Part shown: positions 1 to 64,000 of the stretch, in pieces
Numbering within the stretch: position 1 is the first letter of the stretch
Layout: every line of letters starts with the position of its first letter
From: an uncultured Candidatus Saccharibacteria bacterium
GTDB lineage: Bacteria > Patescibacteriota > Saccharimonadia > Saccharimonadales > JAGQNJ01
Direction: 5' to 3'
NCBI GenBank assembly: GCA_964510945.1
Contig: CAZEED010000001.1
Location: 98,774-162,773, forward strand
DNA: 64,000 bases
Made by a program: the position numbers and the translations under genes
The notes under the pieces: model-generated
Told to the model about the DNA's origin: nothing
Databases searched by the model: none
What the model saw: the letters and a program-made list of their open reading frames with translations, nothing else

Positions 1-27
1 TTGAAGTTACTGGACCGAAGTTTGAAA

Positions 28-2583
28 TTACCGAATTTCTTGAAGATATTTCTTAATCTTTGGTTCGTCACGTTTTCGCCATGCGGTACGGGCGTCGATA
101 TCAGCAAGACCAATTTCAATGTTCTGCTTTAAGGTTTTATTCGATAAGTGCGGGACAAACAAATCTTCGTATTGCTTTTTTTGTTCATTCGTAGTTACTA
201 CGCTAGCAAAGTACGTAGGTAGATAGTCAAAAGATTTGCTATCACCAAGCTGTTTCTCTATCCACTTCCAGTTATCGACAACATAATCCCACATGACATC
301 TCTGATGTAGTAGTTTCGGAGAAATAATACAATCCAACGCGTTAAGTCTTGGGGCCGAACAAAACCTTTTTCGCCAAGAGCTTTTTTGATAATTGAGCTT
401 GCAGATTTTGGATCTCTAGTACTAGATAGGGCTCCGGCGATATCCATTTGCAAATCTGGCGAAGCATCTTCGTATTTTGATACAAGGTCGTCAGTGACTT
501 TCTTGCCTTTTTCTCTGACTGCAGCGCTAAGAATCACAGACCTGAGCTCCGAAGGAATTTCTATTATATTTTTCGTTTCATACATTGTAATTGCCTGTTC
601 TAAAGACTTTTTGTCATCAGATCCGACCATGATGGCAATTAAAGTCCGCCTGAACTGTTTTTGATTCGCATCATCAGACTTTTTATCTTCCCAGCCAAGT
701 TTTTCAAGATGACTACTAGCGAGTTGGACCTTGAGATGTTTTAACTTTTCTTCCGCTTTCTCATCTCCTTCAGTTAACTGATGAGATGCGCCAATGATCC
801 GTAGCATTGTAGTCCAGACAGAGTCTCGTTGCTCTGGCTGGTTAGCGACAACTACCTTTAGCCCATCAACAATAGAGGTATCGCCCCTTCTGGCCAGCAT
901 ATACATATCGTTAAGGGTGTTAATACGACCTTCAGCGGGCATGGAGTCGTCATGTAAGGCTTTGGCTACGGTTTTTTTATGATCAGCTGATTGGTAATCA
1001 ACAAAATAATGACCACTACCGTGAGTGTTAAAAAGCGTATTAACATCACCGTCAACTGTAATTTCGGACTCTTTCATTATTTTGGGATGTATTGAGGTAT
1101 TGGCAAGTAGTGGAATTGGCCAAACCGAACTCGATTTTTCGACAGAATCGAGTAGAAACCGCTGTTGCTTCAGTTTGAGGCCAGTATCAGACTCGCTAAC
1201 GTGTAGTACTGGCATACCTGGTTGTGTTATCCAGGCATCCATTAGTGCCGGAACATCGTGTTTAGTTACTGAGCCTAGACTGTCCCAAAGATCATTCCGA
1301 GTGGCGTTACGATATGCGAACTTTTCAAAGTATTTTTTCAATCCCAACCTAAAATCATCATCGCCAATATATTCTCTTAGCATTTTTATTAAACGTCCAC
1401 CTTTAGCGTAGACAATCCCGGGATCGAATAGAGTTTCGATAAGTTCTGGATCGTTTACTGGGACTACGACTGGTTGAATACCACTATAGACATCGCGACT
1501 AGTTGTAGACAGGACATCTTGAGATGTGTATAGCTCCCATTGATTCCACTCTGGATGAATTTCATCCAAGGCAATATGTTCCATAACGCTAGCAAAACTT
1601 TCGTTTAACCACAGATCATCCCACCATTTCATTGTGACTAGGTTGCCAAACCATTGGTGTGAAATTTCGTGAGCGATTACTAGGCTAACATATTGCTCGG
1701 TAGAAATTGAACGATTCTTAGGATCGGCTAGAAGTACTACCTCGCGGTAGGTGATTAAACCCCAATTTTCCATGGCGCCTGCGTCAAAATCAGGCAAAGC
1801 TACCATGTCGAGTTTTTTTAACGGATAAGGAGTCTGAAAATAGTCGGTAAAGAACTCTAATATTTTAATTCCCTCGTCGACAGAATACCGTAAATGGCTT
1901 TTATCTCTGGCGGTGCATGCCCAACTTCTTATTGTTACGCCGTCCTTGGTTTTGCCTTCAATAAAGTTCATGTCACCACAGACAAAAGCTAAAAGGTATG
2001 TGGACATTATAGGAGTTGTCTTAAACGTTGTTACTTTCCGGTTAGCAACTCTATTGACGCTTAATTCATTGGTATTGGATAAAACTATGTCAGTCTTGTC
2101 AGTTTTTAGCGTAAGGTCAAAGGTTGACTTTGCATCTGGTTCGTCAATGCACGGGAAGGCTTTTCGAGCATGATGACTTTCAAATTGTGTCGCTATCAGA
2201 CTCTTCTTTTTATTCTTTTCAGTGAAAGAGCTTGAATAAATCCCGAGCATTTGTTCGCTTATTTTCGCTACATACTTAATAGTGATTATATATTCACCGG
2301 GATAGATCAACTCGTCAGTGTGGATTCTTACCTCGTGCAATGATTTATGGGTATTTACTCTTTTAATTTTGACGTCAATATTTTGTTTTTTGTTGTGTAA
2401 TGAAGCGCTAATAATCTTAAGATTCTGCTGATGAAATGTTACCCGTTTACTTGGTCTGCCAACTTTTTTGCCTGTAATCGTTACTTGTCCCGATACGGAG
2501 CTGTTAGTTTTATCAATATCAAGTATCAAGTTGTAGTTATTTGGTGCAAATTGCTTTATTAGATGATCGACTTTCTTTGCCAT
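28..2583 (-). CDS. pepN: Aminopeptidase N, M1 family zinc metallopeptidase
   Basis: 851-aa ORF; GAMENWG exopeptidase motif and HEISHQWFGNLVTMKWWDDLWLNESFA (HExxH-x18-E zinc site). Confidence 0.88.
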   Translation of the reverse strand: MAKKVDHLIKQFAPNNYNLILDIDKTNSSVSGQVTITGKKVGRPSKRVTFHQQNLKIISASLHNKKQNIDVKIKRVNTHKSLHEVRIHTDELIYPGEYIITIKYVAKISEQMLGIYSSSFTEKNKKKSLIATQFESHHARKAFPCIDEPDAKSTFDLTLKTDKTDIVLSNTNELSVNRVANRKVTTFKTTPIMSTYLLAFVCGDMNFIEGKTKDGVTIRSWACTARDKSHLRYSVDEGIKILEFFTDYFQTPYPLKKLDMVALPDFDAGAMENWGLITYREVVLLADPKNRSISTEQYVSLVIAHEISHQWFGNLVTMKWWDDLWLNESFASVMEHIALDEIHPEWNQWELYTSQDVLSTTSRDVYSGIQPVVVPVNDPELIETLFDPGIVYAKGGRLIKMLREYIGDDDFRLGLKKYFEKFAYRNATRNDLWDSLGSVTKHDVPALMDAWITQPGMPVLHVSESDTGLKLKQQRFLLDSVEKSSSVWPIPLLANTSIHPKIMKESEITVDGDVNTLFNTHGSGHYFVDYQSADHKKTVAKALHDDSMPAEGRINTLNDMYMLARRGDTSIVDGLKVVVANQPEQRDSVWTTMLRIIGASHQLTEGDEKAEEKLKHLKVQLASSHLEKLGWEDKKSDDANQKQFRRTLIAIMVGSDDKKSLEQAITMYETKNIIEIPSELRSVILSAAVREKGKKVTDDLVSKYEDASPDLQMDIAGALSSTRDPKSASSIIKKALGEKGFVRPQDLTRWIVLFLRNYYIRDVMWDYVVDNWKWIEKQLGDSKSFDYLPTYFASVVTTNEQKKQYEDLFVPHLSNKTLKQNIEIGLADIDARTAWRKRDEPKIKKYLQEIR

Positions 2584-2621
2584 ACAGAAATATATACTAA
2601 CATGCTCTGGCGATAGCTAGC

Positions 2622-2650
2622 TTGACTGGGCATTAAGCGACTGATATGAT
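2622..2650 (+). promoter_or_regulatory. Sigma70-like promoter upstream of nusA (TTGACT-17 nt-TATGAT)
   Basis: TTGACT at 2622-2627, 17-nt spacer, TATGAT at 2645-2650, read directly. Confidence 0.5.
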
Positions 2651-2662
2651 ATCTATAGTTAG

Positions 2663-2685
2663 GTCGGCCGGAAGGTCGACTTTTT
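2663..2685 (+). terminator. Leader hairpin with GGAA tetraloop plus T5 (intrinsic terminator/attenuator before nusA)
   Basis: GTCGGCC-GGAA-GGTCGAC (7 bp incl. one G-T) followed by TTTTT, located between the promoter and the nusA start. Confidence 0.45.
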
Positions 2686-2711
2686 AAATGCTAAACGGAA
2701 GGAAAAATATA

Positions 2712-3929
2712 ATGGATTTAGACATGAAACAGTTAGCGTTAGCCGTACGGACTATCGCAGAAGAGAAAAATTTGCCGGAAGAAACAGTTAAAGAAAGCGT
2801 AGAGCAAGCTTTAGCAGCAGCTTACAGACGAGATTATGGAGATCGTGAACAAGAAGTCCGAGTAACTATGAACCTTAATACAGGCGATATTGACGCTTAT
2901 GTCACTAAAGACGTCGTAGAAAAAGTTGAAGACGACAAAATTCAGATAAGTCTTCGCGATGCCAGTGTGATGAAGAAAGACGCTAAAGTAGGCGATCAGA
3001 TTGAAGTGCATCAAACAGTCGAAAGTTTTGGACGAGTAGCAGCCCAGACAGCAAAACAAGTAATTTTACAAAAACTTCGAGAAAGTGAACGCGAGATCAT
3101 CTTGGCCGAATACGAAGATAAAATCGGAACAGTAATCAATGGAATCGTGTCCCGAGTTGAAGGACGACTAGTGCGCGTTGACATTGGCAAGGCGCAAGGA
3201 ATAATGCCGGTTAGCGAACAGATTCAGGGCGAACACTACTATAGTGGTCAAAGGGTTAAAGTATACCTAAAAGACGTTGAGCGCGGGCTTCGAGGACCAC
3301 AGCTAATAGTGTCTAGAGGAAATACCGAGTTTATAGAATGGTTATTCCAAAACGAAGTGCCCGAGATGGAGAGTGGCGCTGTAGAAATCAAAAAGATTGC
3401 CCGTGAGGCTGGCGTCAGGACAAAACTTGCCGTTAATTCGACTGTACCTGGTGTTGATCCGGTAGGGACATTTGTTGGTGGACACGGCACCAGGGTAAAC
3501 GCGGTGATGAGCGAAGTTGGCGAACAAGAAAAAATCGATATTGTAGTCTGGGATGATGACGTTAAACAGTTCATAATCAATGCTTTGAGCCCAACAAAGG
3601 TTACTAAAGTAGAATTAGATGAAGCTACAAAAAAAGCAAAAGTTTTCGTACCGGAAGATCAACTATCAATTGCTATCGGTAAGAGTGGGCAGAACGTCAG
3701 GCTTGCGAGCAAACTCTCTGGCTATGAGCTAGATATTGAAGGTGATAAATCAAAGGTTGAAGAACCGACTTCTGCTGACGAGAATCCTGAAGTTACAGGA
3801 CCAGTACAAGCTAAGCCTGCGCATAAACCAGCAGAAACTGTTGATACTAAACCAAAAAAGTTAAAGAAGAAAAGTGAGCTAGAAAGTAGCCTGCTCGATG
3901 CTGTCGAAGAACACGGTACTGAAGAGTAA
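2712..3929 (+). CDS. nusA: Transcription termination/antitermination factor NusA
   Basis: ORF 2688-3929; N-terminal NusA domain, S1 then KH region (SIAIGKSGQNVRLASKLSGYELDI). Start placed at ATG 2712 behind GGAAGGA; ATG 2688 abuts the leader T-run. Confidence 0.9.
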   Translation: MDLDMKQLALAVRTIAEEKNLPEETVKESVEQALAAAYRRDYGDREQEVRVTMNLNTGDIDAYVTKDVVEKVEDDKIQISLRDASVMKKDAKVGDQIEVHQTVESFGRVAAQTAKQVILQKLRESEREIILAEYEDKIGTVINGIVSRVEGRLVRVDIGKAQGIMPVSEQIQGEHYYSGQRVKVYLKDVERGLRGPQLIVSRGNTEFIEWLFQNEVPEMESGAVEIKKIAREAGVRTKLAVNSTVPGVDPVGTFVGGHGTRVNAVMSEVGEQEKIDIVVWDDDVKQFIINALSPTKVTKVELDEATKKAKVFVPEDQLSIAIGKSGQNVRLASKLSGYELDIEGDKSKVEEPTSADENPEVTGPVQAKPAHKPAETVDTKPKKLKKKSELESSLLDAVEEHGTEE

Positions 3930-3955
3930 AAGAAGAATAGGTAAATTACATAAAC

Positions 3956-3983
3956 GGCACTCTTGACCCATGTCAAGAATGCC
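3956..3983. promoter_or_regulatory. Imperfect palindrome GGCACTCTTGAC-CCAT-GTCAAGAATGCC sharing its left arm with the CIRCE sites
   Basis: 12-nt arms with one mismatch; the left arm GCACTCTTGAC also occurs at 4141 and 20409. Confidence 0.35.
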
Positions 3984-4029
3984 AAGTATGTTCATCCGCT
4001 GGCACTATCTCTCCAGCGAACTACTCTAA

Positions 4030-4096
4030 CTATTTAGTAATAACTTCACTTTAGTGTAGCTACGGCTACACTAAACTCTGAGTTATTACTAAATAG
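4030..4096. other. Long stable hairpin (16 bp + 11 bp stems, C-TACG-G apical tetraloop) in the nusA-clpC spacer
   Basis: CTATTTAGTAATAACT/AGTTATTACTAAATAG and TTTAGTGTAGC/GCTACACTAAA pair perfectly; 4x5 internal loop; loop TACG at 4061-4064; no T-run. Confidence 0.6.
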
Positions 4097-4137
4097 CGAG
4101 TACTTCATCTTTATAGATACGCTTTCGAACAAACATA

Positions 4138-4175
4138 TTGGCACTCTTGACATGAGAGTGCTAATTTCATAATAT
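4138..4175 (+). promoter_or_regulatory. CIRCE-like operator overlapping the clpC promoter
   Basis: TTGGCACTC-N9-GAGTGCTAA (4138-4164) versus consensus TTAGCACTC-N9-GAGTGCTAA (17/18). The spacer starts with TTGACA (4147-4152); 17 nt later is TAATAT (4170-4175). Confidence 0.7.
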
Positions 4176-4226
4176 GGGAATACGATTATAGTCGTATACA
4201 AAATTAATTCGAGGGATAATTAATAC

Positions 4227-6701
4227 ATGCACCCAAATTCATCTGACTTTCAAGAGTTCTTAAATCACCTGACGGAAAACGCCCTGCAAAGTTTGCGACA
4301 CGCCGACGCTATTGCTCGTAGTGCAAATAGTCCGTACGTAGGTACAGAGCACCTACTGCTCGGTGTATTGGCGCAGGAAGGGTCGTTAGGCTCAAAAGTG
4401 TTAGTTGACGCAGGCGTAACTCTTGATAAAGCTCGGGTTGCGCTAAATCTAAGCCCAAAGAATATCATAATTAATATGGGCGCTAAGGGGCTGAGTGAGA
4501 CCGCAAAATTGACATTAAAAATGGCCTACGATGTAGCACAGGAATTTAATCAAGAGTTCTGCGGGACAGAGCATATTGTGTATAGTATTTTGACTCAGAA
4601 GAATGCTCGAGCCACAGTTTTGGTTAGAGATATGAGAGTTGATGTTGATCGACTAATAACTGAGCTAGAACAATTTTTAAATAAGCAACAATATGATGAG
4701 AACGGCAGTCCGGGTTCAACAAAGCGAGTTAAAAAAGGCAGAAAAACTGCTTTAGACTTTTTTGGCACAGATTTGACCGCTCAGGCAAAAGAAGGAAAGC
4801 TTGATCCAGTAGTTGGTAGAGACCCACAGATCAGACGACTAATCACTATTTTAAATCGTAGAACCAAAAATAACCCAGTATTGATCGGTGAGCCAGGAGT
4901 AGGAAAAACTGCAATCGCTGAGGGGCTTGCTCAAAGAATAGTAAGCGAGGACGTTCCTGACGGTTTGTTGGACAAAAAGATAATAATGCTCGATCTAGCG
5001 GGTATGATCGCAGGGACTAAATACAGGGGCGAATTTGAAGATCGCCTGAAGAAAGTCATGAATGAACTAGAACGAGATAGGAATATTATAATTTTTATCG
5101 ACGAACTTCATTTGATTGTTGGTGCAGGCGCCGCTGAGGGTGCTATGGATGCCGGGAATATTCTAAAACCGGCACTCGCTCGAGGTAAGATTCAGATGAT
5201 TGGTGCTACGACGACAAATGAATATACTAAGCACATCGAGAAAGACGCCGCGTTAGAGCGTCGACTACAGCCCATTCAAGTGCCAGAAACGAACGTTAAT
5301 GAAACAATAGCAATCCTAAAAGGTCTGCGTAAACATTACGAAGCTTTCCACGGAGTAACTATTAGCGATGAAGTTATAACGGATACTGTTCAGCTAGCTA
5401 AAAGGTATATTAATGACAGATTCATGCCTGATAAAGCAATTGATCTTATAGACGAGACTGCGGCGCATCTTCGCCTAGATAAAGGTAGAACACCACCGGA
5501 AGTGAGAAGGCTTAAACAAGAGCTGAAGTTAGTTAATACCCGTATTGAAGATGCAGTTGATGCGGAAGATTACGAGAGAGCCGCCCAAAATAAACAAAGG
5601 GCCAGTCAGATTCAAGAAGAGCTCAAAAAACTAAATTCAAATGAAAAAGTAAACAAAAAAATTGTTATGAATAGCGAGGATGTCGCCGGAACAGTTGCAC
5701 GTATGACCGGTGTACCAGCTAGAAAAGTTATTAGATCTGAAGCAAAGTATCTGATGAACCTAGAAAAGTCTTTAGGTAAGTATGTTATAGGTCAAGACGA
5801 GGCCGTTGAGGCCGTATCTAAGGCTATTAGACGAAATAGATCAGGAGTTGGTAGCGAAAAACGGCCTGTTGGCTCATTCATTTTCCTAGGACCAACAGGG
5901 GTAGGTAAAACGGAACTTGCTAGAGTGCTGGCTAGAGAATTTTATGGATCAGAAGAAGCGCTAGTAAAAATAGACATGAGTGAATTTAGCGAACGACATA
6001 CTGTTGCGCGTTTAGTAGGTGCTCCTGCAGGATACGTTGGATACGATGATGGCGGACAATTAACTGACAAAATCAGACGTCAACCTTATAGTTTAGTTTT
6101 GTTTGACGAGATTGAAAAAGCTCATCCTGAAGTTTTTAACATGCTACTACAAATATTAGAAGATGGACATTTAACTGACGCCAAAGGACGAAAAATTGAT
6201 TTTACTAACACTATAGTGATTATGACTAGCAATATCGGAGCCGAAAAACTCCAGAAAGAAGCGTCATTTGGCTTTTCGGTAAACACTAGCAAACAATTAG
6301 AAAATCTCGACGAGCTTCACAAAGCCAATAAAGATAAGGTGCTAGATGATTTGAAGAAAATGCTACGTCCAGAACTGCTGAATAGAATCGATAAAACAAT
6401 CGTATTTAGAGCTTTAACGAAAAAAGATATTATTCGAATACTTGATCTTCAGGTTGATGAGTTGAAAGAGCGTTTAGTAAAGCATGGTCTTAGCGTTAAA
6501 CTGACGCCTCAGGCTAAGCAATACATGCTAGACAATGGTTATGATGCCAAAAACGGTGTCCGACCGCTCAGACGGCTCCTGCAAGACACGTTGGAGGACT
6601 ATATTGCATCAGAGCTATTGTCTGACAAATATAAAAAAGGCGACATCATATCTATTGATACAAAAAAACACGATTTGACGTATAAAGTAGCTACTGAATA
6701 A
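4227..6701 (+). CDS. clpC: ATP-dependent Clp protease ATP-binding subunit ClpC (class I Hsp100)
   Basis: 824 aa; duplicated Clp_N repeat; Walker [16 protein letters not shown] and [15 protein letters not shown]; short coiled-coil/UVR-like linker between the AAA modules. Confidence 0.9.
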
Positions 6702-6725
6702 GCATTTTTAGTTATAATAGATAGA

Positions 6726-7694
6726 ATGAATTCCAGAAAGAAATCATTTGAGATATTCATTGTTTTCTGTTTATTGTTGGTTGGATTAGGATTTGTCTTT
6801 CGACAGGATTTGATGGATTGGTACACGCTCAGGACCTATGACCCTCCGGCATCTATTGAAAAAATAACAAAAACCAATAAATTCACCGAGTCAGGAAAAA
6901 GATATTTTTATGTAGCTCGTCCCGCGATCGTTAGAGGGGCACAATTTAATCAAAAGTGTCGGGATGGTTTGCCGACAGAGTTTTCTATAGTCCTGGGGTG
7001 TTATATCAATACTGACGGTATCTATCTTTTTAGAGTCACGGATAAGCGATTAAATGGAATTGTAGAAGTAACAGCAGCACATGAAATGTTGCATTCGGCA
7101 TACGACCGATTAAACAGTGATCAAAAAAACGAAGTAGATAAAATGTTGCAAGAAGCTTACCAGGGAATAAAAGACGTTAGGATTAAACGAACGATCGAGC
7201 AATACAAGCAACAAGATCCCTCGAGTGTCCCGAACGAACTACATTCTATACTCGGAACAGAAGTCGCAAATTTGCCCGAAGATCTCGAAAATTATTATAA
7301 GCAATATTTTAAAGATAGGACCACTATTACAGATCTGTCGTCTAGCTATGAATCAGAATTTAGCTCAAGACAGAATAAGGCCGACCAAATTGGCTTGCAG
7401 CTTTCGGGCCTTAAGTCTGAAATTGATTCCGCCCAGCAGTCAGCTAATCAAAAGCGCGCCCAACTCTTAGGTGATAAAAGTTCGTTAGATGATTTATTGG
7501 CGAGCGGAAAAACAGACGAGTATAATTCGCGTGTCGATTCATTCAATAACGAAGTCGCTGTTTACAACGCACTCGTTAAGCAAATTCAAACAAAAATAAA
7601 GTCGTATAACTTGCTGGTAGCCGAGTACCAAGACGTTTCTGTAGAGATAAATGATTTATATCAATCTATAGACAGCCGTCCAAAGTCCCTGTAA
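6726..7694 (+). CDS. Hypothetical membrane-anchored protein with HExxH motif and coiled-coil C-terminus
   Basis: N-terminal hydrophobic helix (IFIVFCLLLVGLGFVF), AAHEMLHSAY, Q/S/L-rich C-terminal third; family not recognised. Confidence 0.5.
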   Translation: MNSRKKSFEIFIVFCLLLVGLGFVFRQDLMDWYTLRTYDPPASIEKITKTNKFTESGKRYFYVARPAIVRGAQFNQKCRDGLPTEFSIVLGCYINTDGIYLFRVTDKRLNGIVEVTAAHEMLHSAYDRLNSDQKNEVDKMLQEAYQGIKDVRIKRTIEQYKQQDPSSVPNELHSILGTEVANLPEDLENYYKQYFKDRTTITDLSSSYESEFSSRQNKADQIGLQLSGLKSEIDSAQQSANQKRAQLLGDKSSLDDLLASGKTDEYNSRVDSFNNEVAVYNALVKQIQTKIKSYNLLVAEYQDVSVEINDLYQSIDSRPKSL

Positions 7695-7714
7695 TCTGAT
7701 ACAATTTTATCTAT

Positions 7715-9049
7715 ATGGCAAAACAGCAAAGAATGTATGTTTGTAGTAATTGTGGTGCTGAGTCTATTGTCTGGGCGGGAAAATGTCAGAGTTGCCAAGA
7801 ATGGAATACTTTAGAAGAAGTAGTAATCGAGAAGAATGTCAGTAAAAGCGCTTCTAAAACGGAAATAAAAATTGTTAACGCAAAAGATGCAATCAACAAT
7901 TTTGAAAAACGAATTGTTGTTGGAATAAGTGAAGTTGATAAAGTTTTGGGCGGAGGATTGGTTAAGGGTGGAGTTGTATTAATTGCTGGAGAACCCGGAA
8001 TTGGAAAAAGCACTCTTTTGTTACAGATGGCCGATGGTTCGGGTGAAAAATCGAAAGTTTTATATGTTAGTGCAGAAGAATCTATTCATCAAGTCGGTCT
8101 GAGAGCGGGTAGGTTAGGAGTAGAAAAAAGTAATATTTCTTTATCGGACGAAACAGATGTGGATTCAATCTCAAACGCGATAAGTTCAAAAAAATTTGAT
8201 GTAGTGATAGTGGATTCTATTCAAACTATATCTACAAATCTACTATCAAGTTCATCTGGTTCTATTAGCCAAATCACTAGTTGTGCTCATATGTTGATCG
8301 AAGCAGCAAAATCATCAAATACAGCAATTATGATCGTTGGACATGTCACTAAAGAGGGAAGTATTGCTGGACCAAAGATCCTCGAGCATCTTGTTGATGT
8401 AGTATTACAGCTGGAAGGTGATAGATACGGTGGCTTTAAATTACTGAGGAGTATAAAAAATCGTTTTGGGAGTACCAATGAGGTGGCTATTTTGGAAATG
8501 GCTGAGAATGGACTAAGAATAGTAGATAACCCTTCAAAAGAACTGCTAAAAGAGCGGCAAATAACTGATGGATCGGTAGTGCTAGCTACAATGGAAGGCA
8601 CACGGCCAGTGCTAGTTGAGGTTCAGGCGCTTGTAAACAAAACTGCCTACGGCTACCCTAAACGCACCGCTAGTGGATTTGATATAAATAGGCTAAATCT
8701 TCTGATTGCAGTTCTAGAGAAAAGGACTAAGCTAAATCTTGCCGATAAAGATATATACATTAATATCGTTGGGGGTATTAGAGTGACCGAGAATGCCGCT
8801 GACCTAGCTGTTTGTATGGCTATAGGATCAGCGGCGAAAGGTCTTAAACTAAAAACTAACTCTGTGGTTTTTGGAGAAATTGGACTAAGCGGTGAAGTTC
8901 GGCATGTTGCAAGTGTTGAAAAAAGAATTCTAGAATCAACAAAAATGGGTTTTAAACAGACGATTGGGCCAAAATCAATGGCCGTAACTAGCCCAAATCA
9001 TTACCGAGCTAAAGATATTCGTACAACTTTAAACGACTTCTTGAAATAG
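7715..9049 (+). CDS. radA: DNA repair protein RadA/Sms
   Basis: C4 zinc ribbon CSNCGAESIVWAGKCQSCQEW, Walker A GEPGIGKST, KNRFG motif, Lon-like C-terminal domain; clpC-radA linkage as in Firmicutes. Confidence 0.92.
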   Translation: MAKQQRMYVCSNCGAESIVWAGKCQSCQEWNTLEEVVIEKNVSKSASKTEIKIVNAKDAINNFEKRIVVGISEVDKVLGGGLVKGGVVLIAGEPGIGKSTLLLQMADGSGEKSKVLYVSAEESIHQVGLRAGRLGVEKSNISLSDETDVDSISNAISSKKFDVVIVDSIQTISTNLLSSSSGSISQITSCAHMLIEAAKSSNTAIMIVGHVTKEGSIAGPKILEHLVDVVLQLEGDRYGGFKLLRSIKNRFGSTNEVAILEMAENGLRIVDNPSKELLKERQITDGSVVLATMEGTRPVLVEVQALVNKTAYGYPKRTASGFDINRLNLLIAVLEKRTKLNLADKDIYINIVGGIRVTENAADLAVCMAIGSAAKGLKLKTNSVVFGEIGLSGEVRHVASVEKRILESTKMGFKQTIGPKSMAVTSPNHYRAKDIRTTLNDFLK

Positions 9050-9064
9050 ATACTTTATTTATTT

Positions 9065-12000
9065 CTACAGAGGGTACGTGAAGCTGATACTACTGTATTT
9101 TCCATTTGCCGTTACTGTAGCGGTATAGCTCTTGCCGATTTCTACATCTCTGAGTAGTGATTTACTTGACGTCGAAGAACAACTATTAGGTCCGCTAGTT
9201 TCTTTAAGACAAACTTGGTAGGTTGTGCCAGACGGCAGTGTTGAGCCTGACCACTGAATTTTTACTTTGTCGCTACCTTGGTCGGAAACTGACAGTGAAC
9301 CAACGCTTGATCCGTCAGATGATTCACCGCTAATAGTTGAAGAATCGGTTGCGTCATACAATACGCTATCGATTACTGTTGCTGTCACAGTCCTTGAACC
9401 ATTAAAGTTTGGTTTGTAGTTTTTATATATCACTGTGCCTGGCTTTGTAATAGTGAAAGAACCTCCAGCAATCTGAGAACCGTTAACAGAAAAGGTAACT
9501 TTGCCTTTAAATCTCTCGCTAGACAAAGGATGTGTGCCTTGGCTAATCGTTGCAACTAAATTATAGCTATTAGATCCTTGTTTTTGAACAGACAAGCTAA
9601 TCTTAGGCTTACTGTCGCTACATTTATGTACGTCATCCTGTTGACTCGAACTATTTCCTCCAGCATCGACATAAGTGTCACCCGAGAAACTAGAAGCGTC
9701 GGTTTCGGTAAGAGTTTTCTTAGCTCGCGTTGGTGTACAGCTTGTAGCTATTTTGTTGGATACTATATCAATAGTCTTTTTTGAAGCAGATTTCTTTTTG
9801 TTGTTTTGATACCAACTAGGGAATAGATCTGTTGCTGGGCTTGGCTCTACAGAACCTATACCGACATGTGTTCTAATTACAAAGGCAGGATCTTGTTTTA
9901 CACCCGCTGGTTTTGTCCAATCTTTTGCCTTTTTACCATCGTGAGCTGATTGCATCCATCCTTGCCAAATCGGCTGGGTCATATTCTCCATTGTGCCACT
10001 CATTTCAACTTGTCTAGTGTGATGCCCAACCCACACGCTGGCTGCATATTTAGATGAGTAGCCTGTCATCCACCCGTCTTTTCCGTCGTTAGTCGTTCCG
10101 GTTTTCATGGCAAATTTCCAGCCATTAGGTCCAATCTGAGGTTTTCGTCCAGCTGGGAAGTAACTAGCATTAGGATCAGATAATATGTTGTTAATAATGT
10201 AAGCCGCGTCTGCTTTAACAGCTTGTCTTGATTTACCTTTTTCGTCTCGACTCCAGTCGTATACTGGTTTTGATGTTGAATCTTCAATCTTTAAGATATA
10301 GGTCTGTGGAATCCATTTTCCGTTTCTAGAAAGAGAAGCTTGAGCGTGTACATGTTCGTCGAGTTTAAGAAAAGCTCCATCACCAATCGCTGATGACGCT
10401 CCACATTGGATTTCTTTTGTCAGCGCTTGGTTACCGTAACATTTATAGCCACTCTCTAATCCAAGGTTCTCAGCAGTCTTTATAGTTTTATCAACACCGT
10501 TAATAAGCATTGCTTTTACCGCTGGGACGTTCCTAGAACCACCTAAAGCATAGCGAATTGTTAGTGGTCCCGGATATCGAAAATCGTAATCGTAGAGGCA
10601 GTTACCGCTTCCTCGTGGTGGAGGTAGCCCTTTATTAGTACAATCATAGCCTTCAAGTGGGCCTTGGGTGTCATATAACACTGAGCCAGCCCCAAAATTG
10701 TTCTGGTTATCTATTAGCGATACATAGTCGTATGGTTTAAAGCTTGATCCGGGAGGTAGTTTAGTTTGAGCATAGTTTAGTTGTCCGTATTGCTTATTAG
10801 TAAAATCGTTACCGCCAACTAGTGCTACCATTTGACCTGTTTCTACGTCTTCAGCTGCGATTGCAGCGTTATCTCCACCTTGAGCATAGATTTGACCCAT
10901 ACCTGCGGCAACTTGTTCTTCAGCCTTTTTCTGAAGTCCTAGATCAAGAGAGGTAGTAACTTTCCACCCACCAATGTCGGCAGTTTCTGAAGCAATTTTA
11001 TTCTGGATTTGGTTTTTTGCTGCTAGTACAAACCATGGTGCTTTAATACCAGCAAATTTTGCTTTTCTAGGCTTAACAGTTTTTAGTACATCTACTTTCT
11101 TGGCTTTGTCTCGTTGGGCCGATGTAATCATATTTTGTTCTACCATGAGGTCAAGAATATAGTGTTGTCGATTTAGGAAAGCTTCTTTTTCAAAATCTTG
11201 GCTATACGGTGAATAGTATCTTGGTGACTGTGGAATAGCCGCGAGCATCGCAGATTCTGCAATGGTTAGCTCGTCGGCTGATTTATTAAAGTAATCTCTA
11301 GCTGCGGCTTCAGCCCCATACTCGATTCCACCATAGGGCGCAGTATTTAAATATCCAGCTAATATCTCTTGTTTTGAATAACTTCTCTCTAACTCAACGG
11401 CTAGGATAACTTCTTTTACTTTTCTGCTAACAGTTCTTTCTTGAGTCCAGTTTTGGGTTAACTTAACTAATTGTTGAGTGATAGTTGAACCACCCTGCGT
11501 ACTACCGCCGAAGGCGTTATTCCAAGCGGCTCTAGAAATACCTCTAACATCGAACCCTCCGTGTTTGAAGAAGTCTTTATCTTCTATAGCAACAGTCGCA
11601 TCTTTTAGGTTTTGGGAGATCTTGTCATCTTCTACAGGTATTCTTTTTGCAGCGTCATAATCTTCCCACAGCAGCACTTTACCGCTTCGATCGTAATACT
11701 GAATACTACCGCCTAAATTACTACCAGTAATTGATCGTAAGTCGGGTAGATCTTTACGAAAGTATGCAAACATACCAACCAAAATTAAAAAACCAGCTAT
11801 AAAACCAATACCCATAATTTTTAGGGCCATTATCCCACCTTCACGACTGAACCAGTATTGATAAAGTCTTTTTGGGTGAAGGCGATATACGAATCGCTGT
11901 AGTTTACCTTTAGGCATTCCAGCTAATCGCTCGGCCTTGGACCTTGATTTCTGATCATTTCTAATTTTTAACTTATCAGAGATACTTCGATGAATTTTTA

Positions 12001-12067
12001 CAGTTGCACCACTTCTGGTTGTGAACGTATTTCTTCCGACTCTAGGGCTACGGCGACTTCGTGCCAT
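9065..12067 (-). CDS. Class A penicillin-binding protein (transglycosylase/transpeptidase) with long Ser/Thr-rich C-terminal extension
   Basis: GT51 motifs EDKDFFKHGG and GGSTITQQL; transpeptidase SSFK, SRN, KTGTT; basic N-tail plus one TM; about 250 aa beta-rich C-terminal region. Confidence 0.9.
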   Translation of the reverse strand: MARSRRSPRVGRNTFTTRSGATVKIHRSISDKLKIRNDQKSRSKAERLAGMPKGKLQRFVYRLHPKRLYQYWFSREGGIMALKIMGIGFIAGFLILVGMFAYFRKDLPDLRSITGSNLGGSIQYYDRSGKVLLWEDYDAAKRIPVEDDKISQNLKDATVAIEDKDFFKHGGFDVRGISRAAWNNAFGGSTQGGSTITQQLVKLTQNWTQERTVSRKVKEVILAVELERSYSKQEILAGYLNTAPYGGIEYGAEAAARDYFNKSADELTIAESAMLAAIPQSPRYYSPYSQDFEKEAFLNRQHYILDLMVEQNMITSAQRDKAKKVDVLKTVKPRKAKFAGIKAPWFVLAAKNQIQNKIASETADIGGWKVTTSLDLGLQKKAEEQVAAGMGQIYAQGGDNAAIAAEDVETGQMVALVGGNDFTNKQYGQLNYAQTKLPPGSSFKPYDYVSLIDNQNNFGAGSVLYDTQGPLEGYDCTNKGLPPPRGSGNCLYDYDFRYPGPLTIRYALGGSRNVPAVKAMLINGVDKTIKTAENLGLESGYKCYGNQALTKEIQCGASSAIGDGAFLKLDEHVHAQASLSRNGKWIPQTYILKIEDSTSKPVYDWSRDEKGKSRQAVKADAAYIINNILSDPNASYFPAGRKPQIGPNGWKFAMKTGTTNDGKDGWMTGYSSKYAASVWVGHHTRQVEMSGTMENMTQPIWQGWMQSAHDGKKAKDWTKPAGVKQDPAFVIRTHVGIGSVEPSPATDLFPSWYQNNKKKSASKKTIDIVSNKIATSCTPTRAKKTLTETDASSFSGDTYVDAGGNSSSQQDDVHKCSDSKPKISLSVQKQGSNSYNLVATISQGTHPLSSERFKGKVTFSVNGSQIAGGSFTITKPGTVIYKNYKPNFNGSRTVTATVIDSVLYDATDSSTISGESSDGSSVGSLSVSDQGSDKVKIQWSGSTLPSGTTYQVCLKETSGPNSCSSTSSKSLLRDVEIGKSYTATVTANGKYSSISFTYPL

Positions 12068-12222
12068 TGTATGTATTTCTCCTTGAATTTAACATGATCA
12101 TTATAGCAAATGTTAGTAATATTATCGCTATCTATATGCAAAAGTAGTTGTGTAAAAATATCAGAATAGTAATCAAGTAAGAAAATTTGCATTCGACAAA
12201 AACCTGATATACTTTTGCGTAC

Positions 12223-12993
12223 ATGGCTAAAGAAAACACAAAACATAAGCGTGCTGATCAGTATAATGATCCAAAACATAATTATAAGAAATACTGGGAT
12301 GGCCGCGAATATGAAAATGCCGCTGAAGAGCTTGCAATTAGAAGACTGTTAAAAAACAGATCATTTAAACATGCTGTAGATGTTGGTGGAGGCTATGGTC
12401 GGCTTTGTATATTGCTAGAAGAATTTGCGAAAAAAGTAACCCTTGCAGAACCAAGTAAGCAACAGCTAGATATCGCAAAAGAGTATTTGGCGAATCACAA
12501 ACGGATAGAACGGGAATTAATGCAAGCTGATGACCTAAAGTTTAAAGACGATAGTGTTGATCTAGTAACGATGGTGAGGGTGATGCATCATCTTCCAGAC
12601 CCTTCACTAGAGTTTTCAGAGATTGCCAGAATACTATCTAATGATGGGGTTTTTATATTAGAGATTGCAAACCTAGCACATATACGTAATAGGATTAAAT
12701 ACATGATGAAGGGCAAGAAAATTCCGATTGACCCAGTAGATATACGAAGCCCGAAAAACCGCAATAAGAACGAGATCGAATTTGTTAATCACAATCCAAA
12801 AAAAGTCGCAAAACAACTTGCGCACGCTGGTTTAAAAGTTGATAAAGTTCTGTCTGTTTCTAACCTTCGTAGCCCTGGACTCAAAAAAATTGCACCGATA
12901 AGCGCGATGGTAACTGTTGAAAAGTTTCTTCAGCGTCCGCTTGCAAGAGCGCATTTTGGCCCTAGCGTATTTTTCTTAGTCAAAAAAGCCTAA
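12223..12993 (+). CDS. Class I SAM-dependent methyltransferase
   Basis: Glycine-rich SAM loop VDVGGGYGRL, acidic loop LAEPS, VRVMHHL motif. Confidence 0.7.
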   Translation: MAKENTKHKRADQYNDPKHNYKKYWDGREYENAAEELAIRRLLKNRSFKHAVDVGGGYGRLCILLEEFAKKVTLAEPSKQQLDIAKEYLANHKRIERELMQADDLKFKDDSVDLVTMVRVMHHLPDPSLEFSEIARILSNDGVFILEIANLAHIRNRIKYMMKGKKIPIDPVDIRSPKNRNKNEIEFVNHNPKKVAKQLAHAGLKVDKVLSVSNLRSPGLKKIAPISAMVTVEKFLQRPLARAHFGPSVFFLVKKA

Positions 12994-13033
12994 GTTAAAA
13001 CAAGCCGTTAATTACCGCTATACTATTAGGTAA

Positions 13034-15070
13034 ATGGTGATGATCAAAGAACTATCTGAACTACGTGGAGTTGGGCCTGCTGTCGTAAATAGCCTGAAAT
13101 CTGTGGATATCCGCTCCATAGAAGATTTAATTAATTATTATCCACGGCGGTATGAAGACTATTCTAACTTGTCACTAATAAGCCAGATTAAACCTGGACA
13201 AGTTTCTATCAAAGGTAGGGTGACAAGTATTCATGGTCGGTATGTACGACGAGGCATGCATATTACTGAAGCAGTGATAACAGATAAAACAGGGTCTGTT
13301 CGGATGGTGTGGTTTAACCAGCCTTATCGATCGAACTCGATAAAAACTGATAACGAATATTTTGTTTCTGGTCTGTTTCAGCTAAGCCGGCAAAAAATGA
13401 GCATCATGAATCCTTCGTTAGAATTAGTCACTGATTTTCCCTTAAACACAGCTCGAATAATTCCAATTTATCCTCAATCAAAAACTGTTAAATCTACACA
13501 ACTTAGAAAATATATAAAAGCTGCTTTTGATAGTGATTTTGAAATTTTGGAAGTTTTGCCAAATAAACTAAAAAAGAAATACAAGTTATTGAGTTTAAAA
13601 CAAGCTTTATTCCAACTGCACTTTCCAAGTTCAAAAGAGGATTTAGATACTGCGAAATATACGCTAGGCTTTATAGAGTTATTTGAATTGATTATGGCAA
13701 ATCAGATGACTAAAAACGAGATTGGCAAAATAGCATCTATACCAGTAAATTTTGATGAAAAAGTTGCAAAAAAATTCGTAAAAAATCTTAAATTTACGTT
13801 AACAACTGATCAACGTGTAGTAACCTGGCAGATATTAAAGGATATCGACAGTGAGGTAGCTATGAATCGACTGCTTGAGGGAGACGTGGGTTCTGGTAAA
13901 ACTGTTGTGGCGGCGATGGCAAGTGCAATGGTGATGGCAAGAGATCTACAAGTTTTAGTCCTAGCTCCAACTGAGATTCTAGCCAGACAGCACGCGATAA
14001 CTTTTTCAGAGCTCCTAAGTCCACTTGATTTAGATAAGCAGGTGACATTGCTGGTAGGTAGTATGAACAAAAGCCAAAAACAAAATGCATATGAATCAAT
14101 TAAATCCGGTCAGTCGAAGTTAGTAGTCGGAACGCACGCAATATTACAAGAGAGCCTCGATGTCCACTCGCTTGGCTTGATTGTTGTTGATGAGCAACAT
14201 CGGTTTGGTGTCGAACAAAGAAAAGCCTTACTTAAAAAAGCTGGCCATATGCCGCACATGTTAAGCATGACTGCTACACCAATACCTAGGAGTTTAGCTC
14301 TAACCGTTTACGGTGATCTCGAGATCAGTATCTTAAAAACCAAGCCTATTAATCGCAAACCCATTGATACGCAGATGGTACTTGAAAATGAAAGAACTAA
14401 GATATATGAGAGTTTAAAAACAAACATAGAGAATAATGAACAAATATTTGTTGTTTGTCCTATAATTGACGATTCTGAAGTAATTAAAGCCAGATCTGTT
14501 AATGAAGTCTATAATGATTTAGCCAATAATATTTTTACTAATAATATTGTTGCTTTGTTACATGGTCGTTTGTCGTCAGATGACAAACAAAAAATAATGC
14601 AAGATTTTGTAGCTGGCAAGATCGATGTCCTAGTGTCGACAACTGTTATTGAAGTTGGGGTAGATGTGCCTAATGCTACGATAATGTGTATAGAGTCGCC
14701 AGAGCGCTTTGGGCTAGCTCAGATCCATCAGTTACGCGGAAGGATCGGCAGAGGGGATAAGAGCGGAACATGTTATATGATGCTCAATAGTAACGAGAAC
14801 CCATCTAGAAGGCTCAGAGCGGTGTTATCTAGCAATGATGGATTCAAGCTGGCTGAGCTTGATCTAGAGCTCCGTGGACCAGGGGCAATATATGGTGAGT
14901 CTCAGCATGGAGAATTAGATCTTAGGATGGTTAACTTAACTGATACGAATCTTATAAAAAATGCCCGAAAAGCCGCTTTAGAGTTATTAGACGAAGACCC
15001 CAACCTGCTACAATATAGTGGACTAAAAAAGCGGATAGAAAATCTACAAAAAATAACACATCTAAACTAA
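13034..15070 (+). CDS. recG: ATP-dependent DNA helicase RecG
   Basis: 678 aa; OB/wedge N-terminus; helicase motifs GDVGSGKT, VVDEQHRFGV, SMTATPIPRS, QLRGRIGRG. Confidence 0.92.
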   Translation: MVMIKELSELRGVGPAVVNSLKSVDIRSIEDLINYYPRRYEDYSNLSLISQIKPGQVSIKGRVTSIHGRYVRRGMHITEAVITDKTGSVRMVWFNQPYRSNSIKTDNEYFVSGLFQLSRQKMSIMNPSLELVTDFPLNTARIIPIYPQSKTVKSTQLRKYIKAAFDSDFEILEVLPNKLKKKYKLLSLKQALFQLHFPSSKEDLDTAKYTLGFIELFELIMANQMTKNEIGKIASIPVNFDEKVAKKFVKNLKFTLTTDQRVVTWQILKDIDSEVAMNRLLEGDVGSGKTVVAAMASAMVMARDLQVLVLAPTEILARQHAITFSELLSPLDLDKQVTLLVGSMNKSQKQNAYESIKSGQSKLVVGTHAILQESLDVHSLGLIVVDEQHRFGVEQRKALLKKAGHMPHMLSMTATPIPRSLALTVYGDLEISILKTKPINRKPIDTQMVLENERTKIYESLKTNIENNEQIFVVCPIIDDSEVIKARSVNEVYNDLANNIFTNNIVALLHGRLSSDDKQKIMQDFVAGKIDVLVSTTVIEVGVDVPNATIMCIESPERFGLAQIHQLRGRIGRGDKSGTCYMMLNSNENPSRRLRAVLSSNDGFKLAELDLELRGPGAIYGESQHGELDLRMVNLTDTNLIKNARKAALELLDEDPNLLQYSGLKKRIENLQKITHLN

Positions 15071-15082
15071 ACAAGGACAATC

Positions 15083-15898
15083 ATGTATTCAGGCTCGACA
15101 CTTACACCATTTTCAGGACGAATTTTAGGTGCGCACCAAAAACTCGATAGGGTTGCTAGAAATAATTTAGACAAAATAACTCAGAATAAGGATGATTTTC
15201 CGGCATCGAAAAAAATCCTTCATTTTGAAGGTAAGAAAGGGCCTGATGCCATAAAGCGAAAAAGTCCTTCCAAAGATGAACCTTGGCATTATTATAGTCC
15301 GTTTGACGATAAAGACTCTCAACTTTTAGATTTAATCGACGACCATTACAAAAAGCTGGTTAACGAGCTAAAGTCTAATAACCAAGAGCGAATAGCTTTT
15401 GAAGCCGCTTGGCTTGCTCATGCAATAACTGACGGTTTAACGCCAGCTCATCACTATCCATACGAGGAAAAGGTTGAAGAATTATGGGAAGGTAGCAAAG
15501 ATCAACGAACGACTCTTAGTAAGAAATGGTTTCCGCCTGCAGATACAAAGCGTGGACGAATTAAAAAAACATGGAAGTATCTTGGCCCAAAGGGTTTAAT
15601 GAGTACTCATGGGTTATTTGAATTTGGGATTGCCACAATTATCGCACCCTTATCAATGAAAGAATCTGTTCCAACTCAAGAAGATATTGTTAACGCACGA
15701 AAAATTGGCCATATTGAAACATTCAAGCATTCGGCAAGAGAAATTGCCGTTCTTGATATGTACGAAAGATTTATGAAAAAAGGTTGGTCGCCAAAGTTGG
15801 TTGTCAATGTTCGAAATAAGTTAGGCCCGACTATTGCAAAAACTATCACACTTATTTGGTTTTTAGCCGTTAGTGAAGCAAAAAATGATAAAGCATAA
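15083..15898 (+). CDS. Hypothetical protein (His-rich, possibly zinc phospholipase C/P1-nuclease-like fold)
   Basis: 271-aa ORF; AAWLAHAITDGLTPAHH segment; assignment tentative. Confidence 0.45.
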   Translation: MYSGSTLTPFSGRILGAHQKLDRVARNNLDKITQNKDDFPASKKILHFEGKKGPDAIKRKSPSKDEPWHYYSPFDDKDSQLLDLIDDHYKKLVNELKSNNQERIAFEAAWLAHAITDGLTPAHHYPYEEKVEELWEGSKDQRTTLSKKWFPPADTKRGRIKKTWKYLGPKGLMSTHGLFEFGIATIIAPLSMKESVPTQEDIVNARKIGHIETFKHSAREIAVLDMYERFMKKGWSPKLVVNVRNKLGPTIAKTITLIWFLAVSEAKNDKA

Positions 15899-15903
15899 TT
15901 AGC

Positions 15904-16437
15904 ATGAGAGTAATTGCCGGATTTTTAAAAGGACAGCAAATCATAGCACCCTCAGGCCATAGAACACATCCTATGAGCGAAAAGGTTAGGGGTGGCCTGT
16001 TTAACGTTTTAGGAGATTTAAGCGGGCTTGATATTCTGGACGCGTTTGCAGGTAGTGGAGCGTTGAGTATTGAAGCGATTAGTCGAGGCGCTAACGGTGT
16101 TGTTGCCATCGATATAGACAAAAAAGCCAATACTGTTTTAAAACAAAATATCAAAGCTCTGAAAATTCCTGATCGAATAAAGCCTATTAATGCTAACGCC
16201 AGCGGTTGGTCAGACAATAATCCAGATGCTCAGTTTGACATTGTAATAGCTGCGCCACCGTATGATGGGATAAAAATGCAGATGTTAGTTAAACTAGTAC
16301 AACATGTTAAATCTGGGGGATTGTATATTCTTGACTGGCCGGGAAAAATGGAAATTCCTGACTTTGATTCTTTATCTCAACTTAGAGTAAAAAACTATGG
16401 CGACGCACAACTGGTCTTTTATAAAAAAACAGGGTAA
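15904..16437 (+). CDS. rsmD: 16S rRNA (guanine-N2)-methyltransferase RsmD family
   Basis: 177 aa; DAFAGSGALSIEAISRGA SAM site and AAPPY catalytic motif. Confidence 0.8.
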   Translation: MRVIAGFLKGQQIIAPSGHRTHPMSEKVRGGLFNVLGDLSGLDILDAFAGSGALSIEAISRGANGVVAIDIDKKANTVLKQNIKALKIPDRIKPINANASGWSDNNPDAQFDIVIAAPPYDGIKMQMLVKLVQHVKSGGLYILDWPGKMEIPDFDSLSQLRVKNYGDAQLVFYKKTG

Positions 16438-16461
16438 AATCTTACAGTATTCATTGCTCAA

Positions 16462-16546
16462 GCCGGAGTGGTGGAATTGGTAGACACGCTAGTCTTAGGA
16501 ACTAGTGCCGCAAGGCGTGAAGGTTCGAGTCCTTTCTCCGGCACCA
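16462..16546 (+). tRNA. tRNA-Leu (anticodon TAG), long variable arm, CCA encoded
   Basis: GCCGGAG/CTCCGGC acceptor, anticodon loop CTTAGGA, variable arm GCCGCAAGGCGT, T-loop TTCGAGT, 3' ACCA. Confidence 0.92.
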
Positions 16547-16565
16547 AATATCAGGGATTTATATT

Positions 16566-16811
16566 ATGCAGCCAGAATTATCGAAAAATTACGTAGAAGT
16601 GCCTCTTGGGGATGGAACTGTAGAGCGCAACAGTCCGCTATATGTGGGGGCTATGATAGATGGCGGACAAGCTAGTCTGTCGATCAGAGGTGACATAAGT
16701 TTCAGAAATCTGGTCGGAGAACAAGCACATGAAGAGTATATTGGATATCTTAACCCATCTCAGCGAGTAACTCTTCGAGAAAGGTTACTGGGGAAGCTAG
16801 GTATAGTGTAG
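16566..16811 (+). CDS. Hypothetical protein
   Basis: 81-aa ORF only; no recognisable motif. Confidence 0.35.
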   Translation: MQPELSKNYVEVPLGDGTVERNSPLYVGAMIDGGQASLSIRGDISFRNLVGEQAHEEYIGYLNPSQRVTLRERLLGKLGIV

Positions 16812-16840
16812 TTGCGTAGCATTGCCTAGTATGTTATAAT
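16812..16840 (+). promoter_or_regulatory. Promoter TTGCGT-17 nt-TATAAT driving the hisS leader
   Basis: TTGCGT 16812-16817, 17-nt spacer, consensus TATAAT 16835-16840. Confidence 0.55.
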
Positions 16841-16935
16841 AATATTGTAATGAATATAATTTACATTAACCAAAATCATGTACATCTGTTGCCGGAGCTG
16901 ATCGGTTAGTTTACTATTTTCCTAAAAAACATACA

Positions 16936-16961
16936 AACGCCGGATCTCCCCGGCGTTTTTT
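16936..16961 (+). terminator. Intrinsic terminator in the hisS leader
   Basis: AACGCCGG-ATCTCC-CCGGCGTT followed by T-run, 18 nt before the hisS ORF. Confidence 0.75.
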
Positions 16962-16978
16962 CTTTTAAAAGATAACAA

Positions 16979-18235
16979 ATGTATAATAGAGGAAATATGA
17001 AACTTTCAACACAACCATATAAAGGAACACGAGATTTTTACCCCGATGATATGCGCATTCGCAAATGGATGTTCGATAAGTGGCGCAAGGCCTGTGAATC
17101 GTTTGGTTACGAGGAATACGATGGCCCAATTTTGGAGCCACTTGAGCTTTACGCCGCTAAAACAAGTGACGAAATTGTAAACGAGCAAACTTATGCCTTT
17201 ACCGATAGAGGTGAGCGTAAGGTGGTCATGCGCCCAGAAATGACGCCGACCGTAAGTAGGATGGTCGCGGGACGCCGCCAGGAGCTTACTTATCCGTTGC
17301 GAATGTTTAGTATACCCAACTGCTTTCGATATGAGCGGCCACAAAAAGGTCGTTTACGCGAGTTTTGGCAGCTGAATGCCGATATTTTCGGTGTTGTTGG
17401 CACTGAAGCTGATATTGAAGTAATTATGCTTGCCGATGAAATCATGAAATTATTTGGCGCTAAGCCTGAGCAATATGAGATACAAATAAGTAGTCGAAAA
17501 ATAGTCCAAGATATTTTTGACGAATTAAATCTTTTGGACTATCAAAGAAAAGATATAGTTACACTGATAGATAAAAAAGAAAAAGTCGATAAACAAGAAT
17601 GGGAGAATCTATTCTATGAAGTACTTGAGAAAAATACTGCTGACAAAATATTAGAATTTTTACGTGAAGACGAAACGCCAGAAAATGCAAATAAAGTTAT
17701 ACAAGAGCTAAAGCGACGTAGCATCAAAAATGTTGTTTTTAATAGGTATCTAACCAGAGGATTTGAGTACTACACGGACATTGTGTTTGAGGTGTTCGAT
17801 ACCAACCCAGACAATAATCGCTCAATGTTTGGTGGTGGTCGCTATGATGTATTAGTGGGTGCATTTGGCGTAGAACCGGTACCAACTGTAGGTTTTGGAA
17901 TGGGCGACGCAACCTTTCAGAACTTTTTGGAGAGCAATAACTTAATCCCAGAATTGAACACACAAACTGATATCTATATTGCTACTATTGGCGATGCGGT
18001 TTTTGGTGCACAAGATGTCGCCCAAGAACTTCGAAGCAAGGGCTTAAATGTTGCGATTGATCTTTCGGGTAAAAAACTAGAAAAACAAATCAAAACTGCT
18101 GACAAAAAGGGCATAAAAAACGTACTTTTTGTGGGTGAAGAAGAACTAAAAACGGATAAGTACAAGCTAAAAAACCTAGATACCGGTGATGAACAGAATC
18201 TTTCAGTGAATGAAATAGATGAAAAGCTAAATTAA
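16979..18235 (+). CDS. hisS: Histidine--tRNA ligase
   Basis: Class II aaRS motifs: GTRDF, MRPEMTP, FRYERPQKGRLREFWQ, GGGRYD; anticodon-binding C-domain. True start may be ATG 16997. Confidence 0.92.
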   Translation: MYNRGNMKLSTQPYKGTRDFYPDDMRIRKWMFDKWRKACESFGYEEYDGPILEPLELYAAKTSDEIVNEQTYAFTDRGERKVVMRPEMTPTVSRMVAGRRQELTYPLRMFSIPNCFRYERPQKGRLREFWQLNADIFGVVGTEADIEVIMLADEIMKLFGAKPEQYEIQISSRKIVQDIFDELNLLDYQRKDIVTLIDKKEKVDKQEWENLFYEVLEKNTADKILEFLREDETPENANKVIQELKRRSIKNVVFNRYLTRGFEYYTDIVFEVFDTNPDNNRSMFGGGRYDVLVGAFGVEPVPTVGFGMGDATFQNFLESNNLIPELNTQTDIYIATIGDAVFGAQDVAQELRSKGLNVAIDLSGKKLEKQIKTADKKGIKNVLFVGEEELKTDKYKLKNLDTGDEQNLSVNEIDEKLN

Positions 18236-18691
18236 ATGCGAGCGATAAATCATGCGTTAACTGGGTCGATTATTGGATTTATTATTGTGAGTCCAATTGC
18301 TATTCCAATAGCTTTTGCTTCGCATTTTGTTCTCGATAGTTTGCCTCATTATGGAGACAGAAGTAGATCCGAGGTGGAAATTCACAACAGTAAGGAATTT
18401 AAAGTATTGCTCGTAATCGACGCAATTTTGTGCGGGCTACTCGTGATTGTACTTGGTATTAGCGGTGCAGATAACTGGCAATTAGCGGGTCTGTGTGCGT
18501 TTGCAGCTGCATCGCCAGACTTGTTTTCTATTCCACGATTTAAACGGTCAATAACTGAAAAGAAGGAATACGTCGGTAATGCATTTCAGAGATTCCACAA
18601 AAAGATCCAATGGGGCGAAAAACCTTGGGGTAAGTACGTTGAAATTTTTTGGTTTAGTGCCTCAGTTGTAATACTGGCAATAATTATCTGA
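18236..18691 (+). CDS. Small integral membrane protein (possibly YdjM/DUF457-like)
   Basis: 151 aa, 4 predicted hydrophobic segments, His residues near helix ends; TAAATG junction with hisS. Confidence 0.45.
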   Translation: MRAINHALTGSIIGFIIVSPIAIPIAFASHFVLDSLPHYGDRSRSEVEIHNSKEFKVLLVIDAILCGLLVIVLGISGADNWQLAGLCAFAAASPDLFSIPRFKRSITEKKEYVGNAFQRFHKKIQWGEKPWGKYVEIFWFSASVVILAIII

Positions 18692-18711
18692 ATCTGTTAA
18701 TATAGCAAACC

Positions 18712-19992
18712 ATGCAAGTAAAAAGACAAAATATCACTGATACAAAATTAACACTGACGGTTTCGGCTGATCCTAAAGATCTTGAGACAATTAAACAGAT
18801 TACACTCGAAAGACTTCGATCATCCGTAAAGCTACCAGGTTTTCGTGAAGGAAAAGTTCCTATCAATCTAGTCGAGAAAAACGTTGATCAGCAGACTTTA
18901 CAGACAGAGTTTATGGATGAAGCGCTAAATCAGTTGTATCCGCAGGCTGCGAAAAACGAAAAAATTCGACCTGTCGATAGACCCAAGATATCTATTAAAA
19001 AGTTCGTACCGTATGCAGACTTAGAATTCGAAGCAGAAGTTGAGATATTAGGACCAATAAAGCTCGCTAATTACAAAACCATAAAAAAACCTCTAAATAA
19101 AGTGTCTGTAACGGATAAAGAAGTTGACGATGTGTTGGATAATTTAGCTATAAGACAATCTAATAAAACTGAAGTTAAACGATTAGCAAAAAATTCTGAT
19201 GAAGTTTGGATTGATTTTAGTGGAGTCGACTCAAAAAACCAGCCCATTCCTGGTGCAGACGGTAAAGACTATCCTTTAGTACTTGGCAGTAAAACGTTTA
19301 TTCCTGGTTTTGAAGAAAAGTTAGTTGGTAAAAAAGCCAAAGATGAAGTCACATTTACACTGACATTTCCTAAAGACTATGGTGCAAAAAAACTTGCCGG
19401 TCAAAAAGTCACATTTACAGTGACCGTTAAAAAAGTCGAAGAAGTTACAAAACCCAAGATTGACGATGATTTTGCAAAAAACGCCGGACCATTCAAAAAC
19501 CTCGCAGGGCTAAAATCTGACATTAAAGCCCAGCTGTTGGCTGAAAAGCAAAAACAGGTGTTGCAGCAACAAGAATCAGATATTATTCGTGAAGTTACTG
19601 AAAAATCGACTGTTTCTATACCAGATTCACTTGTTACTGATCAAGTTGAACGACTGCTTCAAGATTTTAAACAAGATCTTACTTATCGTGGTTTAACCTA
19701 TCCAGAGTTTTTAAAACAAGAAGGTTTTACTAAAGAATCGTATAAAGAAGAAGTATTACTCCCTGAAGCGAAGAGTAGAGTTAAAGCTGGACTAGTATTG
19801 GCAGAAATAGCTGAAAAAGAAAGTATAAGTGTGTCGTCTGATGAGGTTGACGCAAGGATCCAGACTTTAAAAGCTCAATATACTGATCCAAAAATGCACG
19901 AAGAACTAGATAAAGAAGATTCAAAACGAGATATTTCGTCTAGGTTAATGACTGAAAAAACTATCAACCAATTAGTTAGCTATTCAAAATAA
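18712..19992 (+). CDS. tig: Trigger factor
   Basis: 426 aa; ribosome-binding signature GFREGKVP, central FKBP-like region, C-terminal arm domain; tig-clpP linkage. Confidence 0.92.
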   Translation: MQVKRQNITDTKLTLTVSADPKDLETIKQITLERLRSSVKLPGFREGKVPINLVEKNVDQQTLQTEFMDEALNQLYPQAAKNEKIRPVDRPKISIKKFVPYADLEFEAEVEILGPIKLANYKTIKKPLNKVSVTDKEVDDVLDNLAIRQSNKTEVKRLAKNSDEVWIDFSGVDSKNQPIPGADGKDYPLVLGSKTFIPGFEEKLVGKKAKDEVTFTLTFPKDYGAKKLAGQKVTFTVTVKKVEEVTKPKIDDDFAKNAGPFKNLAGLKSDIKAQLLAEKQKQVLQQQESDIIREVTEKSTVSIPDSLVTDQVERLLQDFKQDLTYRGLTYPEFLKQEGFTKESYKEEVLLPEAKSRVKAGLVLAEIAEKESISVSSDEVDARIQTLKAQYTDPKMHEELDKEDSKRDISSRLMTEKTINQLVSYSK

Positions 19993-19995
19993 ATA

Positions 19996-20024
19996 TTGAC
20001 AAAACCACCCTTAACTTATACAAT
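19996..20024 (+). promoter_or_regulatory. Consensus promoter TTGACA-17 nt-TACAAT placed for a leaderless transcript
   Basis: TTGACA 19996-20001, 17-nt spacer, TACAAT 20019-20024, then 6 nt to ATG 20031. Confidence 0.6.
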
Positions 20025-20030
20025 AGTGTG

Positions 20031-20408
20031 ATGTCAAGGAAACCCGAATTAAACTTTGAAGACGTTCGTTCAAATGAAGATTTAGTGAATCTAGGTGTTG
20101 AGCTAGAAAGAAGATACCCTGAGCTTGAACTTGGAATTCTAACAGTCATGTCAAGATACATTGATACACAAAGAGGACCGAATGATGTTGATAACGCAGT
20201 TAACGGATTAAAAAGTTTGGTTATGAGCGGCATCGATCATAGCGACATGACTGAACAAGTAGTACAACCTCATGGTAGCGCACTTACCTCAACTACGTAC
20301 AGAAGGCTCGAAAGACGAGGAATCCTACCTGCTTTTCGGGTTGACGTATCGAAGTCGTCAGCACCAGATCATGGGGTCATTGGAAAGATCTTAACACGTA
20401 AAAACTAG
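20031..20408 (+). CDS. Hypothetical protein (orphan between tig and clpP)
   Basis: 125-aa ORF, no recognisable motif, own promoter, no Shine-Dalgarno. Confidence 0.45.
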
Positions 20409-20431
20409 CACTCTTGACACGAGAGTGCCAA
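20405..20431 (+). promoter_or_regulatory. CIRCE-like operator upstream of clpP
   Basis: CTAGCACTC-N9-GAGTGCCAA (16/18 to consensus); spacer again begins TTGACA (20414-20419). Confidence 0.65.
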
Positions 20432-20470
20432 TTAATGTATTCTATTTGTACAATAAAAGGAGAGAAAATA

Positions 20471-21070
20471 ATGTCCACGAAAGCATCATCAGTATTAATC
20501 CCGACAGTTATTGAATCAGATGGTAGAGTTGAACGGGCTTATGATATATATTCGCGTTTACTCAAAGATCGAATTATATTTTTAGGCACAGACGTTAACG
20601 AGCACACTGCTAATTTAATTGTTGCTCAATTGCTGTTTCTTGAGTCTGAAGACCCAAAGAAAGATATTAAGCTATATATCAATAGTCCAGGTGGTAGTGT
20701 TTATGACGCTCTGGCAATTTATGACACTATGCAGTTTGTAAAAAACGACATAGAGACGGTTGGAATCGGTATCCAAGCTAGTGCAGCGGCATTTTTATTA
20801 AGCTCTGGAACTAAAGGTAAGCGGTTTTTGCTAAAAAACGCCACGGCAATGATCCATCAGCCTTCAGCAGGTACTCGTGGCAAGGTTACTGATATGGAGA
20901 TTGACCTTAAAGAAGGTATAAGAATTAAGCATAAATTAAACGAAATTATGGCCAAAAATACCGGTAAACCTATCAAGCAAGTCGAAAAAGACATGGACCG
21001 AGATTATTGGATGACATCTGATGAAGCAGTAAAATACGGCCTAGCCGACAAAGTCATCACCAACCGCTAA
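20471..21070 (+). CDS. clpP: ATP-dependent Clp protease proteolytic subunit ClpP
   Basis: ORF 20414-21070; start moved to ATG 20471 behind AAAGGAGAG. Catalytic Ser context [37 protein letters not shown]. Confidence 0.93.
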
Positions 21071-21082
21071 AATACCCACTTT

Positions 21083-21682
21083 ATGAGTACATTGCAAAAT
21101 CGATCTGAAAAATATTTAGTATCAGTTGCCGAAGCGACTCAATGGATTGTTGAAATGGGTTTACCGGAAGAACATATACCCCAATACAATTCTTTAAATA
21201 GATTGTATTGGGGTGGACATTTTGGTCAGGCAGTAATAGTTCTCGCTAACCAAGAGCCAGTAAATCGCAGTATGGATCTAGGTCTAATCTATGCCGCAGT
21301 AAGTGCTCGTAACTCTTGCAGCTATTTGGGGACACCAATTAAATCTCGACAAGATCAATTCGCTAAATCGTATAGTAAATTCGGTAAAGCATGGGCAGCT
21401 GCAGATAATAGGTTCCAGAAGGGATTAGAGCCCAGTATGATGGGTGCGTTAGCATTTGTGTTCGCTCCATCAAAGAGCGAATTAAGTTCTCCAATACCTG
21501 GTGGTGTACTTATCGCGGCACATCCCTCAAATTCTGAATATTTGCCGGATTTCTGCGGATTGTATGGGTGGGATACTAATAGATATGCGCCTTTTGAGGA
21601 TGAAGATCATAAAGTCGGCGCAGCAGAAGACCATTACCCTAATAGACTCGGATTCCTATTACCTGAAGTTCAGCCAAACTAG
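21083..21682 (+). CDS. Hypothetical protein (cargo between clpP and the clpP 3' relic)
   Basis: 199-aa ORF; Trp/Gly-rich, no recognised family. Confidence 0.45.
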   Translation: MSTLQNRSEKYLVSVAEATQWIVEMGLPEEHIPQYNSLNRLYWGGHFGQAVIVLANQEPVNRSMDLGLIYAAVSARNSCSYLGTPIKSRQDQFAKSYSKFGKAWAAADNRFQKGLEPSMMGALAFVFAPSKSELSSPIPGGVLIAAHPSNSEYLPDFCGLYGWDTNRYAPFEDEDHKVGAAEDHYPNRLGFLLPEVQPN

Positions 21683-21702
21683 TCTTGGATCAATAAATCT
21701 AT

Positions 21703-21786
21703 GAAGACACGGATAGGGATTACTGGATGACTTCGGACGAAGCAGTAAAATACGGTCTAGCCGACAAAGTCATCACAAACCGTTAG
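21703..21786 (+). pseudogene. Relic second copy of the clpP 3' end (last 27 codons plus stop)
   Basis: Aligns with 20988-21070 (13 mismatches in 83 nt by my count). Encodes [27 protein letters not shown] versus [27 protein letters not shown]. An in-frame TAA lies immediately upstream and there is no start. Confidence 0.8.
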
Positions 21787-21824
21787 TACTTGCTAATTTT
21801 GAATATCGAGAATACAGTTTTAAT

Positions 21825-22457
21825 ATGGCGAAACTAGAACAGATAACTGCACATCGAGCTACTACACAATTAATGCCAGTGCGTCGGTTCGTCGAAAGAC
21901 ATAGATTTGATTTATCAAGAAATGCACCAGCTACACTTGATCGTTTCGGATCATTTTTCTCAACCGTTGTTAATGTGGGTAGATACGCAATCGATCCGTC
22001 AATCTTACAGTTTTTAGTCAGAGAAGATAAAACAAACCGCATGATGGGATTTGCAACTATAATTCCTAACATTGTTGTTGAGCCGCCGGTAGGAGCAGCT
22101 GTTACAGGAAATTATCTTGATTACGTTCTCTCTGACTCGGTATCAGAGTCAATTCACGAGTCTGTTTCTAAGGCTTTACTTAGACGGAACGAAAAGTATG
22201 AACTAAAATATCATGGCATATCAGAGTCTAGATTTGTCGGAGAAGAAACGTATGCTCAAGTGAATACTATTGCAGTTAATCGGTTCCCTGAAAGAGATAG
22301 GTATGACATACCCAACAGGGGTTTAATCCGAATGATTCCACCCCTAACGGGGGTAGTTTCGCTTGAATCACCACAAGTTACTGGTCTTGAAACGCAAGGA
22401 TTCGTTCCTTCAGATCAGGTTGTGTTTCACTATATGTCAAACCGAGCAGTCAGTTAG
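21825..22457 (+). CDS. Hypothetical protein
   Basis: 210-aa ORF; no recognised motif. Confidence 0.45.
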   Translation: MAKLEQITAHRATTQLMPVRRFVERHRFDLSRNAPATLDRFGSFFSTVVNVGRYAIDPSILQFLVREDKTNRMMGFATIIPNIVVEPPVGAAVTGNYLDYVLSDSVSESIHESVSKALLRRNEKYELKYHGISESRFVGEETYAQVNTIAVNRFPERDRYDIPNRGLIRMIPPLTGVVSLESPQVTGLETQGFVPSDQVVFHYMSNRAVS

Positions 22458-22631
22458 TTTAGCATTTCCTACTACAATAAGCGCTTGACATAATTAAATT
22501 GTTATATAAACTATGATTCAAGAAGTAGGGTAAGCGGGCCTTGCTATGATTTATCAAAAAATTGTGTGAGCTACCCCTTAGAGATCTTCGTTCAAAATCA
22601 ATCTAACAGATTCAAGGAGAACTTGCTCTAT

Positions 22632-25600
22632 ATGGCAAAGTCGCTAACGCTCACGTCTGGTAAACGGCAATATTTCACAAAAACAGAAAACATCTTAGAT
22701 CTACCAAATTTAGTTGACCACCAAAACAAATCTTTTCAATGGTTCATCGAAGAAGGCCTCGGCGAATTACTAGCAGAAGTTAGTCCAATCGAAGACTACA
22801 CAGGCACAAAATTATCACTAAGCTTCAAAGACTATCGATTCGAAAAGCCAAAACTAACAGAACAAGAAGCTCGCGAGAATAACGTAAGTTTTGACGCGCC
22901 TCTTAAAGCGACAGTTGTTCTTACTAATAAAGTTACCGGTGAAGTTAAAAAACAAGAGATTTATCTTGGCGATTATCCATGTATGACCTCACGGGGAACT
23001 TTTGTGATTAATGGCGCAGAACGTGTTGTAGTAAGCCAGCTTATTAGATCAGCTGGCGTTTTCTTTACTAGCGAACAAAGCGCAGGGAAGAATTTGTACG
23101 GAGCCAAGGTTATTCCCGGACGAGGTGCGTGGCTAGAATTTGAGACATCCGCCAAAGGCGCAATGTTTGTAAAAATTGATCGAAAACGAAAAATTCCTGT
23201 TACTACACTGCTTAGAGCATTAGGTGTTTCTGATGCCAAGATGAAAGAAGAATTTGCTCATGTTGATCAAGGTAGTGAAAGTTACATTGACATGACTCTT
23301 GATAAAGATCCGGCTCGAGGCACAAATGAAGCCTTAATTGAAGTCTACAGACGTCTTCGACCAGGGGATCTTGCTACAGTTGATAACGCTCGTAGCTTGC
23401 TTGAAAACATGTTCTATAACTTTAAACGTTTTGATTTTAGTCGTGTCGGAAGATACAAAATCAACAAACGCTTAGATATCGATCTACCAAATACTATCGA
23501 AAACCGAGTGATGAGATTAGAAGACCTCATCGCAATTATTGCTGAAATTATTCGACTTAATAATACACAAGAACCGGCTGATGACATTGACTCGCTTGCA
23601 AATAGGCGAGTCAAATTAGTTGGAGAGCTTGTTCAGCGTCAGTTCCGTATCGGATTACTTCGAATGGAGAGAAACACTAAAGACCGAATGTCGATGAGTG
23701 AGATTGAGACAGTTACACCAGGTCAACTGATTAACGCACGTCCAGTTGTTGCTGCGGTTAGAGAATTCTTCGCTAGTTCGCAGTTATCTCAGTTTATGGA
23801 TCAGATTAACCCGTTGTCAGAGCTTGCACACAAAAGACGATTGAGCTCAATGGGCCCGGGTGGATTATCAAGAGAGCGAGCCGGCTTTGAGGTTAGAGAT
23901 GCGCACGCTACACACTATGGCCGTATTTGCGCGGTTGAAACACCTGAAGGTGCCAATATTGGTTTAGTGTTAAACATGGCAACTTATGCTCGAATTAATG
24001 ATTACGGATTTATTGAAACGCCTTATCGAAAAGTAACTAACGCTGTAACAGCCAAAAAAGCTGCCGGACACATTGCCGCAGTAAACCTAGAAAATGAAAA
24101 AGGCGCAGTAATCGTTAAAGCAGGTGAAAAAATCTCAGATGCTCAGGCTAAAAAACTCGAAGCCGTTAAAAAACAAGTTACTTGGCCGATAAAAGCCAAA
24201 GCAACCGATGAAATAATATATTTAGATGCCTTCGAAGAAGGAAAAGCCGTTATTGCCAGTGCTGGAGAAACAATTGATGACGACGGTTATTTCGTTAATG
24301 ATCGTGTTTCTGCTCGAATCCGACTAAAAACTGGTGAGATCGACGCTAACGAAGTTACTCATATGGATGCTTCTAGACGTCAGATCATTGGATCAAGTGC
24401 GGGATTGATTCCATTCATTGAGAAAAACTATGTTTATAGGAGTTTGATGGGAAGCAACCAGCAACGTCAAGCAGTACCGCTAATTAATCCACAATCTCCA
24501 ATTGTTGGAACTGGTCTAGAATCGACTGTAGCTGAAAATACTGGACAACTAATTGTTGCCGAGGAAAATGGAGAAATCATCAAAGCCGAAGCTGATGAAG
24601 TTGTAATTAAATACAATAAATTAGGTAAGAGAAGCTACTATCCACAACATTTTGTACGAAGTAACGAAGGAAGTTGTATTAATCAAAAGGTCGTGGTAAA
24701 TACTGGCGATAAAGTTAAAGCCGGTACACCGCTTATTGAGGGAATGTCTATTCAAGGTGGAGAGTTAGCGTTAGGAAAAGACCTAATCGTGGCATTTATG
24801 CCATGGAAAGGCTATAACTTTGAAGACGCTGTAATTATCTCTAGAAAACTTGTTGAAGATGATACTTTGACATCAATTCATATCGTCGACTTTATGACTG
24901 AAGTTAGAGAGACAAAACTTGGACCAGAAATCGTTACAAGAGATATTCCGAACGTCTCAGAAGAAGCATTAAGGCACCTTGATGATGACGGAATAGTGCG
25001 GATTGGTGCAGAAGTACATCCTGGGGATATTTTAGTAGGAAAGATTACACCAAAGGGTGAGCAAGAGCTGTCAAGCGAAGAACGACTTCTTCGAGCAATC
25101 TTTGGTGAAAAAGCTAAAGATGTTAGAGATACATCACAGCGCATGAGTAACGGTAAACACGGAAAAGTTGTTGGAGTCAAAGTATTCTCTAGAGAAAATG
25201 GTCATGAACTAAAAGCCGGTGTCATCATGCAGATTCAAGTCTTTGTGGCACAAATGCGCAAGATCGCTGTAGGTGATAAATTAGGTGGTCGACACGGTAA
25301 CAAGGGTGTAATCGCCCGAATACTTCCAGTTGAAGATATGCCATTTATGGAAGACGGAACGCCTGTAGACATCATCCTAAACCCTCTAGGTGTGCCGAGT
25401 CGTATGAACATTGGACAATTATTTGAGACTCACTTAGGTATGGCTGCGCACGCTTTAGGCTTTAAAGTTGCTACTCCACCATTTAATGGCGTGCCTCTAG
25501 AAAAGATCCGTAGCCTCCTTAAAGAAGCGGGACTTCCTGAAACAGGCAAACAACAGTTATATGATGGAAGAACTGGCGATAGATTTACAGAATTAACTAC

Positions 25601-26171
25601 TGTTGGTTCAATGTACATGATCAAACTAAATCACATGATTGTAGATAAAATCCATGCTCGTTCAACCGGACCATACACAATGGTTACACAACAACCTTTG
25701 GGTGGTAAAGCTCAGAATGGTGGTCAAAGATTTGGAGAAATGGAAGTATGGGCTTTAGAGGCTTACGGCGCCGCCCACACTCTACAAGAGATGCTAACTA
25801 TTAAGTCTGACGATGTTTACGGACGTTCAAAAGCTTACGAGTCAATTATTAAAGGAACAGAAATTGTTGGACCGAAGGTCCCTGAAAGCTTTAACGTTCT
25901 TGTTAAAGAACTTCAAGGACTAGGACTAAAAGTTGATCTGTTTACTAAAGAAAAAGCCATCGATGCTGAAGATATTCTGTCAGAAAATATCAAAACTGAA
26001 GGAAGTCATCCTTCTGATATAGATGTACCTCAGCCTGAAGCATCAGAAGTTGACGTTACAGAAGACGTAACAATAGATGAATTTGACGTAATGGATATCG
26101 ACAGTACGGCTCCGGAGAATGAAGTTACACTGGATGCACCTATCGACGGAAAGGAGATGGAAAATGCGTAG
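22632..26171 (+). CDS. rpoB: DNA-directed RNA polymerase subunit beta
   Basis: ORF 22566-26171; start placed at ATG 22632 behind AAGGAGA. Motifs GDKLGGRHGNKGV, NPLGVPSRMNIGQ; acidic C-terminal tail. Confidence 0.96.
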   Translation: MAKSLTLTSGKRQYFTKTENILDLPNLVDHQNKSFQWFIEEGLGELLAEVSPIEDYTGTKLSLSFKDYRFEKPKLTEQEARENNVSFDAPLKATVVLTNKVTGEVKKQEIYLGDYPCMTSRGTFVINGAERVVVSQLIRSAGVFFTSEQSAGKNLYGAKVIPGRGAWLEFETSAKGAMFVKIDRKRKIPVTTLLRALGVSDAKMKEEFAHVDQGSESYIDMTLDKDPARGTNEALIEVYRRLRPGDLATVDNARSLLENMFYNFKRFDFSRVGRYKINKRLDIDLPNTIENRVMRLEDLIAIIAEIIRLNNTQEPADDIDSLANRRVKLVGELVQRQFRIGLLRMERNTKDRMSMSEIETVTPGQLINARPVVAAVREFFASSQLSQFMDQINPLSELAHKRRLSSMGPGGLSRERAGFEVRDAHATHYGRICAVETPEGANIGLVLNMATYARINDYGFIETPYRKVTNAVTAKKAAGHIAAVNLENEKGAVIVKAGEKISDAQAKKLEAVKKQVTWPIKAKATDEIIYLDAFEEGKAVIASAGETIDDDGYFVNDRVSARIRLKTGEIDANEVTHMDASRRQIIGSSAGLIPFIEKNYVYRSLMGSNQQRQAVPLINPQSPIVGTGLESTVAENTGQLIVAEENGEIIKAEADEVVIKYNKLGKRSYYPQHFVRSNEGSCINQKVVVNTGDKVKAGTPLIEGMSIQGGELALGKDLIVAFMPWKGYNFEDAVIISRKLVEDDTLTSIHIVDFMTEVRETKLGPEIVTRDIPNVSEEALRHLDDDGIVRIGAEVHPGDILVGKITPKGEQELSSEERLLRAIFGEKAKDVRDTSQRMSNGKHGKVVGVKVFSRENGHELKAGVIMQIQVFVAQMRKIAVGDKLGGRHGNKGVIARILPVEDMPFMEDGTPVDIILNPLGVPSRMNIGQLFETHLGMAAHALGFKVATPPFNGVPLEKIRSLLKEAGLPETGKQQLYDGRTGDRFTELTTVGSMYMIKLNHMIVDKIHARSTGPYTMVTQQPLGGKAQNGGQRFGEMEVWALEAYGAAHTLQEMLTIKSDDVYGRSKAYESIIKGTEIVGPKVPESFNVLVKELQGLGLKVDLFTKEKAIDAEDILSENIKTEGSHPSDIDVPQPEASEVDVTEDVTIDEFDVMDIDSTAPENEVTLDAPIDGKEMENA

Positions 26172-29100
26172 ATATTCACATGGACCTGACATAACAGATT
26201 TTGATGCAGTGAGACTTGCAGTTGCAAGTTCAGCTGATATTTCAGACTGGTCATACGGAGAGGTTACAAAACCAGAGACTATAAACTACCGAACTCAAAA
26301 ACCAGAACGAGATGGACTGTTTTGTGAAAGGATCTTTGGACCAGTTAAAGATATCAATCCACATGACGCTAAATATAAAGGCGTTAGATCAAGAGAAGCT
26401 GCAGTTGATAAAAAAGGTGAGATCGTTACTCGTAGTATTGTGCGACGTGAAAGAATGGGCCATATTCAACTTGCATCACCAGTTGCACATATTTGGTTCT
26501 TACGAGGCACACCATCAGCGATGGGGCTACTACTTGGCTTGACTGTAAAAAATCTTGAGCGTGTTGCCTACTTCGCTAGTTACATCATTAAAAAAGTCGA
26601 CGTTAAGAAGCGCGATCAACTACTAACTGATAGAGAAGCGCAGACTGATGCAGCAAAACAAGCTATTGACGCCAGATATGAGGCTGAAGCTAAAAAAGAC
26701 GATGCCAATATTAAAGCACTTGCCGAAATGCGTACTAAAGAGCTTGAAGAGTTGGTTAACGAGTTTAACGAGTTTAAAGAACAAATTGATATGTTAGTCG
26801 AATACGGCCTTATCAACGAAGGTGACTATCAAAACCTTCCGGATAATTTGAAAGAAATCATCGAAGTTGGTATGGGCGGTAACGCTTTGAAACAAATGCT
26901 AGACGAGATTGAACTTGAAGATCTAATTAAACAACTCAATGAAGAAGCTGAAGGCGCAAAAGGCCAACGTAAGAAAAAACTACTAAAACGTCTAAGATTA
27001 CTCGAGAGCATGAATAGAGCTGGTATAAAGCCTAACTCTATGTGTTTACAAGTTTTGCCAGTTATACCTCCAGACCTTCGTCCAATGGTTCAGTTGACTG
27101 GCGGTAGGTTTGCTACATCAGACCTAAACGATCTTTACAGACGTGTTATCAACCGAAATAATCGATTGAAAAAACTAATTGACCTAAATGCTCCAGAAGT
27201 TATTTGCCGTAACGAGCAGAGAATGCTTCAAGAAGCTGTCGACGCACTAATTGATAACGGCAATGCCCGCTCTGGACGTGCAGTAGCAGCATCCGGTCAA
27301 CGACGACGCCTAAAGTCACTTAGCGATATGCTTAAGGGTAAACAAGGACGTTTCCGTCAAAACTTGCTTGGTAAACGTGTAGATTATTCTGGTCGTTCAG
27401 TCATTGTATCTGGACCAGAGCTTAAGATTGACCAATGTGGACTGCCGAAGATGATGGCTCTAGAATTGTTCAAACCATTTGTAATAGGGTCGTTAATAGA
27501 AAACGATTACGCGCACAACATTAGAAGTGCGACAAGAATGATTGAGCTAGGCGAAACACCAGTTTGGGATGCACTAGATGAGGTTATTAAAGAAAAATAT
27601 GTATTGCTAAACCGTGCTCCAAGTCTTCACAGATTAAGTATCCAGTCGTTTAAGCCGATTCTTATTGAAGGTAAAGCTATTCAGCTTCACCCACTAGTTT
27701 GTAGAGGTTTTAACGCTGACTTCGATGGAGACCAAATGGCTGTACATTTGCCGTTATCTGATGCTTCACAAAAAGAAGCTAAAGAAATAATGGCTGCAAA
27801 TAAAAACCTATTGAAGCCAGCAGATGGTTCACCGATACTACACATAGAACAAGATATTGTGCTTGGATGTTACTACTTGACATATATAAAGCCAGGTAGC
27901 GAGACTAAACCAAGAGCCTTTAAATCCCTAGAAGAAGCGATGATGGCTTATGATTGCGAGTATATCAAGCTTCAATCCGCTGTACGTGTTCCATTTAGAG
28001 GTAAAGTACAAGAAACTACATTAGGTAGACTACTCTTCAACGAGATCTTCCCAGAGGATTTTGAATTTCACAATACTACAATGACCAAAAAACTTTTAGG
28101 ACAGGTTATGTCTGAAGTTTACGAGAAGTATGGTCAAGACGTAACTGCTGAAATTGCAGATGACTTAAAAGATATTGGATTCGAATATGCGACAGTTTCT
28201 GGTCTGTCTCTCGGAATCTCAGATTTTAGCGATATTGTTGGGCTAGATAAGAAACTAAGTGAAGGTGAAACAAAATCTGCAGATATTAGCACACAATACA
28301 ATGAAGGGTTCATTACAGATGATGAGCGCTATAGACTAACTGTGAATAACTGGAAAACAATTGATTCTGACATTCAAGAAATGCTAACCAAACAATTTAC
28401 ACAAGAAGACAGTGCCATGGCTACAGCTGTGACATCTGGAGCTAGAGGTAATATTGGACAGGTTAAAACTGCTGTTGGAATGCTTGGAATTACTCAGGAT
28501 ACTACTGGACGAGCTATTGAGCTTCCAATTAGATCTAGCTACAAAAAAGGTCTAAATCCATTGGAATACTTTACCGCGACACGTGGTGCTCGAAAGCAAA
28601 TGATTGATACAGCCCTAAAAACCGCTGACTCAGGATATTTGACTCGACGTTTAGTAGACGTGAGTCAAGATGTATTTACCGATGATGAAGAGGCGCCAGA
28701 TCCTGGCTTCCCAGTTTATAGGTCTGATTCGATTGAAATTGGCGTAACCCTTGGTTCTCGACTTGAAGGCCGATTTGCGGCTGAGACAGTCAAGCCACAT
28801 ATTAAAAAGGGTGAACTGATAACTAGAGCCATTGCTGAGATGATCGATAAAGACTTGAGTATTGAATCAGTTAAGATTATGAGCGTTCTAAGTTGTAGTA
28901 GCCCTCGCGGTATTAGCCGAAAATCTTATGGTATTGACCCAGCTACTGGTAACCTTGTCAGTGCGTACTATCCTGTTGGGGTAGTAGCAGCGCAAAGTAT
29001 TGGTGAACCGGGTACACAGTTGACTCTAAGAAGTTATCACGCTGGTGGACAATCGGTTGAAGATATAACAACTGGTCTGCCGCGTGTTGAAGAACTTTTC

Positions 29101-29976
29101 GAGACTCGCACACCAAAAGGACAGGCTGTATTGTCTGAGCTTGCCGGTACAGTTAATGTTTGGGAAGAGGGCGAAAAATATATTGTCCAAGTAACTTCAG
29201 ACGACAAATCGCGAGTCGATCTAGACCTTAATGATAGAATTGCCAAGATTGAATCTAATACTGAAGTTGGTGTTGGAGATGTAATCGCAATCGGGCCAAA
29301 TGATTCTGACCCACTTGTCGCGCCAGTTGCCGGAAAAGCATCTGTAACTAAGAAAAAGATTAGTATTAGCCCTGTAAGCGAACAGGTTGTGAAATACGAA
29401 ATACCTGGAAATAAGCCAGTTGTAGTCAAAGATGGCGACACTGTAGTAGCCGGACAACGACTAACTGGTGGATCGATTAGCCTACACGAGTTAATGGCAT
29501 TACAGGGCATAGAGGCAACTCAACGCTACATCATGAATGAAATCCTTCAGATCTTTGTATCGCAAGGGCAGAATATTGCTAACAAACACCTTGAAGTAAT
29601 TGTTAGACAAATGTTCTCCAGAGTACAGATAGATGATGCAGGTGATAGTGAATACGTAACAGGTGATATCGTCAGTAAAGTTGATGTGTTAGAGAAGAAC
29701 GAAGAACTAGCTAAGAACAAAAAACAGCTCGTTCAGTACAGTCAATTACTGCTGGGAATCACTAAAGCCTCACTATCAACAGAATCATTCTTGTCAGCCG
29801 CTAGTTTCCAGGATACTACTAGAGTACTTATAGCAGCAGCGACAAGTGGAAAAGTTGATTACCTAAGAGGGCTAAAAGAAAACGTAATCTTGGGACGCAT
29901 GATTCCAGTAGGAACAGGCTACAATGCCTACGACAAAAAAGATGCTACCCCCGTTGACGAAGAAGATGAAAAGTGA
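26164..29976 (+). CDS. rpoC: DNA-directed RNA polymerase subunit beta'
   Basis: ORF 26119-29976; start at ATG 26164 overlapping the rpoB stop by 8 nt; catalytic [12 protein letters not shown]. Confidence 0.96.
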
Positions 29977-29993
29977 TAGGGTTATAGACTGAT

Positions 29994-30407
29994 ATGCCAA
30001 CAATTAACCAACTAATTCGAAAACCTAGAAAACCTGTGACTAAGAAATCAAAGTCGCCAGCGCTTCATCGGGTTGTTAATAACCTAAATACGACTAACTA
30101 CGAAAAGCCATCACCTTTCAAGCGTGGTGTCTGCGTTAAAGTAACAACAAAAACACCTAAAAAACCAAACTCTGCGCTCCGTAAAGTTGCCCGTGTTAGA
30201 TTGACTAATGGTCATGAAGTCTGGGCCTACATCGGTGGCGAAGGGCACAACTTACAAGAGCACGCTGTAGTACTAATCCGTGGTGGTCGAGTAAAAGACC
30301 TTCCGGGTGTTCGATATCACATCGTACGTGGTGCATTAGACCTTCAGGGTGTTTCTGACCGAAAACAAGGCCGATCTAAGTATGGTACAAAGAAGGCGAG
30401 TAAGTAG
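29994..30407 (+). CDS. rpsL: 30S ribosomal protein S12
   Basis: PTINQLIRK..., [15 protein letters not shown]. Confidence 0.97.
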
Positions 30408-30884
30408 ATGCCAAGGAAAAAGACCAAAGAACTAATTCGAAAAATTCCTGGTGATCGCTTATACGACAGCGTCATGGTACAACGCGTAATTAATCGTGTA
30501 ATGCTAGATGGTAAAAAACAAGTTGCTGAACGTTTGGTCTATGGTGGTATGCAGGATGCTGCCGACAAACTTAAAGTTAAAAATCCTCTAGAAGTCTTTG
30601 ATAAAGCGCTTGGTAATATCCGTCCAAGTGTAGAGACTAGGTCTAGACGAGTTGGTGGAGCTAACTATCAGATACCATTTGAAGTTAAAGGCCAGAGACA
30701 ATCTCACCTTACAATTATGTGGTTTGTTGAAGCAGCACGTGCACGATCAGGCATGAGCATGAAAGATCGAATCGCCCAAGAGCTTATGGATGCGTATAAC
30801 GAATCCGGTTCAGCAGTTAAAAAACGCGAAGATATGCACAAAATGGCAGAAGCCAACCGTGCCTTCGCTCACTTCGCGAGATAG
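30408..30884 (+). CDS. rpsG: 30S ribosomal protein S7
   Basis: 158 aa; RRVGGANYQIPFEV, KMAEANRAFAHF. Confidence 0.96.
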   Translation: MPRKKTKELIRKIPGDRLYDSVMVQRVINRVMLDGKKQVAERLVYGGMQDAADKLKVKNPLEVFDKALGNIRPSVETRSRRVGGANYQIPFEVKGQRQSHLTIMWFVEAARARSGMSMKDRIAQELMDAYNESGSAVKKREDMHKMAEANRAFAHFAR

Positions 30885-30888
30885 CAGA

Positions 30889-31092
30889 ATGATTTCTGAA
30901 ACTGTCGGACGGTTTAAAAGAAACGTGGCTGATCAATTAGTCCAGCACGAAGATAGGCTAAGAACTTCGTTTGAAGATCAGGAAAATAATATCCGCCTAA
31001 ACTTTGAAGTTGCAGGTTTAAGCGTTGTCCATGCTTTAGCAAGTTTAGCAGTAACAACAGTTGAAATATTAACACCTAGGAGTACAGAATAA
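30889..31092 (+). CDS. Possible 67-aa ORF filling the rpsG-fusA spacer
   Basis: ATG 30889 is 5 nt after the rpsG stop; its TAA abuts the fusA ATG (TAAATG); the fusA SD AGGAG lies inside it; no homology recognised. Confidence 0.3.
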   Translation: MISETVGRFKRNVADQLVQHEDRLRTSFEDQENNIRLNFEVAGLSVVHALASLAVTTVEILTPRSTE

Positions 31093-33180
31093 ATGGCGGA
31101 CAAAAAATCAGATCTAAAAAATTATAGAAATATCGGTATTATAGCGCATATTGATGCTGGTAAAACTACAACAACAGAGGGTATTCTTTACCGTACTGGC
31201 TTAAAGCACAAAATTGGTGCAGTTCACGAAGGTGAAACGACCACCGACTGGATGGAACAAGAACGCGAACGCGGTATCACCATCACATCTGCCGCGGTTA
31301 CCTGTTTCTGGAAAGATCACAAGATCAACATCATAGACACACCTGGGCACATTGACTTCACCGCCGAAGTTGAACGTAGCCTAAGAGTACTAGATGGTGC
31401 TGTAACAGTATTTGACGGCAAAATGGGTGTCGAGAGTCAATCAGAGACAGTATGGCGTCAAGCGAACAAATATAATGTCCCTCGGATCTGTTTTATTAAC
31501 AAAATTAACCAAACAGGTGGCGATTTCTACAAATCACTTGATACTATTCACGCAAGGTTAACAAAACGTGCTTTTCCGATACATCTACCATTAGGTTTCG
31601 AACAGTCGATTAATGGAATCATTGATCTGATTAGTATGAAAGCATACACCTATAAAGAGTTTACTGATCACGAATTAGTCGAATCAGACATCCCAGAGAA
31701 TATGGCAGATCAGGTAAAGAAGTACCGAAGTCTATTGGTCGAAAACGCAGTAGCCGAAGATGAAAAAATCCTAGAAAAATTCTTCGAAGTTGGAGAAGAT
31801 GGATTATCAGAGGATGAAATAAGGCAAGCCGTCCGAACAGCAACACTTACCAGTGATTTCTTCCCTGTAACGGGTGGTGATGGTCGCGGGGTGATTGTAG
31901 AGAAAGTCCTTGATGCAGTTAATGACTTTTTACCAAGCCCACTAGATCGTGGCTCTGTCTGGGGCACACATCCTAAGAGTGGCGATGAGATTGAAAGAAA
32001 ACCTTCAGAGTCTGAGCCAATGTCAGCTTTAGCGTTTAAAATTGCAACTGATCCTTTTGTAGGTAAATTATGCTTTGTAAGAGTATATTCAGGTAAGTTG
32101 CAGGCAGGATCATATGTCTATAACAGCTCTACAGGCGAAAAAGAACGTGTTGGACGCGTTGTACGTATGCAAGCCGATAAACGAGAAGACATTACAGAGA
32201 TTAGCGCTGGTGACATAGCTGCGATAGTAGGCCTAAAAGGTACTACGACTGGTAATACCCTATGTGACGTAAATAACACAGTTGTACTCGAGAATATTAC
32301 TTTCCCTGATCCACCGGTATCGATTGCCATTGAGCCAAAAACTAAAGCCGATCAAGAAAAGATGGGTATTGCTTTGCAAAGACTAGCCGAAGAAGATCCA
32401 ACCTTCCAAGTAAAGGTTGATCACGAGACAGGGCAAACAATTATTAAAGGGATGGGTGAATTGCACCTCGAAATCATTGTCGATCGAATGAAAAGAGAAT
32501 TTGCTGTTGAGGCTAACATTGGTCAACCGCAAGTTGCTTATCGCGAGACAATCCGAAAAGATGGTGTTGAAGTACAAGGCAAATTTATCCGACAATCAGG
32601 TGGACGAGGTCAATATGGTGACGTTTGGCTGCGACTTTCGCAAAATGAACAAGGTAAGGGCTTTGAATTCATCAACAAAATTAAGGGTGGTGTGATTCCT
32701 GCAGAATATATTAAGCCAGTTGAAGAGGGAATCAAAGAAGCCATGAGCAATGGAGTACTCGCTGGATATCCAGTCGTAGACATCGTTGCCGAACTTTATG
32801 ATGGTAGCTATCATGACGTGGACTCTAGTGAAATGGCCTTTAAAGTTGCAGGATCTATGGCATTACAAGCGGGTGTTAAACAAGCTGCGCCAGTATTACT
32901 AGAGCCAGTGATGAAAGTAGTAGTTGTTACACCTGAAGAGTTTATGGGTGAAGTTATTGGTGACCTTAATAGTAAACGTGGTCGTATCGAGTCTATGGAA
33001 GATCTAACAGCCGGTATTAAAGAAATTACAGCCTTTGTACCACTCGGAGAAATGTTTGGCTACACTACTAATCTACGTAGCAATACACAAGGTCGCGCTA
33101 GCTCAAGCATGGAGCTGGATCACTACGCTGATGTTCCAAGCCACGTAGCCGAAGCAATCATCGCCAAAAACAGTAAATAA
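31093..33180 (+). CDS. fusA: Elongation factor G
   Basis: 695 aa; [24 protein letters not shown](Q). Confidence 0.97.
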
Positions 33181-33241
33181 CATATTCATATAAATATATA
33201 GAAAAATCTCAAAGAATTAAATTTCAACACCTAGACAAATG

Positions 33242-34048
33242 CTATTTATTTATATTCGTTCCGTCTCCGAATAATTTACCAGAATTAAAATCAGCGCGCA
33301 TCCCCGTATAATCGCCAGTAGGTAACTGTATACTCCTAACCCTTATTGCAGCAATATCTATAGGATCTCCCATGACCGCTACATACATTCTCGCTTTTAC
33401 TTGTCTATTGACTGGGGTGCCATAGTCATCAGTGTCATATATGTACTCGTTAAAGCCGTAGCAACCTATTCTACGTGCAGTCTTATTACTTTCTTGTCGA
33501 TGGTCATAACTACTATTACTAGTTGTATACCATGATCTTGTTCCTTCTCTGTATAAACGAATGCTAACATGCGTATTCCAACTTTTTGCTTTCCAGCAAA
33601 GCTGTACTGCCATCGGACGATTACGAGTGTTTTCGGGCTTTGGAATGATAAAAGACTTTGATATATAGGTCATTCTTGGCGTATATAGACTAGTTCTAGA
33701 TCTCCAACCATTTATTTTACGCCCTTTAGAATTAGTGGATACTTTGATCTTGTGGCCAACAGACCTCCAATTTACTTGCGGAATACTAGTATCATACTGA
33801 TCTTCATTATTATTTTCTGCTGCTGCGTCGTCGTAGTTGAGTACTTTAATAGGTTTTTTCTCTACTATATCCCCAGCCGGATATGTTTTGCTGTAACCCT
33901 TCGATTGCGCGTCTGAATTTCTGATGTTGAATAAATCATTTTTGTATGCGAATACCCCTAAAGCTAACACTAAACCAATCAATAGCGACATAACTAATAT
34001 TGGTTGAAATCTACGATTTGTAGTTTTAGTTTTATTATTTGACTTCAT
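33242..34048 (-). CDS. Membrane-anchored two-Cys extracytoplasmic protein, paralog 1 (unrecognised family)
   Basis: 268 aa; basic N-tail plus TM (ILVMSLLIGLVLALGVFAY). Shares DLFNIRNSDAQSK.YSKTYPAG, RPMAVQLCWKA, GCYGF, IAAIRV with the two downstream paralogs. Confidence 0.6.
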   Translation of the reverse strand: MKSNNKTKTTNRRFQPILVMSLLIGLVLALGVFAYKNDLFNIRNSDAQSKGYSKTYPAGDIVEKKPIKVLNYDDAAAENNNEDQYDTSIPQVNWRSVGHKIKVSTNSKGRKINGWRSRTSLYTPRMTYISKSFIIPKPENTRNRPMAVQLCWKAKSWNTHVSIRLYREGTRSWYTTSNSSYDHRQESNKTARRIGCYGFNEYIYDTDDYGTPVNRQVKARMYVAVMGDPIDIAAIRVRSIQLPTGDYTGMRADFNSGKLFGDGTNINK

Positions 34049-34080
34049 ATGTTTAGTCTCATTTCAATTATTTAATATAA

Positions 34081-34881
34081 TTATCTTGTGATGTCCGTTT
34101 CGAATTGTCTCAGGTAATATCCATTACTGTCGTGTTCTTGTGGTTTTGTTGGTTCAAAGATTTTAATAGATGCCAGTTCAATGCCACCTTCAGGTACTTT
34201 AATGAAGAGTTTTGCTTTTATGGATTTTTTTATTCTTACCGCGTATTGTCCTCGATGTATTGGCTCACTCTGCGGATGTGATCTAGGTACGACAGATTTA
34301 TAGCCAACATCATAAAAACCCCAGCAAGCAATTTCGCGATACCGATTAGGATCGCTTTCATATCGATGGGTGAAATTTATATGATATGCTCCATCCTTGG
34401 TCCCCCACACTTTATTGATATCTCTACTCAAACGTAGTTTTATGGTTGTATTCTTTTCTAGAGCTCGCCAGCAAACATACACAGCCATTGGACGTTTTGA
34501 TGTAGGAATGGTAAACCATTTACTGAAGTAGACCCATCCTTCGTTATCTAGAGTGTGTTTTTCATCGGCGTGATTCATCCTCCAACCATCAATCATAGGG
34601 CCACCTGGTTTAGCGGGCATACGAATATTCCCGCCTTGAGATTTAACCGATACTAACTTACCTCTGTAATACTTGAATGGTGTGGGTTTGTAATTAACTA
34701 TTTTTCCCGCAGCATAGGTTTTATTATATCGTTTAGAATCCGCCGACGAATCTTTTAGATTCAGCAAATCCATACTAAAAATAACAAGTCCAATTACGAA
34801 TATTAATATAATTGAAAAAGTTATAATTTTTGATTTATTTGATAATTTAAGATCCTTATTTTTCTTTTTTTTGTTTGCCAT
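34081..34881 (-). CDS. Membrane-anchored two-Cys extracytoplasmic protein, paralog 2
   Basis: 266 aa; MANKKKKNKDLKLS tail, TM, NIRMPAKPGGPMIDGWR, RPMAVYVCWRA, IACWGFYD, LASIKIF; SD AAGGA before the ATG. Confidence 0.65.
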   Translation of the reverse strand: MANKKKKNKDLKLSNKSKIITFSIILIFVIGLVIFSMDLLNLKDSSADSKRYNKTYAAGKIVNYKPTPFKYYRGKLVSVKSQGGNIRMPAKPGGPMIDGWRMNHADEKHTLDNEGWVYFSKWFTIPTSKRPMAVYVCWRALEKNTTIKLRLSRDINKVWGTKDGAYHINFTHRYESDPNRYREIACWGFYDVGYKSVVPRSHPQSEPIHRGQYAVRIKKSIKAKLFIKVPEGGIELASIKIFEPTKPQEHDSNGYYLRQFETDITR

Positions 34882-34912
34882 ATTTGTCCTTAGCTACATT
34901 TATTAGTTATCT

Positions 34913-35869
34913 TTAATTGGTGATGTCAGATTCAAACTGTCTATCGTAATAATTTGCACCGAGTTTAGATCTTTCAGGCGGTTGTGTTGGGTGAAAAACT
35001 TTTATTGAAGCAATTTCTACTTGGCCACGAACCTTTATATTAATTCTAGCCTTAATGGATTTGGATTTATTCATTTTTTTCATGTATTGCCCTGGATATA
35101 TTGGCTCGTTTTGCGGATGTGATCTAGGCACGACACGTTCATAGGCGATATCGTAAAAACCCCAACATTTTATTTTTTGCCACTCATCGTCACCATGTTC
35201 ATAACGATGTATATAGTTCATTATAGGCGCGCCATTTTTGTCTGACCATAATTCTCGTCTATTCTTGTTACTGAGCGTAGGACCTGCGAATAGAAGTTTT
35301 AATGATGTTTCTTTGCCGGACAATGATCTCCAGCAGACATATAAAGCTAGCGGTTTATCACTCTTGTCTTTTGGGATATTTATTTCTTTTGAAAAATAAG
35401 ACCAGTCAGGTAAATATGTAGTAAGTCTAGGGTTTACAGCTTTTTTATTGGGTTTTAACTTTTTAAAAAGTTTATCGTAGGTTGATGAGTTAACTAATGG
35501 CGATCGCCATCCCTTAATCATAGGACCTCCTGGTTTGGCAGGCATTCTTATGTTCTTTCCTAAAGATTTCATCATTACAAAATCATCGTCGCCGTATATT
35601 CCGCTATCTTTACGAACTTTTGTTTTGCCGTAGTTAACGATTTCGCCGGCTGGGTAAGTTCTATTGTAATTCTTAGAATCTGCAGATGAGTCTCTTAGAT
35701 TCAGCAAATCCATACTATAAATTAATAATGCAAGTACAATTACTAATAAAATTGAAAAAGTTATAATTTTTGTTTTATTTGATAATTTAAGATTCTTATT
35801 TTTCTTTTTTTGTTTGGCATTTTCTCTCCTATACTTAAGCATTATACATAACACACTAATTGATTCCAA
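34913..35869 (-). CDS. Membrane-anchored two-Cys extracytoplasmic protein, paralog 3 (conserved ATG at 35820 is out of frame because of an A7 tract)
   Basis: ORF open to 35869. The homolog of the paralog-2 start (ATG 35820 behind AGGAGAG) is in the +1 frame. Motifs NIRMPAKPGGPMIKGWR, KPLALYVCWRS, IKCWGFYD, IASIKVF. Confidence 0.55.
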   Translation of the reverse strand: MESISVLCIMLKYRRENAKQKKKNKNLKLSNKTKIITFSILLVIVLALLIYSMDLLNLRDSSADSKNYNRTYPAGEIVNYGKTKVRKDSGIYGDDDFVMMKSLGKNIRMPAKPGGPMIKGWRSPLVNSSTYDKLFKKLKPNKKAVNPRLTTYLPDWSYFSKEINIPKDKSDKPLALYVCWRSLSGKETSLKLLFAGPTLSNKNRRELWSDKNGAPIMNYIHRYEHGDDEWQKIKCWGFYDIAYERVVPRSHPQNEPIYPGQYMKKMNKSKSIKARINIKVRGQVEIASIKVFHPTQPPERSKLGANYYDRQFESDITN

Positions 35870-36034
35870 TTTCTTATTTTATGTACTCTATTAACTATAA
35901 TTAAGAGTTAAAAGAATAATCCAAAAATGATTCTTTACTTGTATGCGTATTTTCGCTATTATATTCAGGTATCTCGCGTGAGTATTATATACTTATGCTA
36001 AATAATTAAGTAATTAACAGGAGTAACAACTAAA

Positions 36035-37216
36035 ATGGCAGATTTTGATCGAAGTAAACCACACGTAAACGTTGGAACAATGGGGCACGTTGACCATGGT
36101 AAAACAACACTAACAGCAGCAATTACAGCTGTACTAGCTAAAAAGCTTCCTAGCGACGTTAACAAACCAGTTAAATACGACGAAATTGACAAAGCACCAG
36201 AAGAAAAAGCACGTGGTATAACAATTGCGACATCTCACCAAGAATACGAGAGTAAAAAACGACACTACGCACACGTTGATATGCCAGGTCACGCTGACTA
36301 CGTCAAGAACATGATTACAGGTGCCGCACAGATTGACGGAGCGATTCTAGTAGTATCAGCTGCAGATGGCCCTATGCCTCAAACACGAGAACACGTACTA
36401 CTCGCAAAACAGGTCGGCGTTCCATCGATACTTGTATTCATGAACAAGATGGACCTTGCAGATCCAGAACTAGTTGAACTAGTAGAAATGGACATTCGTG
36501 AACTACTCGGCAAATACGAATTCGACGAGAACGCTCCAATTATTAAAGGTTCTGCAACTAAAGCTCTTGAAGGTAGTGCCGCAGATGAAGATGCCGTTAT
36601 GGAACTTGTCGACAAGATGGACGAATATGTTCCAGAACCAAAACGAGACCTTGATAAAGACTTCTTGATGGCTATTGAAGACGTTTTCTCAATTAAAGGA
36701 CGCGGAACTGTAGCAACCGGTCGTATTGAACAAGGAGTTGTTAAGGTAAACGAAGAAGTTGAAATTGTCGGTATCCATGATACAAAAAAGACTGTTGTTA
36801 CAGGTGTAGAGATGTTTAAAAAGAATCTAGATCAAGGTCAGGCTGGAGATAACGTCGGAATCTTACTTCGAGGTATCGAACGTGATGATATCGAACGTGG
36901 TCAAGTTTTGGCTAAACCCGGTTCAATTACGCCTCACACAGAATTTGACGCAGAAGTATACGTGCTAACAAAAGAAGAGGGTGGACGACACACCCCATTC
37001 TTTAAAGGTTACAAACCTCAATTCTACTTCCGAACAACGGACGTTACAGGTGAGGTAGAACTACCGGCTGATAAAGAAATGGTCATGCCTGGTGATACAG
37101 TAACTTTCAAGGTTAAATTGATCCAACCGATTGCTATGGATCAAGGTCAACGATTCGCCATCCGTGAAGGTGGACGAACAGTTGGCGCCGGTGTTGTAAC
37201 AAAAATTACAAAATAA
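36035..37216 (+). CDS. tuf: Elongation factor Tu
   Basis: 393 aa; [25 protein letters not shown]. Confidence 0.98.
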
Positions 37217-37250
37217 TAGTCCTTCCGCCACAAGGCAGACGAGAAGCCAA

Positions 37251-37279
37251 AAAGAGCCTCCAAAACAGAGGCTCTTTTC
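37251..37279 (+). terminator. Intrinsic terminator after tuf
   Basis: AAAGAGCCTC-CAAAACA-GAGGCTCTTT, T-rich tail. Confidence 0.7.
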
Positions 37280-37402
37280 ATATTTATCATTTTGTTATAC
37301 AATACAGTAACAAACTAATCGTAATGACTAAAAGTCGTTGTATATGATCTATTTATCATTGCAAAGATGTTACATTACACCCATAAAGAAAGGTATTTTT
37401 AT

Positions 37403-37789
37403 ATGGCTGAAGCCGATAAGACACAACCAACAAAAAAGCCAGCAGCAAAGTCTGCTGATCTAAAAGAAAAGGCCGTAGCTTCTACGAGTCAAAGGATTCG
37501 GATCCGATTAAAGGCTTATGATCATAAAGTAATTGATCAGGCTACAAAACAAATTGTCGATACTGCAATTCGTACAGGTGCTAATATTGCAGGACCAATC
37601 CCACTGCCAACAAGAAGAACCGTCTATACAGTCGTAAAAAGTCCGCATGTCTTTAAAAAAGGCCGAGAGCAGTTCGAGATGCGTACGCACAAACGACTCA
37701 TTGACGTATTAGAACCAACCCCTAAGACAATTGACTCGTTAATGAACCTAAGTCTGCCCGCTGGTTGCGATGCAGAAATTAAAATGTAG
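37403..37789 (+). CDS. rpsJ: 30S ribosomal protein S10 (with about 25-aa Lys/Ala-rich N-extension)
   Basis: ORF 37367-37789; start at ATG 37403; core [18 protein letters not shown]...RTHKRLIDV. Confidence 0.93.
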
Positions 37790-37798
37790 ATTTCTTGT

Positions 37799-37975
37799 AT
37801 ACTTTTGTGCCGGCAAAAGTATGGCAAAACCTCGGGCTATCCGTTTGTCTTTACATATCTTCTTGTCAATAATCACAACAGCCTGCGGAACTCATCCGCC
37901 TGCTGGCGGACTCAAACAGTCCTCGGCATTCTAGTTGTGATTTTGACGAAGTTAATCAGGACAAGCCGGAGGCCC
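37799..37975 (+). repeat. Structured foldback element, copy A (5' hairpin ATACTTTTG/CAAAAGTAT plus long imperfect stem with variable apical hairpin)
   Basis: Alignable with 53015-53206 (+) and 53277-53467 (-). Conserved blocks ACAACAG(C/T)CTGCG(G/A)AAC and CA(A/G)ACAGTCCTCG(G/C)C; helices maintained by paired substitutions. Confidence 0.65.
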
Positions 37976-38013
37976 AAACAACATCATCGAAAATATAATG
38001 ATACAATACGTTT

Positions 38014-38277
38014 ATGGCAAAAAAACAAAAACGTATAAGAGAAACAGACGATGCATATTTCTTAAAACTAGTATTATTCATGATCTTGGGATCAATGTGG
38101 TTAAAAGTCAGTGATGGTCAATCTTGGCAAATTCCGTTACCCATAGGACTAGTTTTCGGAATACTACTGGCGAGACATGACCATTTTAGGATAGATCGTA
38201 AAATAGAATATGCTGTGCTACTAATTGCAGCGTTTGTGGGTTTTTGGGCGCCAATAGGGATTTATATTAATCTGTAA
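38014..38277 (+). CDS. Small hydrophobic protein (about 3 TM) inserted between rpsJ and rplC
   Basis: 87-aa ORF; TACAAT (38002-38007) lies 6 nt before the ATG, no SD; no family recognised. Confidence 0.45.
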   Translation: MAKKQKRIRETDDAYFLKLVLFMILGSMWLKVSDGQSWQIPLPIGLVFGILLARHDHFRIDRKIEYAVLLIAAFVGFWAPIGIYINL

Positions 38278-38433
38278 TATACACAACATATTGACAGAGG
38301 TAAGTTATTCGTGTTAATCTGTTATGGTATCAAGAAAAACCTTGGTGATTCTAGTGAAGGTTTGCTCGTTTTAACAGGGGCAAAAACCACATAAGAGCCA
38401 ATTTTTTTATGCAAATAAACGAAAGGTTAGATA

Positions 38434-39057
38434 GTGGACTTTAAGAGTCTTATTACAACTAAAATTGGAACAACAAGCACCATCGCTGAAGATGGTAGTG
38501 TTGAAGCAATTACTCTATTGTCGGCCACACCTAATACAATTACTCAGATAAAGACTGATGAAACTGATGGATACACTGCTATCCAACTAGGTTTTGAAGA
38601 TAAGAATAAATCAAAACTAGGCAAAGCACTTCTAGGACACGTCAAAAAATCTAAAGTAATGCCAAGAATTATCAAAGAAGTGCGTATTAATGAATTAAAT
38701 GAAGAACATAGCGTCGGCCAACAATTTACAGCCGACGTTTTTAGTGTTGGCGACATTGTTGATGCATCCGGTGTAAGTAAAGGAAAAGGCTGGGCTGGAA
38801 CAATTAAACGACACAACTTCCATCGTGGACGTAAAACACATGGTGGACGTAGTTATCGACGACCGGGTTCAATTGGATCAATGTATCCCCAAAAGATTTT
38901 TAAAGGTAAGAAAATGGCCGGACAAATGGGCAACGAAAACGTAACTGTTAAGAATTTAAAAGTTACTATTGTTGACGTTGAAAAGAATATTATTGGGGTA
39001 AAAGGGGCTGTCCCTGGTCCAAAACGCGGTACTGTAGTGCTGAGGGGAGTGAAATAG
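38434..39057 (+). CDS. rplC: 50S ribosomal protein L3
   Basis: GTG start; [22 protein letters not shown]. Confidence 0.95.
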
Positions 39058-39058
39058 A

Positions 39059-39694
39059 ATGCAAGCCTCAACTTTTACCAAGACTGGTTCAAAAGCTACC
39101 TCAGCTACATCTTTGAATAAAGATATTTTTGGTCTAGAAGTGAAATCTACAGATTTATTGAAAAAAGCATATCTAGCAAACCAAGCAAAAGGGCGACACA
39201 CACCTGCTGTAACTAAACTTCGCGGAGAGGTCCGTGGTGGTGGTCGTAAGCCGTGGAGACAAAAAGGCACTGGTAATGCACGTGTTGGCTCGATTCGTAG
39301 CCCAATCTGGCGTGGCGGAGGGATAACCTTTGGCCCAACAGGAAATGAGAATCACGAAATTAGAATGTCTAAAACTGAGAAACGCACTGCTACAAAACAG
39401 GCATTGAGTCTAAAAACTAAAGATATATGTGTAATTGACAGTTTTGATATTAAAGATAAACCAATGACTAACAAAGTCTCCAAAGTTTTAGACAAAATTG
39501 CACCGAATAAGAAATTTCTAGTTGTGATTGATAAATCAGATGATACAACAAGCCAAACTTTCCGAAATATAGAGAAGGTTAGACTAATCACCGCTAATTC
39601 ACTTTGTGTCGCAAATGTACTCGATGCAGACAAAATACTCGTTACTAAAGACGCGCTAGCATTAATCTCAGAGAACTTAGGAGCTAAAAAATGA
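39059..39694 (+). CDS. rplD: 50S ribosomal protein L4
   Basis: [30 protein letters not shown]. Confidence 0.96.
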
Positions 39695-40191
39695 GCGCCA
39701 CAGCCGTAAAACCAACTACTCCTACCAAAAAATCAACTAAGCCAAGTACGGTTACTGGTATGTTGATGGCTTTAAAACCCAGAATTAGCGAAAAATCATA
39801 TACTTCAGCCGACATAGATAATGTTTACATATTTGAAGTACCAAAATCTGCTAACAAACATACAATTACCCGAGCTGTAGAATCTCAGTTTTCAGTAAAA
39901 GTATCTGATGTCAGAACAGTTAATGTTGTAGGCAAGCCAAAACGAGCGGTCAGAAAGCGACAAAGACCAGCCAGCGGTAAACGCAAAGACATCAAGAAAG
40001 CTTACGTTGGCCTTATTGTAGGTGATAGTATTAATATTTTCGGTAATGATGAGAAAAAGACAAAAACCGCAAAATCCGAAAAACCAGCTCAAGAAGCTAA
40101 AGCTACTGAGAAAGTTCAGAAAAAGTCTGGCTTAAGAGGCGCGTTCAATCGTGGTCCACGTCATACTCAAGATAAAGGCGGAGGTAAGTAA
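39691..40191 (+). CDS. rplW: 50S ribosomal protein L23 (N- and C-terminal extensions)
   Basis: Core [26 protein letters not shown]; 166 aa, against roughly 100 aa for most bacterial L23. Confidence 0.92.
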
Positions 40192-41045
40192 TGGCTATTA
40201 AGTATTACAAACCAACTACTCCAGCGAGACGAGGTATGACTAACCGTGACTTTACGCAAGTTACCGCAAAAAAACCTCTTAAATCTTTAACGACAATCAA
40301 AACTAGGACAAATGGACGTAACAACAGCGGTCGAATTACCGTTAGACATCGTGGTGGTGGCGCAAAACGATTCTACAGAAATGTAAATTTCAAACTATCA
40401 CCAGGTACTTCCGCTACTGTAGAAGCTATAGAATATGATCCTAATAGAACAGCTCATATCGCCAGAATCAAAGATAATGAAGGCAAGTATCACTACATTA
40501 TCGCACCAACAGGCGTTAAAGTAGGAGCAAAGATTGAGTGCGGGGAAGAAGTCCCTATCGAAAAAGGAAATCGACTAATATTAAAGAACATTCCAATCGG
40601 TAGTAGTATTCACAGTATTGAACTCGTCCCAGGACAAGGTGCAAAGCTGGTTAGATCTGCTGGTGCATCAGCACAGTTGGCAGCTAGAGAAGGAGAATAC
40701 GCCCAGATCAAGTTACCTAGCGGCGAAGTACGGTTGGTAAACATTAAATGTAGCGCGAGTCTAGGTGGAGTAGGTAATATTTCACACCAGAACGTGAAAT
40801 ATGGGTCTGCCGGTAGAAAACGACACATGGGCTTTAGACCATCCGTAAGAGGTGTTGTAATGAATGCTGTAGATCACCCACATGGTGGTGGTGACGGCGG
40901 AAGACACGGTATTGGTGGCGGTAAAAACCACGGTTCTGCACCACGAACGCCTTGGGGCCAAAAAACACTTGGTTACAAGACTAGGCGACGAAAAATTAGT
41001 AATAAATTTATTGTCCGTTCACGACATGAAAGTAAGAGGAGATAG
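40191..41045 (+). CDS. rplB: 50S ribosomal protein L2
   Basis: [31 protein letters not shown]. Confidence 0.97.
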
Positions 41046-41047
41046 AT

Positions 41048-41323
41048 ATGAGTCGATCACTTAAAAAAGGACCATATATTGACTTTAAGCTTGCTAAGAA
41101 AGTGGAAGCTTTAGCTAAAGAAGACCGTACAATTATCAAAACTTGGGCAAGATCTTGTACTATTCCTCCAGAATTCGTTGGACGAACGATCGCTGTTCAT
41201 AACGGTAAGGTTCACGTTCCGGTTTTTGTATCAGAGAATATGGTTGGTCATAAACTCGGCGAATTTTCTCCTACACGAAAATTCCGATCACACGGCGGTA
41301 AACTAGCGAAAGGTCAGAAATGA
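41048..41323 (+). CDS. rpsS: 30S ribosomal protein S19
   Basis: [10 protein letters not shown]...[18 protein letters not shown]. Confidence 0.97.
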
Positions 41324-41712
41324 GTGTAAAAGCTATTGCTAAAGGTGTACAGATAAGCCCACGAAAAGTTGAAGTGGTTGCTGATTTAGTACGCAATCAA
41401 TCTGTTAAGAACGCTCTTACTATTTTGGAGCATACACCTCGCCGTAGCGCAGTAGCAGTTCAAAGCGTTATTAAATCTGCAAAAGCCAACGCCGAGAATA
41501 ATCATAACTACAAGCCTGATACTTTAACAATCACCGAGATATTTGTTACATGCGGCCCAAGAATGAAACGTTTTAGACCAGCAGCACGTGGCCGAGCATT
41601 ACCTTTCCAGAAAAAGTCATCACATATTCGAGTAGTTGTTGATGGCGAAAAACGAGTAGTAAAGAAAAAAACTGAATCAGTATCAGCAAATGCTAAAAAG
41701 GAGTCAAAATAA
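41320..41712 (+). CDS. rplV: 50S ribosomal protein L22
   Basis: [15 protein letters not shown]...[21 protein letters not shown]. Confidence 0.95.
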
Positions 41713-41819
41713 TGTTTTTCGTAAGGAAAAAGAGCAGCCAGATCCAGCGAATTTATTTCGCTGACCTGCGCGATGAGAAAAAACGTAGTTTTGTCTCATG
41801 GACCGGAGGGACGATATAA
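41712..41819 (+). CDS. Possible 35-aa basic peptide ORF between rplV and rpsC
   Basis: [35 protein letters not shown]; TAATG overlap with the rplV stop and TAATG overlap with the rpsC start. Confidence 0.3.
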   Translation: MFFVRKKSSQIQRIYFADLRDEKKRSFVSWTGGTI

Positions 41820-42448
41820 TGGGTCAAAAAGTAAATCCAATTAGCATGCGACTTCAAGCCAACAAAGATTGGCGTAGTAAATGGTTTGCTAACAAACGTG
41901 AATACCCAAAATATCTAAAACAAGATCTTGATGTCCGGCAATTGATCATAACTAAGCTTGGTACAAGGGCCTCAATCAACAAGGTTGATATTGAACGCTC
42001 GCCAAATCTTGTTACTGTGACTATTGTTACCGCAAAAGCCGGTGTAGTAATCGGACGAGGTGGTACAGGCGCAACAGAGCTAAAAACCGCAATTGAAAAA
42101 ATCTATGGCGTCCCAACCAGAGTAAATATCGAAGAAATTAAAAAACCAGAATTATACGCAAAATTAGTCGCCGAAAACATTGCCTTTCAATTACAACGAC
42201 GAATATCGTTTAGACGAGCAATTAAAATGGCAGCTCAAAATACAATGCGCTCTGGAGCTAAAGGTATCAGAATCCAGGTGTCAGGACGACTTAATGGTGC
42301 AGAGATGGCTAGACGAGAGAAAGAAATTCAAGGTAGCGTGCCTCTTCACACAATTAGAGCCGATATTGACTACGCCTACGTTCCTGCCCAAACACCAGCT
42401 GGAGTTATAGGGATTAAAGTATGGATTTATAAAGGAGAGGTAGCTTAG
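41819..42448 (+). CDS. rpsC: 30S ribosomal protein S3
   Basis: ORF 41798-42448; start ATG 41819 behind GGAGGG; [14 protein letters not shown] domain. Confidence 0.95.
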
Positions 42449-42450
42449 TC

Positions 42451-42870
42451 ATGTTAATGCCTAAACGGTCAAAGTTTAGAAAAGCCCGAAAAGGCCGTAT
42501 TACTGGTGTGGCAACCAGAGGTAACTCTATTGCTTTTGGTACATATGCACTGCAAGCCCAAGGCATTGATCGAATTACTTCTAGACAAATCGAAGCTGCC
42601 CGACAAGCTATGACAAGATATGTTAAGCGTGGTGGAAAGATTTGGATCAGAATTTTTCCTCACACTCCAGTTACACGAAAACCTCAAGACGTAAAAATGG
42701 GAAGTGGAAAAGGAAACCCAGAATTTTTCGTTGCAAAAGTTCGACCAGGGACAATTTTGTTTGAGATGCAAGGCGTAGAAGAAGAAATCGCGCGAGAAGC
42801 GATGAGACTTGCTAGTCATAAACTACCGGTCAAGACCAAGTTTTTGGTTAGAGAGGATGGATCACAATGA
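42451..42870 (+). CDS. rplP: 50S ribosomal protein L16
   Basis: [16 protein letters not shown]... Confidence 0.96.
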
Positions 42871-43067
42871 AATTAGCAGAAATCCGAAAACTACCTACAA
42901 AGAGTCTGACAGAGCAATCCACGAAAATTAGAGAAGAGATTGCTGATATGAGACGTCAATATGCACTAGGAGAAATCCAGAACACTAGAGGAATACGAAA
43001 TAAACGAAAAGAATTAGCTAGAATACTGACCGTGTTAGGCGAAGAGCTAGTGAAGGAGACGAAATAA
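42867..43067 (+). CDS. rpmC: 50S ribosomal protein L29
   Basis: 66 aa, position and helical L29 pattern (EIRKL...[22 protein letters not shown]). Confidence 0.9.
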
Positions 43068-43345
43068 TGGCAAAACAATTTACCGGTATCGTAACAAGTG
43101 ATAAAGCCGACAAAACTATAGTCGTGACTATTTCTGTTAAGAAAACTCATCCAATTTATCGAAAGCAATTTACAGAGACTAATAAAATAATGGCGCATGA
43201 TGAAAAAAACGAAGCAAAAATTGGAGACAAAGTAATTATTTCAGAAACTAGGCCAATTAGTTCACGCAAGTCATTTAAGCTAGATAAAATCGTTGAGCGT
43301 CCGGTTCTTCAATTGACTAGCGATGACAAAGGGGACGAAAAGTGA
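43067..43345 (+). CDS. rpsQ: 30S ribosomal protein S17
   Basis: [14 protein letters not shown]...[25 protein letters not shown]. Confidence 0.94.
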
Positions 43346-43710
43346 TACAACAAGAATCTAGACTAGTTGTGTGTGACAACAGCGGTGCAAAAGAGATTCT
43401 CTGCATACGTGTTCTTGGTGGTAGCCGTAAAAGATACGCACGGGTAGGTGACGTTATCGTTGCGACAGTAAAAGACGCTAGTCCATCTGGAAACGTGAAG
43501 AAAAAGTCCGTTGTTAGGGCTGTTGTGGTACGCACGAAATACGTAATCAACCGTAGAGACGGATCGTCAATCAAATTTGACGATAATGCCGCGATCATAA
43601 TTGGAGACGACAAACTACCTAAAGCCACTAGAATATTTGGTCCCGTACCAAGAGAACTTCGTGAAATGGGCTACAGTAAAATTGTTTCTCTCGCACCGGA
43701 GGTACTGTAA
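43342..43710 (+). CDS. rplN: 50S ribosomal protein L14
   Basis: [27 protein letters not shown]. Confidence 0.97.
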
Positions 43711-43982
43711 TGAATGAACAAGTATACAAGATCAAATTGAAGCTTAACGATACTGTGGAAGTTATTTCTGGCAAATACAAAGGCAAAAAAGGCAAAGTTG
43801 TCAAAACTCATCCAAAACTTAACAAAGTTACAGTTGAAGGTATCAATATTGTTAAAAAACATCAAAAAAAGCCAAACAAAAAATACCCACAAGGTGGAAT
43901 TATCGAATTAACTCAACCGATATGGGTATCCAAAGTCAAATTGTCTACCAAAGCTACAGGAAGCAAAGGAGTTAAGAAATGA
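43710..43982 (+). CDS. rplX: 50S ribosomal protein L24
   Basis: KOW motif [13 protein letters not shown]. Confidence 0.93.
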
Positions 43983-44578
43983 CCGACGTAAGGACAAACT
44001 CCAAAATGCCTGTACGACTTAAAGCTCAGTATCAAACTGAGATTAGAAAACAGTTAATGGACGAACTAAAGCTGAGCAATATAAACGAAGTTCCTAAGCT
44101 AGAAAAAATTGTGTTAAATATTGGCCTTGGTAAAGCTAAGGATGATAAAAAAGCTATGGAAGTTGCGACTACTACACTAAAGAAAATTACTGGTCAAACA
44201 CCAGTTCAGACTTTAGCTAAAATCTCTGTTGCCGGCTTTAAGCTCCGAGAAGGTAACAAAATTGGCCTCAAAGTAACGCTTAGAGGTGACAAGATGTACG
44301 AATTTTTAGATCGATTAATCAACATAGTACTACCACGACTTCGAGATTTTCATGGTTTAAGCCTGAAATCTTTTGATAAACAGGGAAATTACAGTATCGG
44401 AATAGTTGATCAAACTGTTTTTCCTGAAATTACCTTCGAAGATAGTCCAATGACTCATGGTCTTCAAGCAGTTATAGTTACTAATTCTTTAGAAAAAGAA
44501 CATTGCAAGGCGCTACTAGAGAAATTTGGTCTGCCGTTTGAAAAAGAGTCAGATAATGATAAAGGAAAGGAGAACTAG
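43979..44578 (+). CDS. rplE: 50S ribosomal protein L5
   Basis: Position; [38 protein letters not shown]. Confidence 0.95.
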
Positions 44579-44580
44579 CA

Positions 44581-44850
44581 ATGGCAAAAAAATCAATGAT
44601 TGCAAGAGATTTAAAGCGTCAAAAGATGATAATGAAATATGCTGCAAAACGAGCTGAGTTGAAATCTGTTGGAGATCAAGAAGGACTTGCTAGATTACCG
44701 AAAAATTCATCTCCTTCGCGATGGAATAACCGTTGTCTTGAGACTGGTCGATCTCGAGGTTATATGAGAACTTTTGGACTTTCAAGAATATCGTTCAGAG
44801 AACATGCAAACAAAGGGGAGATACCTGGTGTCACAAAATCAAGTTGGTAA
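44581..44850 (+). CDS. rpsN: 30S ribosomal protein S14 (long, non-zinc form)
   Basis: [25 protein letters not shown]...PGVTKSSW. Confidence 0.94.
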
Positions 44851-44854
44851 TAAT

Positions 44855-45265
44855 ATGAAAATCGTAGGCAGTACTTCAACTGATCCAATCGCTGATATGC
44901 TCAGTCGTATCAGGAACGCTATTTTAGTCCATAAAACAGAGATTATGGTTCCTCATTCAAAGTTGAAAAAGGCTGTCCTTCAAGTTCTTGTAGATAATAA
45001 TTTTATCTCAAAGTACGAAGAAATCTCGCTTGGAGTAGGTAAAGTTTTGAAAGTTACTATCAATACCCCAAGTGAAAATGCAAGAATTACGCACATCTCG
45101 AGGATTAGTAAGCCTGGACGCCGAATGTATGTAAAATCAAAGGACATTCCTAAAGTAAAACATGGTAGAGGAATTGTGATAGTCTCAACATCGAAAGGGC
45201 TGGTCACGGATAAGCAAGCTAGAGCTCAGGCTTTAGGCGGAGAGTTGATCTGTAAGGTATATTAA
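44855..45265 (+). CDS. rpsH: 30S ribosomal protein S8
   Basis: ORF 44774-45265; start at ATG 44855 after the rpsN stop; DPIADMLSRIRNA. Confidence 0.94.
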   Translation: MKIVGSTSTDPIADMLSRIRNAILVHKTEIMVPHSKLKKAVLQVLVDNNFISKYEEISLGVGKVLKVTINTPSENARITHISRISKPGRRMYVKSKDIPKVKHGRGIVIVSTSKGLVTDKQARAQALGGELICKVY

Positions 45266-45267
45266 TT

Positions 45268-45804
45268 ATGAGTAGAATAGGCAAATTACCAATAAATGTA
45301 CCTAGTAATGTGACAGTGTCTGTTGATAATGGCATTATTAAGGTTAATGGTCCAAAAGGTGAATTAACAGAAAACGTTCTTGTTGGAGTTAAAATCGAAC
45401 AAAAAGATAACCTTATAACAATTACAAGAAATTCTGACAGTAAAATTGACAAATCCAACCACGGCCTAATGCGAAGCTTAATCAATAATATGGTCATTGG
45501 TGTAACTGAAGGATTCAAAAAAGAACTAGAAGTTACGGGAGTAGGTTTTAGAGTAGCCGTATCTGGCAATGTACTAAAACTAAAAGTCGGATTTTCTCAT
45601 GAAATTGAATATAAATTCCCTGAAGGCATCAATGTATCAGTTGAGCAGAACAAAATAACAGTTGAAGGCATTAGCAAGCAACAAGTTGGTCAAACGGCCG
45701 CAGAAATCCGATCTTTTAAGAAACCTGAGCCATATAAAGGTAAAGGTATCAGCTACGTAGGCGAAAGAATTCTACGAAAAAGCGGTAAGTCAGGTAAAGA
45801 ATAG
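45268..45804 (+). CDS. rplF: 50S ribosomal protein L6
   Basis: [15 protein letters not shown]...; two L6 repeats. Confidence 0.95.
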
Positions 45805-45812
45805 GTAAGATT

Positions 45813-46163
45813 ATGAATAGATTATTTAAAAAACAAACTAATTTGTTTAGACGAAAAGCTCGAATTCGAAAGAAGATTTCTGGAACGACAGAAAGACCTC
45901 GAATGAGCGTTCATATTAGTAACAAGAATATTACGATTCAATTGATTGACGATAGCAAACATACTACTTTAGTGGAATTGAACACATACAAAGAAAAGAA
46001 CAAGAGCCTAACAGACAAAGCAGTGTTAGCCGGCACTGAAATTGCTAAAAAAGCTAAAGCAAAAAAGATTAAGACTGTAGTGTTTGACCGTAACGGTAAG
46101 TTATATCATGGACGTATTAAAGCTCTTGCGGATGCAGCAAGAAAAGAAGGATTGGAGTTCTAG
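45813..46163 (+). CDS. rplR: 50S ribosomal protein L18
   Basis: [33 protein letters not shown]. Confidence 0.94.
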
Positions 46164-46727
46164 ATGTACCAGAAACAGACAGATAGAAAAAATGTTTTTG
46201 AAGAAAAACAATTTGACGAACGAATGGTGCACATAGATAGAGTTGCTAGAGTTGTAAAAGGTGGACGTCGATTCAGATTTCGTGCTCTAGTCATTGTAGG
46301 CGATCACAAAGGGAAAATCGGTGTAGGGACTTCTAAAGGCGCAGACGTTACAACAGCAGTAACCAAAGCAACTGACGTTGCTAAAAAGAATATGGTTCAG
46401 ATAAGCCTATATAACGATACAATCCCTCATGAATCACAAGCAAAAGTTAGTGGTGCAAAAATCCTAGTAAAGCCGGCAAGCCCAGGTACAGGTCTAATAG
46501 CTGGTGGAGTTGTGCGAGTCGTTCTAGAAGTAGCTGGTATTAAAAATGCTCTATCTAAGTCACTAGGTTCAAGTAATAAGATTAATATTGCTTATGCGAC
46601 AGTTGAAGCACTTAAAGCAATCGAGCCTATGAAAAATTGGGTAACGACATCCGATAAGCCTAAATCCGTAAAAAAGACCACAAAATTATCAGAAAAAGCT
46701 AAAGCATTAGATGAGGCCAAAGTATGA
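46164..46727 (+). CDS. rpsE: 30S ribosomal protein S5 (C-terminal extension)
   Basis: RVARVVKGGRRFRFRALVIVGDHKGKIGVGTSKG. Confidence 0.95.
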   Translation: MYQKQTDRKNVFEEKQFDERMVHIDRVARVVKGGRRFRFRALVIVGDHKGKIGVGTSKGADVTTAVTKATDVAKKNMVQISLYNDTIPHESQAKVSGAKILVKPASPGTGLIAGGVVRVVLEVAGIKNALSKSLGSSNKINIAYATVEALKAIEPMKNWVTTSDKPKSVKKTTKLSEKAKALDEAKV

Positions 46728-47185
46728 AATATAACGAGTTAGAGCTAAAAAGCTATAAAAAAACCCGCCGAAAGGGTCGGGGTATTGGTTCTGGCGCCGG
46801 TAAAACGGCTGGTCGTGGAACAAAAGGTCAAAACTCTAGAACTGGTGGTGGCGTAAGGATAGGATTCGAAGGTGGCCAAACTACGTTAATGCAAAAAATG
46901 CCGAAAAAACGTGGTTTTACATCTCATCGTACAAAACCAATCGCTATTACACTGGACAAATTGAGCCTAATAAAAGGAAAAATAACTAACCAAGCAGTTT
47001 TTGAGACAAGATTAGTAGACGATGTTTACCTTCCTATAAAAGTTTTATCCGCTAAAAAAGATATTCCAAAGATGTCAATTGAACTTCAAGCTATATCAAG
47101 CGGGGCCTTAAAACAATTAGAAAAAGCCGGTGGCAGTTTTAAGAAAATCGATAATCCAAAACGTAGTAAAAAAGAAAAAGTTTAA
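46724..47185 (+). CDS. rplO: 50S ribosomal protein L15
   Basis: RKGRGIGSGAGKTAGRGTKGQNSR; overlaps rpsE directly, leaving no room for rpmD. Confidence 0.94.
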   Translation: MKYNELELKSYKKTRRKGRGIGSGAGKTAGRGTKGQNSRTGGGVRIGFEGGQTTLMQKMPKKRGFTSHRTKPIAITLDKLSLIKGKITNQAVFETRLVDDVYLPIKVLSAKKDIPKMSIELQAISSGALKQLEKAGGSFKKIDNPKRSKKEKV

Positions 47186-47233
47186 AGCTACGAAATACAG
47201 TATTATATATAGTAATAACTAATTGAGGGTTTT

Positions 47234-48727
47234 ATGAGCTGGAAAACAATATGGCTGTCTTTTAAGAACAAGGATATGCGAAAACGGATTTTTGCCGTTC
47301 TCGGAATGCTATTTATTTTTAGAATACTCGCACATATTCCCATACCATTAGCCGACGGGGCCACTTTAAAGCAAATATTAGAGACTCTATTTGCTTCCAA
47401 AGATACTCCTCAACTACTTAGCTTTATAGATGTTTTATCTGGTGGAGCTTTAGCAAAATTCTCCATTATGCTAGTTGGTCTTGGGCCTTACATTAACGCA
47501 TCAATCATTATGCAGTTATTAACTAAGGCAATACCAAAGCTTGAAACTTTAAATAAAGAAGGCGAGTACGGGCGAAAAAAGATTAATCAATATACTAGAA
47601 TGTTAGCTCTGCCGCTTGCAGTCATTCAATCAATTGGAACAATATTCTTGGTAAGACAGACCGCTAGTCAGATCGGTGGTCTTGGCGACATCACTGCCAA
47701 CACTTCGATTGCTCAGTGGGCCTTGATGGTTACTGCGTTAACTGGTGGCTCTATGCTACTAATGTGGTTAGGCGAATTAATTACAGAAGAAGGTATCGGA
47801 AATGGTATCTCACTAGTGATTACCGTTGGTATTGTTAGCCGATTACCTAGCACTATATCATCCATTGCAAATGCAATATTTAAAGAAGGCGCCAAGACAA
47901 ATGTACTTGGTTTTACCTTACCGATTGATACCGATGCGTTACTATACGCCTTACTTATTGCTGGAACCGTAATTTTAGTTACAGTACTAGTAGTCAAGCT
48001 CAACGAAGCTTCCAGGAACCTTACTATTCATTATGCTAAACGAGTACAGGGAAATAGGGCCTATGGAGGCGTCCAGACCACTTTGCCAATAAAACTCATT
48101 ACAGCTGGAGTCATACCTATTATATTCGCTGTAGCGTTCTTAAGTGTCCCTAGCTTCGCAGGACAATTGATGAGTTCATCGAGCAATCCAAATATCCAAT
48201 CTTTAGGGCTTAATTTGACTCAATGGTTCCAACAACCAACCCCTCAGTCCTTCGCCGCAGGTGGCCTGCAACCATACATATATCCAATTGTATATTTTAC
48301 CTTAGTGTTTGCATTTACGTTTTTCTATACAAATATCACCTTCAACTCTCAAGAAATAGCCGAGAACCTTCAAAAACAAGGTGGATTCTTCTCAGGAGTT
48401 AGATCAGGTAAGCAAACTGAAAAATACCTATCAAAAATGGTCAACAAATTAACCTTATTCGGCGCCTTAAGCCTTGGAGCGTTGGCCGTTTTCCCGATAA
48501 TACTACAAGCCTTTATAAATACGAGTATCGCATTGCAAGGGACAAGTATTCTGATTTTAGTGGCTGTGGCACTTGAGACACTTCGACAGATTGAATCTCG
48601 AGCATTAATGGTAACTTACGACCAATATGATCAACCTGATTTCTTTTACGATACTTCTGATCCTGCAAGTGCCGCAACAGGGGGGAGAAGATTGCGATTT
48701 CGTGGACGAAAAAAATCAAAAAAATAA
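47234..48727 (+). CDS. secY: Preprotein translocase subunit SecY (basic C-terminal extension)
   Basis: 497 aa, 10 hydrophobic segments, position after rplO; LGPYINASIIMQLL, GISLVITVGIV. Confidence 0.95.
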   Translation: MSWKTIWLSFKNKDMRKRIFAVLGMLFIFRILAHIPIPLADGATLKQILETLFASKDTPQLLSFIDVLSGGALAKFSIMLVGLGPYINASIIMQLLTKAIPKLETLNKEGEYGRKKINQYTRMLALPLAVIQSIGTIFLVRQTASQIGGLGDITANTSIAQWALMVTALTGGSMLLMWLGELITEEGIGNGISLVITVGIVSRLPSTISSIANAIFKEGAKTNVLGFTLPIDTDALLYALLIAGTVILVTVLVVKLNEASRNLTIHYAKRVQGNRAYGGVQTTLPIKLITAGVIPIIFAVAFLSVPSFAGQLMSSSSNPNIQSLGLNLTQWFQQPTPQSFAAGGLQPYIYPIVYFTLVFAFTFFYTNITFNSQEIAENLQKQGGFFSGVRSGKQTEKYLSKMVNKLTLFGALSLGALAVFPIILQAFINTSIALQGTSILILVAVALETLRQIESRALMVTYDQYDQPDFFYDTSDPASAATGGRRLRFRGRKKSKK

Positions 48728-48777
48728 CCCTTTACAAACAGATAAGAAGTAGGCTATAATTACCTCTTGTTATATTT

Positions 48778-48999
48778 ATGACTAAACAAAAGGAAGTTAT
48801 TGAACTAGAAGGTAAAATAGTAGAGACGCTTCCTGGCGCTCAGTTCAAGGTAGAACTAGAGAATGGTCATCAAATTATAGCTCACGTCGCCGGTAAAATG
48901 AGGAAATATTTTATCCGCATTGTGCCAGGTGACAGCGTGACGGTCGAGTTGACCCCTTACGACCTAACTAAGGGAAGAATCACCTATCGCAAAACGTAA
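48778..48999 (+). CDS. infA: Translation initiation factor IF-1
   Basis: 73 aa; [33 protein letters not shown]. Confidence 0.96.
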
Positions 49000-49099
49000 T
49001 ATTAAAGCAGTGTGTCCTTCGTAGCTTTAGCGAAGTAGGATCCGCATCGATCGTTTATAGCTAAACGATAACCCAATTAAGAGAGGAAAATCTAACGGG

Positions 49100-49216
49100 A
49101 TGAAAGTGCGTGCAAGTGTTAAAAAGATAAGTCCAGACGATAAGATAGTTCGTCGTAAAGGCCGTGTCTATATTATAAATAAACTAAAGCCTAAACATAA
49201 ACAGAGGCAAGGTTAA
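49100..49216 (+). CDS. rpmJ: 50S ribosomal protein L36 (Cys-less form)
   Basis: Not in the ORF track (38 aa); hand translation [38 protein letters not shown]. Confidence 0.9.
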
Positions 49217-49218
49217 AT

Positions 49219-49605
49219 ATGGCTCGAATATCTGGAGTTACGATTCCTACTGATAAGCAAATAGAAATTGCGTTAACTTACGTATACGGAATCGGCAGAA
49301 AGTCTAGCCACGATATTTTAGTTAAAGCAAAGATTGATCCAACGATCAGAGTCAAAGATTTAACAGATAGTGAAATATCTAAAATTCAAGACATTATTAA
49401 TGAGCAATACTCAGTTGAAGGTGATTTACAACGAGTTGTTACAACAAATATTAAACGGCTTAAAGATATTGGATCCTACAGAGGTCTAAGGCATCAACGA
49501 AGCCTGCCTAGTAGAGGTCAACGAACAAGAACAAACGCCAGGACTCGTAGAGGTAAAAAAGTAACTGTAGGCGGTACTAAAGTTAAGGCAGCGACAAAAA
49601 CATAG
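49219..49605 (+). CDS. rpsM: 30S ribosomal protein S13
   Basis: [26 protein letters not shown]. Confidence 0.96.
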
Positions 49606-49612
49606 GTAATTT

Positions 49613-50071
49613 ATGAAAGAAGATAACCCAATTATTGAATCAAAAGCTCCAGAAGTAGCTGAAACGCTTGATACTGATAAAGTCGTTACTAAATCAGTAA
49701 AGCGAAAAAAAGTTAAACGAACTGTACCTTACGGTCAAATGCATATTCTCGCAACTTTTAATAATACAATTATTACTTTTACTGACTCTAAAGGTAACGC
49801 TTTGACATATAGCAGTGCAGGAGCATGTGGGTTTAGAGGATCGAAAAAAGGCACAGCCTACGCTGCCCAAATCGCTGCTGAGAAGGCTGCCAACAGTGCA
49901 AAACAGAATTTTGGACTGTCTAAAGTTGATATTTTTGTAAAAGGAGTAGGTCTTGGGCGAGAAGCCGCAATTAGGACTTTGATAAACGCGAACATAAAAG
50001 CTGAAAGTATAGCAGACGTTACTGGTGTACCACATGGTGGCGTTAGACCAAAGAAAGCACGGAGAGTATAG
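49613..50071 (+). CDS. rpsK: 30S ribosomal protein S11 (N-terminal extension)
   Basis: HILATFNNTIITFTDSKGNALTYSSAGACGFRGSKKGTAYAAQ. Confidence 0.95.
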   Translation: MKEDNPIIESKAPEVAETLDTDKVVTKSVKRKKVKRTVPYGQMHILATFNNTIITFTDSKGNALTYSSAGACGFRGSKKGTAYAAQIAAEKAANSAKQNFGLSKVDIFVKGVGLGREAAIRTLINANIKAESIADVTGVPHGGVRPKKARRV

Positions 50072-50692
50072 ATGGCCCGAGATAGAAGCAGTATTGTAAA
50101 ACAGAGTAGGAGAGAAGGCTATGCTTTGCATCCAAAAGCACATAAAGCCCTAGTAAAGAAAACTTCACTACCTGGTAAAGCACCAAATTATCGTGCTCGA
50201 AATAAAGATAGCCAGTATTCTCTGCAACTAAGAGAAAAGCAAAAAGTTAAAAGACTATATGGGCTATTAGAAAAACAATTCAGAAAATTAATGAAAGAAG
50301 CTAGCGCAACTAAAGGCCAATCCGGCGAAACGCTTCTAAAATATCTAGAACAGCGTGCTGATAATGTTGTTTACCGATCAAGTTTTGCAACAAGCCGTAG
50401 AGCCGCTAGACAACTCGTCACCCATGGTCATTTTGAGTTAAACGGTAAAAGATTTGATATTCCTTCAATAAGAATCAACCCAGGCGACGTTTTGAGCGTT
50501 CGCGATAAGAGCAAAAAATCCGAGTACTTTAAACTAATTGATGATCTTAGTCCTGCAGGAGCAGAAGGATCGATCAGTTGGTTAAAAGTTAATAGAAAGA
50601 AACTTGAAGTATCTGTTACGGCCCTCCCGCCGCGCGAAGAAGCCGAACCAGATATTAACGAGCAATTAATAGTAGAGTATTACTCACGATAA
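50072..50692 (+). CDS. rpsD: 30S ribosomal protein S4
   Basis: 206 aa; S4 RNA-binding domain RADNVVYRSSFATSRRAARQLVTHGH. Confidence 0.95.
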   Translation: MARDRSSIVKQSRREGYALHPKAHKALVKKTSLPGKAPNYRARNKDSQYSLQLREKQKVKRLYGLLEKQFRKLMKEASATKGQSGETLLKYLEQRADNVVYRSSFATSRRAARQLVTHGHFELNGKRFDIPSIRINPGDVLSVRDKSKKSEYFKLIDDLSPAGAEGSISWLKVNRKKLEVSVTALPPREEAEPDINEQLIVEYYSR

Positions 50693-50709
50693 GGGAGGTG
50701 AGCAGTCAA

Positions 50710-51645
50710 ATGTCAAAATCAATTTATACACCAGGAGTAGTCACCGTAGACGACCATAGCAAAACAAGTGCAACGTTCGTCATTGAACCACTTCATACTG
50801 GATATGGTATGACTCTAGGGAATAGCCTTCGTCGAGTACTGTTATCTAGTATTTCAGGAGCATCTATCACAGCATTTAAAATTGAAGGTGTAACTCATGA
50901 ATTCACCGGAGTTCCAGGTATCAAAGAAGATGCTGTTGATATCATGCAGAACCTCAAAGGCGTCAATTTCAAAGTATTTAGTGAAGAGCCTCAGACGTTA
51001 AGGATCGTGAAAAAAGGTAGCGGGACAGTTACCGCAAAAGATATTGAAGTTAACGCAGATGTCGAAATTGTCAATCCTAAGCACGTTATATGCACGATTG
51101 ACGATTCTAAAGGTTCTTTTGTTGCCGACATAGTTGTCGAAACAGGTAGAGGCTACCGTCCAATCGAAGAAGGGGCACTACGAAAACCAAGTGATATGAT
51201 CGCAATTGATGCAATCTTTGGACCAGTACAGAGGGTTCGATATAAAGTTGAGCATACTCGTGTTGGCCAAATGACTGACCTAGACAAGCTAATAATTGAT
51301 GTAGACACTGACGGTTCTATATCTCCAAGCGATGCGTTTGAAGAAGCGGCTGCTATTTTAGTTAATCAATATACTGCTCTAGCTGGCCAGACTCGTGTTA
51401 AAGCGGCAGCACCAATTACTGCTGAGCCAGAAGTTGAAAACGCAGTTGAAGAACAAACAGAACTAATGACCCCAATCGAAGACCTCAACCTATCAGCCCG
51501 AACAACCAACGCACTTGTAAATAATGATATCCATACCTTAAAAGACCTATTTAGTCTTAGCGACATTGAATTACGAGAGCTAAAAGGCTTTGGATCAAAA
51601 GCACTAGATGAAGTGAAAGATAAAATGGCGGAACTGGAGCTGTAA
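50710..51645 (+). CDS. rpoA: DNA-directed RNA polymerase subunit alpha
   Basis: ORF 50698-51645; ATG 50710 follows GGGAGGTG; N-terminal dimerisation domain and C-terminal helix-hairpin-helix (LNLSARTTNAL). Confidence 0.95.
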   Translation: MSKSIYTPGVVTVDDHSKTSATFVIEPLHTGYGMTLGNSLRRVLLSSISGASITAFKIEGVTHEFTGVPGIKEDAVDIMQNLKGVNFKVFSEEPQTLRIVKKGSGTVTAKDIEVNADVEIVNPKHVICTIDDSKGSFVADIVVETGRGYRPIEEGALRKPSDMIAIDAIFGPVQRVRYKVEHTRVGQMTDLDKLIIDVDTDGSISPSDAFEEAAAILVNQYTALAGQTRVKAAAPITAEPEVENAVEEQTELMTPIEDLNLSARTTNALVNNDIHTLKDLFSLSDIELRELKGFGSKALDEVKDKMAELEL

Positions 51646-51646
51646 T

Positions 51647-52132
51647 ATGCATCGACACGGATATCAGGGAAGAAAGTTTGGCAGAGAGCGCGATCAGCGT
51701 AAATCTCTTATTAAGTCATTGGCTGATTCTTTGATTATCCATGAATCGATTGAAACAACCCTAGAGAAAGCTAAAGAAGTTAATCCGTACGTAGAAAAGC
51801 TAATAACCAAGGCAAAAAAAGGCGGGTTAGCTAATCGACGATACATTATTGCGCACCTTCAGACCAAAGAAGCATCACACAAGCTTGTTGATGGTATTGC
51901 ACCCCAACTAACCGGCCGAACCAGCGGACACCTTAGGATTGTAAAAACTACTTCTAGGCGTGGCGATAATGCCCAACTTGCTAGAATTAGTTTTGTTGAC
52001 GAACTTAAGCAGATTACTGCCGAAGAGTCTGCAAAAAAATCTTTAAGTAAACCAAGTGAGACATCACAAACGAAAAAAGTCGCTACAAAAATGACAGTAG
52101 CAAAAAAACCAGTTAAGGCGGAGAAAAAATAG
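51647..52132 (+). CDS. rplQ: 50S ribosomal protein L17 (C-terminal Lys-rich extension)
   Basis: MHRHGYQGRKFGRERDQRKSL. Confidence 0.94.
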   Translation: MHRHGYQGRKFGRERDQRKSLIKSLADSLIIHESIETTLEKAKEVNPYVEKLITKAKKGGLANRRYIIAHLQTKEASHKLVDGIAPQLTGRTSGHLRIVKTTSRRGDNAQLARISFVDELKQITAEESAKKSLSKPSETSQTKKVATKMTVAKKPVKAEKK

Positions 52133-52573
52133 ATGAAAACTTATAGTGCCAAAAATACCGATGTAGAACGCAAATGGTGGCTGGTTGATGCTTCTGATTT
52201 AACTTTAGGTAGATTATCAACTGTTATTGCGACAAAACTCACAGGCAAAGATAAACCTATATTTAGCCCTCACGTTGATTGTGGCGACTATGTAGTAGTA
52301 ATAAACTCAGATAAATTAGTAGTTACTGGCGATAAACTTAACAAAAAGACTTATTATCGACATAGTGGCTTCCCTGGAAATCTTAAAGAGTCTAGCCTTC
52401 AAGAGCAAATCGATAAGGATTCGAGAAACGTAATTATATACTCGGTACGCGGAATGCTACCTAAAAACAAGTTACAAGACCCTAGAATAAAACGATTAAA
52501 AGTGTACGCTGGACCTGAGCACGATAACACCGCACAACAGCCAACAACGCTAAATCTTAAGGAAGGTAAATAA
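52133..52573 (+). CDS. rplM: 50S ribosomal protein L13
   Basis: RKWWLVDASDLTLGRLSTVIATKLTGK. Confidence 0.95.
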   Translation: MKTYSAKNTDVERKWWLVDASDLTLGRLSTVIATKLTGKDKPIFSPHVDCGDYVVVINSDKLVVTGDKLNKKTYYRHSGFPGNLKESSLQEQIDKDSRNVIIYSVRGMLPKNKLQDPRIKRLKVYAGPEHDNTAQQPTTLNLKEGK

Positions 52574-52974
52574 TGGCTATAAAAAACGCATATTTCTATG
52601 GTTTAGGACGAAGAAAAAGTGCCTCAGCACGAGTCAGGATTTCGGGCGGTAGCGGAAAATTCATTATCAATGATCACACAGCTGAAGATTATTTCGCTAA
52701 TAGTAAAAATTTGCTAAATGAACTAACAAAACCATTTACTGCGGTTGATCTAGTTAATAAGTTTGATGTTAGCGTTAAAGTTATTGGTGGAGGACACAGT
52801 GGACAAGCTGATGCCATTATCCTAGGTATTTCAAAAGCACTTGCAGTTATGAACGAAGATCTTAGAAGCACATTGCGTCGTGCAGACCTACTCGGTCGCG
52901 ATCCAAGAGAGAAAGAACGTAAGAAGTTCGGACTCAAGGGCGCTCGTAAACAAAGACAGTTCACAAAACGATAA
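52573..52974 (+). CDS. rpsI: 30S ribosomal protein S9
   Basis: GGGHSGQADAIILGISKAL...DPREKERKKFGLKGARKQRQFTKR. Confidence 0.96.
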   Translation: MAIKNAYFYGLGRRKSASARVRISGGSGKFIINDHTAEDYFANSKNLLNELTKPFTAVDLVNKFDVSVKVIGGGHSGQADAIILGISKALAVMNEDLRSTLRRADLLGRDPREKERKKFGLKGARKQRQFTKR

Positions 52975-53014
52975 TTTTCAAATTTTTGAGTAAAATAACA
53001 TTTTCGCAGTTTCA

Positions 53015-53206
53015 ATACTTTTGACCGCCAAAAGTATGACAAAAGCTCGGGCTTAACGTTTTTTCTTGACTAACTCACTAGTCAAGACAAACAACAGTCT
53101 GCGGAACTCCCCCGCACCTATTGCTTAGACAAAAGGTGCGGGGTCAGACAGTCCTCGCCTGATAGTTGTTTGTTTGACCTGAGTCATCAGGAAAAAGCCG
53201 ATGCCC
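53015..53206 (+). repeat. Structured foldback element, copy B
   Basis: ATACTTTTG-ACCGC-CAAAAGTAT hairpin; ACAACAGTCTGCGGAAC...CAGACAGTCCTCGCC; apical hairpin CCCCGCACCT/AGGTGCGGGG; aligns with copy A. Confidence 0.65.
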
Positions 53207-53276
53207 AACACAAAAAACAACCCCGCAACGTTAGTCTGGTCGTTGGCCAGATAAACGATGAGTATTACATATTGTT

Positions 53277-53467
53277 GGCATCCGGCTTGTCCTGAATAAC
53301 TTCGTTAAAGTAACAACAAAAAAGGCGAGGACTGTTTGAAGTTAGTAGTATGCCTGAGTGGCATATTACTAACAAGTTTCGCAGTCTGTTGTTATCTTTA
53401 ACTAGAAGTTATATAAAGACAAACGAAAAGCCAAGAGTTTTGTATTACTTTGGCGATACAAAGTAAT
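53277..53467 (-). repeat. Structured foldback element, copy C (inverted relative to B)
   Basis: The reverse complement aligns with copy A (CGTTTGTCTTTATATAACTTC..., ...GACGAAGTTATTCAGGACAAGCCGGATGCC); apical hairpin GTTAGTAATATGCC/GGCATACTACTAAC. Confidence 0.65.
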
Positions 53468-53513
53468 AGTTTTTGAATTATATTTACAAAATTTCTGACA
53501 TGATTGATAATAC

Positions 53514-53542
53514 TTGACAAATTATATATGAAGCTGTATTGT
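53514..53542 (+). promoter_or_regulatory. Candidate promoter TTGACA-17 nt-TATTGT for the G+C-rich operon leader
   Basis: TTGACA 53514-53519; TATTGT 53537-53542. Confidence 0.4.
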
Positions 53543-53656
53543 CTTATGGTTATGTTTCAAAACATTATAAACAACACAACTTATTGGTTTACCTCCAAAT
53601 ATTCATGGCGGCAAACTTCGTATTGTCTATAAAATAACAAACTATCAAGAAATATT

Positions 53657-53679
53657 AACCGCCACCAAGGCGGTTTTTT
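53657..53679 (+). terminator. Intrinsic terminator 20 nt upstream of the first ORF of the G+C-rich operon (attenuator candidate)
   Basis: AACCGCC-ACCAA-GGCGGTT plus T-run. Upstream TGGCGG (53606-53611) can pair with CCGCCA of the left arm. Confidence 0.65.
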
Positions 53680-53699
53680 AATAGTAAAGGAGAATAATC

Positions 53700-53960
53700 A
53701 TGATAAGACCAGAGCATAATCCAGAGAGAGTAACGGCAGGTCTACCGGACCAGATAGAATCAATCCCGAGTAGATTGCTAATTGCTCTAGATCAAGGAGT
53801 AATTAAAGAATCAGATTTAGTACCAAATATTGCAGCGACTATAAGCAGTAATCATAGGCCCGAAGTTGACCCACCATTAAATATTCATGAACAAGTAGAA
53901 CGAACCAGACACATAAATCAATTAGCAGCTAGCTGCGTAGAACAATTTTCAAAACAATAA
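53700..53960 (+). CDS. Hypothetical protein (first ORF of the G+C-rich operon)
   Basis: 86-aa ORF behind AAAGGAG; no motif recognised. Confidence 0.45.
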   Translation: MIRPEHNPERVTAGLPDQIESIPSRLLIALDQGVIKESDLVPNIAATISSNHRPEVDPPLNIHEQVERTRHINQLAASCVEQFSKQ

Positions 53961-54025
53961 GATTTAAGGAGAAAATATCATGCAAACTATAACAACAGAA
54001 CAATTACATACAGCAACTGAAGCAC

Positions 54026-56200
54026 TTGAACGACGGGGGTTGGTTTGGCTCGCCTGAAATTGCAGCCATACGCTTAAGAGGATATCCGTACGAGCAAGTT
54101 ATCGACGGAGAACCTCACGACAGTACAGATACTTTAAATGGCTTTGCACGTAACGAGAGCTATGAAAACAATCTTGCCCTAAAGCTAGCTGAGCACGAAC
54201 CAGACCTAGAACCACTGCGAGAACTCGGATTTCATGGACTAGATGCCAAGGTGAAAAGCCCTGGTGCCCTAACCTATGAAGAGGCTTTTAGCCTAGCGAC
54301 CTTCGTATGCCTAACAAGCAACAGAGAGCTACACAAGGCTTTTGAGCCTGAGCTAGCAGGTATTGGTGAGCCGGAAACTTTGCGTCTTCAGGCGGTTTCA
54401 TTGCTTCAAGGCATGTCAACTCGTGAGAGCCTGATCGGTTTTGAACCACAGGAAATTGCTGGAATGGTAGCCGCTACTTTAGAGCTAGATACCGTGGCTC
54501 GAGTAGCATCCCCTAGCGAAACCCCGACATTCATTGTTGGCGGTATGGGCGGTGATAGGGGTATACCCTCTCACGGGGAGCAGTCAAAACTATTTAGTAC
54601 CTCTACGCTTGCTTCAATAGCATTGGCTGGACTCGTGGCTGTTCATAAGCATCACTCTTACCCCAATACATCCAAAGCAGCTGGCCAATCAGCTATAGAA
54701 GCTTTGGGCGCAAGATCCGATATGGAGGATGCCGCAACTATGGAACTGGCACTAGGCATATCTGGAATGCTTATGACGAGTTGTCATAGCGTAAGAACCC
54801 TGCACACCATATCCCATATTCTTAAGGGAGAAACAGTCAATCACGCTATCGGGCCTTTGGCGGTTCCGCATGCCAGCAGCGATAAAGTTAACGCTCTAGT
54901 TGGCGTGAACCATAATGTTCACCCGACAACAATCATTGAAACCTTGCGTGTACTACAGACTAAAGGTATCCAAGACTACGGTAATAGCGTAGCGTTTTGT
55001 GGAGTTACTGCTCCGGTTGAAGAGCTCCCTGCTGAGATCTTAGACCCTAAAGCTTACTATGCTGCTCCTGATCTAAAGGAGTTAATCATGCTGGATGAAG
55101 TAGCGCCACCACCATTTGTAACGATGGCATCATTCTTAGTTGATGGCCAATCAAGTGGACCGTATTTAATCGAACCAATTGACTTCATGGAAGCCGAAGA
55201 GGCAGAAGCTATGTCATCAGATGGATTGCTGATTCCAAATACCCTGGAAGACATCATGACAGCCAATAATGCGGTCATCCAGGCCCAGGATCATATGAAG
55301 ACAAAGTACGTGGCGATGACCGTTGCTTTGGCCAACTTCGCGAGAGATTATGCGCATCTGCCTGACGCACTTGATGTGGATGCTCGTACTGTGAACAGAG
55401 CCTATCTTCGAGCATGTTTTAGAGCTGCTGTAGAAAATATGAGCGATGGGTCTATGGAGAACACAACAAGACTCTACGGCGAAGCAACGCAGAAAGACAT
55501 GCTTCCAAACATAGATGTGGTGGTCTTGGATATCGATAACACCTTGATTCGCCCTAAAAACCAAGACTTCTACGAACAATACTCAGAAGCTGTAAACTTG
55601 GCCATTGCTAACTATCTTGGCGTTAACCTAGAAGAAGCTACAAAAGTTGCGGACTTTTTCAGGGAAAACTTTGGTGGTGGCGAACAAGCCTTGTTTTCAG
55701 GAGCTGTTGGGGATTACTTTCCACAATACGGGAATCCTAGCCCTGACTTCGAGCTGCTTTACGATGCTATGTCCCAGATCAAGATTGATGGTCAATTTGG
55801 TGATGATGGCTTGAGTGCCAAGCTAGTTAAATTACTACGAGCCAAAGGCAAGAAAGTTGTAGCTATGACCGATTCGCCTGAAAGTCTATCGAGGCAGACA
55901 CTAAAAGCATGCGGCTTCGACCCAGATTCTGATTTTGACCTGTACGTTCCCTACACCAAAGAATCCGGTCCCCCGAAAATCGTGCAGGCCGATGAGGCTT
56001 TCAAGAGCATCGCTGACTATTTCGAGGTAGATCCTAATAGAGTGCTGAGTGTGGGTGATAGTCTAACAAGAGATATTGTACCAGCAGAAAGGTCTGGTAT
56101 GAAAACGTGCCTTGTCTCTCAGTACGATGTGCCTGGATACGAAGGCCTACAAGTAACTAATCTTGCGGATACATTCCGCACATATAGGAGAAGTTTATGA
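54026..56200 (+). CDS. Fusion protein: glycosyltransferase family 3 (TrpD/nucleoside phosphorylase-like) N-domain plus HAD-superfamily phosphatase C-domain; 5' end apparently frameshifted
   Basis: GGMGGDRG...LFSTSTLASIALAGLVAVHKHHSYPNTSKAAGQSAIEALGA resembles the TrpD GTGGDG...KHGNR...GSAD.LEALG pattern. HAD motifs VVLDIDNTL, MTDSP, VGDSLTRD. Strong SD plus ATG at 53980 is in another frame. Confidence 0.6.
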   Translation: MNDGGWFGSPEIAAIRLRGYPYEQVIDGEPHDSTDTLNGFARNESYENNLALKLAEHEPDLEPLRELGFHGLDAKVKSPGALTYEEAFSLATFVCLTSNRELHKAFEPELAGIGEPETLRLQAVSLLQGMSTRESLIGFEPQEIAGMVAATLELDTVARVASPSETPTFIVGGMGGDRGIPSHGEQSKLFSTSTLASIALAGLVAVHKHHSYPNTSKAAGQSAIEALGARSDMEDAATMELALGISGMLMTSCHSVRTLHTISHILKGETVNHAIGPLAVPHASSDKVNALVGVNHNVHPTTIIETLRVLQTKGIQDYGNSVAFCGVTAPVEELPAEILDPKAYYAAPDLKELIMLDEVAPPPFVTMASFLVDGQSSGPYLIEPIDFMEAEEAEAMSSDGLLIPNTLEDIMTANNAVIQAQDHMKTKYVAMTVALANFARDYAHLPDALDVDARTVNRAYLRACFRAAVENMSDGSMENTTRLYGEATQKDMLPNIDVVVLDIDNTLIRPKNQDFYEQYSEAVNLAIANYLGVNLEEATKVADFFRENFGGGEQALFSGAVGDYFPQYGNPSPDFELLYDAMSQIKIDGQFGDDGLSAKLVKLLRAKGKKVVAMTDSPESLSRQTLKACGFDPDSDFDLYVPYTKESGPPKIVQADEAFKSIADYFEVDPNRVLSVGDSLTRDIVPAERSGMKTCLVSQYDVPGYEGLQVTNLADTFRTYRRSL

Positions 56201-57060
56201 GTAACCCAGAAATTATCTATGAAGTTGGCGAAGGTAACCCTATCGTCGTCATCAACACAGGAACACATGGCAACGAATATCAACCAGTAGAAGCAGCTAA
56301 TCAGTTTGCGGAAAATTTTGACGGATCCGAGTTAGTAACGGGGACAGTAAGACTTATTGTCTCAAACCCCCCTGCCTTGGAGCAGAATAAAAGATTCTTA
56401 GACGAAGACTTAAATAGAGCTTTTCCTGGTGATCCATCTTCCCCAAGTCGAGAGGCAAGATTAGCCTCTCAAGTACTTGGGTTAGTTGATGATGCGGATT
56501 TTGTAGTTGATCTGCACACTGCTCCAGACGGACCACCTTTTACAATTTTGGGCTCAAGGGATAGATCAAGACTTGATCTTGCTGAGCTTGCGCCGGTTCA
56601 GGATATTGTTCTATTTGAAGCTACTGAACCATGCGCAATGGTTGATTTTACTAAGTGTGGTATAGGCATTGAGATAGGAGCTCACACGGACGAACAGTCA
56701 ACGCAAGAAGGGGTTTCAATTATCGAAGCATACCTCGAGCGATTAGGCCTAACTCCTTCGACCCTAACAGGTGGCCGTAAATACGCTTACTCAAGACGAG
56801 GCTTAGGCGATCTGTTCCCACATCAATACCATGAAGTATTTTCGCGCTTAACCAGAGCAGACATACCCGAAGATGCTATAGCACAACTCAAGAATCTTGA
56901 GCCAATAGATAGTGCAACACTGGGTTTGAACCTAGAGGAGCCCGTTGTTCATCCTGTGCTATGTGGCGACAAAGATTACTCTCCCGTCTTCTGCTACTTA
57001 GCTAAACCGGTGGATAGAGAAAGTCTGGGAGGAAGGAAACGATACAATGCTTATTTTTGA
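56197..57060 (+). CDS. Succinylglutamate desuccinylase/aspartoacylase (AstE/AspA) family zinc deacylase
   Basis: INTGTHGNEYQP, EDLNRAFPG, VVDLHTAP; ATGA overlap with the upstream gene. Confidence 0.65.
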   Translation: MSNPEIIYEVGEGNPIVVINTGTHGNEYQPVEAANQFAENFDGSELVTGTVRLIVSNPPALEQNKRFLDEDLNRAFPGDPSSPSREARLASQVLGLVDDADFVVDLHTAPDGPPFTILGSRDRSRLDLAELAPVQDIVLFEATEPCAMVDFTKCGIGIEIGAHTDEQSTQEGVSIIEAYLERLGLTPSTLTGGRKYAYSRRGLGDLFPHQYHEVFSRLTRADIPEDAIAQLKNLEPIDSATLGLNLEEPVVHPVLCGDKDYSPVFCYLAKPVDRESLGGRKRYNAYF

Positions 57061-57958
57061 TACTGACGCTGGGCATGACGATGTCTTAGCGATGCTGATG
57101 TTACTCAAGTCCAAACAGTTCGATGTGTTGGGCATAACTACGGTTGCCGGTAATTCAACGCTTGAAAATGCTACCCGTAATACCGCGTTTGCGCTTGATC
57201 TGTTAGGAAGACGCGATATTCCTATTTTTTCAGGCGCAGCTAAACCTCTCAAGAGACAGCTCGTCCAAGCGGTTGTTCACGGACATAGTGGTCTTGATGG
57301 TGCCGATACATCTAGAACTAGCTATACACTCACCAATAATGCTGTCAATAAGCTTATCGAGCTAGTTCGAGCTCACCCTTACGAAGTAACAATCCTGACA
57401 CTGGGGCCACTAACCAATATTGCAAAAGCATTCGAGGCTGACCCAGATCTTCCGACGCTTGTTAAGGGACTGGTCATTATGGGCGGTGTTGTTGATGGCG
57501 TTGGTAACAAAAACCGTGTCGCCGAGTTCAATATATTCGTTGACCCAGAAGCTGCCCATATCGTGTTTAGTGCAAATGTGAAAAAAACGCTCATTCCGTT
57601 TGATATATGTAGAGACATTGTTTTCCCGCTGAAAGACTTCGACAAGCTCAAAGGAACAAGCCTGCATAAGCCTGTTAAGAAAATGATGAAACCATTCATA
57701 TCTGGACTTAAGGCCGAAGAGGGAATCAACGGGGCGCTATTGCCTGATCCTATAGCAGCCTACTACCTATTAAACCCAAGAGTCTACACTATAAAACCAA
57801 TGGATATAGTCGTCGAAACATCTGGTAAGCATACTTCAGGAATGACAGTCATTGAAAAAAGAAAGAACAAACCACAAAAATATAATATAGAAGTAGCAAC
57901 AAGAATTATCGAAAATAAATTTAAACAACATTTCTTTAAGCTACTGAGGAAAGCCTAG
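57047..57958 (+). CDS. Inosine/uridine-preferring nucleoside hydrolase family protein
   Basis: N-terminal fingerprint LIFDTDAGHDDVLAMLM (DxDxxxDD); 14-nt overlap with the upstream gene. Confidence 0.85.
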   Translation: MLIFDTDAGHDDVLAMLMLLKSKQFDVLGITTVAGNSTLENATRNTAFALDLLGRRDIPIFSGAAKPLKRQLVQAVVHGHSGLDGADTSRTSYTLTNNAVNKLIELVRAHPYEVTILTLGPLTNIAKAFEADPDLPTLVKGLVIMGGVVDGVGNKNRVAEFNIFVDPEAAHIVFSANVKKTLIPFDICRDIVFPLKDFDKLKGTSLHKPVKKMMKPFISGLKAEEGINGALLPDPIAAYYLLNPRVYTIKPMDIVVETSGKHTSGMTVIEKRKNKPQKYNIEVATRIIENKFKQHFFKLLRKA

Positions 57959-58002
57959 AAGTTAATAACTAGGACGTAAATAATATATAATAGGAGAAAG
58001 TT

Positions 58003-59055
58003 ATGAGCAAACCACTTCAACAAGTTCAGGACAAGCCAGTAATTTTGACAGGCCTTCGGGCAAATAACGACTTGCACCTCGGTAGCTACCTAGGGGCGAT
58101 GTTACCTATGGCGCAGATGCAAAAGAAATATGGAGAAACCTATCAGTTGAATATGTTTATCCCTGACTTGCACAGTTTTACTACGCCTATCGACCACAGT
58201 AAGCTATACGAGCAATCAATACATAATCTAAAGTTATTTACAGCATCAGGACTAGATATAACTCATCCTGATACATATATATACCGTCAGAGTCGAGTAT
58301 CCGCCCATAGCGAATTAACCGTAATTTTGAACTGTTTTACCTATATGGGCGAGCTTCAGAGGATGACTCAGTTTAAAGAAAAGAGTGCGAAATCAGATTC
58401 CGTTTCTGTTGGACTTTTTGACTATCCGGTTCTTATGGCAGCGGATATTTTGCTTTACGGTGCAAAATACGTTCCGGTAGGGGCCGACCAGACGCAGCAC
58501 GTAGAACTAGCTCGAGATATTGCAATTCGCATGAACAACAAGTTCAACCGAGAATTATTTGTACTGCCAGAGGCCGAGAAAGATCAAATTGCCTTTGCGA
58601 CTCAAGACGAAAGATTACGCGTCAGGGATTTGCTTGATCCTTCTAAAAAAATGAGCAAATCTGACGAAACAGGTAAAGGAGTGATTTTCTTAGGTGATAG
58701 CCCTGAGACAGGTGCAAAAAAGATTATGAGCGCCACGACTGATAGTCTAGGTGAGATTAACTATGATTTTAATAAGCAACCAGGAATTAGTAATCTACTA
58801 GATATCTTAAGTGCACTTACCGATACACCAATAAAAGACACTGTCGCAAAATACAAAGGCCAAACACAATACGGCCCGCTAAAACAAGATGTTGCAGAAG
58901 CTGTAAAAAACTTCTTAACAAATTTCCAAACAAAATTAACGCAAGTTGATGAAAAAGCACTAATGGATAAGCTAGAAGAGTCAGAAAAAGCCATGAACAT
59001 AGTCGCAAACCAAACCCTACACAAAGTCCAAGAAGCCGTCGGTCTCCGTATTTAG
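58003..59055 (+). CDS. trpS: Tryptophan--tRNA ligase
   Basis: 350 aa class I aaRS; GLRANNDLHLGSYLGA (HIGH-type), KMSKS. Confidence 0.88.
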   Translation: MSKPLQQVQDKPVILTGLRANNDLHLGSYLGAMLPMAQMQKKYGETYQLNMFIPDLHSFTTPIDHSKLYEQSIHNLKLFTASGLDITHPDTYIYRQSRVSAHSELTVILNCFTYMGELQRMTQFKEKSAKSDSVSVGLFDYPVLMAADILLYGAKYVPVGADQTQHVELARDIAIRMNNKFNRELFVLPEAEKDQIAFATQDERLRVRDLLDPSKKMSKSDETGKGVIFLGDSPETGAKKIMSATTDSLGEINYDFNKQPGISNLLDILSALTDTPIKDTVAKYKGQTQYGPLKQDVAEAVKNFLTNFQTKLTQVDEKALMDKLEESEKAMNIVANQTLHKVQEAVGLRI

Positions 59056-59056
59056 T

Positions 59057-59917
59057 ATGCAGAAAATCATAGTTGATCAGAATGAGAATACACGGCTTGA
59101 TTTGTTTTTAGTCTCAAAAATCCCCGAATTAAGTAGAAGTTCTATCGCAAAACTAATTAACGACGAAAAAGTATTAGTTAATAAAAAACCTTGTTCTAGT
59201 AAATATAAAACAAAGCTAGATGATGAAATAACTGTATATTTTGATCCTAGAGATTTGGATGAAATTCCAACAATCGATCTACCGATTTTGTATGAGGACG
59301 AAAACTGCGTTGTTATTGATAAGCCCTCGGGCATTTTAACGCATAGTAAAGGTGCATTTAATCCTGAGGCAACTGTAGCGACTTTTATCAGAGAAAAGAT
59401 AACGGATATAGACAGCGAACGGGCAGGTATTGTGCATCGACTAGATAGAGGCACTTCAGGTGTAATTATTTGCGCAAAAAACCAAAAGTCACTGGATTAC
59501 CTGCAAAAGCAATTTGCCGAGAGAAAAACAGTCAAAAAATATATCGCAATTATCGAAGGAGAGATTACCCCGAGCGAAGCCGTAATTGATATGCCGATTG
59601 CCAGAGATGTTAAAAATCCCAAAGCATTCTGTGTGAAAACAAGTGGTAAAAATGCAGTCACCAGCTATAAGGTACTAAAACAACACAATAACTATTCAAT
59701 GCTAAAACTAACCCCAAAAACCGGCAGAACTCATCAATTAAGAGTCCATTTATCACACCAAAAGCACCCAATTGTTGGCGACGACCTCTACGGCGGCAAG
59801 CCATTTAATAGAATTCTGCTTCATGCAAAAGACTTAACAATAAACTTGCCGGAAGGAAAAACAACGACTTTTGAGTCCAAACTGCCGTCCGAATTTACAG
59901 ATATAATGGATATATGA
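59057..59917 (+). CDS. rluD: RluA/RluD-family 23S rRNA pseudouridine synthase
   Basis: S4-like N-domain; catalytic HRLDRGTSGVII; GRTHQLRVHL. Confidence 0.85.
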   Translation: MQKIIVDQNENTRLDLFLVSKIPELSRSSIAKLINDEKVLVNKKPCSSKYKTKLDDEITVYFDPRDLDEIPTIDLPILYEDENCVVIDKPSGILTHSKGAFNPEATVATFIREKITDIDSERAGIVHRLDRGTSGVIICAKNQKSLDYLQKQFAERKTVKKYIAIIEGEITPSEAVIDMPIARDVKNPKAFCVKTSGKNAVTSYKVLKQHNNYSMLKLTPKTGRTHQLRVHLSHQKHPIVGDDLYGGKPFNRILLHAKDLTINLPEGKTTTFESKLPSEFTDIMDI

Positions 59918-60765
59918 CGCAACCTCTAGTAAATCCTCGCACCAAAAATCAAGTTGATGATTTTATTAAAAATCCGTCACACGCTCTAATTATTTCTGGT
60001 CCTGACGGCTCAGGAAAAAATCAATTAACTGAATATATTTCACTGTCTATCCTCGAAACGTCTGATATAAATACTTATCCGTACTTACACAAAATCATGC
60101 CAATTGATAACAAACTTGGTATAGAACAAGTTAGAGAACTGCAAGAACTAACTAAACTTAAAATCCCTAGCAATAAAAGAATCTCTAGAATTGTAATAAT
60201 TGAAAAAGCAGATATTTTGGGTGACGAAGCCCAAAATGCACTGCTAAAAACATTAGAAGAGCCTCCAAAAGACACAATACTAATCTTAATTGTTAATGAT
60301 CAAAATAATCTACTGGGTACTGTAAGCTCAAGAGCAGTAACAATAGAGCTTTTACCTCCCACCAAAGATCAACTTTTAAAGCACTTTACTAATAAAGGTT
60401 TCGACAATACACAGGTTGAACGAGCGATCTTACTGGGATCTAACAGGCCGGAAATCATTAGCGACATACTAGAAAAGAATGAATCTAAATTCGAGAAATC
60501 AATATCTAAAGCAAAAGATATTCTGTCAAACAGTGAGTTTGATAGATTAGTTAAAATTAACGAACTGTCAAAAGACAAACAAGTTTCATCCGAGATTATA
60601 GATTCGCTAATACTAATTGCCCGATCAGCGATGAAGTCAGCAGCAAAACCGGAGCAAGTTAAACGCTGGCATAAGATACTTAAAAATGCTGATAAGGCAA
60701 AACAAATGATGGCCAAAAATGGCAATACCAAAATTATACTAACTGACTTGTTCTTGAACCTATAG
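59914..60765 (+). CDS. holB: DNA polymerase III delta' subunit (clamp-loader AAA+)
   Basis: GPDGSGKNQL P-loop variant, AQNALLKTLEEPP sensor motif. Confidence 0.72.
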   Translation: MTQPLVNPRTKNQVDDFIKNPSHALIISGPDGSGKNQLTEYISLSILETSDINTYPYLHKIMPIDNKLGIEQVRELQELTKLKIPSNKRISRIVIIEKADILGDEAQNALLKTLEEPPKDTILILIVNDQNNLLGTVSSRAVTIELLPPTKDQLLKHFTNKGFDNTQVERAILLGSNRPEIISDILEKNESKFEKSISKAKDILSNSEFDRLVKINELSKDKQVSSEIIDSLILIARSAMKSAAKPEQVKRWHKILKNADKAKQMMAKNGNTKIILTDLFLNL

Positions 60766-60780
60766 TATAATCATGTACAG

Positions 60781-61437
60781 ATGTTAGAACTATTATTTGT
60801 TATAGGATTTGGAGTTATCGCTTATCGGAGCGCTACAATTCGAGACGAGGATTTATCACCACTTCCGCGAAAACTTAGCGACAAACTAGGTCAATTATGG
60901 GGCATAGCCCACCAAGGGATGAAAGATAATAGCCTAATTCGGGCAGAAAAAGCCTTATTGACTATCCTTAAAATTGATAAAAAGAACGCTGCTGCCTATA
61001 ACCGTCTAGGAATCTTGTATGCAAAACAAAAAGAATACAAAGACGCCATAGATTGTTTTGAAATTGCTTCGAGCATCGAAGTTAGCCCGTCTAGTTTGCA
61101 CAACCTAGGTTTGATTTATTACGAAACAGAAAATTATGAAAAAGCCGCGACTGCGTTTGAGCAAGCTTTAAAACTTGAAGATAATCTTGCGGCAAGACAC
61201 GTAGCATACGCAAAAGTCCAAGAAAAATTAGGCAATAATAAACTCATGTTTGCAGAGCTAGAAAAGGCCGTAGAATTAGAGCCTACAAAAGAATCATTAA
61301 AATATCTTCATCAGGCTTATGAAAATAACGATATGCACGAACAAGCAAAAAGTATTCGTCGAAGACTAGACCGCGCGACCGTATCAAAAACAAAACCAAA
61401 AAAGCTTATTCGTCCAAAACGCAGAGTTGTTATTTAA
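60781..61437 (+). CDS. TPR-repeat protein with N-terminal membrane helix
   Basis: Repeated A..YN.LG..Y....Y..A...FE.AL pattern, three to four repeats. Confidence 0.7.
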   Translation: MLELLFVIGFGVIAYRSATIRDEDLSPLPRKLSDKLGQLWGIAHQGMKDNSLIRAEKALLTILKIDKKNAAAYNRLGILYAKQKEYKDAIDCFEIASSIEVSPSSLHNLGLIYYETENYEKAATAFEQALKLEDNLAARHVAYAKVQEKLGNNKLMFAELEKAVELEPTKESLKYLHQAYENNDMHEQAKSIRRRLDRATVSKTKPKKLIRPKRRVVI

Positions 61438-61612
61438 CCCCTGTTCTGATAAAATTTACAGGTACTTTTCGCTGTTTTAACCTAGCTTTTCAACCTAACG
61501 ATTCGATTTATTCGGCTCGAGCGATTGAAAGGCTAAGAAAAAGAAGCGACTAGAGATTGAAGGCAAATATTCGTAGAATGTTAGCGGAAAGTCGACCGTC
61601 GGTTCTGACGAG

Positions 61613-61689
61613 CCGCCTTAGCTCAGTTGGTTAGAGCGACGGTTTTGTAAACCGTAGGTCGTCGGTTCGAATCCGACAGGCGGCTCCAA
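61613..61689 (+). tRNA. tRNA-Thr (anticodon TGT), CCA encoded
   Basis: GCCGCCT/AGGCGGC acceptor, anticodon loop TTTGTAA, T-loop TTCGAAT. Confidence 0.92.
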
Positions 61690-61724
61690 AAGAGACGTAT
61701 GCAACTTTATGTTACAGGCGGCTC

Positions 61725-61737
61725 CACAGAAAACTTC
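61725..61737 (+). repeat. Direct repeat of the tRNA-Thr 3' end (ACAGGCGGCTCCA), copy 2
   Basis: Identical 13-mer to 61677-61689. Confidence 0.85.
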
Positions 61738-61790
61738 TACTAGTTTACTGGAGAGAAGTTTTCGAGGAAGCAACTGCAGCCCGAAGGGCT

Positions 61791-61803
61791 ACAGGCGGCT
61801 CCA
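61791..61803 (+). repeat. Direct repeat of the tRNA-Thr 3' end (ACAGGCGGCTCCA), copy 3
   Basis: Identical 13-mer; preceded by hairpin AGCCC-GAA-GGGCT in a T-arm-like position. Confidence 0.85.
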
Positions 61804-61918
61804 TCCTTCGTCGCTGAAGCTATGAAGGATAAACATATAGAATGCCATGCGAGAGCATTCTAGAACATTTGAGGTGAGTTCAGAGAAGTGTTGACGACCC
61901 GAAACTCGGGTCGTTTAC

Positions 61919-62004
61919 GCAGGGTTAGTGAAGCGGTCAAACACGGCAGACTGTAAATCTGCTGGCTTATGCCTTCGTAGGTTCGAATCCTACACCCTGC
62001 ACCA
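61919..62004 (+). tRNA. tRNA-Tyr (anticodon GTA), long variable arm, CCA encoded
   Basis: GCAGGGT/ACCCTGC acceptor, anticodon loop CTGTAAA, variable arm, T-loop TTCGAAT. Confidence 0.9.
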
Positions 62005-62011
62005 ACTATAG

Positions 62012-62036
62012 AATCCCGCATTTGTGGGATTTTTTA
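62012..62036 (+). terminator. Intrinsic terminator after tRNA-Tyr
   Basis: AATCCC...GGGATT stem followed by TTTTT. Confidence 0.65.
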
Positions 62037-62143
62037 GTTGGTCCTGATTAATAAATTCGAACCGACAGGCGAGAACAGTCGGGGACTGTTTGAGTTATAA
62101 ATATTTATAGCGAGATGCTTTAGCTCTCGAGCGGATAAATCAA

Positions 62144-62166
62144 TTCGAGTCCTACACCCTGCACCA
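62144..62166 (+). repeat. Direct repeat of the tRNA-Tyr 3' end (TTCGAGTCCTACACCCTGCACCA)
   Basis: 22/23 identical to 61982-62004. Confidence 0.85.
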
Positions 62167-62220
62167 ATTCTGTAAAGTATTAAGGACGTCAGAACCGCGT
62201 CCTTTTGTTATAGTAGAGTC

Positions 62221-62379
62221 ATGAATTGTCCTAAATGCAACAAACCGATGCTCAAAGTTCGCTCAGAAATTACCAACAACCTCAAATCAGGTAAAGACTT
62301 TAAGGAGTACAATAAGTTCACATATGAATGTAAAACTGATGACATCTGGGTAACTACTGAGACTCCTGTATCAAAATAG
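62221..62379 (+). CDS. Possible 52-aa zinc-ribbon-like peptide
   Basis: Hand translation MNCPKCNKPMLKVRSEITNNLKSGKDFKEYNKFTYECKTDDIWVTTETPVSK; CPKC plus a single distal Cys only. Confidence 0.3.
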   Translation: MNCPKCNKPMLKVRSEITNNLKSGKDFKEYNKFTYECKTDDIWVTTETPVSK

Positions 62380-62429
62380 ATCGTTATAATTGCTCAAAAG
62401 TTGCTAGAACCATAGCAAAACATAGTAAG

Positions 62430-62795
62430 ATGAAGTATGTAATGGTTGTTTCAGAAGTTGTTATTCATCACAAAGCACGATTTAATGTTGCTGTGCCAAT
62501 TACAACTGACGTAACAGGTGAATGTCTAGATATTGTTCAGGCATATTCAGATTCAATTCCCTCATTGGGAATACCTACATTAGAACATGTGATTCCTGGA
62601 CTAGTAGAAGTAGCATTAGTATCGTGGGAAGAAGCTAGATATAGCAAGAAAGTAATAGATTCATGGGTAAAAATTGGCGCGGGTAGGATATCGTTATCTG
62701 AACTATTCTATTGCCAACCCATACCTCATGATCCAAAAATTACGTATAATAGGGATGAACACTTCAAGCAATTAGAACTAGGTTTGCCAACATAG
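62430..62795 (+). CDS. Hypothetical protein
   Basis: 121-aa ORF, no motif recognised. Confidence 0.4.
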   Translation: MKYVMVVSEVVIHHKARFNVAVPITTDVTGECLDIVQAYSDSIPSLGIPTLEHVIPGLVEVALVSWEEARYSKKVIDSWVKIGAGRISLSELFYCQPIPHDPKITYNRDEHFKQLELGLPT

Positions 62796-62859
62796 CCCCG
62801 CCTGTCTGGTCAGAGGTAAAACATCCATACATATCGATTTTAAGTGGTACAATCAATAC

Positions 62860-63060
62860 ATGGAAAGAATTTCGATCCAAAAAACACCAATTGAAACAAA
62901 GTCCGATGGAGATCACGATACTTTATGGCTCGTAGAACCTAGCGAACAAGCTATAGTGGCTTTCGAAAGAAGAGAAGCCGAGATAATCATGGCAGAAACA
63001 CCTGACCCAGTCTTTGATGCAGATCACTGCATTGGAAGCCTGGTGCTAATGCCGACATAG
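62860..63060 (+). CDS. Hypothetical small acidic protein (3' end overlaps tRNA-Thr by 10 nt)
   Basis: 66-aa ORF only. Confidence 0.25.
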   Translation: MERISIQKTPIETKSDGDHDTLWLVEPSEQAIVAFERREAEIIMAETPDPVFDADHCIGSLVLMPT

Positions 63061-63125
63061 CTCAGGGGTAGAGCGCATCCATGGTAAGGATGAGGTCCTG
63101 GGTTCAAATCCCAGTGTCGGCTCCA
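63051..63125 (+). tRNA. tRNA-Thr (anticodon GGT), CCA encoded
   Basis: GCCGACA/TGTCGGC acceptor, anticodon loop ATGGTAA, T-loop TTCAAAT. Confidence 0.92.
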
Positions 63126-63171
63126 AAATTTATACTTGAATATATCAATCTAATCTGTTAATCTATACTTC

Positions 63172-63378
63172 ATGGCTAAAAAAACAGGTAAACGAAAAAC
63201 TATTGGACTTGTGAGCGAACTCTCAGGTCATCGTCATTATTACACCAACAAGAATCAACAAAATACTCCGGACAAATTAAGCATCAAAAAATACGATCCA
63301 GTAGCCCGAAAACACGCACTTTATACAGAGACAAAGAAGAGTTTGGGCCGCAACGAAGTCAAACCTCGTAAAAAATAG
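63172..63378 (+). CDS. rpmG: 50S ribosomal protein L33 (Cys-less, C-terminal extension)
   Basis: KRKTIGLVSELSGHRHYYTNKNQQNTPDKLSIKKYDPVARKHALYTETK matches the L33 pattern. Confidence 0.85.
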   Translation: MAKKTGKRKTIGLVSELSGHRHYYTNKNQQNTPDKLSIKKYDPVARKHALYTETKKSLGRNEVKPRKK

Positions 63379-63558
63379 TTATCCACACCCCCTCTATTGA
63401 CATTCAGTTTACGTCATGTAAGCTGGTCTTTGTGTCTTTTGTCAGTGAGAGTGGAACGCTGTATTAAAAAGCCCTGGACACACAAACATTAATTAGAAAC
63501 ATATTTCTAAAACAAAAATAACCTAAAAACAAAAGGGCAACAATTAAGAGGAGGTGTT

Positions 63559-64000
63559 ATGCGAAAACTCGCACTACTAGCGATGCTAGTATTGGGTGTA
63601 CTTTTTATTAGTACTACCACAGGATCAGCACATGCTGAAACAATTAAAAAAGTAAGCAAAAGTAAACAGAAAATCGTAACAGTACAAAGTGGTGACTCAT
63701 TAGTAAAAATTGCTAATAAGCACAAAACTACCTATAAACGCATTTTTGATGCGAACAAAAAAATAGAGAGTCCAGACTTGATCTTTCCAGGTCAAAAACT
63801 AAGGATTCCCAAGAAAAGTGAGAAGCTAAGGTCTAGAACAGTAGCACAAGTAGTCTCTGCGCCAGTGACGAGAACTCAACCAGTTGCTGTGGCAGCACCG
63901 CAACCCGCTCCTGCACCAGCCAACTACGCTACAGGCGACAGTGTTTGGGATCAGATTGCTGCATGCGAATCAGGCGGTAATTGGGCCATCAATACCGGCA
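63559..64000 (+). CDS. Secreted LysM-domain protein with Rpf-like transglycosylase domain (3' truncated by window end)
   Basis: Not in the ORF track because it runs off the end. SD AAGAGGAGGTG; signal peptide MRKLALLAMLVLGVLFISTTTGSAHA; LysM VTVQSGDSLVKIANKHKTTYKRIFDANK...LIFPGQKLRIP; Pro/Ala linker; GDSVWDQIAACESGGNWAINTG. Confidence 0.8.
   Translation, partial: MRKLALLAMLVLGVLFISTTTGSAHAETIKKVSKSKQKIVTVQSGDSLVKIANKHKTTYKRIFDANKKIESPDLIFPGQKLRIPKKSEKLRSRTVAQVVSAPVTRTQPVAVAAPQPAPAPANYATGDSVWDQIAACESGGNWAINTG

What the first reader, a model, noticed from the sequence alone, without database searches (positions are those of the whole stretch)
53700..57958. Compositionally distinct four-gene operon: TrpD-like/HAD fusion, AstE/AspA-type deacylase, nucleoside hydrolase
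Seen: four tightly packed plus-strand ORFs, with ATGA and 14-nt overlaps at 56197 and 57047, are visibly more G+C-rich than the flanks. My spot counts of single 60-nt lines gave about 50 percent G+C at 54541 and about 25 percent at 59161. These are rough and not a real scan.

Established motifs:
- Glycosyltransferase family 3 / TrpD-like phosphoribosyl-transfer fold: GGMGGDRG...KHHSYPNTSKAAGQSAIEALGA.
- HAD phosphatase fused to it: LDIDNTL, GDSLTRD.
- AstE/AspA zinc deacylase: HGNE, DLNRAFPG, DLH.
- IU-nucleoside hydrolase: DTDAGHDD.

Inference: this is a horizontally acquired nucleoside/nucleotide (or modified-nucleoside) salvage module. The GT3-HAD fusion and its pairing with a deacylase are combinations I do not recognise as a described pathway. 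That would suit an auxotrophic symbiont scavenging host metabolites.
Basis: partly seen in the sequence, partly recalled or inferred. Interest (0 to 1): 0.65.

Follow-up and report, generated by a model that had tools for sequence, protein, structure and literature searches.

The report
Tryptophan-sensing frameshift operon, horizontally acquired
A horizontally acquired operon next to the tryptophan-tRNA ligase gene of a Saccharibacterium encodes tryptophan-free enzymes built around an undescribed relative of the tryptophan-pathway enzyme TrpD, and its first gene can be read only through a conserved release-factor-2-style +1 ribosomal frameshift whose pause codon is the tryptophan codon, which looks like a natural starvation-sensing frameshift switch.

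Summary
The gene overlaps and motifs are correct.

Horizontal acquisition is supported. A strain 98% identical on both flanks carries a different cassette in the same slot, and the cassette's closest relatives come from other candidate-phyla-radiation (CPR) lineages.

"Nucleoside salvage" is not the best reading.
- The large protein belongs to a CPR-restricted TrpD family I found described nowhere. It keeps every PRPP/Mg ligand but has replaced both anthranilate-carboxylate ligands.
- Across 87 loci it sits with BtpA or HAD+IUNH, with a deacylase, and with TrpRS. TrpE/G, TrpA and chorismate-mutase genes occur occasionally.

The called TTG start is wrong.
- The gene begins at ATG 53980 and needs a +1 shift at GGGGG-TTG-GTT-TGG (54035-54048).
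- That is the prfB cassette with a Trp codon where prfB has its stop.
- 21 distinct loci share this architecture. So does an unrelated GNAT gene in the same slot of sister strains.
- The frameshift products hold 1 Trp in 12,706 residues.
- A two-Trp leader peptide with a terminator lies upstream.

The best reading is a Trp-starvation-induced operon. Its acceptor substrate and exact chemistry remain unknown, and nothing has been tested experimentally.

The parts
53514..53542 (+). Promoter-like site (TTGACA, 17 nt, TATTGT). A second candidate lies at 53483-53511.
   Evidence: Consensus scan only. The region is conserved in sister Saccharibacteria strains.
53546..53632 (+). Leader-peptide ORF MVMFQNIINNTTYWFTSKYSWRQTSYCL*, with Trp codons at 53585-53587 and 53606-53608. 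An alternative start is ATG 53552.
   Evidence: Both Trp codons are kept in L026, L029, L031, L034 and L035. An analogous two-Trp leader precedes the different cassette of L028.
53657..53681 (+). Intrinsic-terminator-like hairpin (AACCGCC...GGCGGTT) followed by a T-run. It lies between the leader peptide and orf86.
   Evidence: UGGCGG (53606-53611) can pair with the left arm CCGCCA as a possible antiterminator, but that support is weak (z=-1.6).
53700..53960 (+). orf86: a small conserved protein of unknown function with its own Shine-Dalgarno sequence. It belongs to the Saccharibacterial backbone.
   Evidence: No Pfam or NCBIfam hit. It is 71-86% identical in sister strains, upstream of different cargo. 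It contains no Trp.
53980..54045 (+). 5' segment (0 frame, 22 codons, MQTITTEQLHTATEALERRGLV) of the TrpD-like/HAD gene. AAGGAG lies 8 nt upstream of the ATG.
   Evidence: The leader is homologous at the amino-acid level to that of L125, MEITTEQLQTTPHTRGLV.
54035..54057 (+). Putative programmed +1 frameshift site. SD-like GGGGG 54035-54039; spacer TTG 54040-54042; slip codon GTT 54043-54045; A-site Trp codon TGG 54046-54048; 0-frame stop TGA 54055-54057.
   Evidence: The same architecture occurs in 21 distinct TrpD-like loci and in a GNAT gene of sister strains. It is absent from 29 loci with ordinary starts. The geometry matches E. coli prfB, AGGGGG TAT CTT TGA C (PMC12421855).
54047..55510 (+). 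TrpD-like phosphoribosyltransferase domain (+1 frame). PRPP/Mg ligands are kept; anthranilate-carboxylate ligands are replaced (N to S211, R to E269, in 724-aa ORF numbering).
   Evidence: Residue roles come from PMC9835598.
55511..56200 (+). Fused HAD phosphatase domain (DIDNT and GDSLTRD motifs) and the stop codon.
   Evidence: PF00702 E=2.4e-11. The weak best NCBIfam matches are to pyrimidine 5'-nucleotidase and YigB-type phosphatases.
56197..57060 (+). AstE/AspA-type zinc deacylase. Its start overlaps the fusion gene's stop (ATGA).
   Evidence: PF24827 E=8.6e-24. It is 50.5% identical to the AstE of the L004 cassette and has no tblastn match to the AstE of sister strains. It contains no Trp.
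57047..57958 (+). Inosine-uridine-type nucleoside hydrolase, overlapping the AstE gene by 14 nt.
   Evidence: PF01156 E=5.5e-87, but below every NCBIfam equivalog cut-off. It is 56-62% identical to the IUNH of other fusion cassettes. It contains no Trp.
58003..59055 (+). Native tryptophan-tRNA ligase (trpS), immediately downstream. A promoter-like site lies at 57962-57991.
   Evidence: TIGR00233 E=1.2e-85. It is 91-97% identical in sister Saccharibacteria and about 30% identical to the TrpS of donor-like loci. It contains no Trp.
52974..58032 (.). Strain-variable segment. The acquired coding block proper is 53980-57958.
   Evidence: blastn against L028 aligns 45580-52973 and 58033-64000 at 98.3-98.5% with nothing in between. 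Against L026, homology stops at 53985 and resumes at 58033.

Best explanation
This is an accessory operon switched on by tryptophan shortage. It sits in a strain-variable slot just upstream of the native trpS gene of a Saccharibacterium, and its three enzyme genes came in by horizontal transfer from another CPR lineage.

Proposed regulation.
1. Transcription starts at a promoter near 53514-53542.
2. It passes a 26-28-codon leader peptide with two Trp codons and an intrinsic terminator. This looks like a trpL-style attenuator.
3. It continues through orf86 to the first enzyme gene.
4. That gene starts at ATG 53980. After 22 codons the ribosome has GUU in the P site and the operon's only downstream UGG codon in the A site. 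A Shine-Dalgarno-like G-run lies exactly 3 nt upstream, as in prfB.
5. If charged tRNA-Trp is plentiful, UGG is decoded and translation stops three codons later, at UGA 54055.
6. If charged tRNA-Trp is scarce, the empty A site lets the ribosome slip +1 (GUU_U to UUU). It then makes a 739-aa Trp-free protein.
7. Through overlapping start and stop codons it also makes the Trp-free AstE-type deacylase and nucleoside hydrolase. Translating ribosomes would also protect transcription into trpS.

Proposed enzymology.
- The 739-aa protein is a PRPP-dependent phosphoribosyltransferase of the TrpD lineage fused to a HAD phosphatase.
- Its acceptor is not bound the way anthranilate is, because Glu and Ser replace the Arg and Asn that hold the carboxylate.
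- I propose it phosphoribosylates an arylamine or Trp-branch precursor and the HAD domain removes a phosphate.
- The deacylase would free an amine, either the acceptor or Trp itself, from an N-acyl conjugate.
- The nucleoside hydrolase would supply ribose for PRPP or recycle an N-riboside.
- The net effect would be to raise the Trp supply.

Shown: the anatomy, the conservation, the horizontal transfer, the gene context and the Trp depletion.
Inferred: frameshifting itself, its response to Trp, and all the chemistry.
For: Frame discontinuity with prfB geometry.
- It is present in 21 distinct TrpD-like loci from different samples and assemblers.
- In clade B the site reads GGGG TAT CTT TGG C. 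E. coli prfB reads AGGGGG TAT CTT TGA C. The prfB motif is defined in PMC12421855.
- The +1 frame has no ATG. In 8 of 10 loci of the fusion clade it carries a TAG directly before the junction.
- 0 of 29 loci with ordinary starts have the motif.
- Of 66 motif matches in 2.6 Mb of held DNA (both strands), 36 have frameshift architecture. All 36 are this gene or a GNAT gene in the same slot of sister strains.
- The 0-frame leader is conserved at the amino-acid level between the window and L125.
- The identical 724-aa ORF occurs on a JGI contig, while the window's neighbouring proteins are recorded from NCBI and Logan assemblies.

Trp link.
- 23 frameshift products total 12,706 residues with 1 Trp. 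The background in the same loci is 1.08%.
- The window cassette has 0 Trp in 1,329 residues (9.4 expected, p=8e-5). TrpS and orf86 also have none.
- TrpRS lies within 5 kb in 24 of 31 loci, and in 19 of 20 of the Microgenomates-type loci, in several different arrangements.
- Trp_repressor-family genes are adjacent in many loci.
- TrpE and TrpG lie directly upstream in L025. A TrpA fragment lies in L097. CM_2 domains occur in several loci.
- A two-Trp leader peptide plus terminator is conserved in sister strains, and an analogous one precedes the PDT cassette of L028.

Enzyme.
- The fold is TrpD.
- GTGGD, S/T, K, T/S and DE ligands are invariant. E269 is invariant across both subfamilies.

Horizontal transfer.
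Against: - There is no experimental evidence for frameshifting or for its response to Trp.
- The window's slip codon is GUU, not CUU. After the slip the P-site tRNA-Val would mismatch at the first codon position.
- Frameshifting on a sense codon is normally inefficient.
- The upstream hairpin seen in most loci is absent from the window.
- Trp-free proteins are not rare in this genome. An 824-aa ORF, a 393-aa ORF at 36035-37216 and the 315-aa ORF at 50698-51645 (RpoA by position and length) also have none.
- Support for the antiterminator is weak.
- PRT, then phosphatase, then N-ribohydrolase, read as a straight line, is a futile cycle. So the roles I assign to HAD and IUNH are guesses.
- No TrpB, TrpC or TrpF gene was seen in any locus.
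- Parcubacteria-type relatives have ordinary starts, and only 5 of 11 have TrpRS nearby.
Confidence: 0.6

Rival explanations
1. The cassette is a horizontally acquired nucleoside/nucleotide or modified-nucleoside salvage or catabolic module. A TrpD-fold enzyme acts as a nucleobase phosphoribosyltransferase or as a nucleotide phosphorylase of the AMP-phosphorylase kind. HAD acts as a 5'-nucleotidase and IUNH as a nucleosidase, feeding bases and ribose to an auxotroph. Under this view the nearness to trpS is inherited synteny or a permissive insertion site.
For: - IUNH is a strong match.
- The HAD domain's best, weak NCBIfam hits include pyrimidine 5'-nucleotidase.
- PfkB-like kinases occur in 6 of 31 loci.
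- HAD and IUNH co-occur: 12 of 16 loci with HAD have IUNH.
- CPR bacteria depend on nucleotide salvage (general knowledge).
- TrpD and the type II nucleoside phosphorylases share a fold (PMC9835598).
Against: - The top 50 structural hits are all TrpD, none a nucleoside phosphorylase.
- No C-terminal PYNP_C domain was detected.
- The TrpD-specific Asp-Glu Mg site is kept.
- The view does not explain the Trp codon at the shift site, the Trp-free products, the Trp leader peptide, or the TrpRS, TrpR, TrpE/G, TrpA and CM_2 context.
Confidence: 0.15
2. The short ATG ORF is a regulatory upstream ORF, not the N-terminus of the enzyme. Under this view the enzyme is translated from a non-canonical start, or by termination-reinitiation after the upstream ORF, and no frameshift occurs. 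Pausing at the UGG codon of the upstream ORF could still couple expression to Trp.
For: - The 0-frame stop lies only 1-23 codons past the Trp codon.
- Leader-peptide control is common in amino-acid operons (general knowledge).
- A second such leader lies upstream in this same operon.
Against: - In most fusion-clade loci there is no ATG, GTG or TTG in the main frame between the TAG and the conserved IASIRL...PY segment.
- The exact prfB spacing (SD-like, 3 nt, NUU_U) is conserved in every case and has no role in reinitiation.
- In the GNAT gene the site lies at codon 68, inside the protein. Both halves are needed for a full-length domain of 216 aa.
Confidence: 0.12
3. The operon is a response to inhibition of TrpRS rather than to lack of Trp. 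Under this view, shortage of charged tRNA-Trp caused by Trp-analogue antibiotics from actinobacterial hosts (indolmycin- or chuangxinmycin-like compounds) induces enzymes that modify the analogue by ribosylation or deacylation, along with more TrpRS.
For: - The sensor would read charged tRNA-Trp, not free Trp (inference).
- The operon is co-located with trpS.
- The cassette is accessory, strain-variable and horizontally transferred.
- Ribosylation is a known way of inactivating drugs (general knowledge).
Against: - The family is spread across groundwater and sediment CPR lineages, with TrpE/G, TrpA and chorismate-mutase neighbours that point to metabolism.
- No resistance-type second TrpRS is present in the window.
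Confidence: 0.06
4. The frame break is a sequencing or assembly error in a G-run, or the gene is a decaying pseudogene after transfer.
For: The break lies next to a run of five G. Gene callers placed a TTG start downstream of it.
Against: - The same break, at the same codon and with the same motif, occurs in 21 divergent loci from many samples and in an unrelated GNAT gene.
- The downstream ORFs are intact over 480-720 codons, and catalytic residues are invariant.
- The identical 724-aa ORF occurs on a JGI contig, whereas the window's neighbouring proteins are recorded from NCBI and Logan assemblies.
Confidence: 0.03

Closest known systems
prfB (release factor 2) programmed +1 ribosomal frameshift
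   Same: - An internal Shine-Dalgarno-like G-run lies exactly 3 nt upstream of an NUU_U slippery site near codon 22-29.
- A slow A-site codon begins with U and is usually followed by C.
- In clade B the 12 nt GGGGTATCTTTG are identical to E. coli prfB (PMC12421855).
- The logic is autoregulatory: the A-site codon reports the supply of the factor that reads it.
   Different: - The A-site codon is a sense codon (UGG, Trp), not UGA. The sensed molecule would be charged tRNA-Trp, not RF2.
- The controlled genes are metabolic enzymes.
- The window uses GUU rather than CUU.
- Non-shifted ribosomes continue for a few codons before stopping.
'Hungry codon' frameshifting (Gallant) and the yeast Ty1 site CUU_AGG_C
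   Same: A +1 slip on an NUU P-site codon is provoked by a slowly decoded sense codon in the A site (PMC5009743).
   Different: - Hungry-codon shifts in bacteria are known as errors under laboratory starvation.
- The 2016 review states that no natural case is known in which this yields a starvation-specific trans-frame protein.
- Ty1 relies on a rare tRNA, not on amino-acid supply.
Anthranilate phosphoribosyltransferase (TrpD)
   Same: - Same two-domain fold (TM-score normalised to the target about 0.8).
- GTGGD-type loop, S/T of helix alpha5, the Lys of KHGN, T/S of the beta2-alpha6 loop and the Asp-Glu Mg site are all conserved.
- Genomic link to tryptophan genes.
   Different: - About 150 residues longer.
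- Below Pfam's threshold in the window's subfamily.
- The Asn and Arg that bind the anthranilate carboxylate are replaced by invariant Ser and Glu.
- A conserved His/Cys-rich stretch (SCH..R..H..SH) is present.
- Often fused to a HAD phosphatase.
- Partners are BtpA, IUNH and deacylases rather than TrpF and TrpC.
trpL-type leader-peptide transcription attenuation
   Same: A short ORF with two Trp codons is followed by an intrinsic terminator, ahead of Trp-related genes including trpS.
   Different: - The Trp codons are not tandem.
- The antiterminator is only weakly predicted.
- The leader may be translated from a leaderless or SD-less start.
- It is combined with a second, translational sensor downstream.
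TrpD2/YbiB and type II nucleoside phosphorylases (thymidine, pyrimidine-nucleoside and AMP phosphorylases)
   Same: Same fold superfamily (PMC9835598).
   Different: - TrpD2 lacks the PRPP motif and binds DNA, whereas this family keeps the motif.
- The phosphorylases carry a C-terminal alpha/beta hammerhead domain not detected here, and they were not among the top structural hits.

Membership tests
Anthranilate phosphoribosyltransferase (TrpD; Pfam PF00591 Glycos_transf_3) | TrpD two-domain fold | tested here: met
   AlphaFold model pLDDT 92.9. The top 50 Foldseek PDB hits are all AnPRT, with E down to 1.5e-13 and TM-score normalised to the target of 0.76-0.84.
Anthranilate phosphoribosyltransferase (TrpD; Pfam PF00591 Glycos_transf_3) | PRPP/Mg ligands: the GTGGD loop, S119/T120, K135, S142/S143 and D251/E252 (M. 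tuberculosis numbering) | tested here: met
   GGMGGD, S193/T194, K208, T215/S216 and D357/E358 are invariant or nearly so in 90 and in 34 sequences.
Anthranilate phosphoribosyltransferase (TrpD; Pfam PF00591 Glycos_transf_3) | Anthranilate-carboxylate ligands N138 and R193 | tested here: not met
   KHGN aligns with KHHS (S211), and GxRT aligns with GET (E269, invariant in both subfamilies).
Anthranilate phosphoribosyltransferase (TrpD; Pfam PF00591 Glycos_transf_3) | Score above the Pfam gathering threshold | tested here: not met
   16.9 bits against a cut-off of 27 for the window protein. The Parcubacteria-type subfamily carries precomputed PF00591 hits.
prfB-type programmed +1 frameshift | Internal SD-like purine run 3 nt upstream of the slippery codon | tested here: met
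   GGGG, GGAG or GAGG (AGGG or CGGG in L049 and L004) ends exactly 3 nt before the slip codon in all 21 TrpD-like loci and in the GNAT loci.
prfB-type programmed +1 frameshift | Slippery CUU_U | tested here: inconclusive
   CUU_U in clade B, in L001 and in the GNAT gene. GUU_U in the window and most of the fusion clade. Whether GUU slips efficiently was not tested.
prfB-type programmed +1 frameshift | In-frame stop codon (UGA) in the A site | tested here: not met
   The A-site codon is UGG in every case. The 0-frame stop follows 1-23 codons later.
prfB-type programmed +1 frameshift | A full-length product requires the shift, and the trans-frame protein is actually made | not testable with these tools
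   The requirement is shown by sequence: the +1 frame has no start and carries a stop before the junction. Production of the trans-frame protein needs a reporter assay or mass spectrometry.
Leader-peptide attenuator (trpL type) | Short ORF rich in the regulatory codon, followed by an intrinsic terminator | tested here: met
   ORF 53546-53632 has 2 Trp codons and the terminator lies at 53657-53681. Both are conserved in relatives, and an analogous pair occurs in L028.
Leader-peptide attenuator (trpL type) | Mutually exclusive antiterminator structure | tested here: inconclusive
   A 6-bp UGGCGG/CCGCCA pairing appears only when the 3' arm of the terminator is removed (dG -8.7 kcal/mol, z=-1.6).
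HAD phosphatase superfamily | Motif I DxDxT, motif IV GDxxxxD, and a Pfam score above threshold | tested here: met
   DIDNT and GDSLTRD. PF00702 scores 44.8 bits against a cut-off of 26.4. No NCBIfam equivalog cut-off is reached, so substrate specificity is unknown.
AstE/AspA zinc deacylases | Catalytic domain with HxxE...H zinc ligands and the DLNR arginine | tested here: met
   PF24827 scores 84.6 bits against a cut-off of 25. HGNE, DLNRAFPG and DLH are present. It is below the equivalog cut-offs for aspartoacylase and AstE.
Inosine-uridine nucleoside hydrolases | DxDxxxDD calcium/ribose motif and a full-length Pfam match | tested here: met
   DTDAGHDD. PF01156 scores 292.6 bits over positions 1-297 of 297. 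It is below the equivalog cut-offs for RihA, RihC and UriH.
Type II nucleoside phosphorylases, including AMP phosphorylase | C-terminal PYNP_C (alpha/beta hammerhead) domain and phosphorylase-type base site | tested here: not met
   No PF07831 or PF02885 hit. No phosphorylase appears among the top 50 structural matches.

The most novel reading that the evidence does not exclude
CPR bacteria use a dedicated translational amino-acid sensor. It is a prfB-like +1 programmed frameshift in which the A-site codon is the tryptophan codon, so full-length Trp-free enzymes are made only when charged tRNA-Trp runs short.

The device has been recruited at least twice: by a TrpD-like phosphoribosyltransferase and by an unrelated GNAT gene. 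It controls a previously unknown tryptophan-branch pathway (TrpD-like, with BtpA or HAD/IUNH, plus a deacylase) that replaces or bypasses the canonical TrpD-TrpF-TrpC steps. If so, this would also give the BtpA family its first enzymatic role.
Probability: 0.4. Interest if true: 0.92.

Novelty: new variant of a known kind. Interest (0 to 1): 0.86.

Why it matters
**A natural hungry-codon frameshift.** Frameshifting at "hungry" codons has been known from laboratory starvation experiments for decades. The standard 2016 review says that no natural case is known in which it produces a functional starvation-specific protein (PMC5009743). Here the best-understood bacterial frameshift cassette appears with its stop codon swapped for a Trp codon, in front of Trp-free enzymes next to trpS. 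That makes the question directly testable with a simple reporter.

**An undescribed enzyme family.** The locus defines a CPR-wide TrpD-family enzyme with a changed acceptor pocket and a conserved partner set (BtpA, HAD, IUNH, deacylases). This hints at unrecognised tryptophan-related metabolism in organisms thought to lack amino-acid synthesis.

**A practical warning.** Gene callers truncate or mis-start these genes.

**An unusually clean transfer.** The strain comparison shows cassette exchange between CPR lineages, into a regulated expression slot.

Tried and rejected
- **Rfam.** A scan of 52500-59500 at E<=1 found no T-box, riboswitch or other family.
- **Homopolymer error.** I first read the frame break as a sequencing error in the G-run. 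I dropped this after finding the same break in many divergent loci.
- **TAG recoding.** I considered stop-codon recoding or an altered genetic code for the in-frame TAG seen in homologues. I rejected it because the other genes in the same loci read normally with table 11, and the region upstream of the TAG carries further stops in L044.
- **AMP-phosphorylase-like reading.** I rejected it on the structural hits and on the conserved TrpD-type Mg site.
- **TrpD2/YbiB-like nucleic-acid binder.** I rejected it because the PRPP motif is intact.
- **BtpA against TrpC/F and TrpA.** hhalign against the E. coli proteins was uninformative (probability 3-4%). The BtpA profile against PDB hits only the shared phosphate-binding end, with TrpA chains on top (E=1.5e-6).
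- **Canonical Trp genes.** Searching 120 loci and the window with E. coli TrpA-E found only TrpE/G in L025 and a TrpA fragment in L097. No TrpB, TrpC or TrpF was found.
- **RF2 gene.** None is present in the held sequences for comparing the native prfB site.
- **Upstream hairpin.** It shows few compensatory pairs and is absent from the window.
- **Literature.** Searches for the family, for BtpA function and for Trp-sensing frameshifts returned nothing relevant.
- **Pathway.** I could not derive a chemically convincing linear pathway from PRT, phosphatase, deacylase and N-ribohydrolase.

Full report
**1. Checking the observation**

All quoted motifs are in the translations.

Domain searches confirm three of the four assignments outright:
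- IU_nuc_hydro, E=5.5e-87.
- AstE_AspA_cat, E=8.6e-24.
- HAD, E=2.4e-11.

The GT3/TrpD match is below threshold in Pfam (16.9 against 27 bits). Other evidence confirms it:
- Sequence matches to solved TrpD structures.
- A confident AlphaFold model (pLDDT 92.9).
- The best 50 Foldseek PDB matches are all anthranilate phosphoribosyltransferases.

- The cassette has 45.5% G+C and the rest of the window 39.6%.
- No other window of the same length exceeds 42.5%.

**2. Whose genome, and was the block acquired?**

Exact-sequence look-ups place the flanking genes in Candidatus Saccharibacteria, on a 232-kb contig.

Three kinds of sister strain can be compared.
- **L028** is 98.3-98.5% identical from 45580 to 52973 and from 58033 to 64000. 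Between rpsI and trpS it carries unrelated genes: a 243-aa protein, a prephenate dehydratase and a 241-aa protein with an N-terminal glycine-rich (GxGxxG-like) motif but no Pfam hit.
- **L026, L029-L031 and L035-L037** carry orf86, a GNAT-like gene, a different AstE-type deacylase and then trpS. The short contigs L032-L034 and L038 show the start of the same arrangement before they end.
- **The window's own AstE** has no detectable similarity to that local AstE. It is 50.5% identical to the AstE of a fusion-AstE-IUNH-TrpS cassette in another CPR genome, L004.

Identities to other CPR cassettes:
- Fusion protein: 54-67%.
- IUNH: 51-62%.
- Adjacent TrpS: about 30% to the TrpS of those loci, but 91-97% to the TrpS of Saccharibacteria.

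The closest relative is L125, at 67.5% identity. It comes from DNA of 44.5% G+C, matching the cassette rather than the host.

The block 53980-57958 is therefore a horizontally acquired replacement. orf86 and its promoter region belong to the resident backbone.

**3. The large protein belongs to an undescribed CPR family**

Family size and range:
- A search of 5.8 billion proteins found fused forms (about 650-765 aa) and stand-alone forms (about 490 aa) in Woesebacteria, Gottesmanbacteria, Roizmanbacteria, Collierbacteria and Blackburnbacteria.
- A more distant subfamily of about 460 aa occurs in Parcubacteria/Paceibacterota. It too has stand-alone and HAD-fused forms.
- Only 62 clusters at 50% identity reach E<1e-30 among 1.84 billion representatives.

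Active-site comparison, using residue roles from the AnPRT review (PMC9835598) and alignments to 1v8g and 5noe:
- Every PRPP/Mg ligand is conserved: GGMGGD, S193/T194, K208, T215/S216 and D357/E358.
- The two anthranilate-carboxylate ligands are replaced: Asn to S211 and Arg to E269.
- E269 is invariant in both subfamilies.

The family should still use PRPP, but it cannot bind anthranilate in the known manner.

**4. Gene neighbourhood**

I collected 87 non-redundant loci from genomes and metagenomes.

| Neighbour | Frequency |
|---|---|
| BtpA-family TIM barrel or IUNH within 2 kb | 56 of 61 loci |
| IUNH, when HAD is fused or adjacent | 12 of 16 |
| BtpA, when no HAD is present | 36 of 45 |
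| AstE-type or M20 deacylase within 5 kb | 16 of 31 |
| TrpRS within 5 kb, all loci | 24 of 31 |
| TrpRS within 5 kb, Microgenomates-type loci | 19 of 20 |

TrpRS appears upstream, downstream and divergent, so its nearness is not one inherited arrangement.

Other recurrent neighbours:
- Trp_repressor-family proteins.
- PfkB-like kinases.
- Additional phosphatases (HAD-IIB and LMW-PTP).
- GNAT-like proteins.
- PLP decarboxylases next to TrpRS.

Genes of aromatic amino-acid metabolism also appear:
- Anthranilate synthase TrpE and TrpG directly upstream of TrpRS and the TrpD-like gene in L025.
- A TrpA fragment at the contig end of L097.
- Chorismate-mutase (CM_2) domains in several loci.
- EPSP synthase and an aminotransferase in L041.

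The BtpA profile's best solved relatives are TrpA chains, but only over the common phosphate-binding end.

A groundwater CPR study found trpA in 15% and trpB in 18% of the Patescibacteria genomes enriched in its 0.2-um filter fraction, and neither in the 0.1-um-enriched genomes (PMC8672522).

**5. The gene cannot start where it was called**

Immediately after orf86 there is AAGGAG, 8 nt, then ATG 53980. This opens a 25-codon ORF, MQTITTEQLHTATEALERRGLVWLA*. It lies in the frame one nucleotide upstream of the 724-aa frame and overlaps its start.

The 724-aa frame has no ATG. Its only candidate start is a TTG without a ribosome-binding site.

The same layout recurs in homologues.
- In the fusion clade, 8 of 10 loci even have a TAG in the main frame directly before the junction.
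- In all of them the junction reads SD-like G-run, 3 nt, [C/G]TT, TGG.
- In the window these are GGGGG (54035-39), TTG, GTT (54043-45) and TGG (54046-48), with the 0-frame stop at 54055.
- A second clade of stand-alone genes (L013, L015, L017-L020, L078, L082, L089) reads GGGG TAT CTT TGG C.
- E. coli prfB, read from its record, is AGGGGG TAT CTT TGA C. Its defining elements are an SD-like sequence, the slippery CTTT 3 nt downstream, and then TGA C (PMC12421855).

Specificity of the signal:
- 21 distinct TrpD-like loci share the architecture.
- 0 of 29 loci with ordinary ATG starts have the motif.
- Of 66 motif matches in all held DNA, 36 have an open upstream 0 frame, an early 0-frame stop and a long open +1 frame.
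- All 36 are this gene or the GNAT-like gene of the sister Saccharibacteria.

The GNAT gene occupies the same slot and carries CAG AGG TGT CTT TGG CAA TGA at codon 68. Joining its two halves gives a normal-length protein of 68+148 aa.

Sequencing error or pseudogenisation cannot explain this pattern. Transcriptional slippage is unlikely on runs this short.

**6. Why tryptophan sensing is the likely purpose**

- The A-site codon is UGG in every case.
- The window's frameshift product (739 aa), AstE, IUNH, TrpS and orf86 contain no tryptophan.
- The only UGG in the called 724-aa ORF lies upstream of the junction and would not be translated.
- Across 23 frameshift products there is 1 Trp in 12,706 residues. 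The background in the same loci is 1.08%.
- Trp-free proteins do occur elsewhere in this genome, so the family-wide number carries the weight.
- Upstream of orf86 lies a leader ORF with two Trp codons, followed by an intrinsic terminator. It is conserved in relatives.
- An analogous leader, rich in aromatic codons, stands in front of L028's prephenate-dehydratase cassette.
- L125 likewise has a TrpR-family gene and a terminator hairpin ahead of its frameshift leader.

The slot upstream of trpS therefore looks like an expression site controlled by aromatic amino-acid or Trp starvation, into which alternative cassettes have been placed.

**7. Mechanism proposed, and its limits**

When Trp-tRNA is plentiful, ribosomes would read UGG and stop at 54055. 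When it is scarce, the empty A site, the SD-like pairing and the NUU_U site would favour a +1 slip. Translation of the Trp-free fusion would follow. Through overlapping start and stop codons, translation of AstE and IUNH would follow as well.

This is inference from sequence. Four points limit it:
- GUU is a less obvious slip codon than CUU.
- The upstream hairpin found in most loci is missing from the window.
- No experiment exists.
- The chemistry is unresolved. PRT, then phosphatase, then N-ribohydrolase is futile if read as a straight line.

I therefore propose the following:
- The acceptor is a Trp-branch arylamine or a related precursor.
- The deacylase frees an amine from an N-acyl conjugate.
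- IUNH feeds ribose to PRPP or recycles a riboside.

I hold these assignments with low confidence. Rival readings are listed separately: nucleoside salvage, upstream-ORF reinitiation, and a response to TrpRS inhibitors.

**8. Comparison with what is known, and novelty**

The closest known system for the regulation is the prfB frameshift. It differs in having a sense codon in the A site.

The 2016 recoding review notes that hungry-codon frameshifting could yield starvation-specific trans-frame proteins but that "no examples are known" (PMC5009743). My literature searches found none since.

The enzyme is a new subfamily of the TrpD lineage. It fails the anthranilate-binding test for membership as an AnPRT.

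I rate this a new variant of known kinds, with high interest. It is simple to test and bears on a long-standing question.

Noticed in passing
window 52990-53513 and 37799-37984: A repeated, extremely structured element. The RNA fold z-score is -13.9 for 53040-53420 and -6.9 for the second copy. Here it is inserted between rpsI and the operon promoter. It is absent from that site in sister strains L026, L029 and L035 and present in L032. It has no Rfam match and looks like a MITE-type mobile element.
   Followed up: partly
window 53546-53681: A leader peptide with two Trp codons (MVMFQNIINNTTYWFTSKYSWRQTSYCL) followed by an intrinsic terminator. It is conserved in sister strains. A possible 6-bp antiterminator overlaps the second Trp codon.
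   Followed up: partly
L026 8631-9282; L029 8281-8932; L035 2738-3389 (sister Saccharibacteria): The GNAT-like gene that fills the same slot in sister strains is split by a frame break at CAG AGG TGT CTT TGG CAA TGA (codon 68). This is the same prfB-like site with a Trp codon, in an unrelated gene family.
   Followed up: yes
L028 7465-9981: A near-identical strain carries a 243-aa protein, a prephenate dehydratase and a 241-aa protein with a glycine-rich N-terminal motif in place of the cassette. These are preceded by their own leader peptide, rich in aromatic codons (MSHTKPYFNFWFINPLKWRSTCYCQ), and the same terminator.
   Followed up: partly
L013, L015, L017, L078, L089 (about 45 nt upstream of the shift site); L043-L046: A stable hairpin whose 3' arm is the SD-like G-run lies directly upstream of the frameshift site in most loci (z down to -3.8). 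It has a few compensatory changes. It is absent from the window, L019 and L020, and its role is unknown.
   Followed up: partly
L025 4807-6872; L097 12648-13022: Canonical tryptophan genes sit inside TrpD-like clusters. TrpE (Chorismate_bind plus Anth_synt_I_N) and TrpG lie directly upstream of TrpRS, TrpD-like, HAD, BtpA and PfkB in L025. A TrpA fragment lies at the contig end in L097.
   Followed up: partly
window 53700-53960: orf86 is a Trp-free 86-aa protein with a strong Shine-Dalgarno sequence. It is conserved (71-86% identity) only in related Saccharibacteria, always as the first gene after the attenuator. It matches no known family.
   Followed up: no
window 58003-58033: The window's TrpS has an 8-residue N-terminal insertion (MSKPLQQVQDKPVILTG against MSKPVILTG in relatives). 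The 5' part of trpS also differs from strain L028 although the rest is 98% identical, so a recombination breakpoint probably lies inside trpS.
   Followed up: no
L092 11412-12563 and relatives (L097, L114, L120); L039 1630-2352: Chorismate-mutase (CM_2) domains, fused to a SAM methyltransferase or to a 120-aa N-terminal extension, recur next to Parcubacteria-type TrpD-like and BtpA genes. This is reminiscent of aminodeoxychorismate-mutase pathways that produce arylamines.
   Followed up: no

What the first reader, a model, noticed from the sequence alone, without database searches (positions are those of the whole stretch)
61613..61803. tRNA-Thr(TGT) 3' end present three times in direct repeat within 190 bp
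Seen: the 13-mer ACAGGCGGCTCCA, which comprises the 3' acceptor strand, discriminator and CCA, occurs at 61677-61689 (the genuine tRNA end), 61725-61737 and 61791-61803. The spacers are 35 and 53 nt and are full of small hairpins (GAAAACTTCT/AGAAGTTTTC, AGCCC-GAA-GGGCT). The third copy is preceded by a hairpin in a T-arm-like position.

Established: integrases of genomic islands and phages target tRNA 3' ends and leave direct repeats of exactly this segment.

Inference: there are two alternatives. These may be stacked att-site remnants from serial integration and deletion events at a hotspot. Or they may be functional acceptor-arm minihelix mimics co-transcribed with the tRNAs.
Basis: partly seen in the sequence, partly recalled or inferred. 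Interest (0 to 1): 0.55.

Follow-up and report, generated by a model that had tools for sequence, protein, structure and literature searches.

The report
tRNA-tail-capped hairpin modules after tRNA-Thr
The two extra copies of the tRNA-Thr 3' end each close a small conserved hairpin module in the spacer of a Saccharibacteria tRNA operon; this resembles the little-understood RtT repeats behind E. coli tRNA-Tyr and does not look like scars left by integrating phages.

Summary
The 13-mer ACAGGCGGCTCCA occurs three times, at 61676-61688 (the tRNA-Thr(TGT) end), 61714-61726 and 61791-61803. Chance does not explain it (0 of 100 shuffles).

The window is from a Saccharibacteria (CPR) genome. In 80 syntenic relatives the Thr-Tyr spacer ranges from 1 nt (empty) to 537 nt.

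The two extra copies end two related units:
- Module C, 38 nt.
- Module A, 77 nt, found in 9 species.

Module A has a strongly covarying hairpin (HP1) followed by a second hairpin (HP2). The tail copy is the 3' strand of HP2, and the 5' strand mimics the tRNA's 5' acceptor strand.

The tail copy always equals the local tRNA's tail. In L134 it carries the same two substitutions as the tRNA. In L173, two tandem units follow the other tRNA-Thr(GGT), and both of their strands are re-tuned to that tRNA.

No integrase, phage or plasmid counterpart was found.

The closest known analogue is the E. coli tyrT 178-bp repeat, RtT RNA. It has the same architecture, but the Rfam RtT model does not match.

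Best reading: co-transcribed, RtT-like trailer RNA modules with a tRNA-like 3' end. Their function is unknown. New variant of a known kind; moderate interest.

The parts
61612..61688 (+). tRNA-Thr(TGT) gene with encoded CCA. Its last 13 nt (61676-61688) are copy 1 of the repeated tail.
   Evidence: ARAGORN; Rfam tRNA 76.1 bits; exact 13-mer.
61689..61726 (+). Module C: a 25-nt spacer (AAAGAGACGTATGCAACTTTATGTT) plus tail copy 2 (61714-61726). It is predicted to form one imperfect hairpin (61692-61724) with the tail as the 3' strand.
   Evidence: Fold (-8.4 kcal/mol, z = -1.3; weak on its own). Identical apart from one substitution in strain L122. A homologous 19-nt unit is tandemly repeated in L137, where a G-C to A-T compensatory change matches that species' tail. 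Absent in the closest other species, L131 and L132.
61727..61803 (+). Module A (77 nt): HP1 hairpin 61729-61763, linker CGA, HP2 hairpin 61766-61802. HP2's 3' strand is tail copy 3 (61791-61803), and it encloses the small hairpin AGCCC-GAA-GGGCT (61778-61790).
   Evidence: Fold z = -4.3. Covariance model hits of 54-97 bits directly after tRNA-Thr(TGT) in 9 species, plus two units after tRNA-Thr(GGT) in L173. 13 of 22 pairs carry compensatory changes; 93% of cells are paired against 79% in shuffles (0 of 500) and 31-45% in slid controls.
61804..61830 (+). Hairpin TCCTTCGTCGCT..AGCTATGAAGGA directly after tail copy 3. In L131 and L145 the same hairpin, followed by a T-run, sits directly after the tRNA-Tyr CCA.
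   Evidence: Inverted repeat I12; fold; L131 and L145 sequences.
61836..61918 (+). Motif B: a conserved element just upstream of tRNA-Tyr. It comprises a P1 hairpin 61838-61862 with loop CATGCGAGA, a conserved TGAGG..AGTTCAGAGAAGTGTT stretch, and a GC hairpin 61893-61914.
   Evidence: Present in 20 related species at the same position. Fold of 61804-61918 has z = -5.5. No Rfam match.
61919..62004 (+). tRNA-Thr's downstream partner, tRNA-Tyr(GTA), with encoded CCA.
   Evidence: ARAGORN; Rfam tRNA 62.7 bits.
62005..62167 (+). tRNA-Tyr trailer module. It holds a terminator-like hairpin plus T-run (62013-62035), a structured region with GAGAAC-hairpin-GTTTGAG and AGCGAGA/CTCGAGCG words, and a copy of the last 24 nt of tRNA-Tyr (62144-62167, 1 mismatch).
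   Evidence: Repeat D1 and inverted repeat I1. Equivalent Tyr-tail duplications at +125 to +179 occur at 10 of 63 tRNA-Tyr genes counted, in 8 distinct genomes.
63051..63125 (+). tRNA-Thr(GGT), third member of the conserved Thr-Tyr-Thr cluster. It has no tail repeat in this window but carries two tandem module-A-like units in L173.
   Evidence: ARAGORN; L173 9890-10039.

Best explanation
The three 13-mers are the true tRNA-Thr(TGT) 3' end plus the 3' ends of two tandem, related RNA modules (C, 38 nt; A, 77 nt) in the transcribed spacer between tRNA-Thr and tRNA-Tyr of a Saccharibacteria genome.

Each module is a stem-loop. Its 3' strand is an exact copy of the upstream tRNA's last 12-13 nt through CCA. 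Its 5' strand imitates the tRNA's 5' acceptor strand. Module A has an additional upstream hairpin, HP1.

Shown:
- The modules are a conserved, covarying family tied to tRNA-Thr genes.
- The tail and its partner strand track the local tRNA.
- Copy number varies through tandem stacking.

Inferred:
- The units are co-transcribed with the tRNAs.
- They arise, and change in number, by unequal recombination or slippage between tail repeats.
- The tRNA-like ends act as punctuation for the tRNA-maturation machinery (RNase P at the 5' side of the mimic stem, 3' trimming to CCA). The spacer would thus be cut into discrete small hairpin RNAs, and the extra tails would be kept from mispairing with the real tRNA 5' strand.

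This is the design of the E. coli tyrT 178-bp repeats (RtT/RttR RNA). The cellular role of the released RNAs is unknown.
For: Family and structure:
- Module A was found by covariance model only directly downstream of tRNA-Thr genes, in 918 kb of related loci.
- 13 of 22 pairs have compensatory changes. Cells are 93% paired against 79% in shuffles (0 of 500) and 31-45% in slid controls.
- Within the window species, strain L122 shows three A-T to T-A flips in HP1.
- The whole trailer folds with z = -6.4.

The tail is maintained:
- Among the 9 TGT-type units, HP1 is 62% identical and the tail 97% identical. The only tail differences (L134, ATAGGTGGCTCCA) are mirrored in that species' tRNA.
- L231 shows what decay looks like: 3 tail mismatches and broken stems.

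Both strands track the tRNA:
- The two units after tRNA-Thr(GGT) in L173 end in ACGACGGCTCCA.
- They carry GCCGT(T)CG or ACGT(A)CG as the partner strand, restoring the acceptor stem of that tRNA.
- L134 has GCCGC opposite GTGGC.
- Module C in L137 changes G-C to A-T together with its tail.

Other points:
- Repeat identity ends exactly at CCA in all module types and tRNAs examined (Thr-TGT, Thr-GGT, Tyr, Trp).
- No + strand terminator-like site lies between tRNA-Thr and tRNA-Tyr. A terminator hairpin follows tRNA-Tyr.

Precedent in E. coli MG1655:
- The last 19 nt of tRNA-Tyr occur 6 times.
- RttR ends at a tail CCA.
- The Rfam RtT consensus pairs the tail with an upstream strand.
Against: - There are no expression or end-mapping data, so transcription, processing and any function are inferred.
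- The Rfam RtT model does not match any Saccharibacteria unit, even at E <= 10. The relationship to RtT is therefore one of design, not demonstrated homology.
- The outer HP2 helix (GGA.GC/GC.TCC) is almost invariant within the TGT type. Its support rests on comparison across types: L134 and two L173 units.
- Predicted pairing of the discriminator and CC with GGA is unlike a good RNase P or aminoacylation substrate.
- Module C alone is not significantly structured (z = -1.3).
- The G.U versus A.C count (12 versus 6) only weakly favours an RNA on the + strand over a DNA-level hairpin.
- Module A distribution on the tree is patchy, which also fits mobility.
Confidence: 0.55

Rival explanations
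1. Small non-autonomous mobile or duplicative DNA elements home to the 3' end of tRNA genes. The element recognises the tail, perhaps through its internal complementary strand as single-stranded DNA or RNA. It inserts right after CCA and carries or regenerates a tail copy at its own 3' end. That copy then becomes the target for the next insertion, producing stacks.
For: - Patchy distribution of module A on the species tree.
- Precise presence or absence at the tail junction: window versus L131, L136 versus L133.
- Tandem stacks: window C+A, L137 C+C, L173 A+A.
- Spread from tRNA-Thr(TGT) to tRNA-Thr(GGT) within L173, with similar HP1 apical loops.
- The locus hosts other mobile DNA: a serine recombinase, HNH endonuclease ORFs and variable cargo.
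Against: - No transposase or recombinase is associated with the units.
- No copies occur away from tRNA-Thr genes in 918 kb searched.
- The module-A core-plus-tail pattern gave no hit in viral contigs and only chance hits in JGI metagenomes, and the Thr-Tyr spacer has no match in phages or plasmids.
- There are no terminal inverted repeats.
- Strong purifying selection on structure over long divergence is more typical of a host RNA.
- Unequal crossing-over between tails explains precise gain and loss without a dedicated enzyme.
Confidence: 0.17
2. The copies are stacked att-site scars. Successive integrative elements (phages or islands) recombined with the tRNA-Thr 3' end and were later lost by deletion, leaving attL/attR core copies with short arm remnants.
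For: - tRNA 3' ends are classic integrase targets (established knowledge).
- Relatives show empty sites with 1-14-nt Thr-Tyr spacers.
- The tRNA cluster is flanked by highly variable cargo.
- L165 and L191 carry inserts whose identity to the tRNA starts in the T-loop, as at integrase crossover sites.
- A large serine recombinase lies next to tRNA-Thr(GGT) in L225, L146 and L177.
Against: - The inserts are only 25 and 64 nt.
- They are conserved, covarying structures.
- Tail copies are kept identical to the local tRNA while the flanks diverge.
- The internal partner strand co-varies with the tail.
- Identity always ends exactly at CCA.
- No integrase was seen in the window near the locus or, by eye, in the larger inter-tRNA ORFs of the 80 loci.
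- No attP-like counterpart exists in viral contigs, phages, plasmids or JGI metagenomes.
- The serine-recombinase element is not flanked by tail repeats.
Confidence: 0.1
3. The units are decaying partial duplicates of tRNA genes (pseudo-tRNA fragments) with no function. The tails are kept similar only by gene conversion with the adjacent tRNA.
For: - The period of 77 nt equals the tRNA length.
- Other tRNA fragments litter the region: a Thr T-arm-like ATTCGAACCGACAGGCG at 62055-62071, and a tRNA 5'-like GATGCTTTAGCTC at 62114-62126.
- L231 shows a decayed unit.
- E. coli RtT also looks derived from tRNA-Tyr variable-arm and T-arm sequence (my reading).
Against: - Apart from the tail, module A has no similarity to tRNA-Thr.
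- HP1 shows many compensatory changes, which require selection on structure.
- Gene conversion cannot re-tune the internal 5' strand, which lies in a different order from that in a tRNA gene.
Confidence: 0.1

Closest known systems
E. coli tyrT locus 178-bp repeats / RtT RNA (rttR, Rfam RF00391)
   Same: - It lies in a tRNA operon spacer and trailer.
- Units are tandem, and each ends in an exact copy of the upstream tRNA's 3' tail through CCA. In MG1655 the 19-nt tail occurs 6 times.
- The annotated sRNA ends at a tail CCA.
- In the Rfam consensus the tail is the 3' strand of the closing helix.
- Copy number is variable.
- Function is poorly defined. It is described as released during tRNA processing and linked to responses to amino-acid limitation (PMC4986893, citing Bosl and Kersten 1991).
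- Longer Saccharibacteria units (L204, L195) also share a 19-nt tail identity starting AAUCC/AACCC, and GGATGAGAAC..GGTTCGA words.
   Different: - There is no match to the Rfam RtT model at E <= 10.
- The units here are much shorter: 38 and 77 nt against 178.
- They are attached to tRNA-Thr, not tRNA-Tyr.
- The identity is 13 nt, not 19.
- The partner strand mimics the acceptor 5' strand and also covers the discriminator and CC, whereas RtT pairs the T-stem and proximal acceptor part and leaves 8 nt single-stranded.
- The host is a CPR bacterium.
attL/attR direct repeats of integrases that target tRNA 3' ends (phages, genomic islands, ICEs)
   Same: Direct repeats of the tRNA 3' segment lie downstream of the gene. 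Relatives show empty and occupied states. The locus is a variable hotspot.
   Different: - The inserts are tens of nucleotides, with no integrase.
- The repeats end exactly at CCA.
- The repeat is embedded in a conserved hairpin whose other strand co-varies with it.
- No attP counterpart was found.
tRNA acceptor-TΨC minihelices and other non-tRNA RNase P substrates (e.g. phage P1/P7 C4 RNA precursor, 4.5S RNA precursor; from my own knowledge)
   Same: A hairpin carries an acceptor-like stem, a stacked short stem-loop and a 3' NCCA. In the L173 tRNA-Thr(GGT) units all 7 acceptor base pairs are reproduced. The window unit keeps G1-C72 and C2-G71 plus discriminator U.
   Different: The T-loop is replaced by a 3-nt loop. 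The acceptor mimic is interrupted (an AA/GCG internal loop in the TGT type). NCC is predicted to be paired with an upstream GGA. Cleavage and charging are untested.
Functional tRNA spacer RNAs such as 3'ETS-leuZ of E. coli (from my own knowledge)
   Same: Stable, functional small RNAs can be carved out of tRNA operon spacers by the tRNA processing machinery.
   Different: Those act by sRNA sponging through Hfq-dependent pairing. They do not carry copies of the tRNA tail.

Membership tests
Rfam RtT (RF00391) | Scores at or above the family's gathering threshold (45 bits) with the RtT covariance model | tested here: not met
   No RtT hit in window 60500-64000 at E <= 1, in window 61686-62170 at E <= 10, in the L204 unit at E <= 10, or in L195 and L165 at E <= 5. 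The E. coli control scored 133-137 bits.
Rfam RtT (RF00391) | Located in a tRNA operon trailer or spacer; the unit ends in an exact copy of the upstream tRNA's 3' tail including CCA; tandem repetition | tested here: met
   Window units are at 61689-61726 and 61727-61803. The E. coli layout was verified.
Rfam RtT (RF00391) | The tail copy forms the 3' strand of the closing helix of the unit | tested here: met
   Folds; the RtT consensus structure.
Rfam RtT (RF00391) | Released as a discrete RNA from the tRNA primary transcript | not testable with these tools
   No expression data. The only support is the absence of a terminator between the tRNAs.
tRNA-targeting integrase att scars | Integrase or recombinase gene within or next to the repeat-bounded segment, now or in relatives | tested here: not met
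   The ORFs next to the locus are TPR, holB, L33, LysM/Rpf and three small ORFs with no Pfam or PHROG hit. No recombinase was recognised by eye among the 10 largest inter-tRNA ORFs of the 80 loci. The serine recombinase in L225 and L146 lies beside tRNA-Thr(GGT) and is not bounded by tail repeats.
tRNA-targeting integrase att scars | A matching attP (tail flanked by the insert's arm sequences) on a phage, plasmid or island | tested here: not met
   Viral contigs gave 0 hits for the module-plus-tail pattern. The JGI metagenome scan gave only chance hits. The 14-mer hits in viral contigs are unrelated coding DNA. There were no blastn hits in phages or plasmids.
tRNA-targeting integrase att scars | Empty site in relatives | tested here: met
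   The Thr-Tyr spacer is 1-14 nt in L166, L175, L194, L197, L172, L189 and others.
tRNA acceptor-TΨC minihelix | 7-bp acceptor stem identical to that of the tRNA | tested here: inconclusive
   In the window unit, 5 of 7 acceptor positions are paired, with an AA/GCG internal loop. L134 has 5 contiguous pairs. L173 GGT unit 1 has 7 of 7 with one bulged U.
tRNA acceptor-TΨC minihelix | Stacked 5-bp T-stem with a 7-nt GTTCRANYC loop, and a single-stranded NCCA | tested here: not met
   The stem is 5 bp, but the loop is GAA, ACA or GTC (3 nt). N, C and C are predicted to pair with GGA, leaving only the terminal A free.
MITE/IS-like mobile element | Terminal inverted repeats, and dispersed copies at unrelated sites | tested here: not met
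   There are no terminal inverted repeats. The covariance model finds units only directly after tRNA-Thr genes in 918 kb. Whole genomes could not be searched.

The most novel reading that the evidence does not exclude
Saccharibacteria, and perhaps many bacteria, carry an overlooked class of tRNA-coupled 'tail-capped' minihelix RNAs. These are acceptor-stem mimics re-tuned to each cognate tRNA, and they are released from tRNA operons by RNase P and 3' trimming. In these reduced genomes they would act either as surrogate processing sites for the upstream tRNA's 3' end, or as tRNA-Thr 3'-end mimics (decoys or sensors for ThrRS, uncharged-tRNA signalling or tRNA-targeting toxins). Enterobacterial RtT would then be one branch of an ancient, widespread design.
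Probability: 0.2. Interest if true: 0.7.

Novelty: new variant of a known kind. Interest (0 to 1): 0.5.

Why it matters
Repeats of a tRNA 3' end are routinely read as integrase footprints. This case shows that the same signature can instead mark a conserved structured RNA module whose two strands co-evolve with the neighbouring tRNA.

It gives the long-neglected E. coli RtT/tyrT repeats a structural counterpart in a very distant, genome-reduced phylum. That suggests a general, still unexplained role for tRNA-tail mimics in tRNA operons, whether in processing punctuation, folding insulation or tRNA mimicry.

The hypothesis can be tested directly by end-mapping small RNAs in cultivable Saccharibacteria and by in vitro RNase P and ThrRS assays.

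It also warns annotators of CPR genomes against calling genomic islands from tRNA-tail repeats alone.

Tried and rejected
- A viral-contig scan with the 14-mer TACAGGCGGCTCCA gave more than 120 hits. All but two lay outside any tRNA gene, and those I inspected were unrelated sequence, mostly coding, so the scan was uninformative.
- Viral and JGI-metagenome scans with the module-A core plus tail (CGAGGRAGCAACTGN{8,25}GGCTCCA) gave 0 hits and 6 chance hits.
- Rfam scans of the region and of related units found only tRNAs. RtT was not found.
- Pfam and PHROG searches on the small ORFs 62221-63060 found nothing.
- I looked for integrases in the variable inter-tRNA segments of 80 relatives. By eye the largest ORFs look metabolic or housekeeping-like (amidophosphoribosyltransferase-like, Clp-type ATPase, ATP-grasp, glycosyl hydrolase-like). 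I did not run Pfam on them.
- blastn of the spacer against phage and plasmid collections gave no match.
- I considered a CRISPR-like array, a terminator or attenuator, a permuted or split tRNA, IS200/IS605-type hairpin ends, a group II intron remnant and a retron. I rejected these for lack of their defining parts (repeat length, U-run, transposase or RT gene, appropriate ends).
- I considered that module A is a decayed tandem tRNA-Thr copy because its 77-nt period equals the tRNA length. No sequence similarity outside the tail supports this.
- Bosl and Kersten 1991 (PMC329039) could not be read. What I say about RtT function comes from a secondary citation (PMC4986893) and my own recollection.
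Full report
OBSERVATION

ARAGORN and Rfam place tRNA-Thr(TGT) at 61612-61688, tRNA-Tyr(GTA) at 61919-62004 and tRNA-Thr(GGT) at 63051-63125, all on the + strand with encoded CCA. The 13-mer ACAGGCGGCTCCA occurs exactly three times in the 64-kb window: at 61676-61688 (the tRNA end), 61714-61726 and 61791-61803. None of 100 dinucleotide-preserving shuffles reached the observed count.

The spacers are 25 and 64 nt, and start-to-start distances are 38 and 77 nt. A 24-nt copy of the tRNA-Tyr 3' end, with 1 mismatch, lies at 62144-62167.

CONTEXT

The window has about 40% G+C and is dense with housekeeping genes on the + strand. The tRNA cluster is flanked by TrpRS, RluD, DNA polymerase III delta', a TPR protein, L33 and a LysM/Rpf-type protein.

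The TPR protein retrieves 80 syntenic loci, nearly all titled Candidatus Saccharibacteria or Saccharimonadales. The gene order TPR, tRNA-Thr(TGT), tRNA-Tyr, tRNA-Thr(GGT) is conserved, sometimes with the Thr/Tyr pair inverted.

The Thr-Tyr spacer ranges from 1 nt (L166, L175, L194, L197) to 537 nt. The Tyr to Thr(GGT) distance ranges from 5 nt to 5.5 kb and holds unrelated cargo. The locus is therefore a hotspot with clear empty states.

Contigs carrying the identical TPR protein mostly break inside or just after tRNA-Thr.

WHAT THE EXTRA COPIES BELONG TO

In nine species or strains (window, L122, L131, L132, L134, L135, L136, L173, L187) the tRNA-Thr CCA is followed by a conserved unit of 71-79 nt. 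I call it module A, and it ends in that genome's own 13-nt tail.

Module A folds into two hairpins:
- HP1, a long irregular hairpin with an apical CAG-NNNN-CTG.
- HP2, in which the tail is the 3' strand: GGA-A-GC-AA-CTG-C-[AGCCC GAA GGGCT]-A-CAG-GCG-GC-TCC-A.

A covariance model built from these nine finds units only directly after tRNA-Thr genes in 918 kb of related sequence. On the 12-unit model alignment:
- 93.1% of cells are paired, against 78.8% in column shuffles (0 of 500) and 31-45% when partners are slid.
- 13 of 22 pairs carry compensatory changes.

A divergent strain of the window species (L122) already shows three A-T to T-A flips in HP1.

The window, and L122, carry a second, shorter unit between the tRNA and module A. 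This is module C: 25 nt plus the tail. It shares the GCAAC word with HP2 and folds into one imperfect hairpin, again with the tail as the 3' strand. L137 has a homologous 19-nt unit in tandem. There, a G-C pair has become A-T together with that species' tail variant.

So the three 13-mers are the tRNA end, the end of module C and the end of module A.

WHY THESE ARE NOT NEUTRAL SCARS

- Divergence pattern. Among the nine TGT-type units, HP1 is on average 62% identical and the linker/5'-strand region 70%, but the tail copies are 97% identical. The only deviations (L134, ATAGGTGGCTCCA) are exactly the two substitutions found in that species' tRNA.
- What decay looks like. L231 has a tail copy with 3 mismatches and eroded stems.
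- The L173 units. Two tandem module-A-like units follow the other tRNA-Thr(GGT). They end in ACGACGGCTCCA, that tRNA's tail. Their internal partner strand has changed to GCCGT(T)CG or ACGT(A)CG, which restores the 7-bp acceptor stem of tRNA-Thr(GGT). The small AGCCC..GGGYT hairpin stays module-specific. L134 likewise has GCCGC opposite GTGGC.
- What a scar predicts. A recombination scar or target-site duplication does not predict that an internal strand follows the tail. Selection on the hairpin does.
- Where identity ends. Tail duplication is frequent at these loci. Per tRNA gene counted, it occurs at Thr(TGT) 16 of 69, Tyr 10 of 63, Thr(GGT) 2 of 54 and Trp 1 of 19. These counts include several near-identical strain contigs of the window species. 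Identity ends exactly at CCA in every case.

INTEGRASE HYPOTHESIS

- Nothing recombinase-like lies near the locus in the window.
- The larger ORFs in the variable inter-tRNA segments of the relatives look, by eye, metabolic or housekeeping-like.
- The module-plus-tail pattern is absent from IMG/VR contigs and gave only chance hits in JGI metagenomes.
- The spacer has no blastn match in phage or plasmid collections.
- The 14-mer hits in viral contigs are unrelated sequence.
- Mobile DNA does visit the locus. A 553-aa large serine recombinase bracketed by perfect inverted repeats of about 120 bp sits directly after tRNA-Thr(GGT) in L219, L220 and L225, with homologues in L146 and L177. HNH endonuclease ORFs sit between the TPR gene and tRNA-Thr in L227 and L228. 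None of these is associated with tail repeats.
- L165 and L191 have inserts whose identity to the tRNA starts in the T-loop. Those could be recombination products.

CLOSEST KNOWN SYSTEM

The E. coli tyrT locus has the same signature. In MG1655:
- The last 19 nt of tRNA-Tyr occur six times: in tyrT, in the tyrT-tyrV spacer, in tyrV and in three 178-nt repeats.
- The annotated sRNA RttR runs from just after tyrV to the CCA of the first repeat.
- Rfam's RtT consensus pairs the tail with an upstream strand as the closing helix.

The longer Saccharibacteria units (L204 and L195 after tRNA-Thr; the Tyr trailers, including window 62005-62167) share further features with RtT. These are a 19-nt tail identity starting AAUCC/AACCC, GGATGAGAAC..GGTTCGA, and a CACAG-hairpin-CGAG element that resembles HP1 of module A.

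However, the RtT model matches none of them, even at E <= 10 in tiny search spaces. I therefore claim similarity of design, not family membership.

MECHANISM

Shown: this is a conserved, structured module family tied to tRNA-Thr genes. The tail and its partner strand track the tRNA. The units stack in tandem.

Inferred:
1. The units are part of the Thr-Tyr transcript. There is no + strand terminator-like site between the genes, and a terminator hairpin with a T-run follows tRNA-Tyr.
2. The tRNA-like ends serve as processing punctuation and keep the extra tails from competing for the real tRNA's 5' strand.
3. Units are gained and lost by unequal recombination or slippage between tails. This explains the window's C+A stack, the C+C stack in L137, the A+A stack in L173 and the precise absences in L131 and L133.

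Weak points:
- There are no expression data.
- The outer HP2 helix is nearly invariant within the TGT type.
- Predicted pairing of N-C-C is unlike a canonical RNase P or aminoacylation substrate.
- The G.U over A.C excess is only 12 to 6.
- Distribution on a poorly resolved neighbour-joining tree is patchy, which leaves room for a mobile-element reading.

VERDICT

The att-scar reading is disfavoured. The minihelix-mimic reading is partly right.

The feature is best described as RtT-like, tRNA-tail-capped trailer modules in a Saccharibacteria tRNA operon. This is a new variant of a known but poorly understood kind, and of moderate interest.

Noticed in passing
window 61836-61918; same position in L132-L136, L144, L145, L147, L154, L159, L161, L173, L178, L184, L187, L195, L196, L201: A conserved element of about 80 nt ('motif B') lies immediately upstream of tRNA-Tyr in about 20 Saccharibacteria. 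It has a hairpin with loop (A/U)UGCGAGA, then UGAGG..AGUCAGGGAGGUGUU (often followed by ACAAU, resembling an extended -10), then a variable GC-rich hairpin. It has no Rfam match. It could be a promoter or leader, or a new small RNA.
   Followed up: partly
window 62005-62167: The tRNA-Tyr 3' end (24 nt, 1 mismatch) is duplicated 139 nt downstream of the gene, after a terminator-like hairpin. The segment between holds a tRNA-Thr T-arm-like fragment (62055-62071), RtT-like words (GAGAAC-hairpin-GTTTGAG, AGCGAGA, CTCGAGCG) and a 5' strand complementary to the tail. Similar Tyr-tail duplications occur at 10 of 63 tRNA-Tyr genes counted (8 distinct genomes).
   Followed up: partly
L225 11281-13280 (also L219/L220 3781-5657; L146 8453-10054; L177 7163-8605): A 553-aa large serine recombinase (Resolvase, Recombinase and Zn-ribbon domains) is bracketed by perfect inverted repeats of about 120 bp. 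It is inserted directly after tRNA-Thr(GGT), between the tRNA and rpmG, in relatives of the window organism. It could drive the inversions and cargo turnover seen at this locus.
   Followed up: partly
L227 2209-2667; L228 (same position): An HNH endonuclease ORF (152 aa) is inserted between the TPR gene and tRNA-Thr(TGT) in two relatives.
   Followed up: no
window 61480-61611; L131 spacer upstream of tRNA-Tyr; L127/L128, L168, L229, L231 upstream of tRNAs: Leader modules are shuffled between tRNAs. The ~130-nt sequence upstream of tRNA-Thr in the window (..CTCGAGCGATTGAAAGGCTAAGA..GACCGTCGGTTCTGACGA) lies upstream of tRNA-Tyr in L131. A different leader (GGGAAAGAGCAGC..GATGAGAAAAACC..GTTTGTCTCAT) replaces it in strains L127 and L128, and recurs before tRNAs in L168, L229 and L231.
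   Followed up: no
L145, L159, L160, L183, L195, L196, L202 versus the window: The tRNA-Thr(TGT)/tRNA-Tyr pair is inverted relative to the flanking TPR gene in several species. The Tyr to Thr(GGT) interval varies from 5 nt to 5.5 kb with unrelated cargo, including a PurF-like amidotransferase in L122, L206 and others.
   Followed up: partly
L124, L126, L127, L129, L130 (contig ends): Many metagenomic contigs that carry the identical TPR protein end inside or just after tRNA-Thr(TGT). This suggests assembly breaks caused by the repeats or by strain heterogeneity at this locus.
   Followed up: no
L134 8924-9004: tRNA-Trp(CCA) is followed by an 81-nt unit ending in a 14-nt copy of its own tail. 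The unit contains an ACAGCCC-GCT-GGGCTGT hairpin like the small hairpin of module A, but has no evident strand complementary to the tail.
   Followed up: no

What the first reader, a model, noticed from the sequence alone, without database searches (positions are those of the whole stretch)
61982..62210. tRNA-Tyr 3' end duplicated 139 bp downstream, enclosing a fragment of the tRNA-Thr T-arm
Seen: TTCGAATCCTACACCCTGCACCA (61982-62004) recurs as TTCGAGTCCTACACCCTGCACCA at 62144-62166, a 22/23 match. Each copy is followed by a terminator-like hairpin (62012-62036 and 62182-62206). The interval contains TTCGAACCGACAGGCG (62056-62071), which resembles the tRNA-Thr T-arm/acceptor TTCGAATCCGACAGGCGG, and a perfect hairpin AACAGTC-GGGG-GACTGTT.

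Inference: this is an attL/attR-like pair around a collapsed insert. Together with the Thr repeats it suggests this tRNA cluster is a recombination hotspot with chimeric tRNA-end debris. The small orphan ORFs downstream may be leftovers of such elements.
Basis: partly seen in the sequence, partly recalled or inferred. Interest (0 to 1): 0.5.

Follow-up and report, generated by a model that had tools for sequence, protein, structure and literature searches.

The report
tRNA-tailed structured module after tRNA-Tyr
The repeated tRNA-Tyr end is real, but it is the tail of a conserved, folded non-coding module of a kind found behind many tRNA genes in Saccharibacteria-like bacteria, not the scar of a collapsed prophage or a second tRNA.

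Summary
The last 23 nt of tRNA-Tyr (T-loop to CCA, 61982-62004) recur 22/23 at 62144-62166, with none expected by chance. There is no second tRNA.

The "collapsed attL/attR insert" reading is only partly right.
- The 90-nt core before the copy is syntenic in two sister species. It is 80-88% identical, like the neighbouring coding gene (77-80%), while its flanks are unalignable (42-56%).
- No integrase was seen among 74 ORFs of 110 aa or more in the gaps over 400 bp, out of 48 related loci.
- The strain-variable segment is not bounded by the repeats.

The same layout recurs behind many tRNA genes in related genomes and metagenome contigs. It runs: tRNA, hairpin, inverted T-loop box, structured element, copy of that tRNA's own T-loop-to-CCA end, terminator. 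A well-preserved about 85-nt family ("A", at least 96 loci, 24 covarying pairs, absent from Rfam) sits in the T-loop of truncated tRNA copies. A covariance model of it hits the window unit (E=1.8e-5).

The closest known analogue is the E. coli tyrT RtT repeat, but the RtT model does not match. The tRNA cluster is a rearrangement hotspot.

Function and how the modules arise are unresolved.

The parts
61612..61688 (+). tRNA-Thr(tgt), first gene of the conserved Thr-Tyr-Thr cluster
   Evidence: ARAGORN; Rfam tRNA 76 bits
61689..61726 (+). 38-bp mini-insert: 25 nt plus a copy of the last 13 nt of tRNA-Thr (ACAGGCGGCTCCA). Placement is ambiguous by the 13-nt repeat.
   Evidence: Present in the window and L002, absent in L019, L020, L068, L086 and L024 (alignment A5); repeat count
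61727..61803 (+). Thr unit: a 64-nt structured element (hairpin GAAAACTTCT..AGAAGTTTTC, then CGAGGAAGCAACTG, then hairpin CAGCCC-GAA-GGGCT) ending in the 13-nt tRNA-Thr tail
   Evidence: Present in 7 species, with hairpin 1 covarying and the 3' half nearly invariant. 77-88% identical among three species. Weak core-model hit at 61729-61792, P1+P3, 10.1 bits.
61919..62004 (+). tRNA-Tyr(gta); its last 23 nt are repeat copy 1
   Evidence: ARAGORN; Rfam tRNA 62.7 bits
62012..62036 (+). Trailer hairpin plus T-run (terminator-like by eye). It differs completely in the sister species.
   Evidence: Sequence; not flagged by the scan; trailer identity 43-56%
62054..62143 (+). Core of the Tyr unit. It holds an inverted T-loop box AATTCGAACC (62054-63), a decayed T-stem 5' remnant GACAGGC (62064-70), a P1-like hairpin GAGAACAGTC-GGG-GACTGTTTG (62072-92), a hairpin CGAGATGC-TTTA-GCTCTCG (62111-29) and GAGCGGATAAATCAA.
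   Evidence: 80-88% identical in L019 and L020. Consensus fold. Model R1 hit 62029-66, 22.4 bits, E=1.8e-5. R2 matches P1 only, 9.1 bits.
62144..62166 (+). Tail of the Tyr unit: a copy of tRNA-Tyr from the T-loop to CCA (22/23)
   Evidence: Perfect in L019, decayed in L020, absent in L002.
62182..62204 (+). Intrinsic-terminator-like hairpin after the unit
62098..63047 (.). Strain-variable segment relative to same-species contig L002. It holds the right third of the unit, the tail, the terminator and three orphan ORFs (62221-62379, 62430-62795, 62860-63060). L002 has a 61-aa ORF and a PurF-like gene instead.
   Evidence: blastn breakpoints; no Pfam or PHROG hits for the ORFs
63051..63125 (+). 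tRNA-Thr(ggt), the right anchor of the variable gap

Best explanation
The second Tyr 3' end is the tail of a tRNA-3'-tailed structured module. This is a roughly 115-nt non-coding unit (62054-62166) lying behind tRNA-Tyr.

**Layout.** An inverted T-loop box can pair with the T-loop copy. Two or three hairpins follow. The unit ends in a copy of the neighbouring tRNA's own T-loop, 3' T-stem, 3' acceptor strand, discriminator and CCA, and then has its own terminator.

**Family.** It is a diverged member of a large superfamily in Saccharimonadales and related metagenome contigs. The best-preserved form is an about 85-nt three-hairpin element, here called 'A', that sits exactly in the T-loop of truncated tRNA copies.

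**Shown.** The architecture, its recurrence at many tRNA species, covariation in the hairpins, tails that match the local tRNA, and purifying conservation of this particular copy in three species.

**Inferred.**
1. The tail is copied from the adjacent tRNA gene by a duplicative recombination centred on the T-loop. Unequal recombination or gene conversion between tail and tRNA then multiplies, deletes and homogenises units, which would give the tandem arrays.
2. The unit is transcribed in the tRNA's orientation. The tRNA-like tail plus terminator define its 3' end, as for E. coli rtT RNA.

What the RNA does is unknown. It is not a second tRNA and not the border of a present-day island.
For: - **The repeat is real and no tRNA lies there**.
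- **Synteny and constraint.** The unit core is 87.8%, 81.1% and 80.0% identical among the window, L019 and L020. The adjacent TPR gene is 77-80% identical at the nucleotide level. The trailer and the 60 nt after the copy are 42-56%.
- **Recurrence.** In 68 tRNA-bearing loci chosen only by the TPR gene, 17 carry extra tRNA-end copies (two of them only 5' fragments), mostly 60-200 nt downstream. They occur behind Thr(tgt), Tyr, Thr(ggt) and Trp, and each matches its own species' tRNA. Over 315 tRNAs, 54 of 55 extra same-strand 3' copies lie downstream.
- **Element A.** At least 96 metagenome loci plus 7 Saccharimonadales loci carry it. The consensus fold has 39 pairs, 24 of them with compensatory changes.
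- **Regular spacing and matching tails.** Of 28 units, 17 have a tRNA directly upstream. In 15 of these A starts 71-88 nt after the tRNA end. In 13 the 16-nt tail is identical to that tRNA. About 10 isoacceptor types are involved.
- **Link to the window.** Model R1 hits 62029-62166 at 22.4 bits, E=1.8e-5, with P1 aligned. It also hits similar units in L165 and L190. With filters off, the two best core-model hits in 61400-63200 fall exactly on the Thr and Tyr units. L019 has a further decayed A-type Tyr unit just downstream.
- **No enzyme link.** No integrase was found in the cargo of relatives, and no recurrent neighbouring protein family near A.
- **Precedent.** E. coli tyrT/tyrV carries a 19-nt tRNA-Tyr end 6 times at a 178-bp period, with an annotated rttR sRNA.
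Against: - The core-only model R2 does not find the window unit with default filters. With filters off only P1 matches, at 9.1 bits. Homology to A therefore rests on a model that includes tRNA-like flanks and on architecture.
- Only 3 orthologous sequences exist for this unit, so covariation is minimal: 1 compensatory pair.
- The tail has decayed in L020. The right third of the unit and the tail are missing in a same-species strain, L002, so the unit is dispensable.
- Expression and processing were not tested.
- Units made of a tRNA 5' part plus A, and D-arm insertions, look more like a selfish insertion element than a host gene.
- How the modules arise is inferred, not shown.
Confidence: 0.55

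Rival explanations
1. This is the first reader's model: attL/attR of a classical integrase-borne island or prophage that integrated into the tRNA-Tyr T-loop and then collapsed by deletion to 139 bp. The interval would be neutral debris.
For: - T-loop to CCA is a canonical identity block for tRNA-targeting integrases (established knowledge). Partial tRNA genes often arise from element integration (PMC9897764).
- The locus is a cargo hotspot.
- A clean 38-bp filled/empty polymorphism is flanked by the 13-nt Thr repeat.
Against: - The interval core is conserved at coding-gene level in three species, while its flanks are not.
- No integrase or recombinase was seen among 74 cargo ORFs from the gaps over 400 bp, or in the window cassette. 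Only the top families and the 10 largest unassigned ORFs were seen individually.
- The variable-segment boundaries do not coincide with the repeats.
- Similar-sized units with locally matching tails occur at about 10 different tRNA types. That does not fit an attP that carries one fixed tRNA segment.
- The 23-mer is absent from IMG/VR contigs.
Confidence: 0.12
2. The unit is a purely selfish, non-autonomous mobile element, MITE-like or intron-like. It inserts into tRNA T-loops or D-arms and survives only in redundant partial tRNA copies. The window unit would be a dead copy with no host function.
For: - A is preceded by GT in 101 of 103 cases and occurs at two tRNA sites, the T-loop and the D-arm. 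It can occur twice in one pseudo-tRNA.
- Several copies occur per locus, more alike than between loci, including a 99% identical tandem pair.
- Both 5'-part+A and A+3'-part layouts flank an intact tRNA.
- The unit was lost in L002.
Against: - Orthologous syntenic copies stay 80-88% identical over a divergence at which flanks are randomised. This is not expected for a dead insertion.
- No transposase, reverse transcriptase or nuclease recurs nearby.
- No complete tRNA interrupted only by A was found among 135 pattern matches, a few of them chance hits in coding DNA.
- Orientation is always that of the tRNA, and module length is uniform.
Confidence: 0.23
3. A local tandem duplication or replication slippage of the tRNA-Tyr 3' region was followed by drift. 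No element is involved.
For: The direct repeat lies 162 bp away on the same strand. E. coli-type arrays can grow by unequal crossing-over.
Against: - The interval shows no similarity to the tRNA-Tyr body or to its trailer.
- It matches an independent element model.
- It is conserved, not drifting.
Confidence: 0.05

Closest known systems
E. coli tyrT/tyrV RtT repeats (rttR / rtT RNA; Rfam RF00391)
   Same: - It is also a tRNA-Tyr operon.
- Units lie directly behind the tRNA, each ending in a copy of the tRNA's own 3' end with CCA. In E. coli the copy is 19 nt, starts inside the T-loop and recurs at a 178-bp period. In the window it is 23 nt at a 162-bp period.
- A hairpin sits just before the copy, and tandem arrays form.
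- An sRNA is annotated over one unit. Its function is still unknown (bioRxiv 10.1101/2024.07.17.603846).
   Different: - The RF00391 model scores 133-138 bits on the four E. coli units. It finds nothing at E<=1 in the window (which ran to E<=10 over 61600-62230), and nothing at E<=10 in six Patescibacteria loci with such units.
- Model R1 does not hit E. coli.
- The phylum differs, and many tRNA species are involved rather than one.
- Only short motif resemblances were seen (CTCGAGCG, AGCGAGA, GGTTCGA). These were noted by eye and not tested.
tRNA-gene att-site remnants of integrative elements, including integrase-less cis-mobilisable elements (CIMEs)
   Same: There is a direct repeat of the tRNA 3' part from the T-loop onward. 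The tRNA stays intact, the repeat marks an insertion-like structure, and the locus is a variable-cargo hotspot.
   Different: No integrase was found. The insert is about 140-190 bp, structured and conserved. The tail matches whichever tRNA is adjacent across many tRNA species. The strain-variable cargo is not bounded by the repeats.
tRNA introns and split or disrupted tRNA genes (Patescibacteria group I introns; archaeal non-canonical introns)
   Same: An RNA-structured insert lies inside tRNA gene sequence. Archaeal non-canonical introns can sit in the T-loop (my own knowledge).
   Different: The Patescibacteria tRNA introns described in that paper lie in the anticodon loop, with 35/36 as the new site (PMC13011429); group I introns are typically over 200 nt (my own knowledge). 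Here the insert is about 85 nt, lies between T54 and T55 or in the D-arm, and is never found in a complete tRNA. There is no Rfam intron hit.

Membership tests
Integrase-type attL/attR pair in a tRNA gene | Direct repeat equal to the 3' part of the tRNA, with the tRNA kept intact | tested here: met
   The 22/23 repeat runs from the T-loop to CCA.
Integrase-type attL/attR pair in a tRNA gene | Integrase or recombinase gene inside or next to the insert, here or in relatives | tested here: not met
   There is no ORF within the 139 bp. The window cassette ORFs have no Pfam or PHROG hit. No integrase was seen among 74 cargo ORFs of relatives. Families beyond the top 25 were not all displayed.
Integrase-type attL/attR pair in a tRNA gene | The repeats bound the segment that is present or absent between close relatives | tested here: not met
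   Window versus L002 breakpoints are at 62097/98 and 63047/48. The interval is present in L019 and L020. The feature is met only for the separate 38-bp Thr mini-insert.
RtT RNA (Rfam RF00391) | Score at or above the family's covariance-model gathering threshold | tested here: not met
   No RtT hit at E<=1 across the window stretch searched, or at E<=10 over 61600-62230, nor at E<=10 in six unit-bearing loci. The E. coli positive control scored 133-138 bits.
RtT RNA (Rfam RF00391) | Unit directly downstream of a tRNA, ending in that tRNA's 3'-terminal sequence with CCA | tested here: met
   Window. E. coli for comparison.
RtT RNA (Rfam RF00391) | Released as a discrete RNA by processing of the tRNA operon transcript | not testable with these tools
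   No expression data were available.
tRNA gene or pseudogene | Cloverleaf recognised by ARAGORN or the Rfam tRNA model | tested here: not met
   Nothing was found in 62005-62230. No 5' acceptor strand, D-arm or anticodon arm is present.
Element-A superfamily (defined here; models R1 and R2) | Match to the model of A with its tRNA-derived flanks | tested here: met
   R1 hits 62029-62166 at 22.4 bits, E=1.8e-5, over the full model length. The true tRNAs in the window are not hit.
Element-A superfamily (defined here; models R1 and R2) | Match to the 86-position core (P1-P2-P3) alone | tested here: inconclusive
   There was no hit with default filters. With filters off only P1 matched (62072-62092, 9.1 bits, E=0.046 in 1.8 kb).
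Element-A superfamily (defined here; models R1 and R2) | Architecture: inverted T-loop box, T-stem 5' remnant, GAGAA-type hairpin, T-loop-to-CCA tail equal to the adjacent tRNA, own terminator | tested here: met
   The T-stem remnant is decayed in the window but intact in L019 (TCGTAGG).
Group I intron in a tRNA gene | Rfam group I intron match; insertion in the anticodon loop of an otherwise complete tRNA | tested here: not met
   No intron family was hit. No complete host tRNA was found. Known sites are in PMC13011429.

The most novel reading that the evidence does not exclude
The window unit would be a diverged member of a previously undescribed class of small structured RNA/DNA elements, about 85 nt in core and about 180 nt as a module. 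These elements specifically occupy the T-loop (and D-arm) of tRNA-derived sequence in Patescibacteria. They always carry a single-stranded tail identical to the local tRNA's 3' end. They would be either a new kind of tRNA-targeting mobile element with duplication of the tRNA 3' third, or a new family of tRNA-mimicking regulatory, guide or ribozyme RNAs. The E. coli RtT repeats would be a distant analogue.
Probability: 0.35. Interest if true: 0.85.

Novelty: new variant of a known kind. Interest (0 to 1): 0.62.

Why it matters
**If the module is functional.** tRNA operons in the reduced genomes of Saccharibacteria and their relatives would routinely encode an extra class of structured RNAs. Their 3' ends mimic the neighbouring tRNA. 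That would give a handle on the long-unexplained E. coli rtT/RtT repeats, and possibly on tRNA 3'-end maturation or tRNA-end-targeting enzymes in organisms with minimal RNA-processing machinery.

**If it is selfish.** It would be a new tRNA-specific insertion element with no linked enzyme.

**In practice.** These units break metagenome assemblies: several contigs end at 62074-62091. They also create tRNA-end fragments that can be mistaken for att sites of islands or for pseudo-tRNAs.

Tried and rejected
- **Second tRNA or pseudo-tRNA.** Rejected.
- **Phage attP carrying the 23-mer.** There were 0 hits in IMG/VR. The element-A pattern gave only 2 viral hits, which look coding and chance-like.
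- **Integrase search.** None was found in the relatives' Tyr to Thr(ggt) cargo. Cargo is NUDIX, kinases, PurF-like, MscL, GH10, GT1, MFS, Ddl and similar.
- **Linked enzyme near element A.** No family occurs in more than 5 of 96 loci, and the neighbours are housekeeping genes.
- **A as a tRNA intron.** I removed every insert length from 55 to 259 nt at 135 pattern matches and re-ran ARAGORN. A tRNA was only ever rebuilt by splicing onto the next intact gene.
- **Known RNA family.** Rfam 15 gave nothing for A or for the window units. There was only a sub-threshold CsrC match at 23 bits against a gathering score of 61.
- **Host-specific covariation of the inverted T-loop box.** The box is clearly non-random against shuffles (z about 5.5), but only weakly specific against permuted partners (z about 1.9). 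It is a generic TTGAA/TTCGAA box. In the 6-sequence B alignment, 2 of the 6 predicted pairs of that helix show compensatory changes.
- **The box as a -35 promoter element.** Spacing to TATAAT-like sequences is inconsistent (by eye, output). The promoter scan found no promoter in the unit.
- **Sequence homology of the 'C-type' units to E. coli RtT.** A MAFFT alignment gave only patchy motif matches. No homology is claimed.
- **Weak R1 hit at window 3131-3251.** It lies inside a 413-aa ORF, so it is chance.
- **Literature.** No paper on such elements turned up in 6 searches (one search call was malformed).

Full report
**1. What is in the window**

The end of the window is a Saccharimonadales (TM7) core locus. 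Its order is trpS, rluD-like, holB, a TPR protein (60781-61437), tRNA-Thr(tgt) 61612-61688, tRNA-Tyr(gta) 61919-62004, three small orphan ORFs, tRNA-Thr(ggt) 63051-63125, rpmG and a LysM transglycosylase.

The reported repeat is real. The last 23 nt of tRNA-Tyr (T-loop, 3' T-stem, 3' acceptor strand, discriminator, CCA) recur 22/23 at 62144-62166. These are the only two matches in 64 kb at up to 3 mismatches, against 0 in shuffles.

The companion 13-mer ACAGGCGGCTCCA, the tRNA-Thr end, occurs three times.

No tRNA or pseudo-tRNA is detectable between or after the Tyr copies. No 5' acceptor strand, D-arm or anticodon arm precedes the copy.

**2. Same species, sister species**

Contigs with an identical TPR protein give a within-species comparison.
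- L001 and L003 match the window.
- L002 is about 95% identical in nucleotides. It matches up to window 62097, then carries a 61-aa ORF and a PurF-like gene instead. Homology resumes 3 nt before tRNA-Thr(ggt).

So the strain-variable cassette (62098-63047) starts inside the interval. It is not bounded by the Tyr repeats.

In two sister species the interval and the copy are syntenic. These are L019 and L020, whose TPR proteins are 95% and 89% identical to the window's. The copy is perfect in L019 and decayed in L020, where it reads TTCGAATCCTACACCATACACCG.

Conservation is uneven across the region.

| Segment | Identity among window, L019 and L020 |
|---|---|
| 90-nt unit core | 80-88% |
| TPR gene (nucleotides) | 77-80% |
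| Trailer hairpin after the tRNA | 43-56% |
| 60 nt after the copy | 42-44% |

A collapsed neutral insert would not behave like this.

**3. The locus is a hotspot, without integrases**

I fetched 80 species-level loci through the TPR protein. The Thr-Tyr-Thr cluster is conserved next to that gene.
- In some species the three tRNAs are packed within 1-15 bp of each other (L059, L070, L088).
- In most, 0.1-5.5 kb of unrelated cargo lies between them.
- In several, the Tyr-Thr block is inverted.

The gaps over 400 bp held 74 cargo ORFs of 110 aa or more. They encode NUDIX proteins, kinases, PurF-like enzymes, MscL, GH10, GT1, an MFS transporter, Ddl and similar. No integrase or recombinase was seen.

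The window's three ORFs have no Pfam or PHROG match.

**4. The repeat is part of a recurring module**

In the 68 TPR-anchored loci that contain tRNAs, 17 carry extra copies of a tRNA end, two of them only 5' fragments. The 3' copies mostly lie 60-200 nt downstream of Thr(tgt), Tyr, Thr(ggt) or Trp. Each matches that species' own tRNA sequence.

The intervals share a design:
- a hairpin;
- an inverted T-loop-like box (GATTCGAAC or CTTGAAC);
- a remnant of the 5' T-stem;
- a structured element;
- the T-loop-to-CCA copy;
- a terminator.

**5. Element A**

One element type, 'A', is well preserved. Its 5' part reads (T)GAGAAnTGCC-NGT-GGCAnTTCGCAAGG. A long variable hairpin follows, then CGGG and a short hairpin with a 4-5-nt, mostly purine-rich loop.
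- It is about 85 nt long (84-88 nt in 29 clean cases).
Of these, 96 are bona fide. Seven Saccharimonadales loci also carry it.
- It always lies inside tRNA-derived sequence in the tRNA's orientation. It is usually between T54 and T55, sometimes in the D-arm, and is preceded by GT in 101 of 103 cases.
- RNAalifold on 27 distinct units gives 39 pairs, 24 with compensatory changes. The T-stem closes a four-way junction.
- It is not in Rfam 15.
- No recurrent protein family lies nearby.

It is never found in a complete tRNA. Two layouts occur, sometimes on both sides of one intact gene:
1. tRNA 5' part, then A, then the rest of the T-loop, then the box, then an intact copy of the same tRNA.
2. Intact tRNA, then terminator, then box, then 5' T-stem, then A, then the 3' part with CCA, then terminator.

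Of 28 units of the second layout, 17 have a tRNA directly upstream.
- In 15 of these, A starts 71-88 nt after the tRNA end.
- In 13, the 16-nt tail is identical to that tRNA.
- The hosts span about 10 isoacceptor types (Tyr, Val, Arg, Gln, Leu, Lys, Ser, Ile, Ala).

A fixed attP cannot explain tails that match whichever tRNA is adjacent. The tail must be copied locally, by target duplication or by gene conversion.

**6. Linking the window unit to this superfamily**

Model R1, which covers A plus its flanks, hits window 62029-62166 over its full length at 22.4 bits, E=1.8e-5. It aligns GAGAACAGTC-GGG-GACTGTTTG to P1 and CAGG to the 5' T-stem.

R1 also hits the most similar units elsewhere. One lies behind a tRNA-Gly in L165. 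The other lies after a His-type tRNA 3' end in L190. Profile and pairwise tests single out the same units.

These units show that the string CCGAnAGG(C)G after the box belongs to the element. That weakens the 'tRNA-Thr fragment' reading. In L019 the box is preceded by TCGTAGG, the Tyr 5' T-stem.

The core-only model R2 is not significant on the window. With filters off, its two best hits in 61400-63200 are the Thr unit (61729-61792, P1+P3, 10.1 bits) and the P1 of the Tyr unit (62072-62092, 9.1 bits). I therefore call the window units diverged or miniature relatives, not confirmed members.

The consensus fold of window, L019 and L020 has these features:
- the box pairs with the T-loop copy;
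- two internal hairpins form;
- a tail of about 13 nt ending in CCA is left unpaired;
- covariation is minimal with so few sequences.

L019 carries a further, decayed A-type Tyr unit just downstream.

**7. The Thr repeats**

The window and L002 have a 38-bp insert of 25 nt plus the 13-mer. It is absent in five species, a clean filled/empty case.

The next unit, 64 nt plus the 13-mer, is present in all seven species compared. Its first hairpin covaries and its 3' half is nearly invariant.

**8. Comparison with known systems**

E. coli K-12 tyrT/tyrV carries the 19-nt tRNA-Tyr end six times at a 178-bp period. It has four Rfam RtT matches and an annotated rttR sRNA. The function of rtT RNA is still unknown (bioRxiv 10.1101/2024.07.17.603846).

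The layout is the same as here. However, RF00391 does not match any Patescibacteria unit, and R1 does not match E. coli. This is an analogy, not membership.

Partial tRNA genes from element integration are well known (PMC9897764), but the defining integrase and boundary features are not met here. The Patescibacteria tRNA introns described so far lie in the anticodon loop (PMC13011429).

**9. Verdict**

The 'collapsed att pair with debris' reading is wrong for this interval.

The best reading is a conserved, tRNA-3'-tailed structured module of duplicative origin. It is RtT-like in layout and belongs loosely to a large, apparently undescribed superfamily.

Whether these modules are domesticated RNAs or selfish elements, and how the local tRNA third is copied, remains open.

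Noticed in passing
window 61676-61803: The tRNA-Thr(tgt) end ACAGGCGGCTCCA occurs three times. The first interval is a 38-bp insert present only in this species (window, L002). The second is a 64-nt structured unit conserved in 7 species.
   Followed up: yes
L095 8740-8888(-), L058 7716-7870, L037 7809-7963, L019 12505-12655(-), L181, L198, L212 and about 96 metagenome loci (L099-L218): An about 85-nt three-hairpin element 'A' is embedded between T54 and T55, or in the D-arm, of truncated tRNA copies next to an intact copy of the same tRNA. Covariation is strong. It is not in Rfam and no enzyme is linked to it.
   Followed up: partly
L077 5536-5713, L095 9104-9227(-), L111, L132, L146, L162, L172, L190: A second family of tRNA-tailed units ('C-type') has a GAACC..GGTTCG stem, a TAGCGA box, a hairpin plus GAGCA, and a GNRA-type hairpin before the tail. 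It is not hit by model R1. It has short motif resemblances to E. coli RtT.
   Followed up: partly
L019-L098 (TPR-anchored loci): The Thr(tgt)-Tyr-Thr(ggt) cluster is conserved next to the TPR gene. The gaps hold 6 bp to 5.5 kb of unrelated cargo. The Tyr-Thr block is inverted in about 9 species. A PurF-like gene is a recurrent occupant (L002, L020, L035, L050, L078).
   Followed up: partly
L013, L015-L018 (contig starts equivalent to window 62074-62091): Several independent metagenome assemblies break just before the window/L002 divergence point at 62097/98. This is consistent with strain heterogeneity at this junction.
   Followed up: no
L019 12620-12669(-): The tRNA-Trp-like 5' fragment in front of element A has an anticodon loop reading CTA. 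ARAGORN calls it tRNA-Pyl(cta) when it is spliced onto the next gene. It has several other changes, so it is probably a decayed pseudogene.
   Followed up: no
L165 863-1011: A window-like unit lies behind tRNA-Gly(gcc), but its tail (GAGTCCCCTCACCCGCGCCA) belongs to a different tRNA. Not all units match their upstream neighbour.
   Followed up: no
window 62221-63060: Three orphan ORFs (52 aa with a CxxC motif, 121/117 aa, 66 aa) have no Pfam or PHROG hit. The last overlaps the start of tRNA-Thr(ggt) by 10 nt. The 117-aa product is found only in this locus context in other assemblies.
   Followed up: partly
L139 and L143 (tRNA-Gln), L145 and L182: A very short repeat spacing occurs. The tRNA-Gln end recurs only 34 nt downstream (..GCCAGGTAGTGAGTTCTCGAATCCCTCATCCCCAGCCA), with no structured element in between.
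   Followed up: no
L114 585-786: An A unit gives a sub-threshold Rfam CsrC match (23 bits against a gathering score of 61). This probably reflects GGA-containing hairpins only.
   Followed up: no
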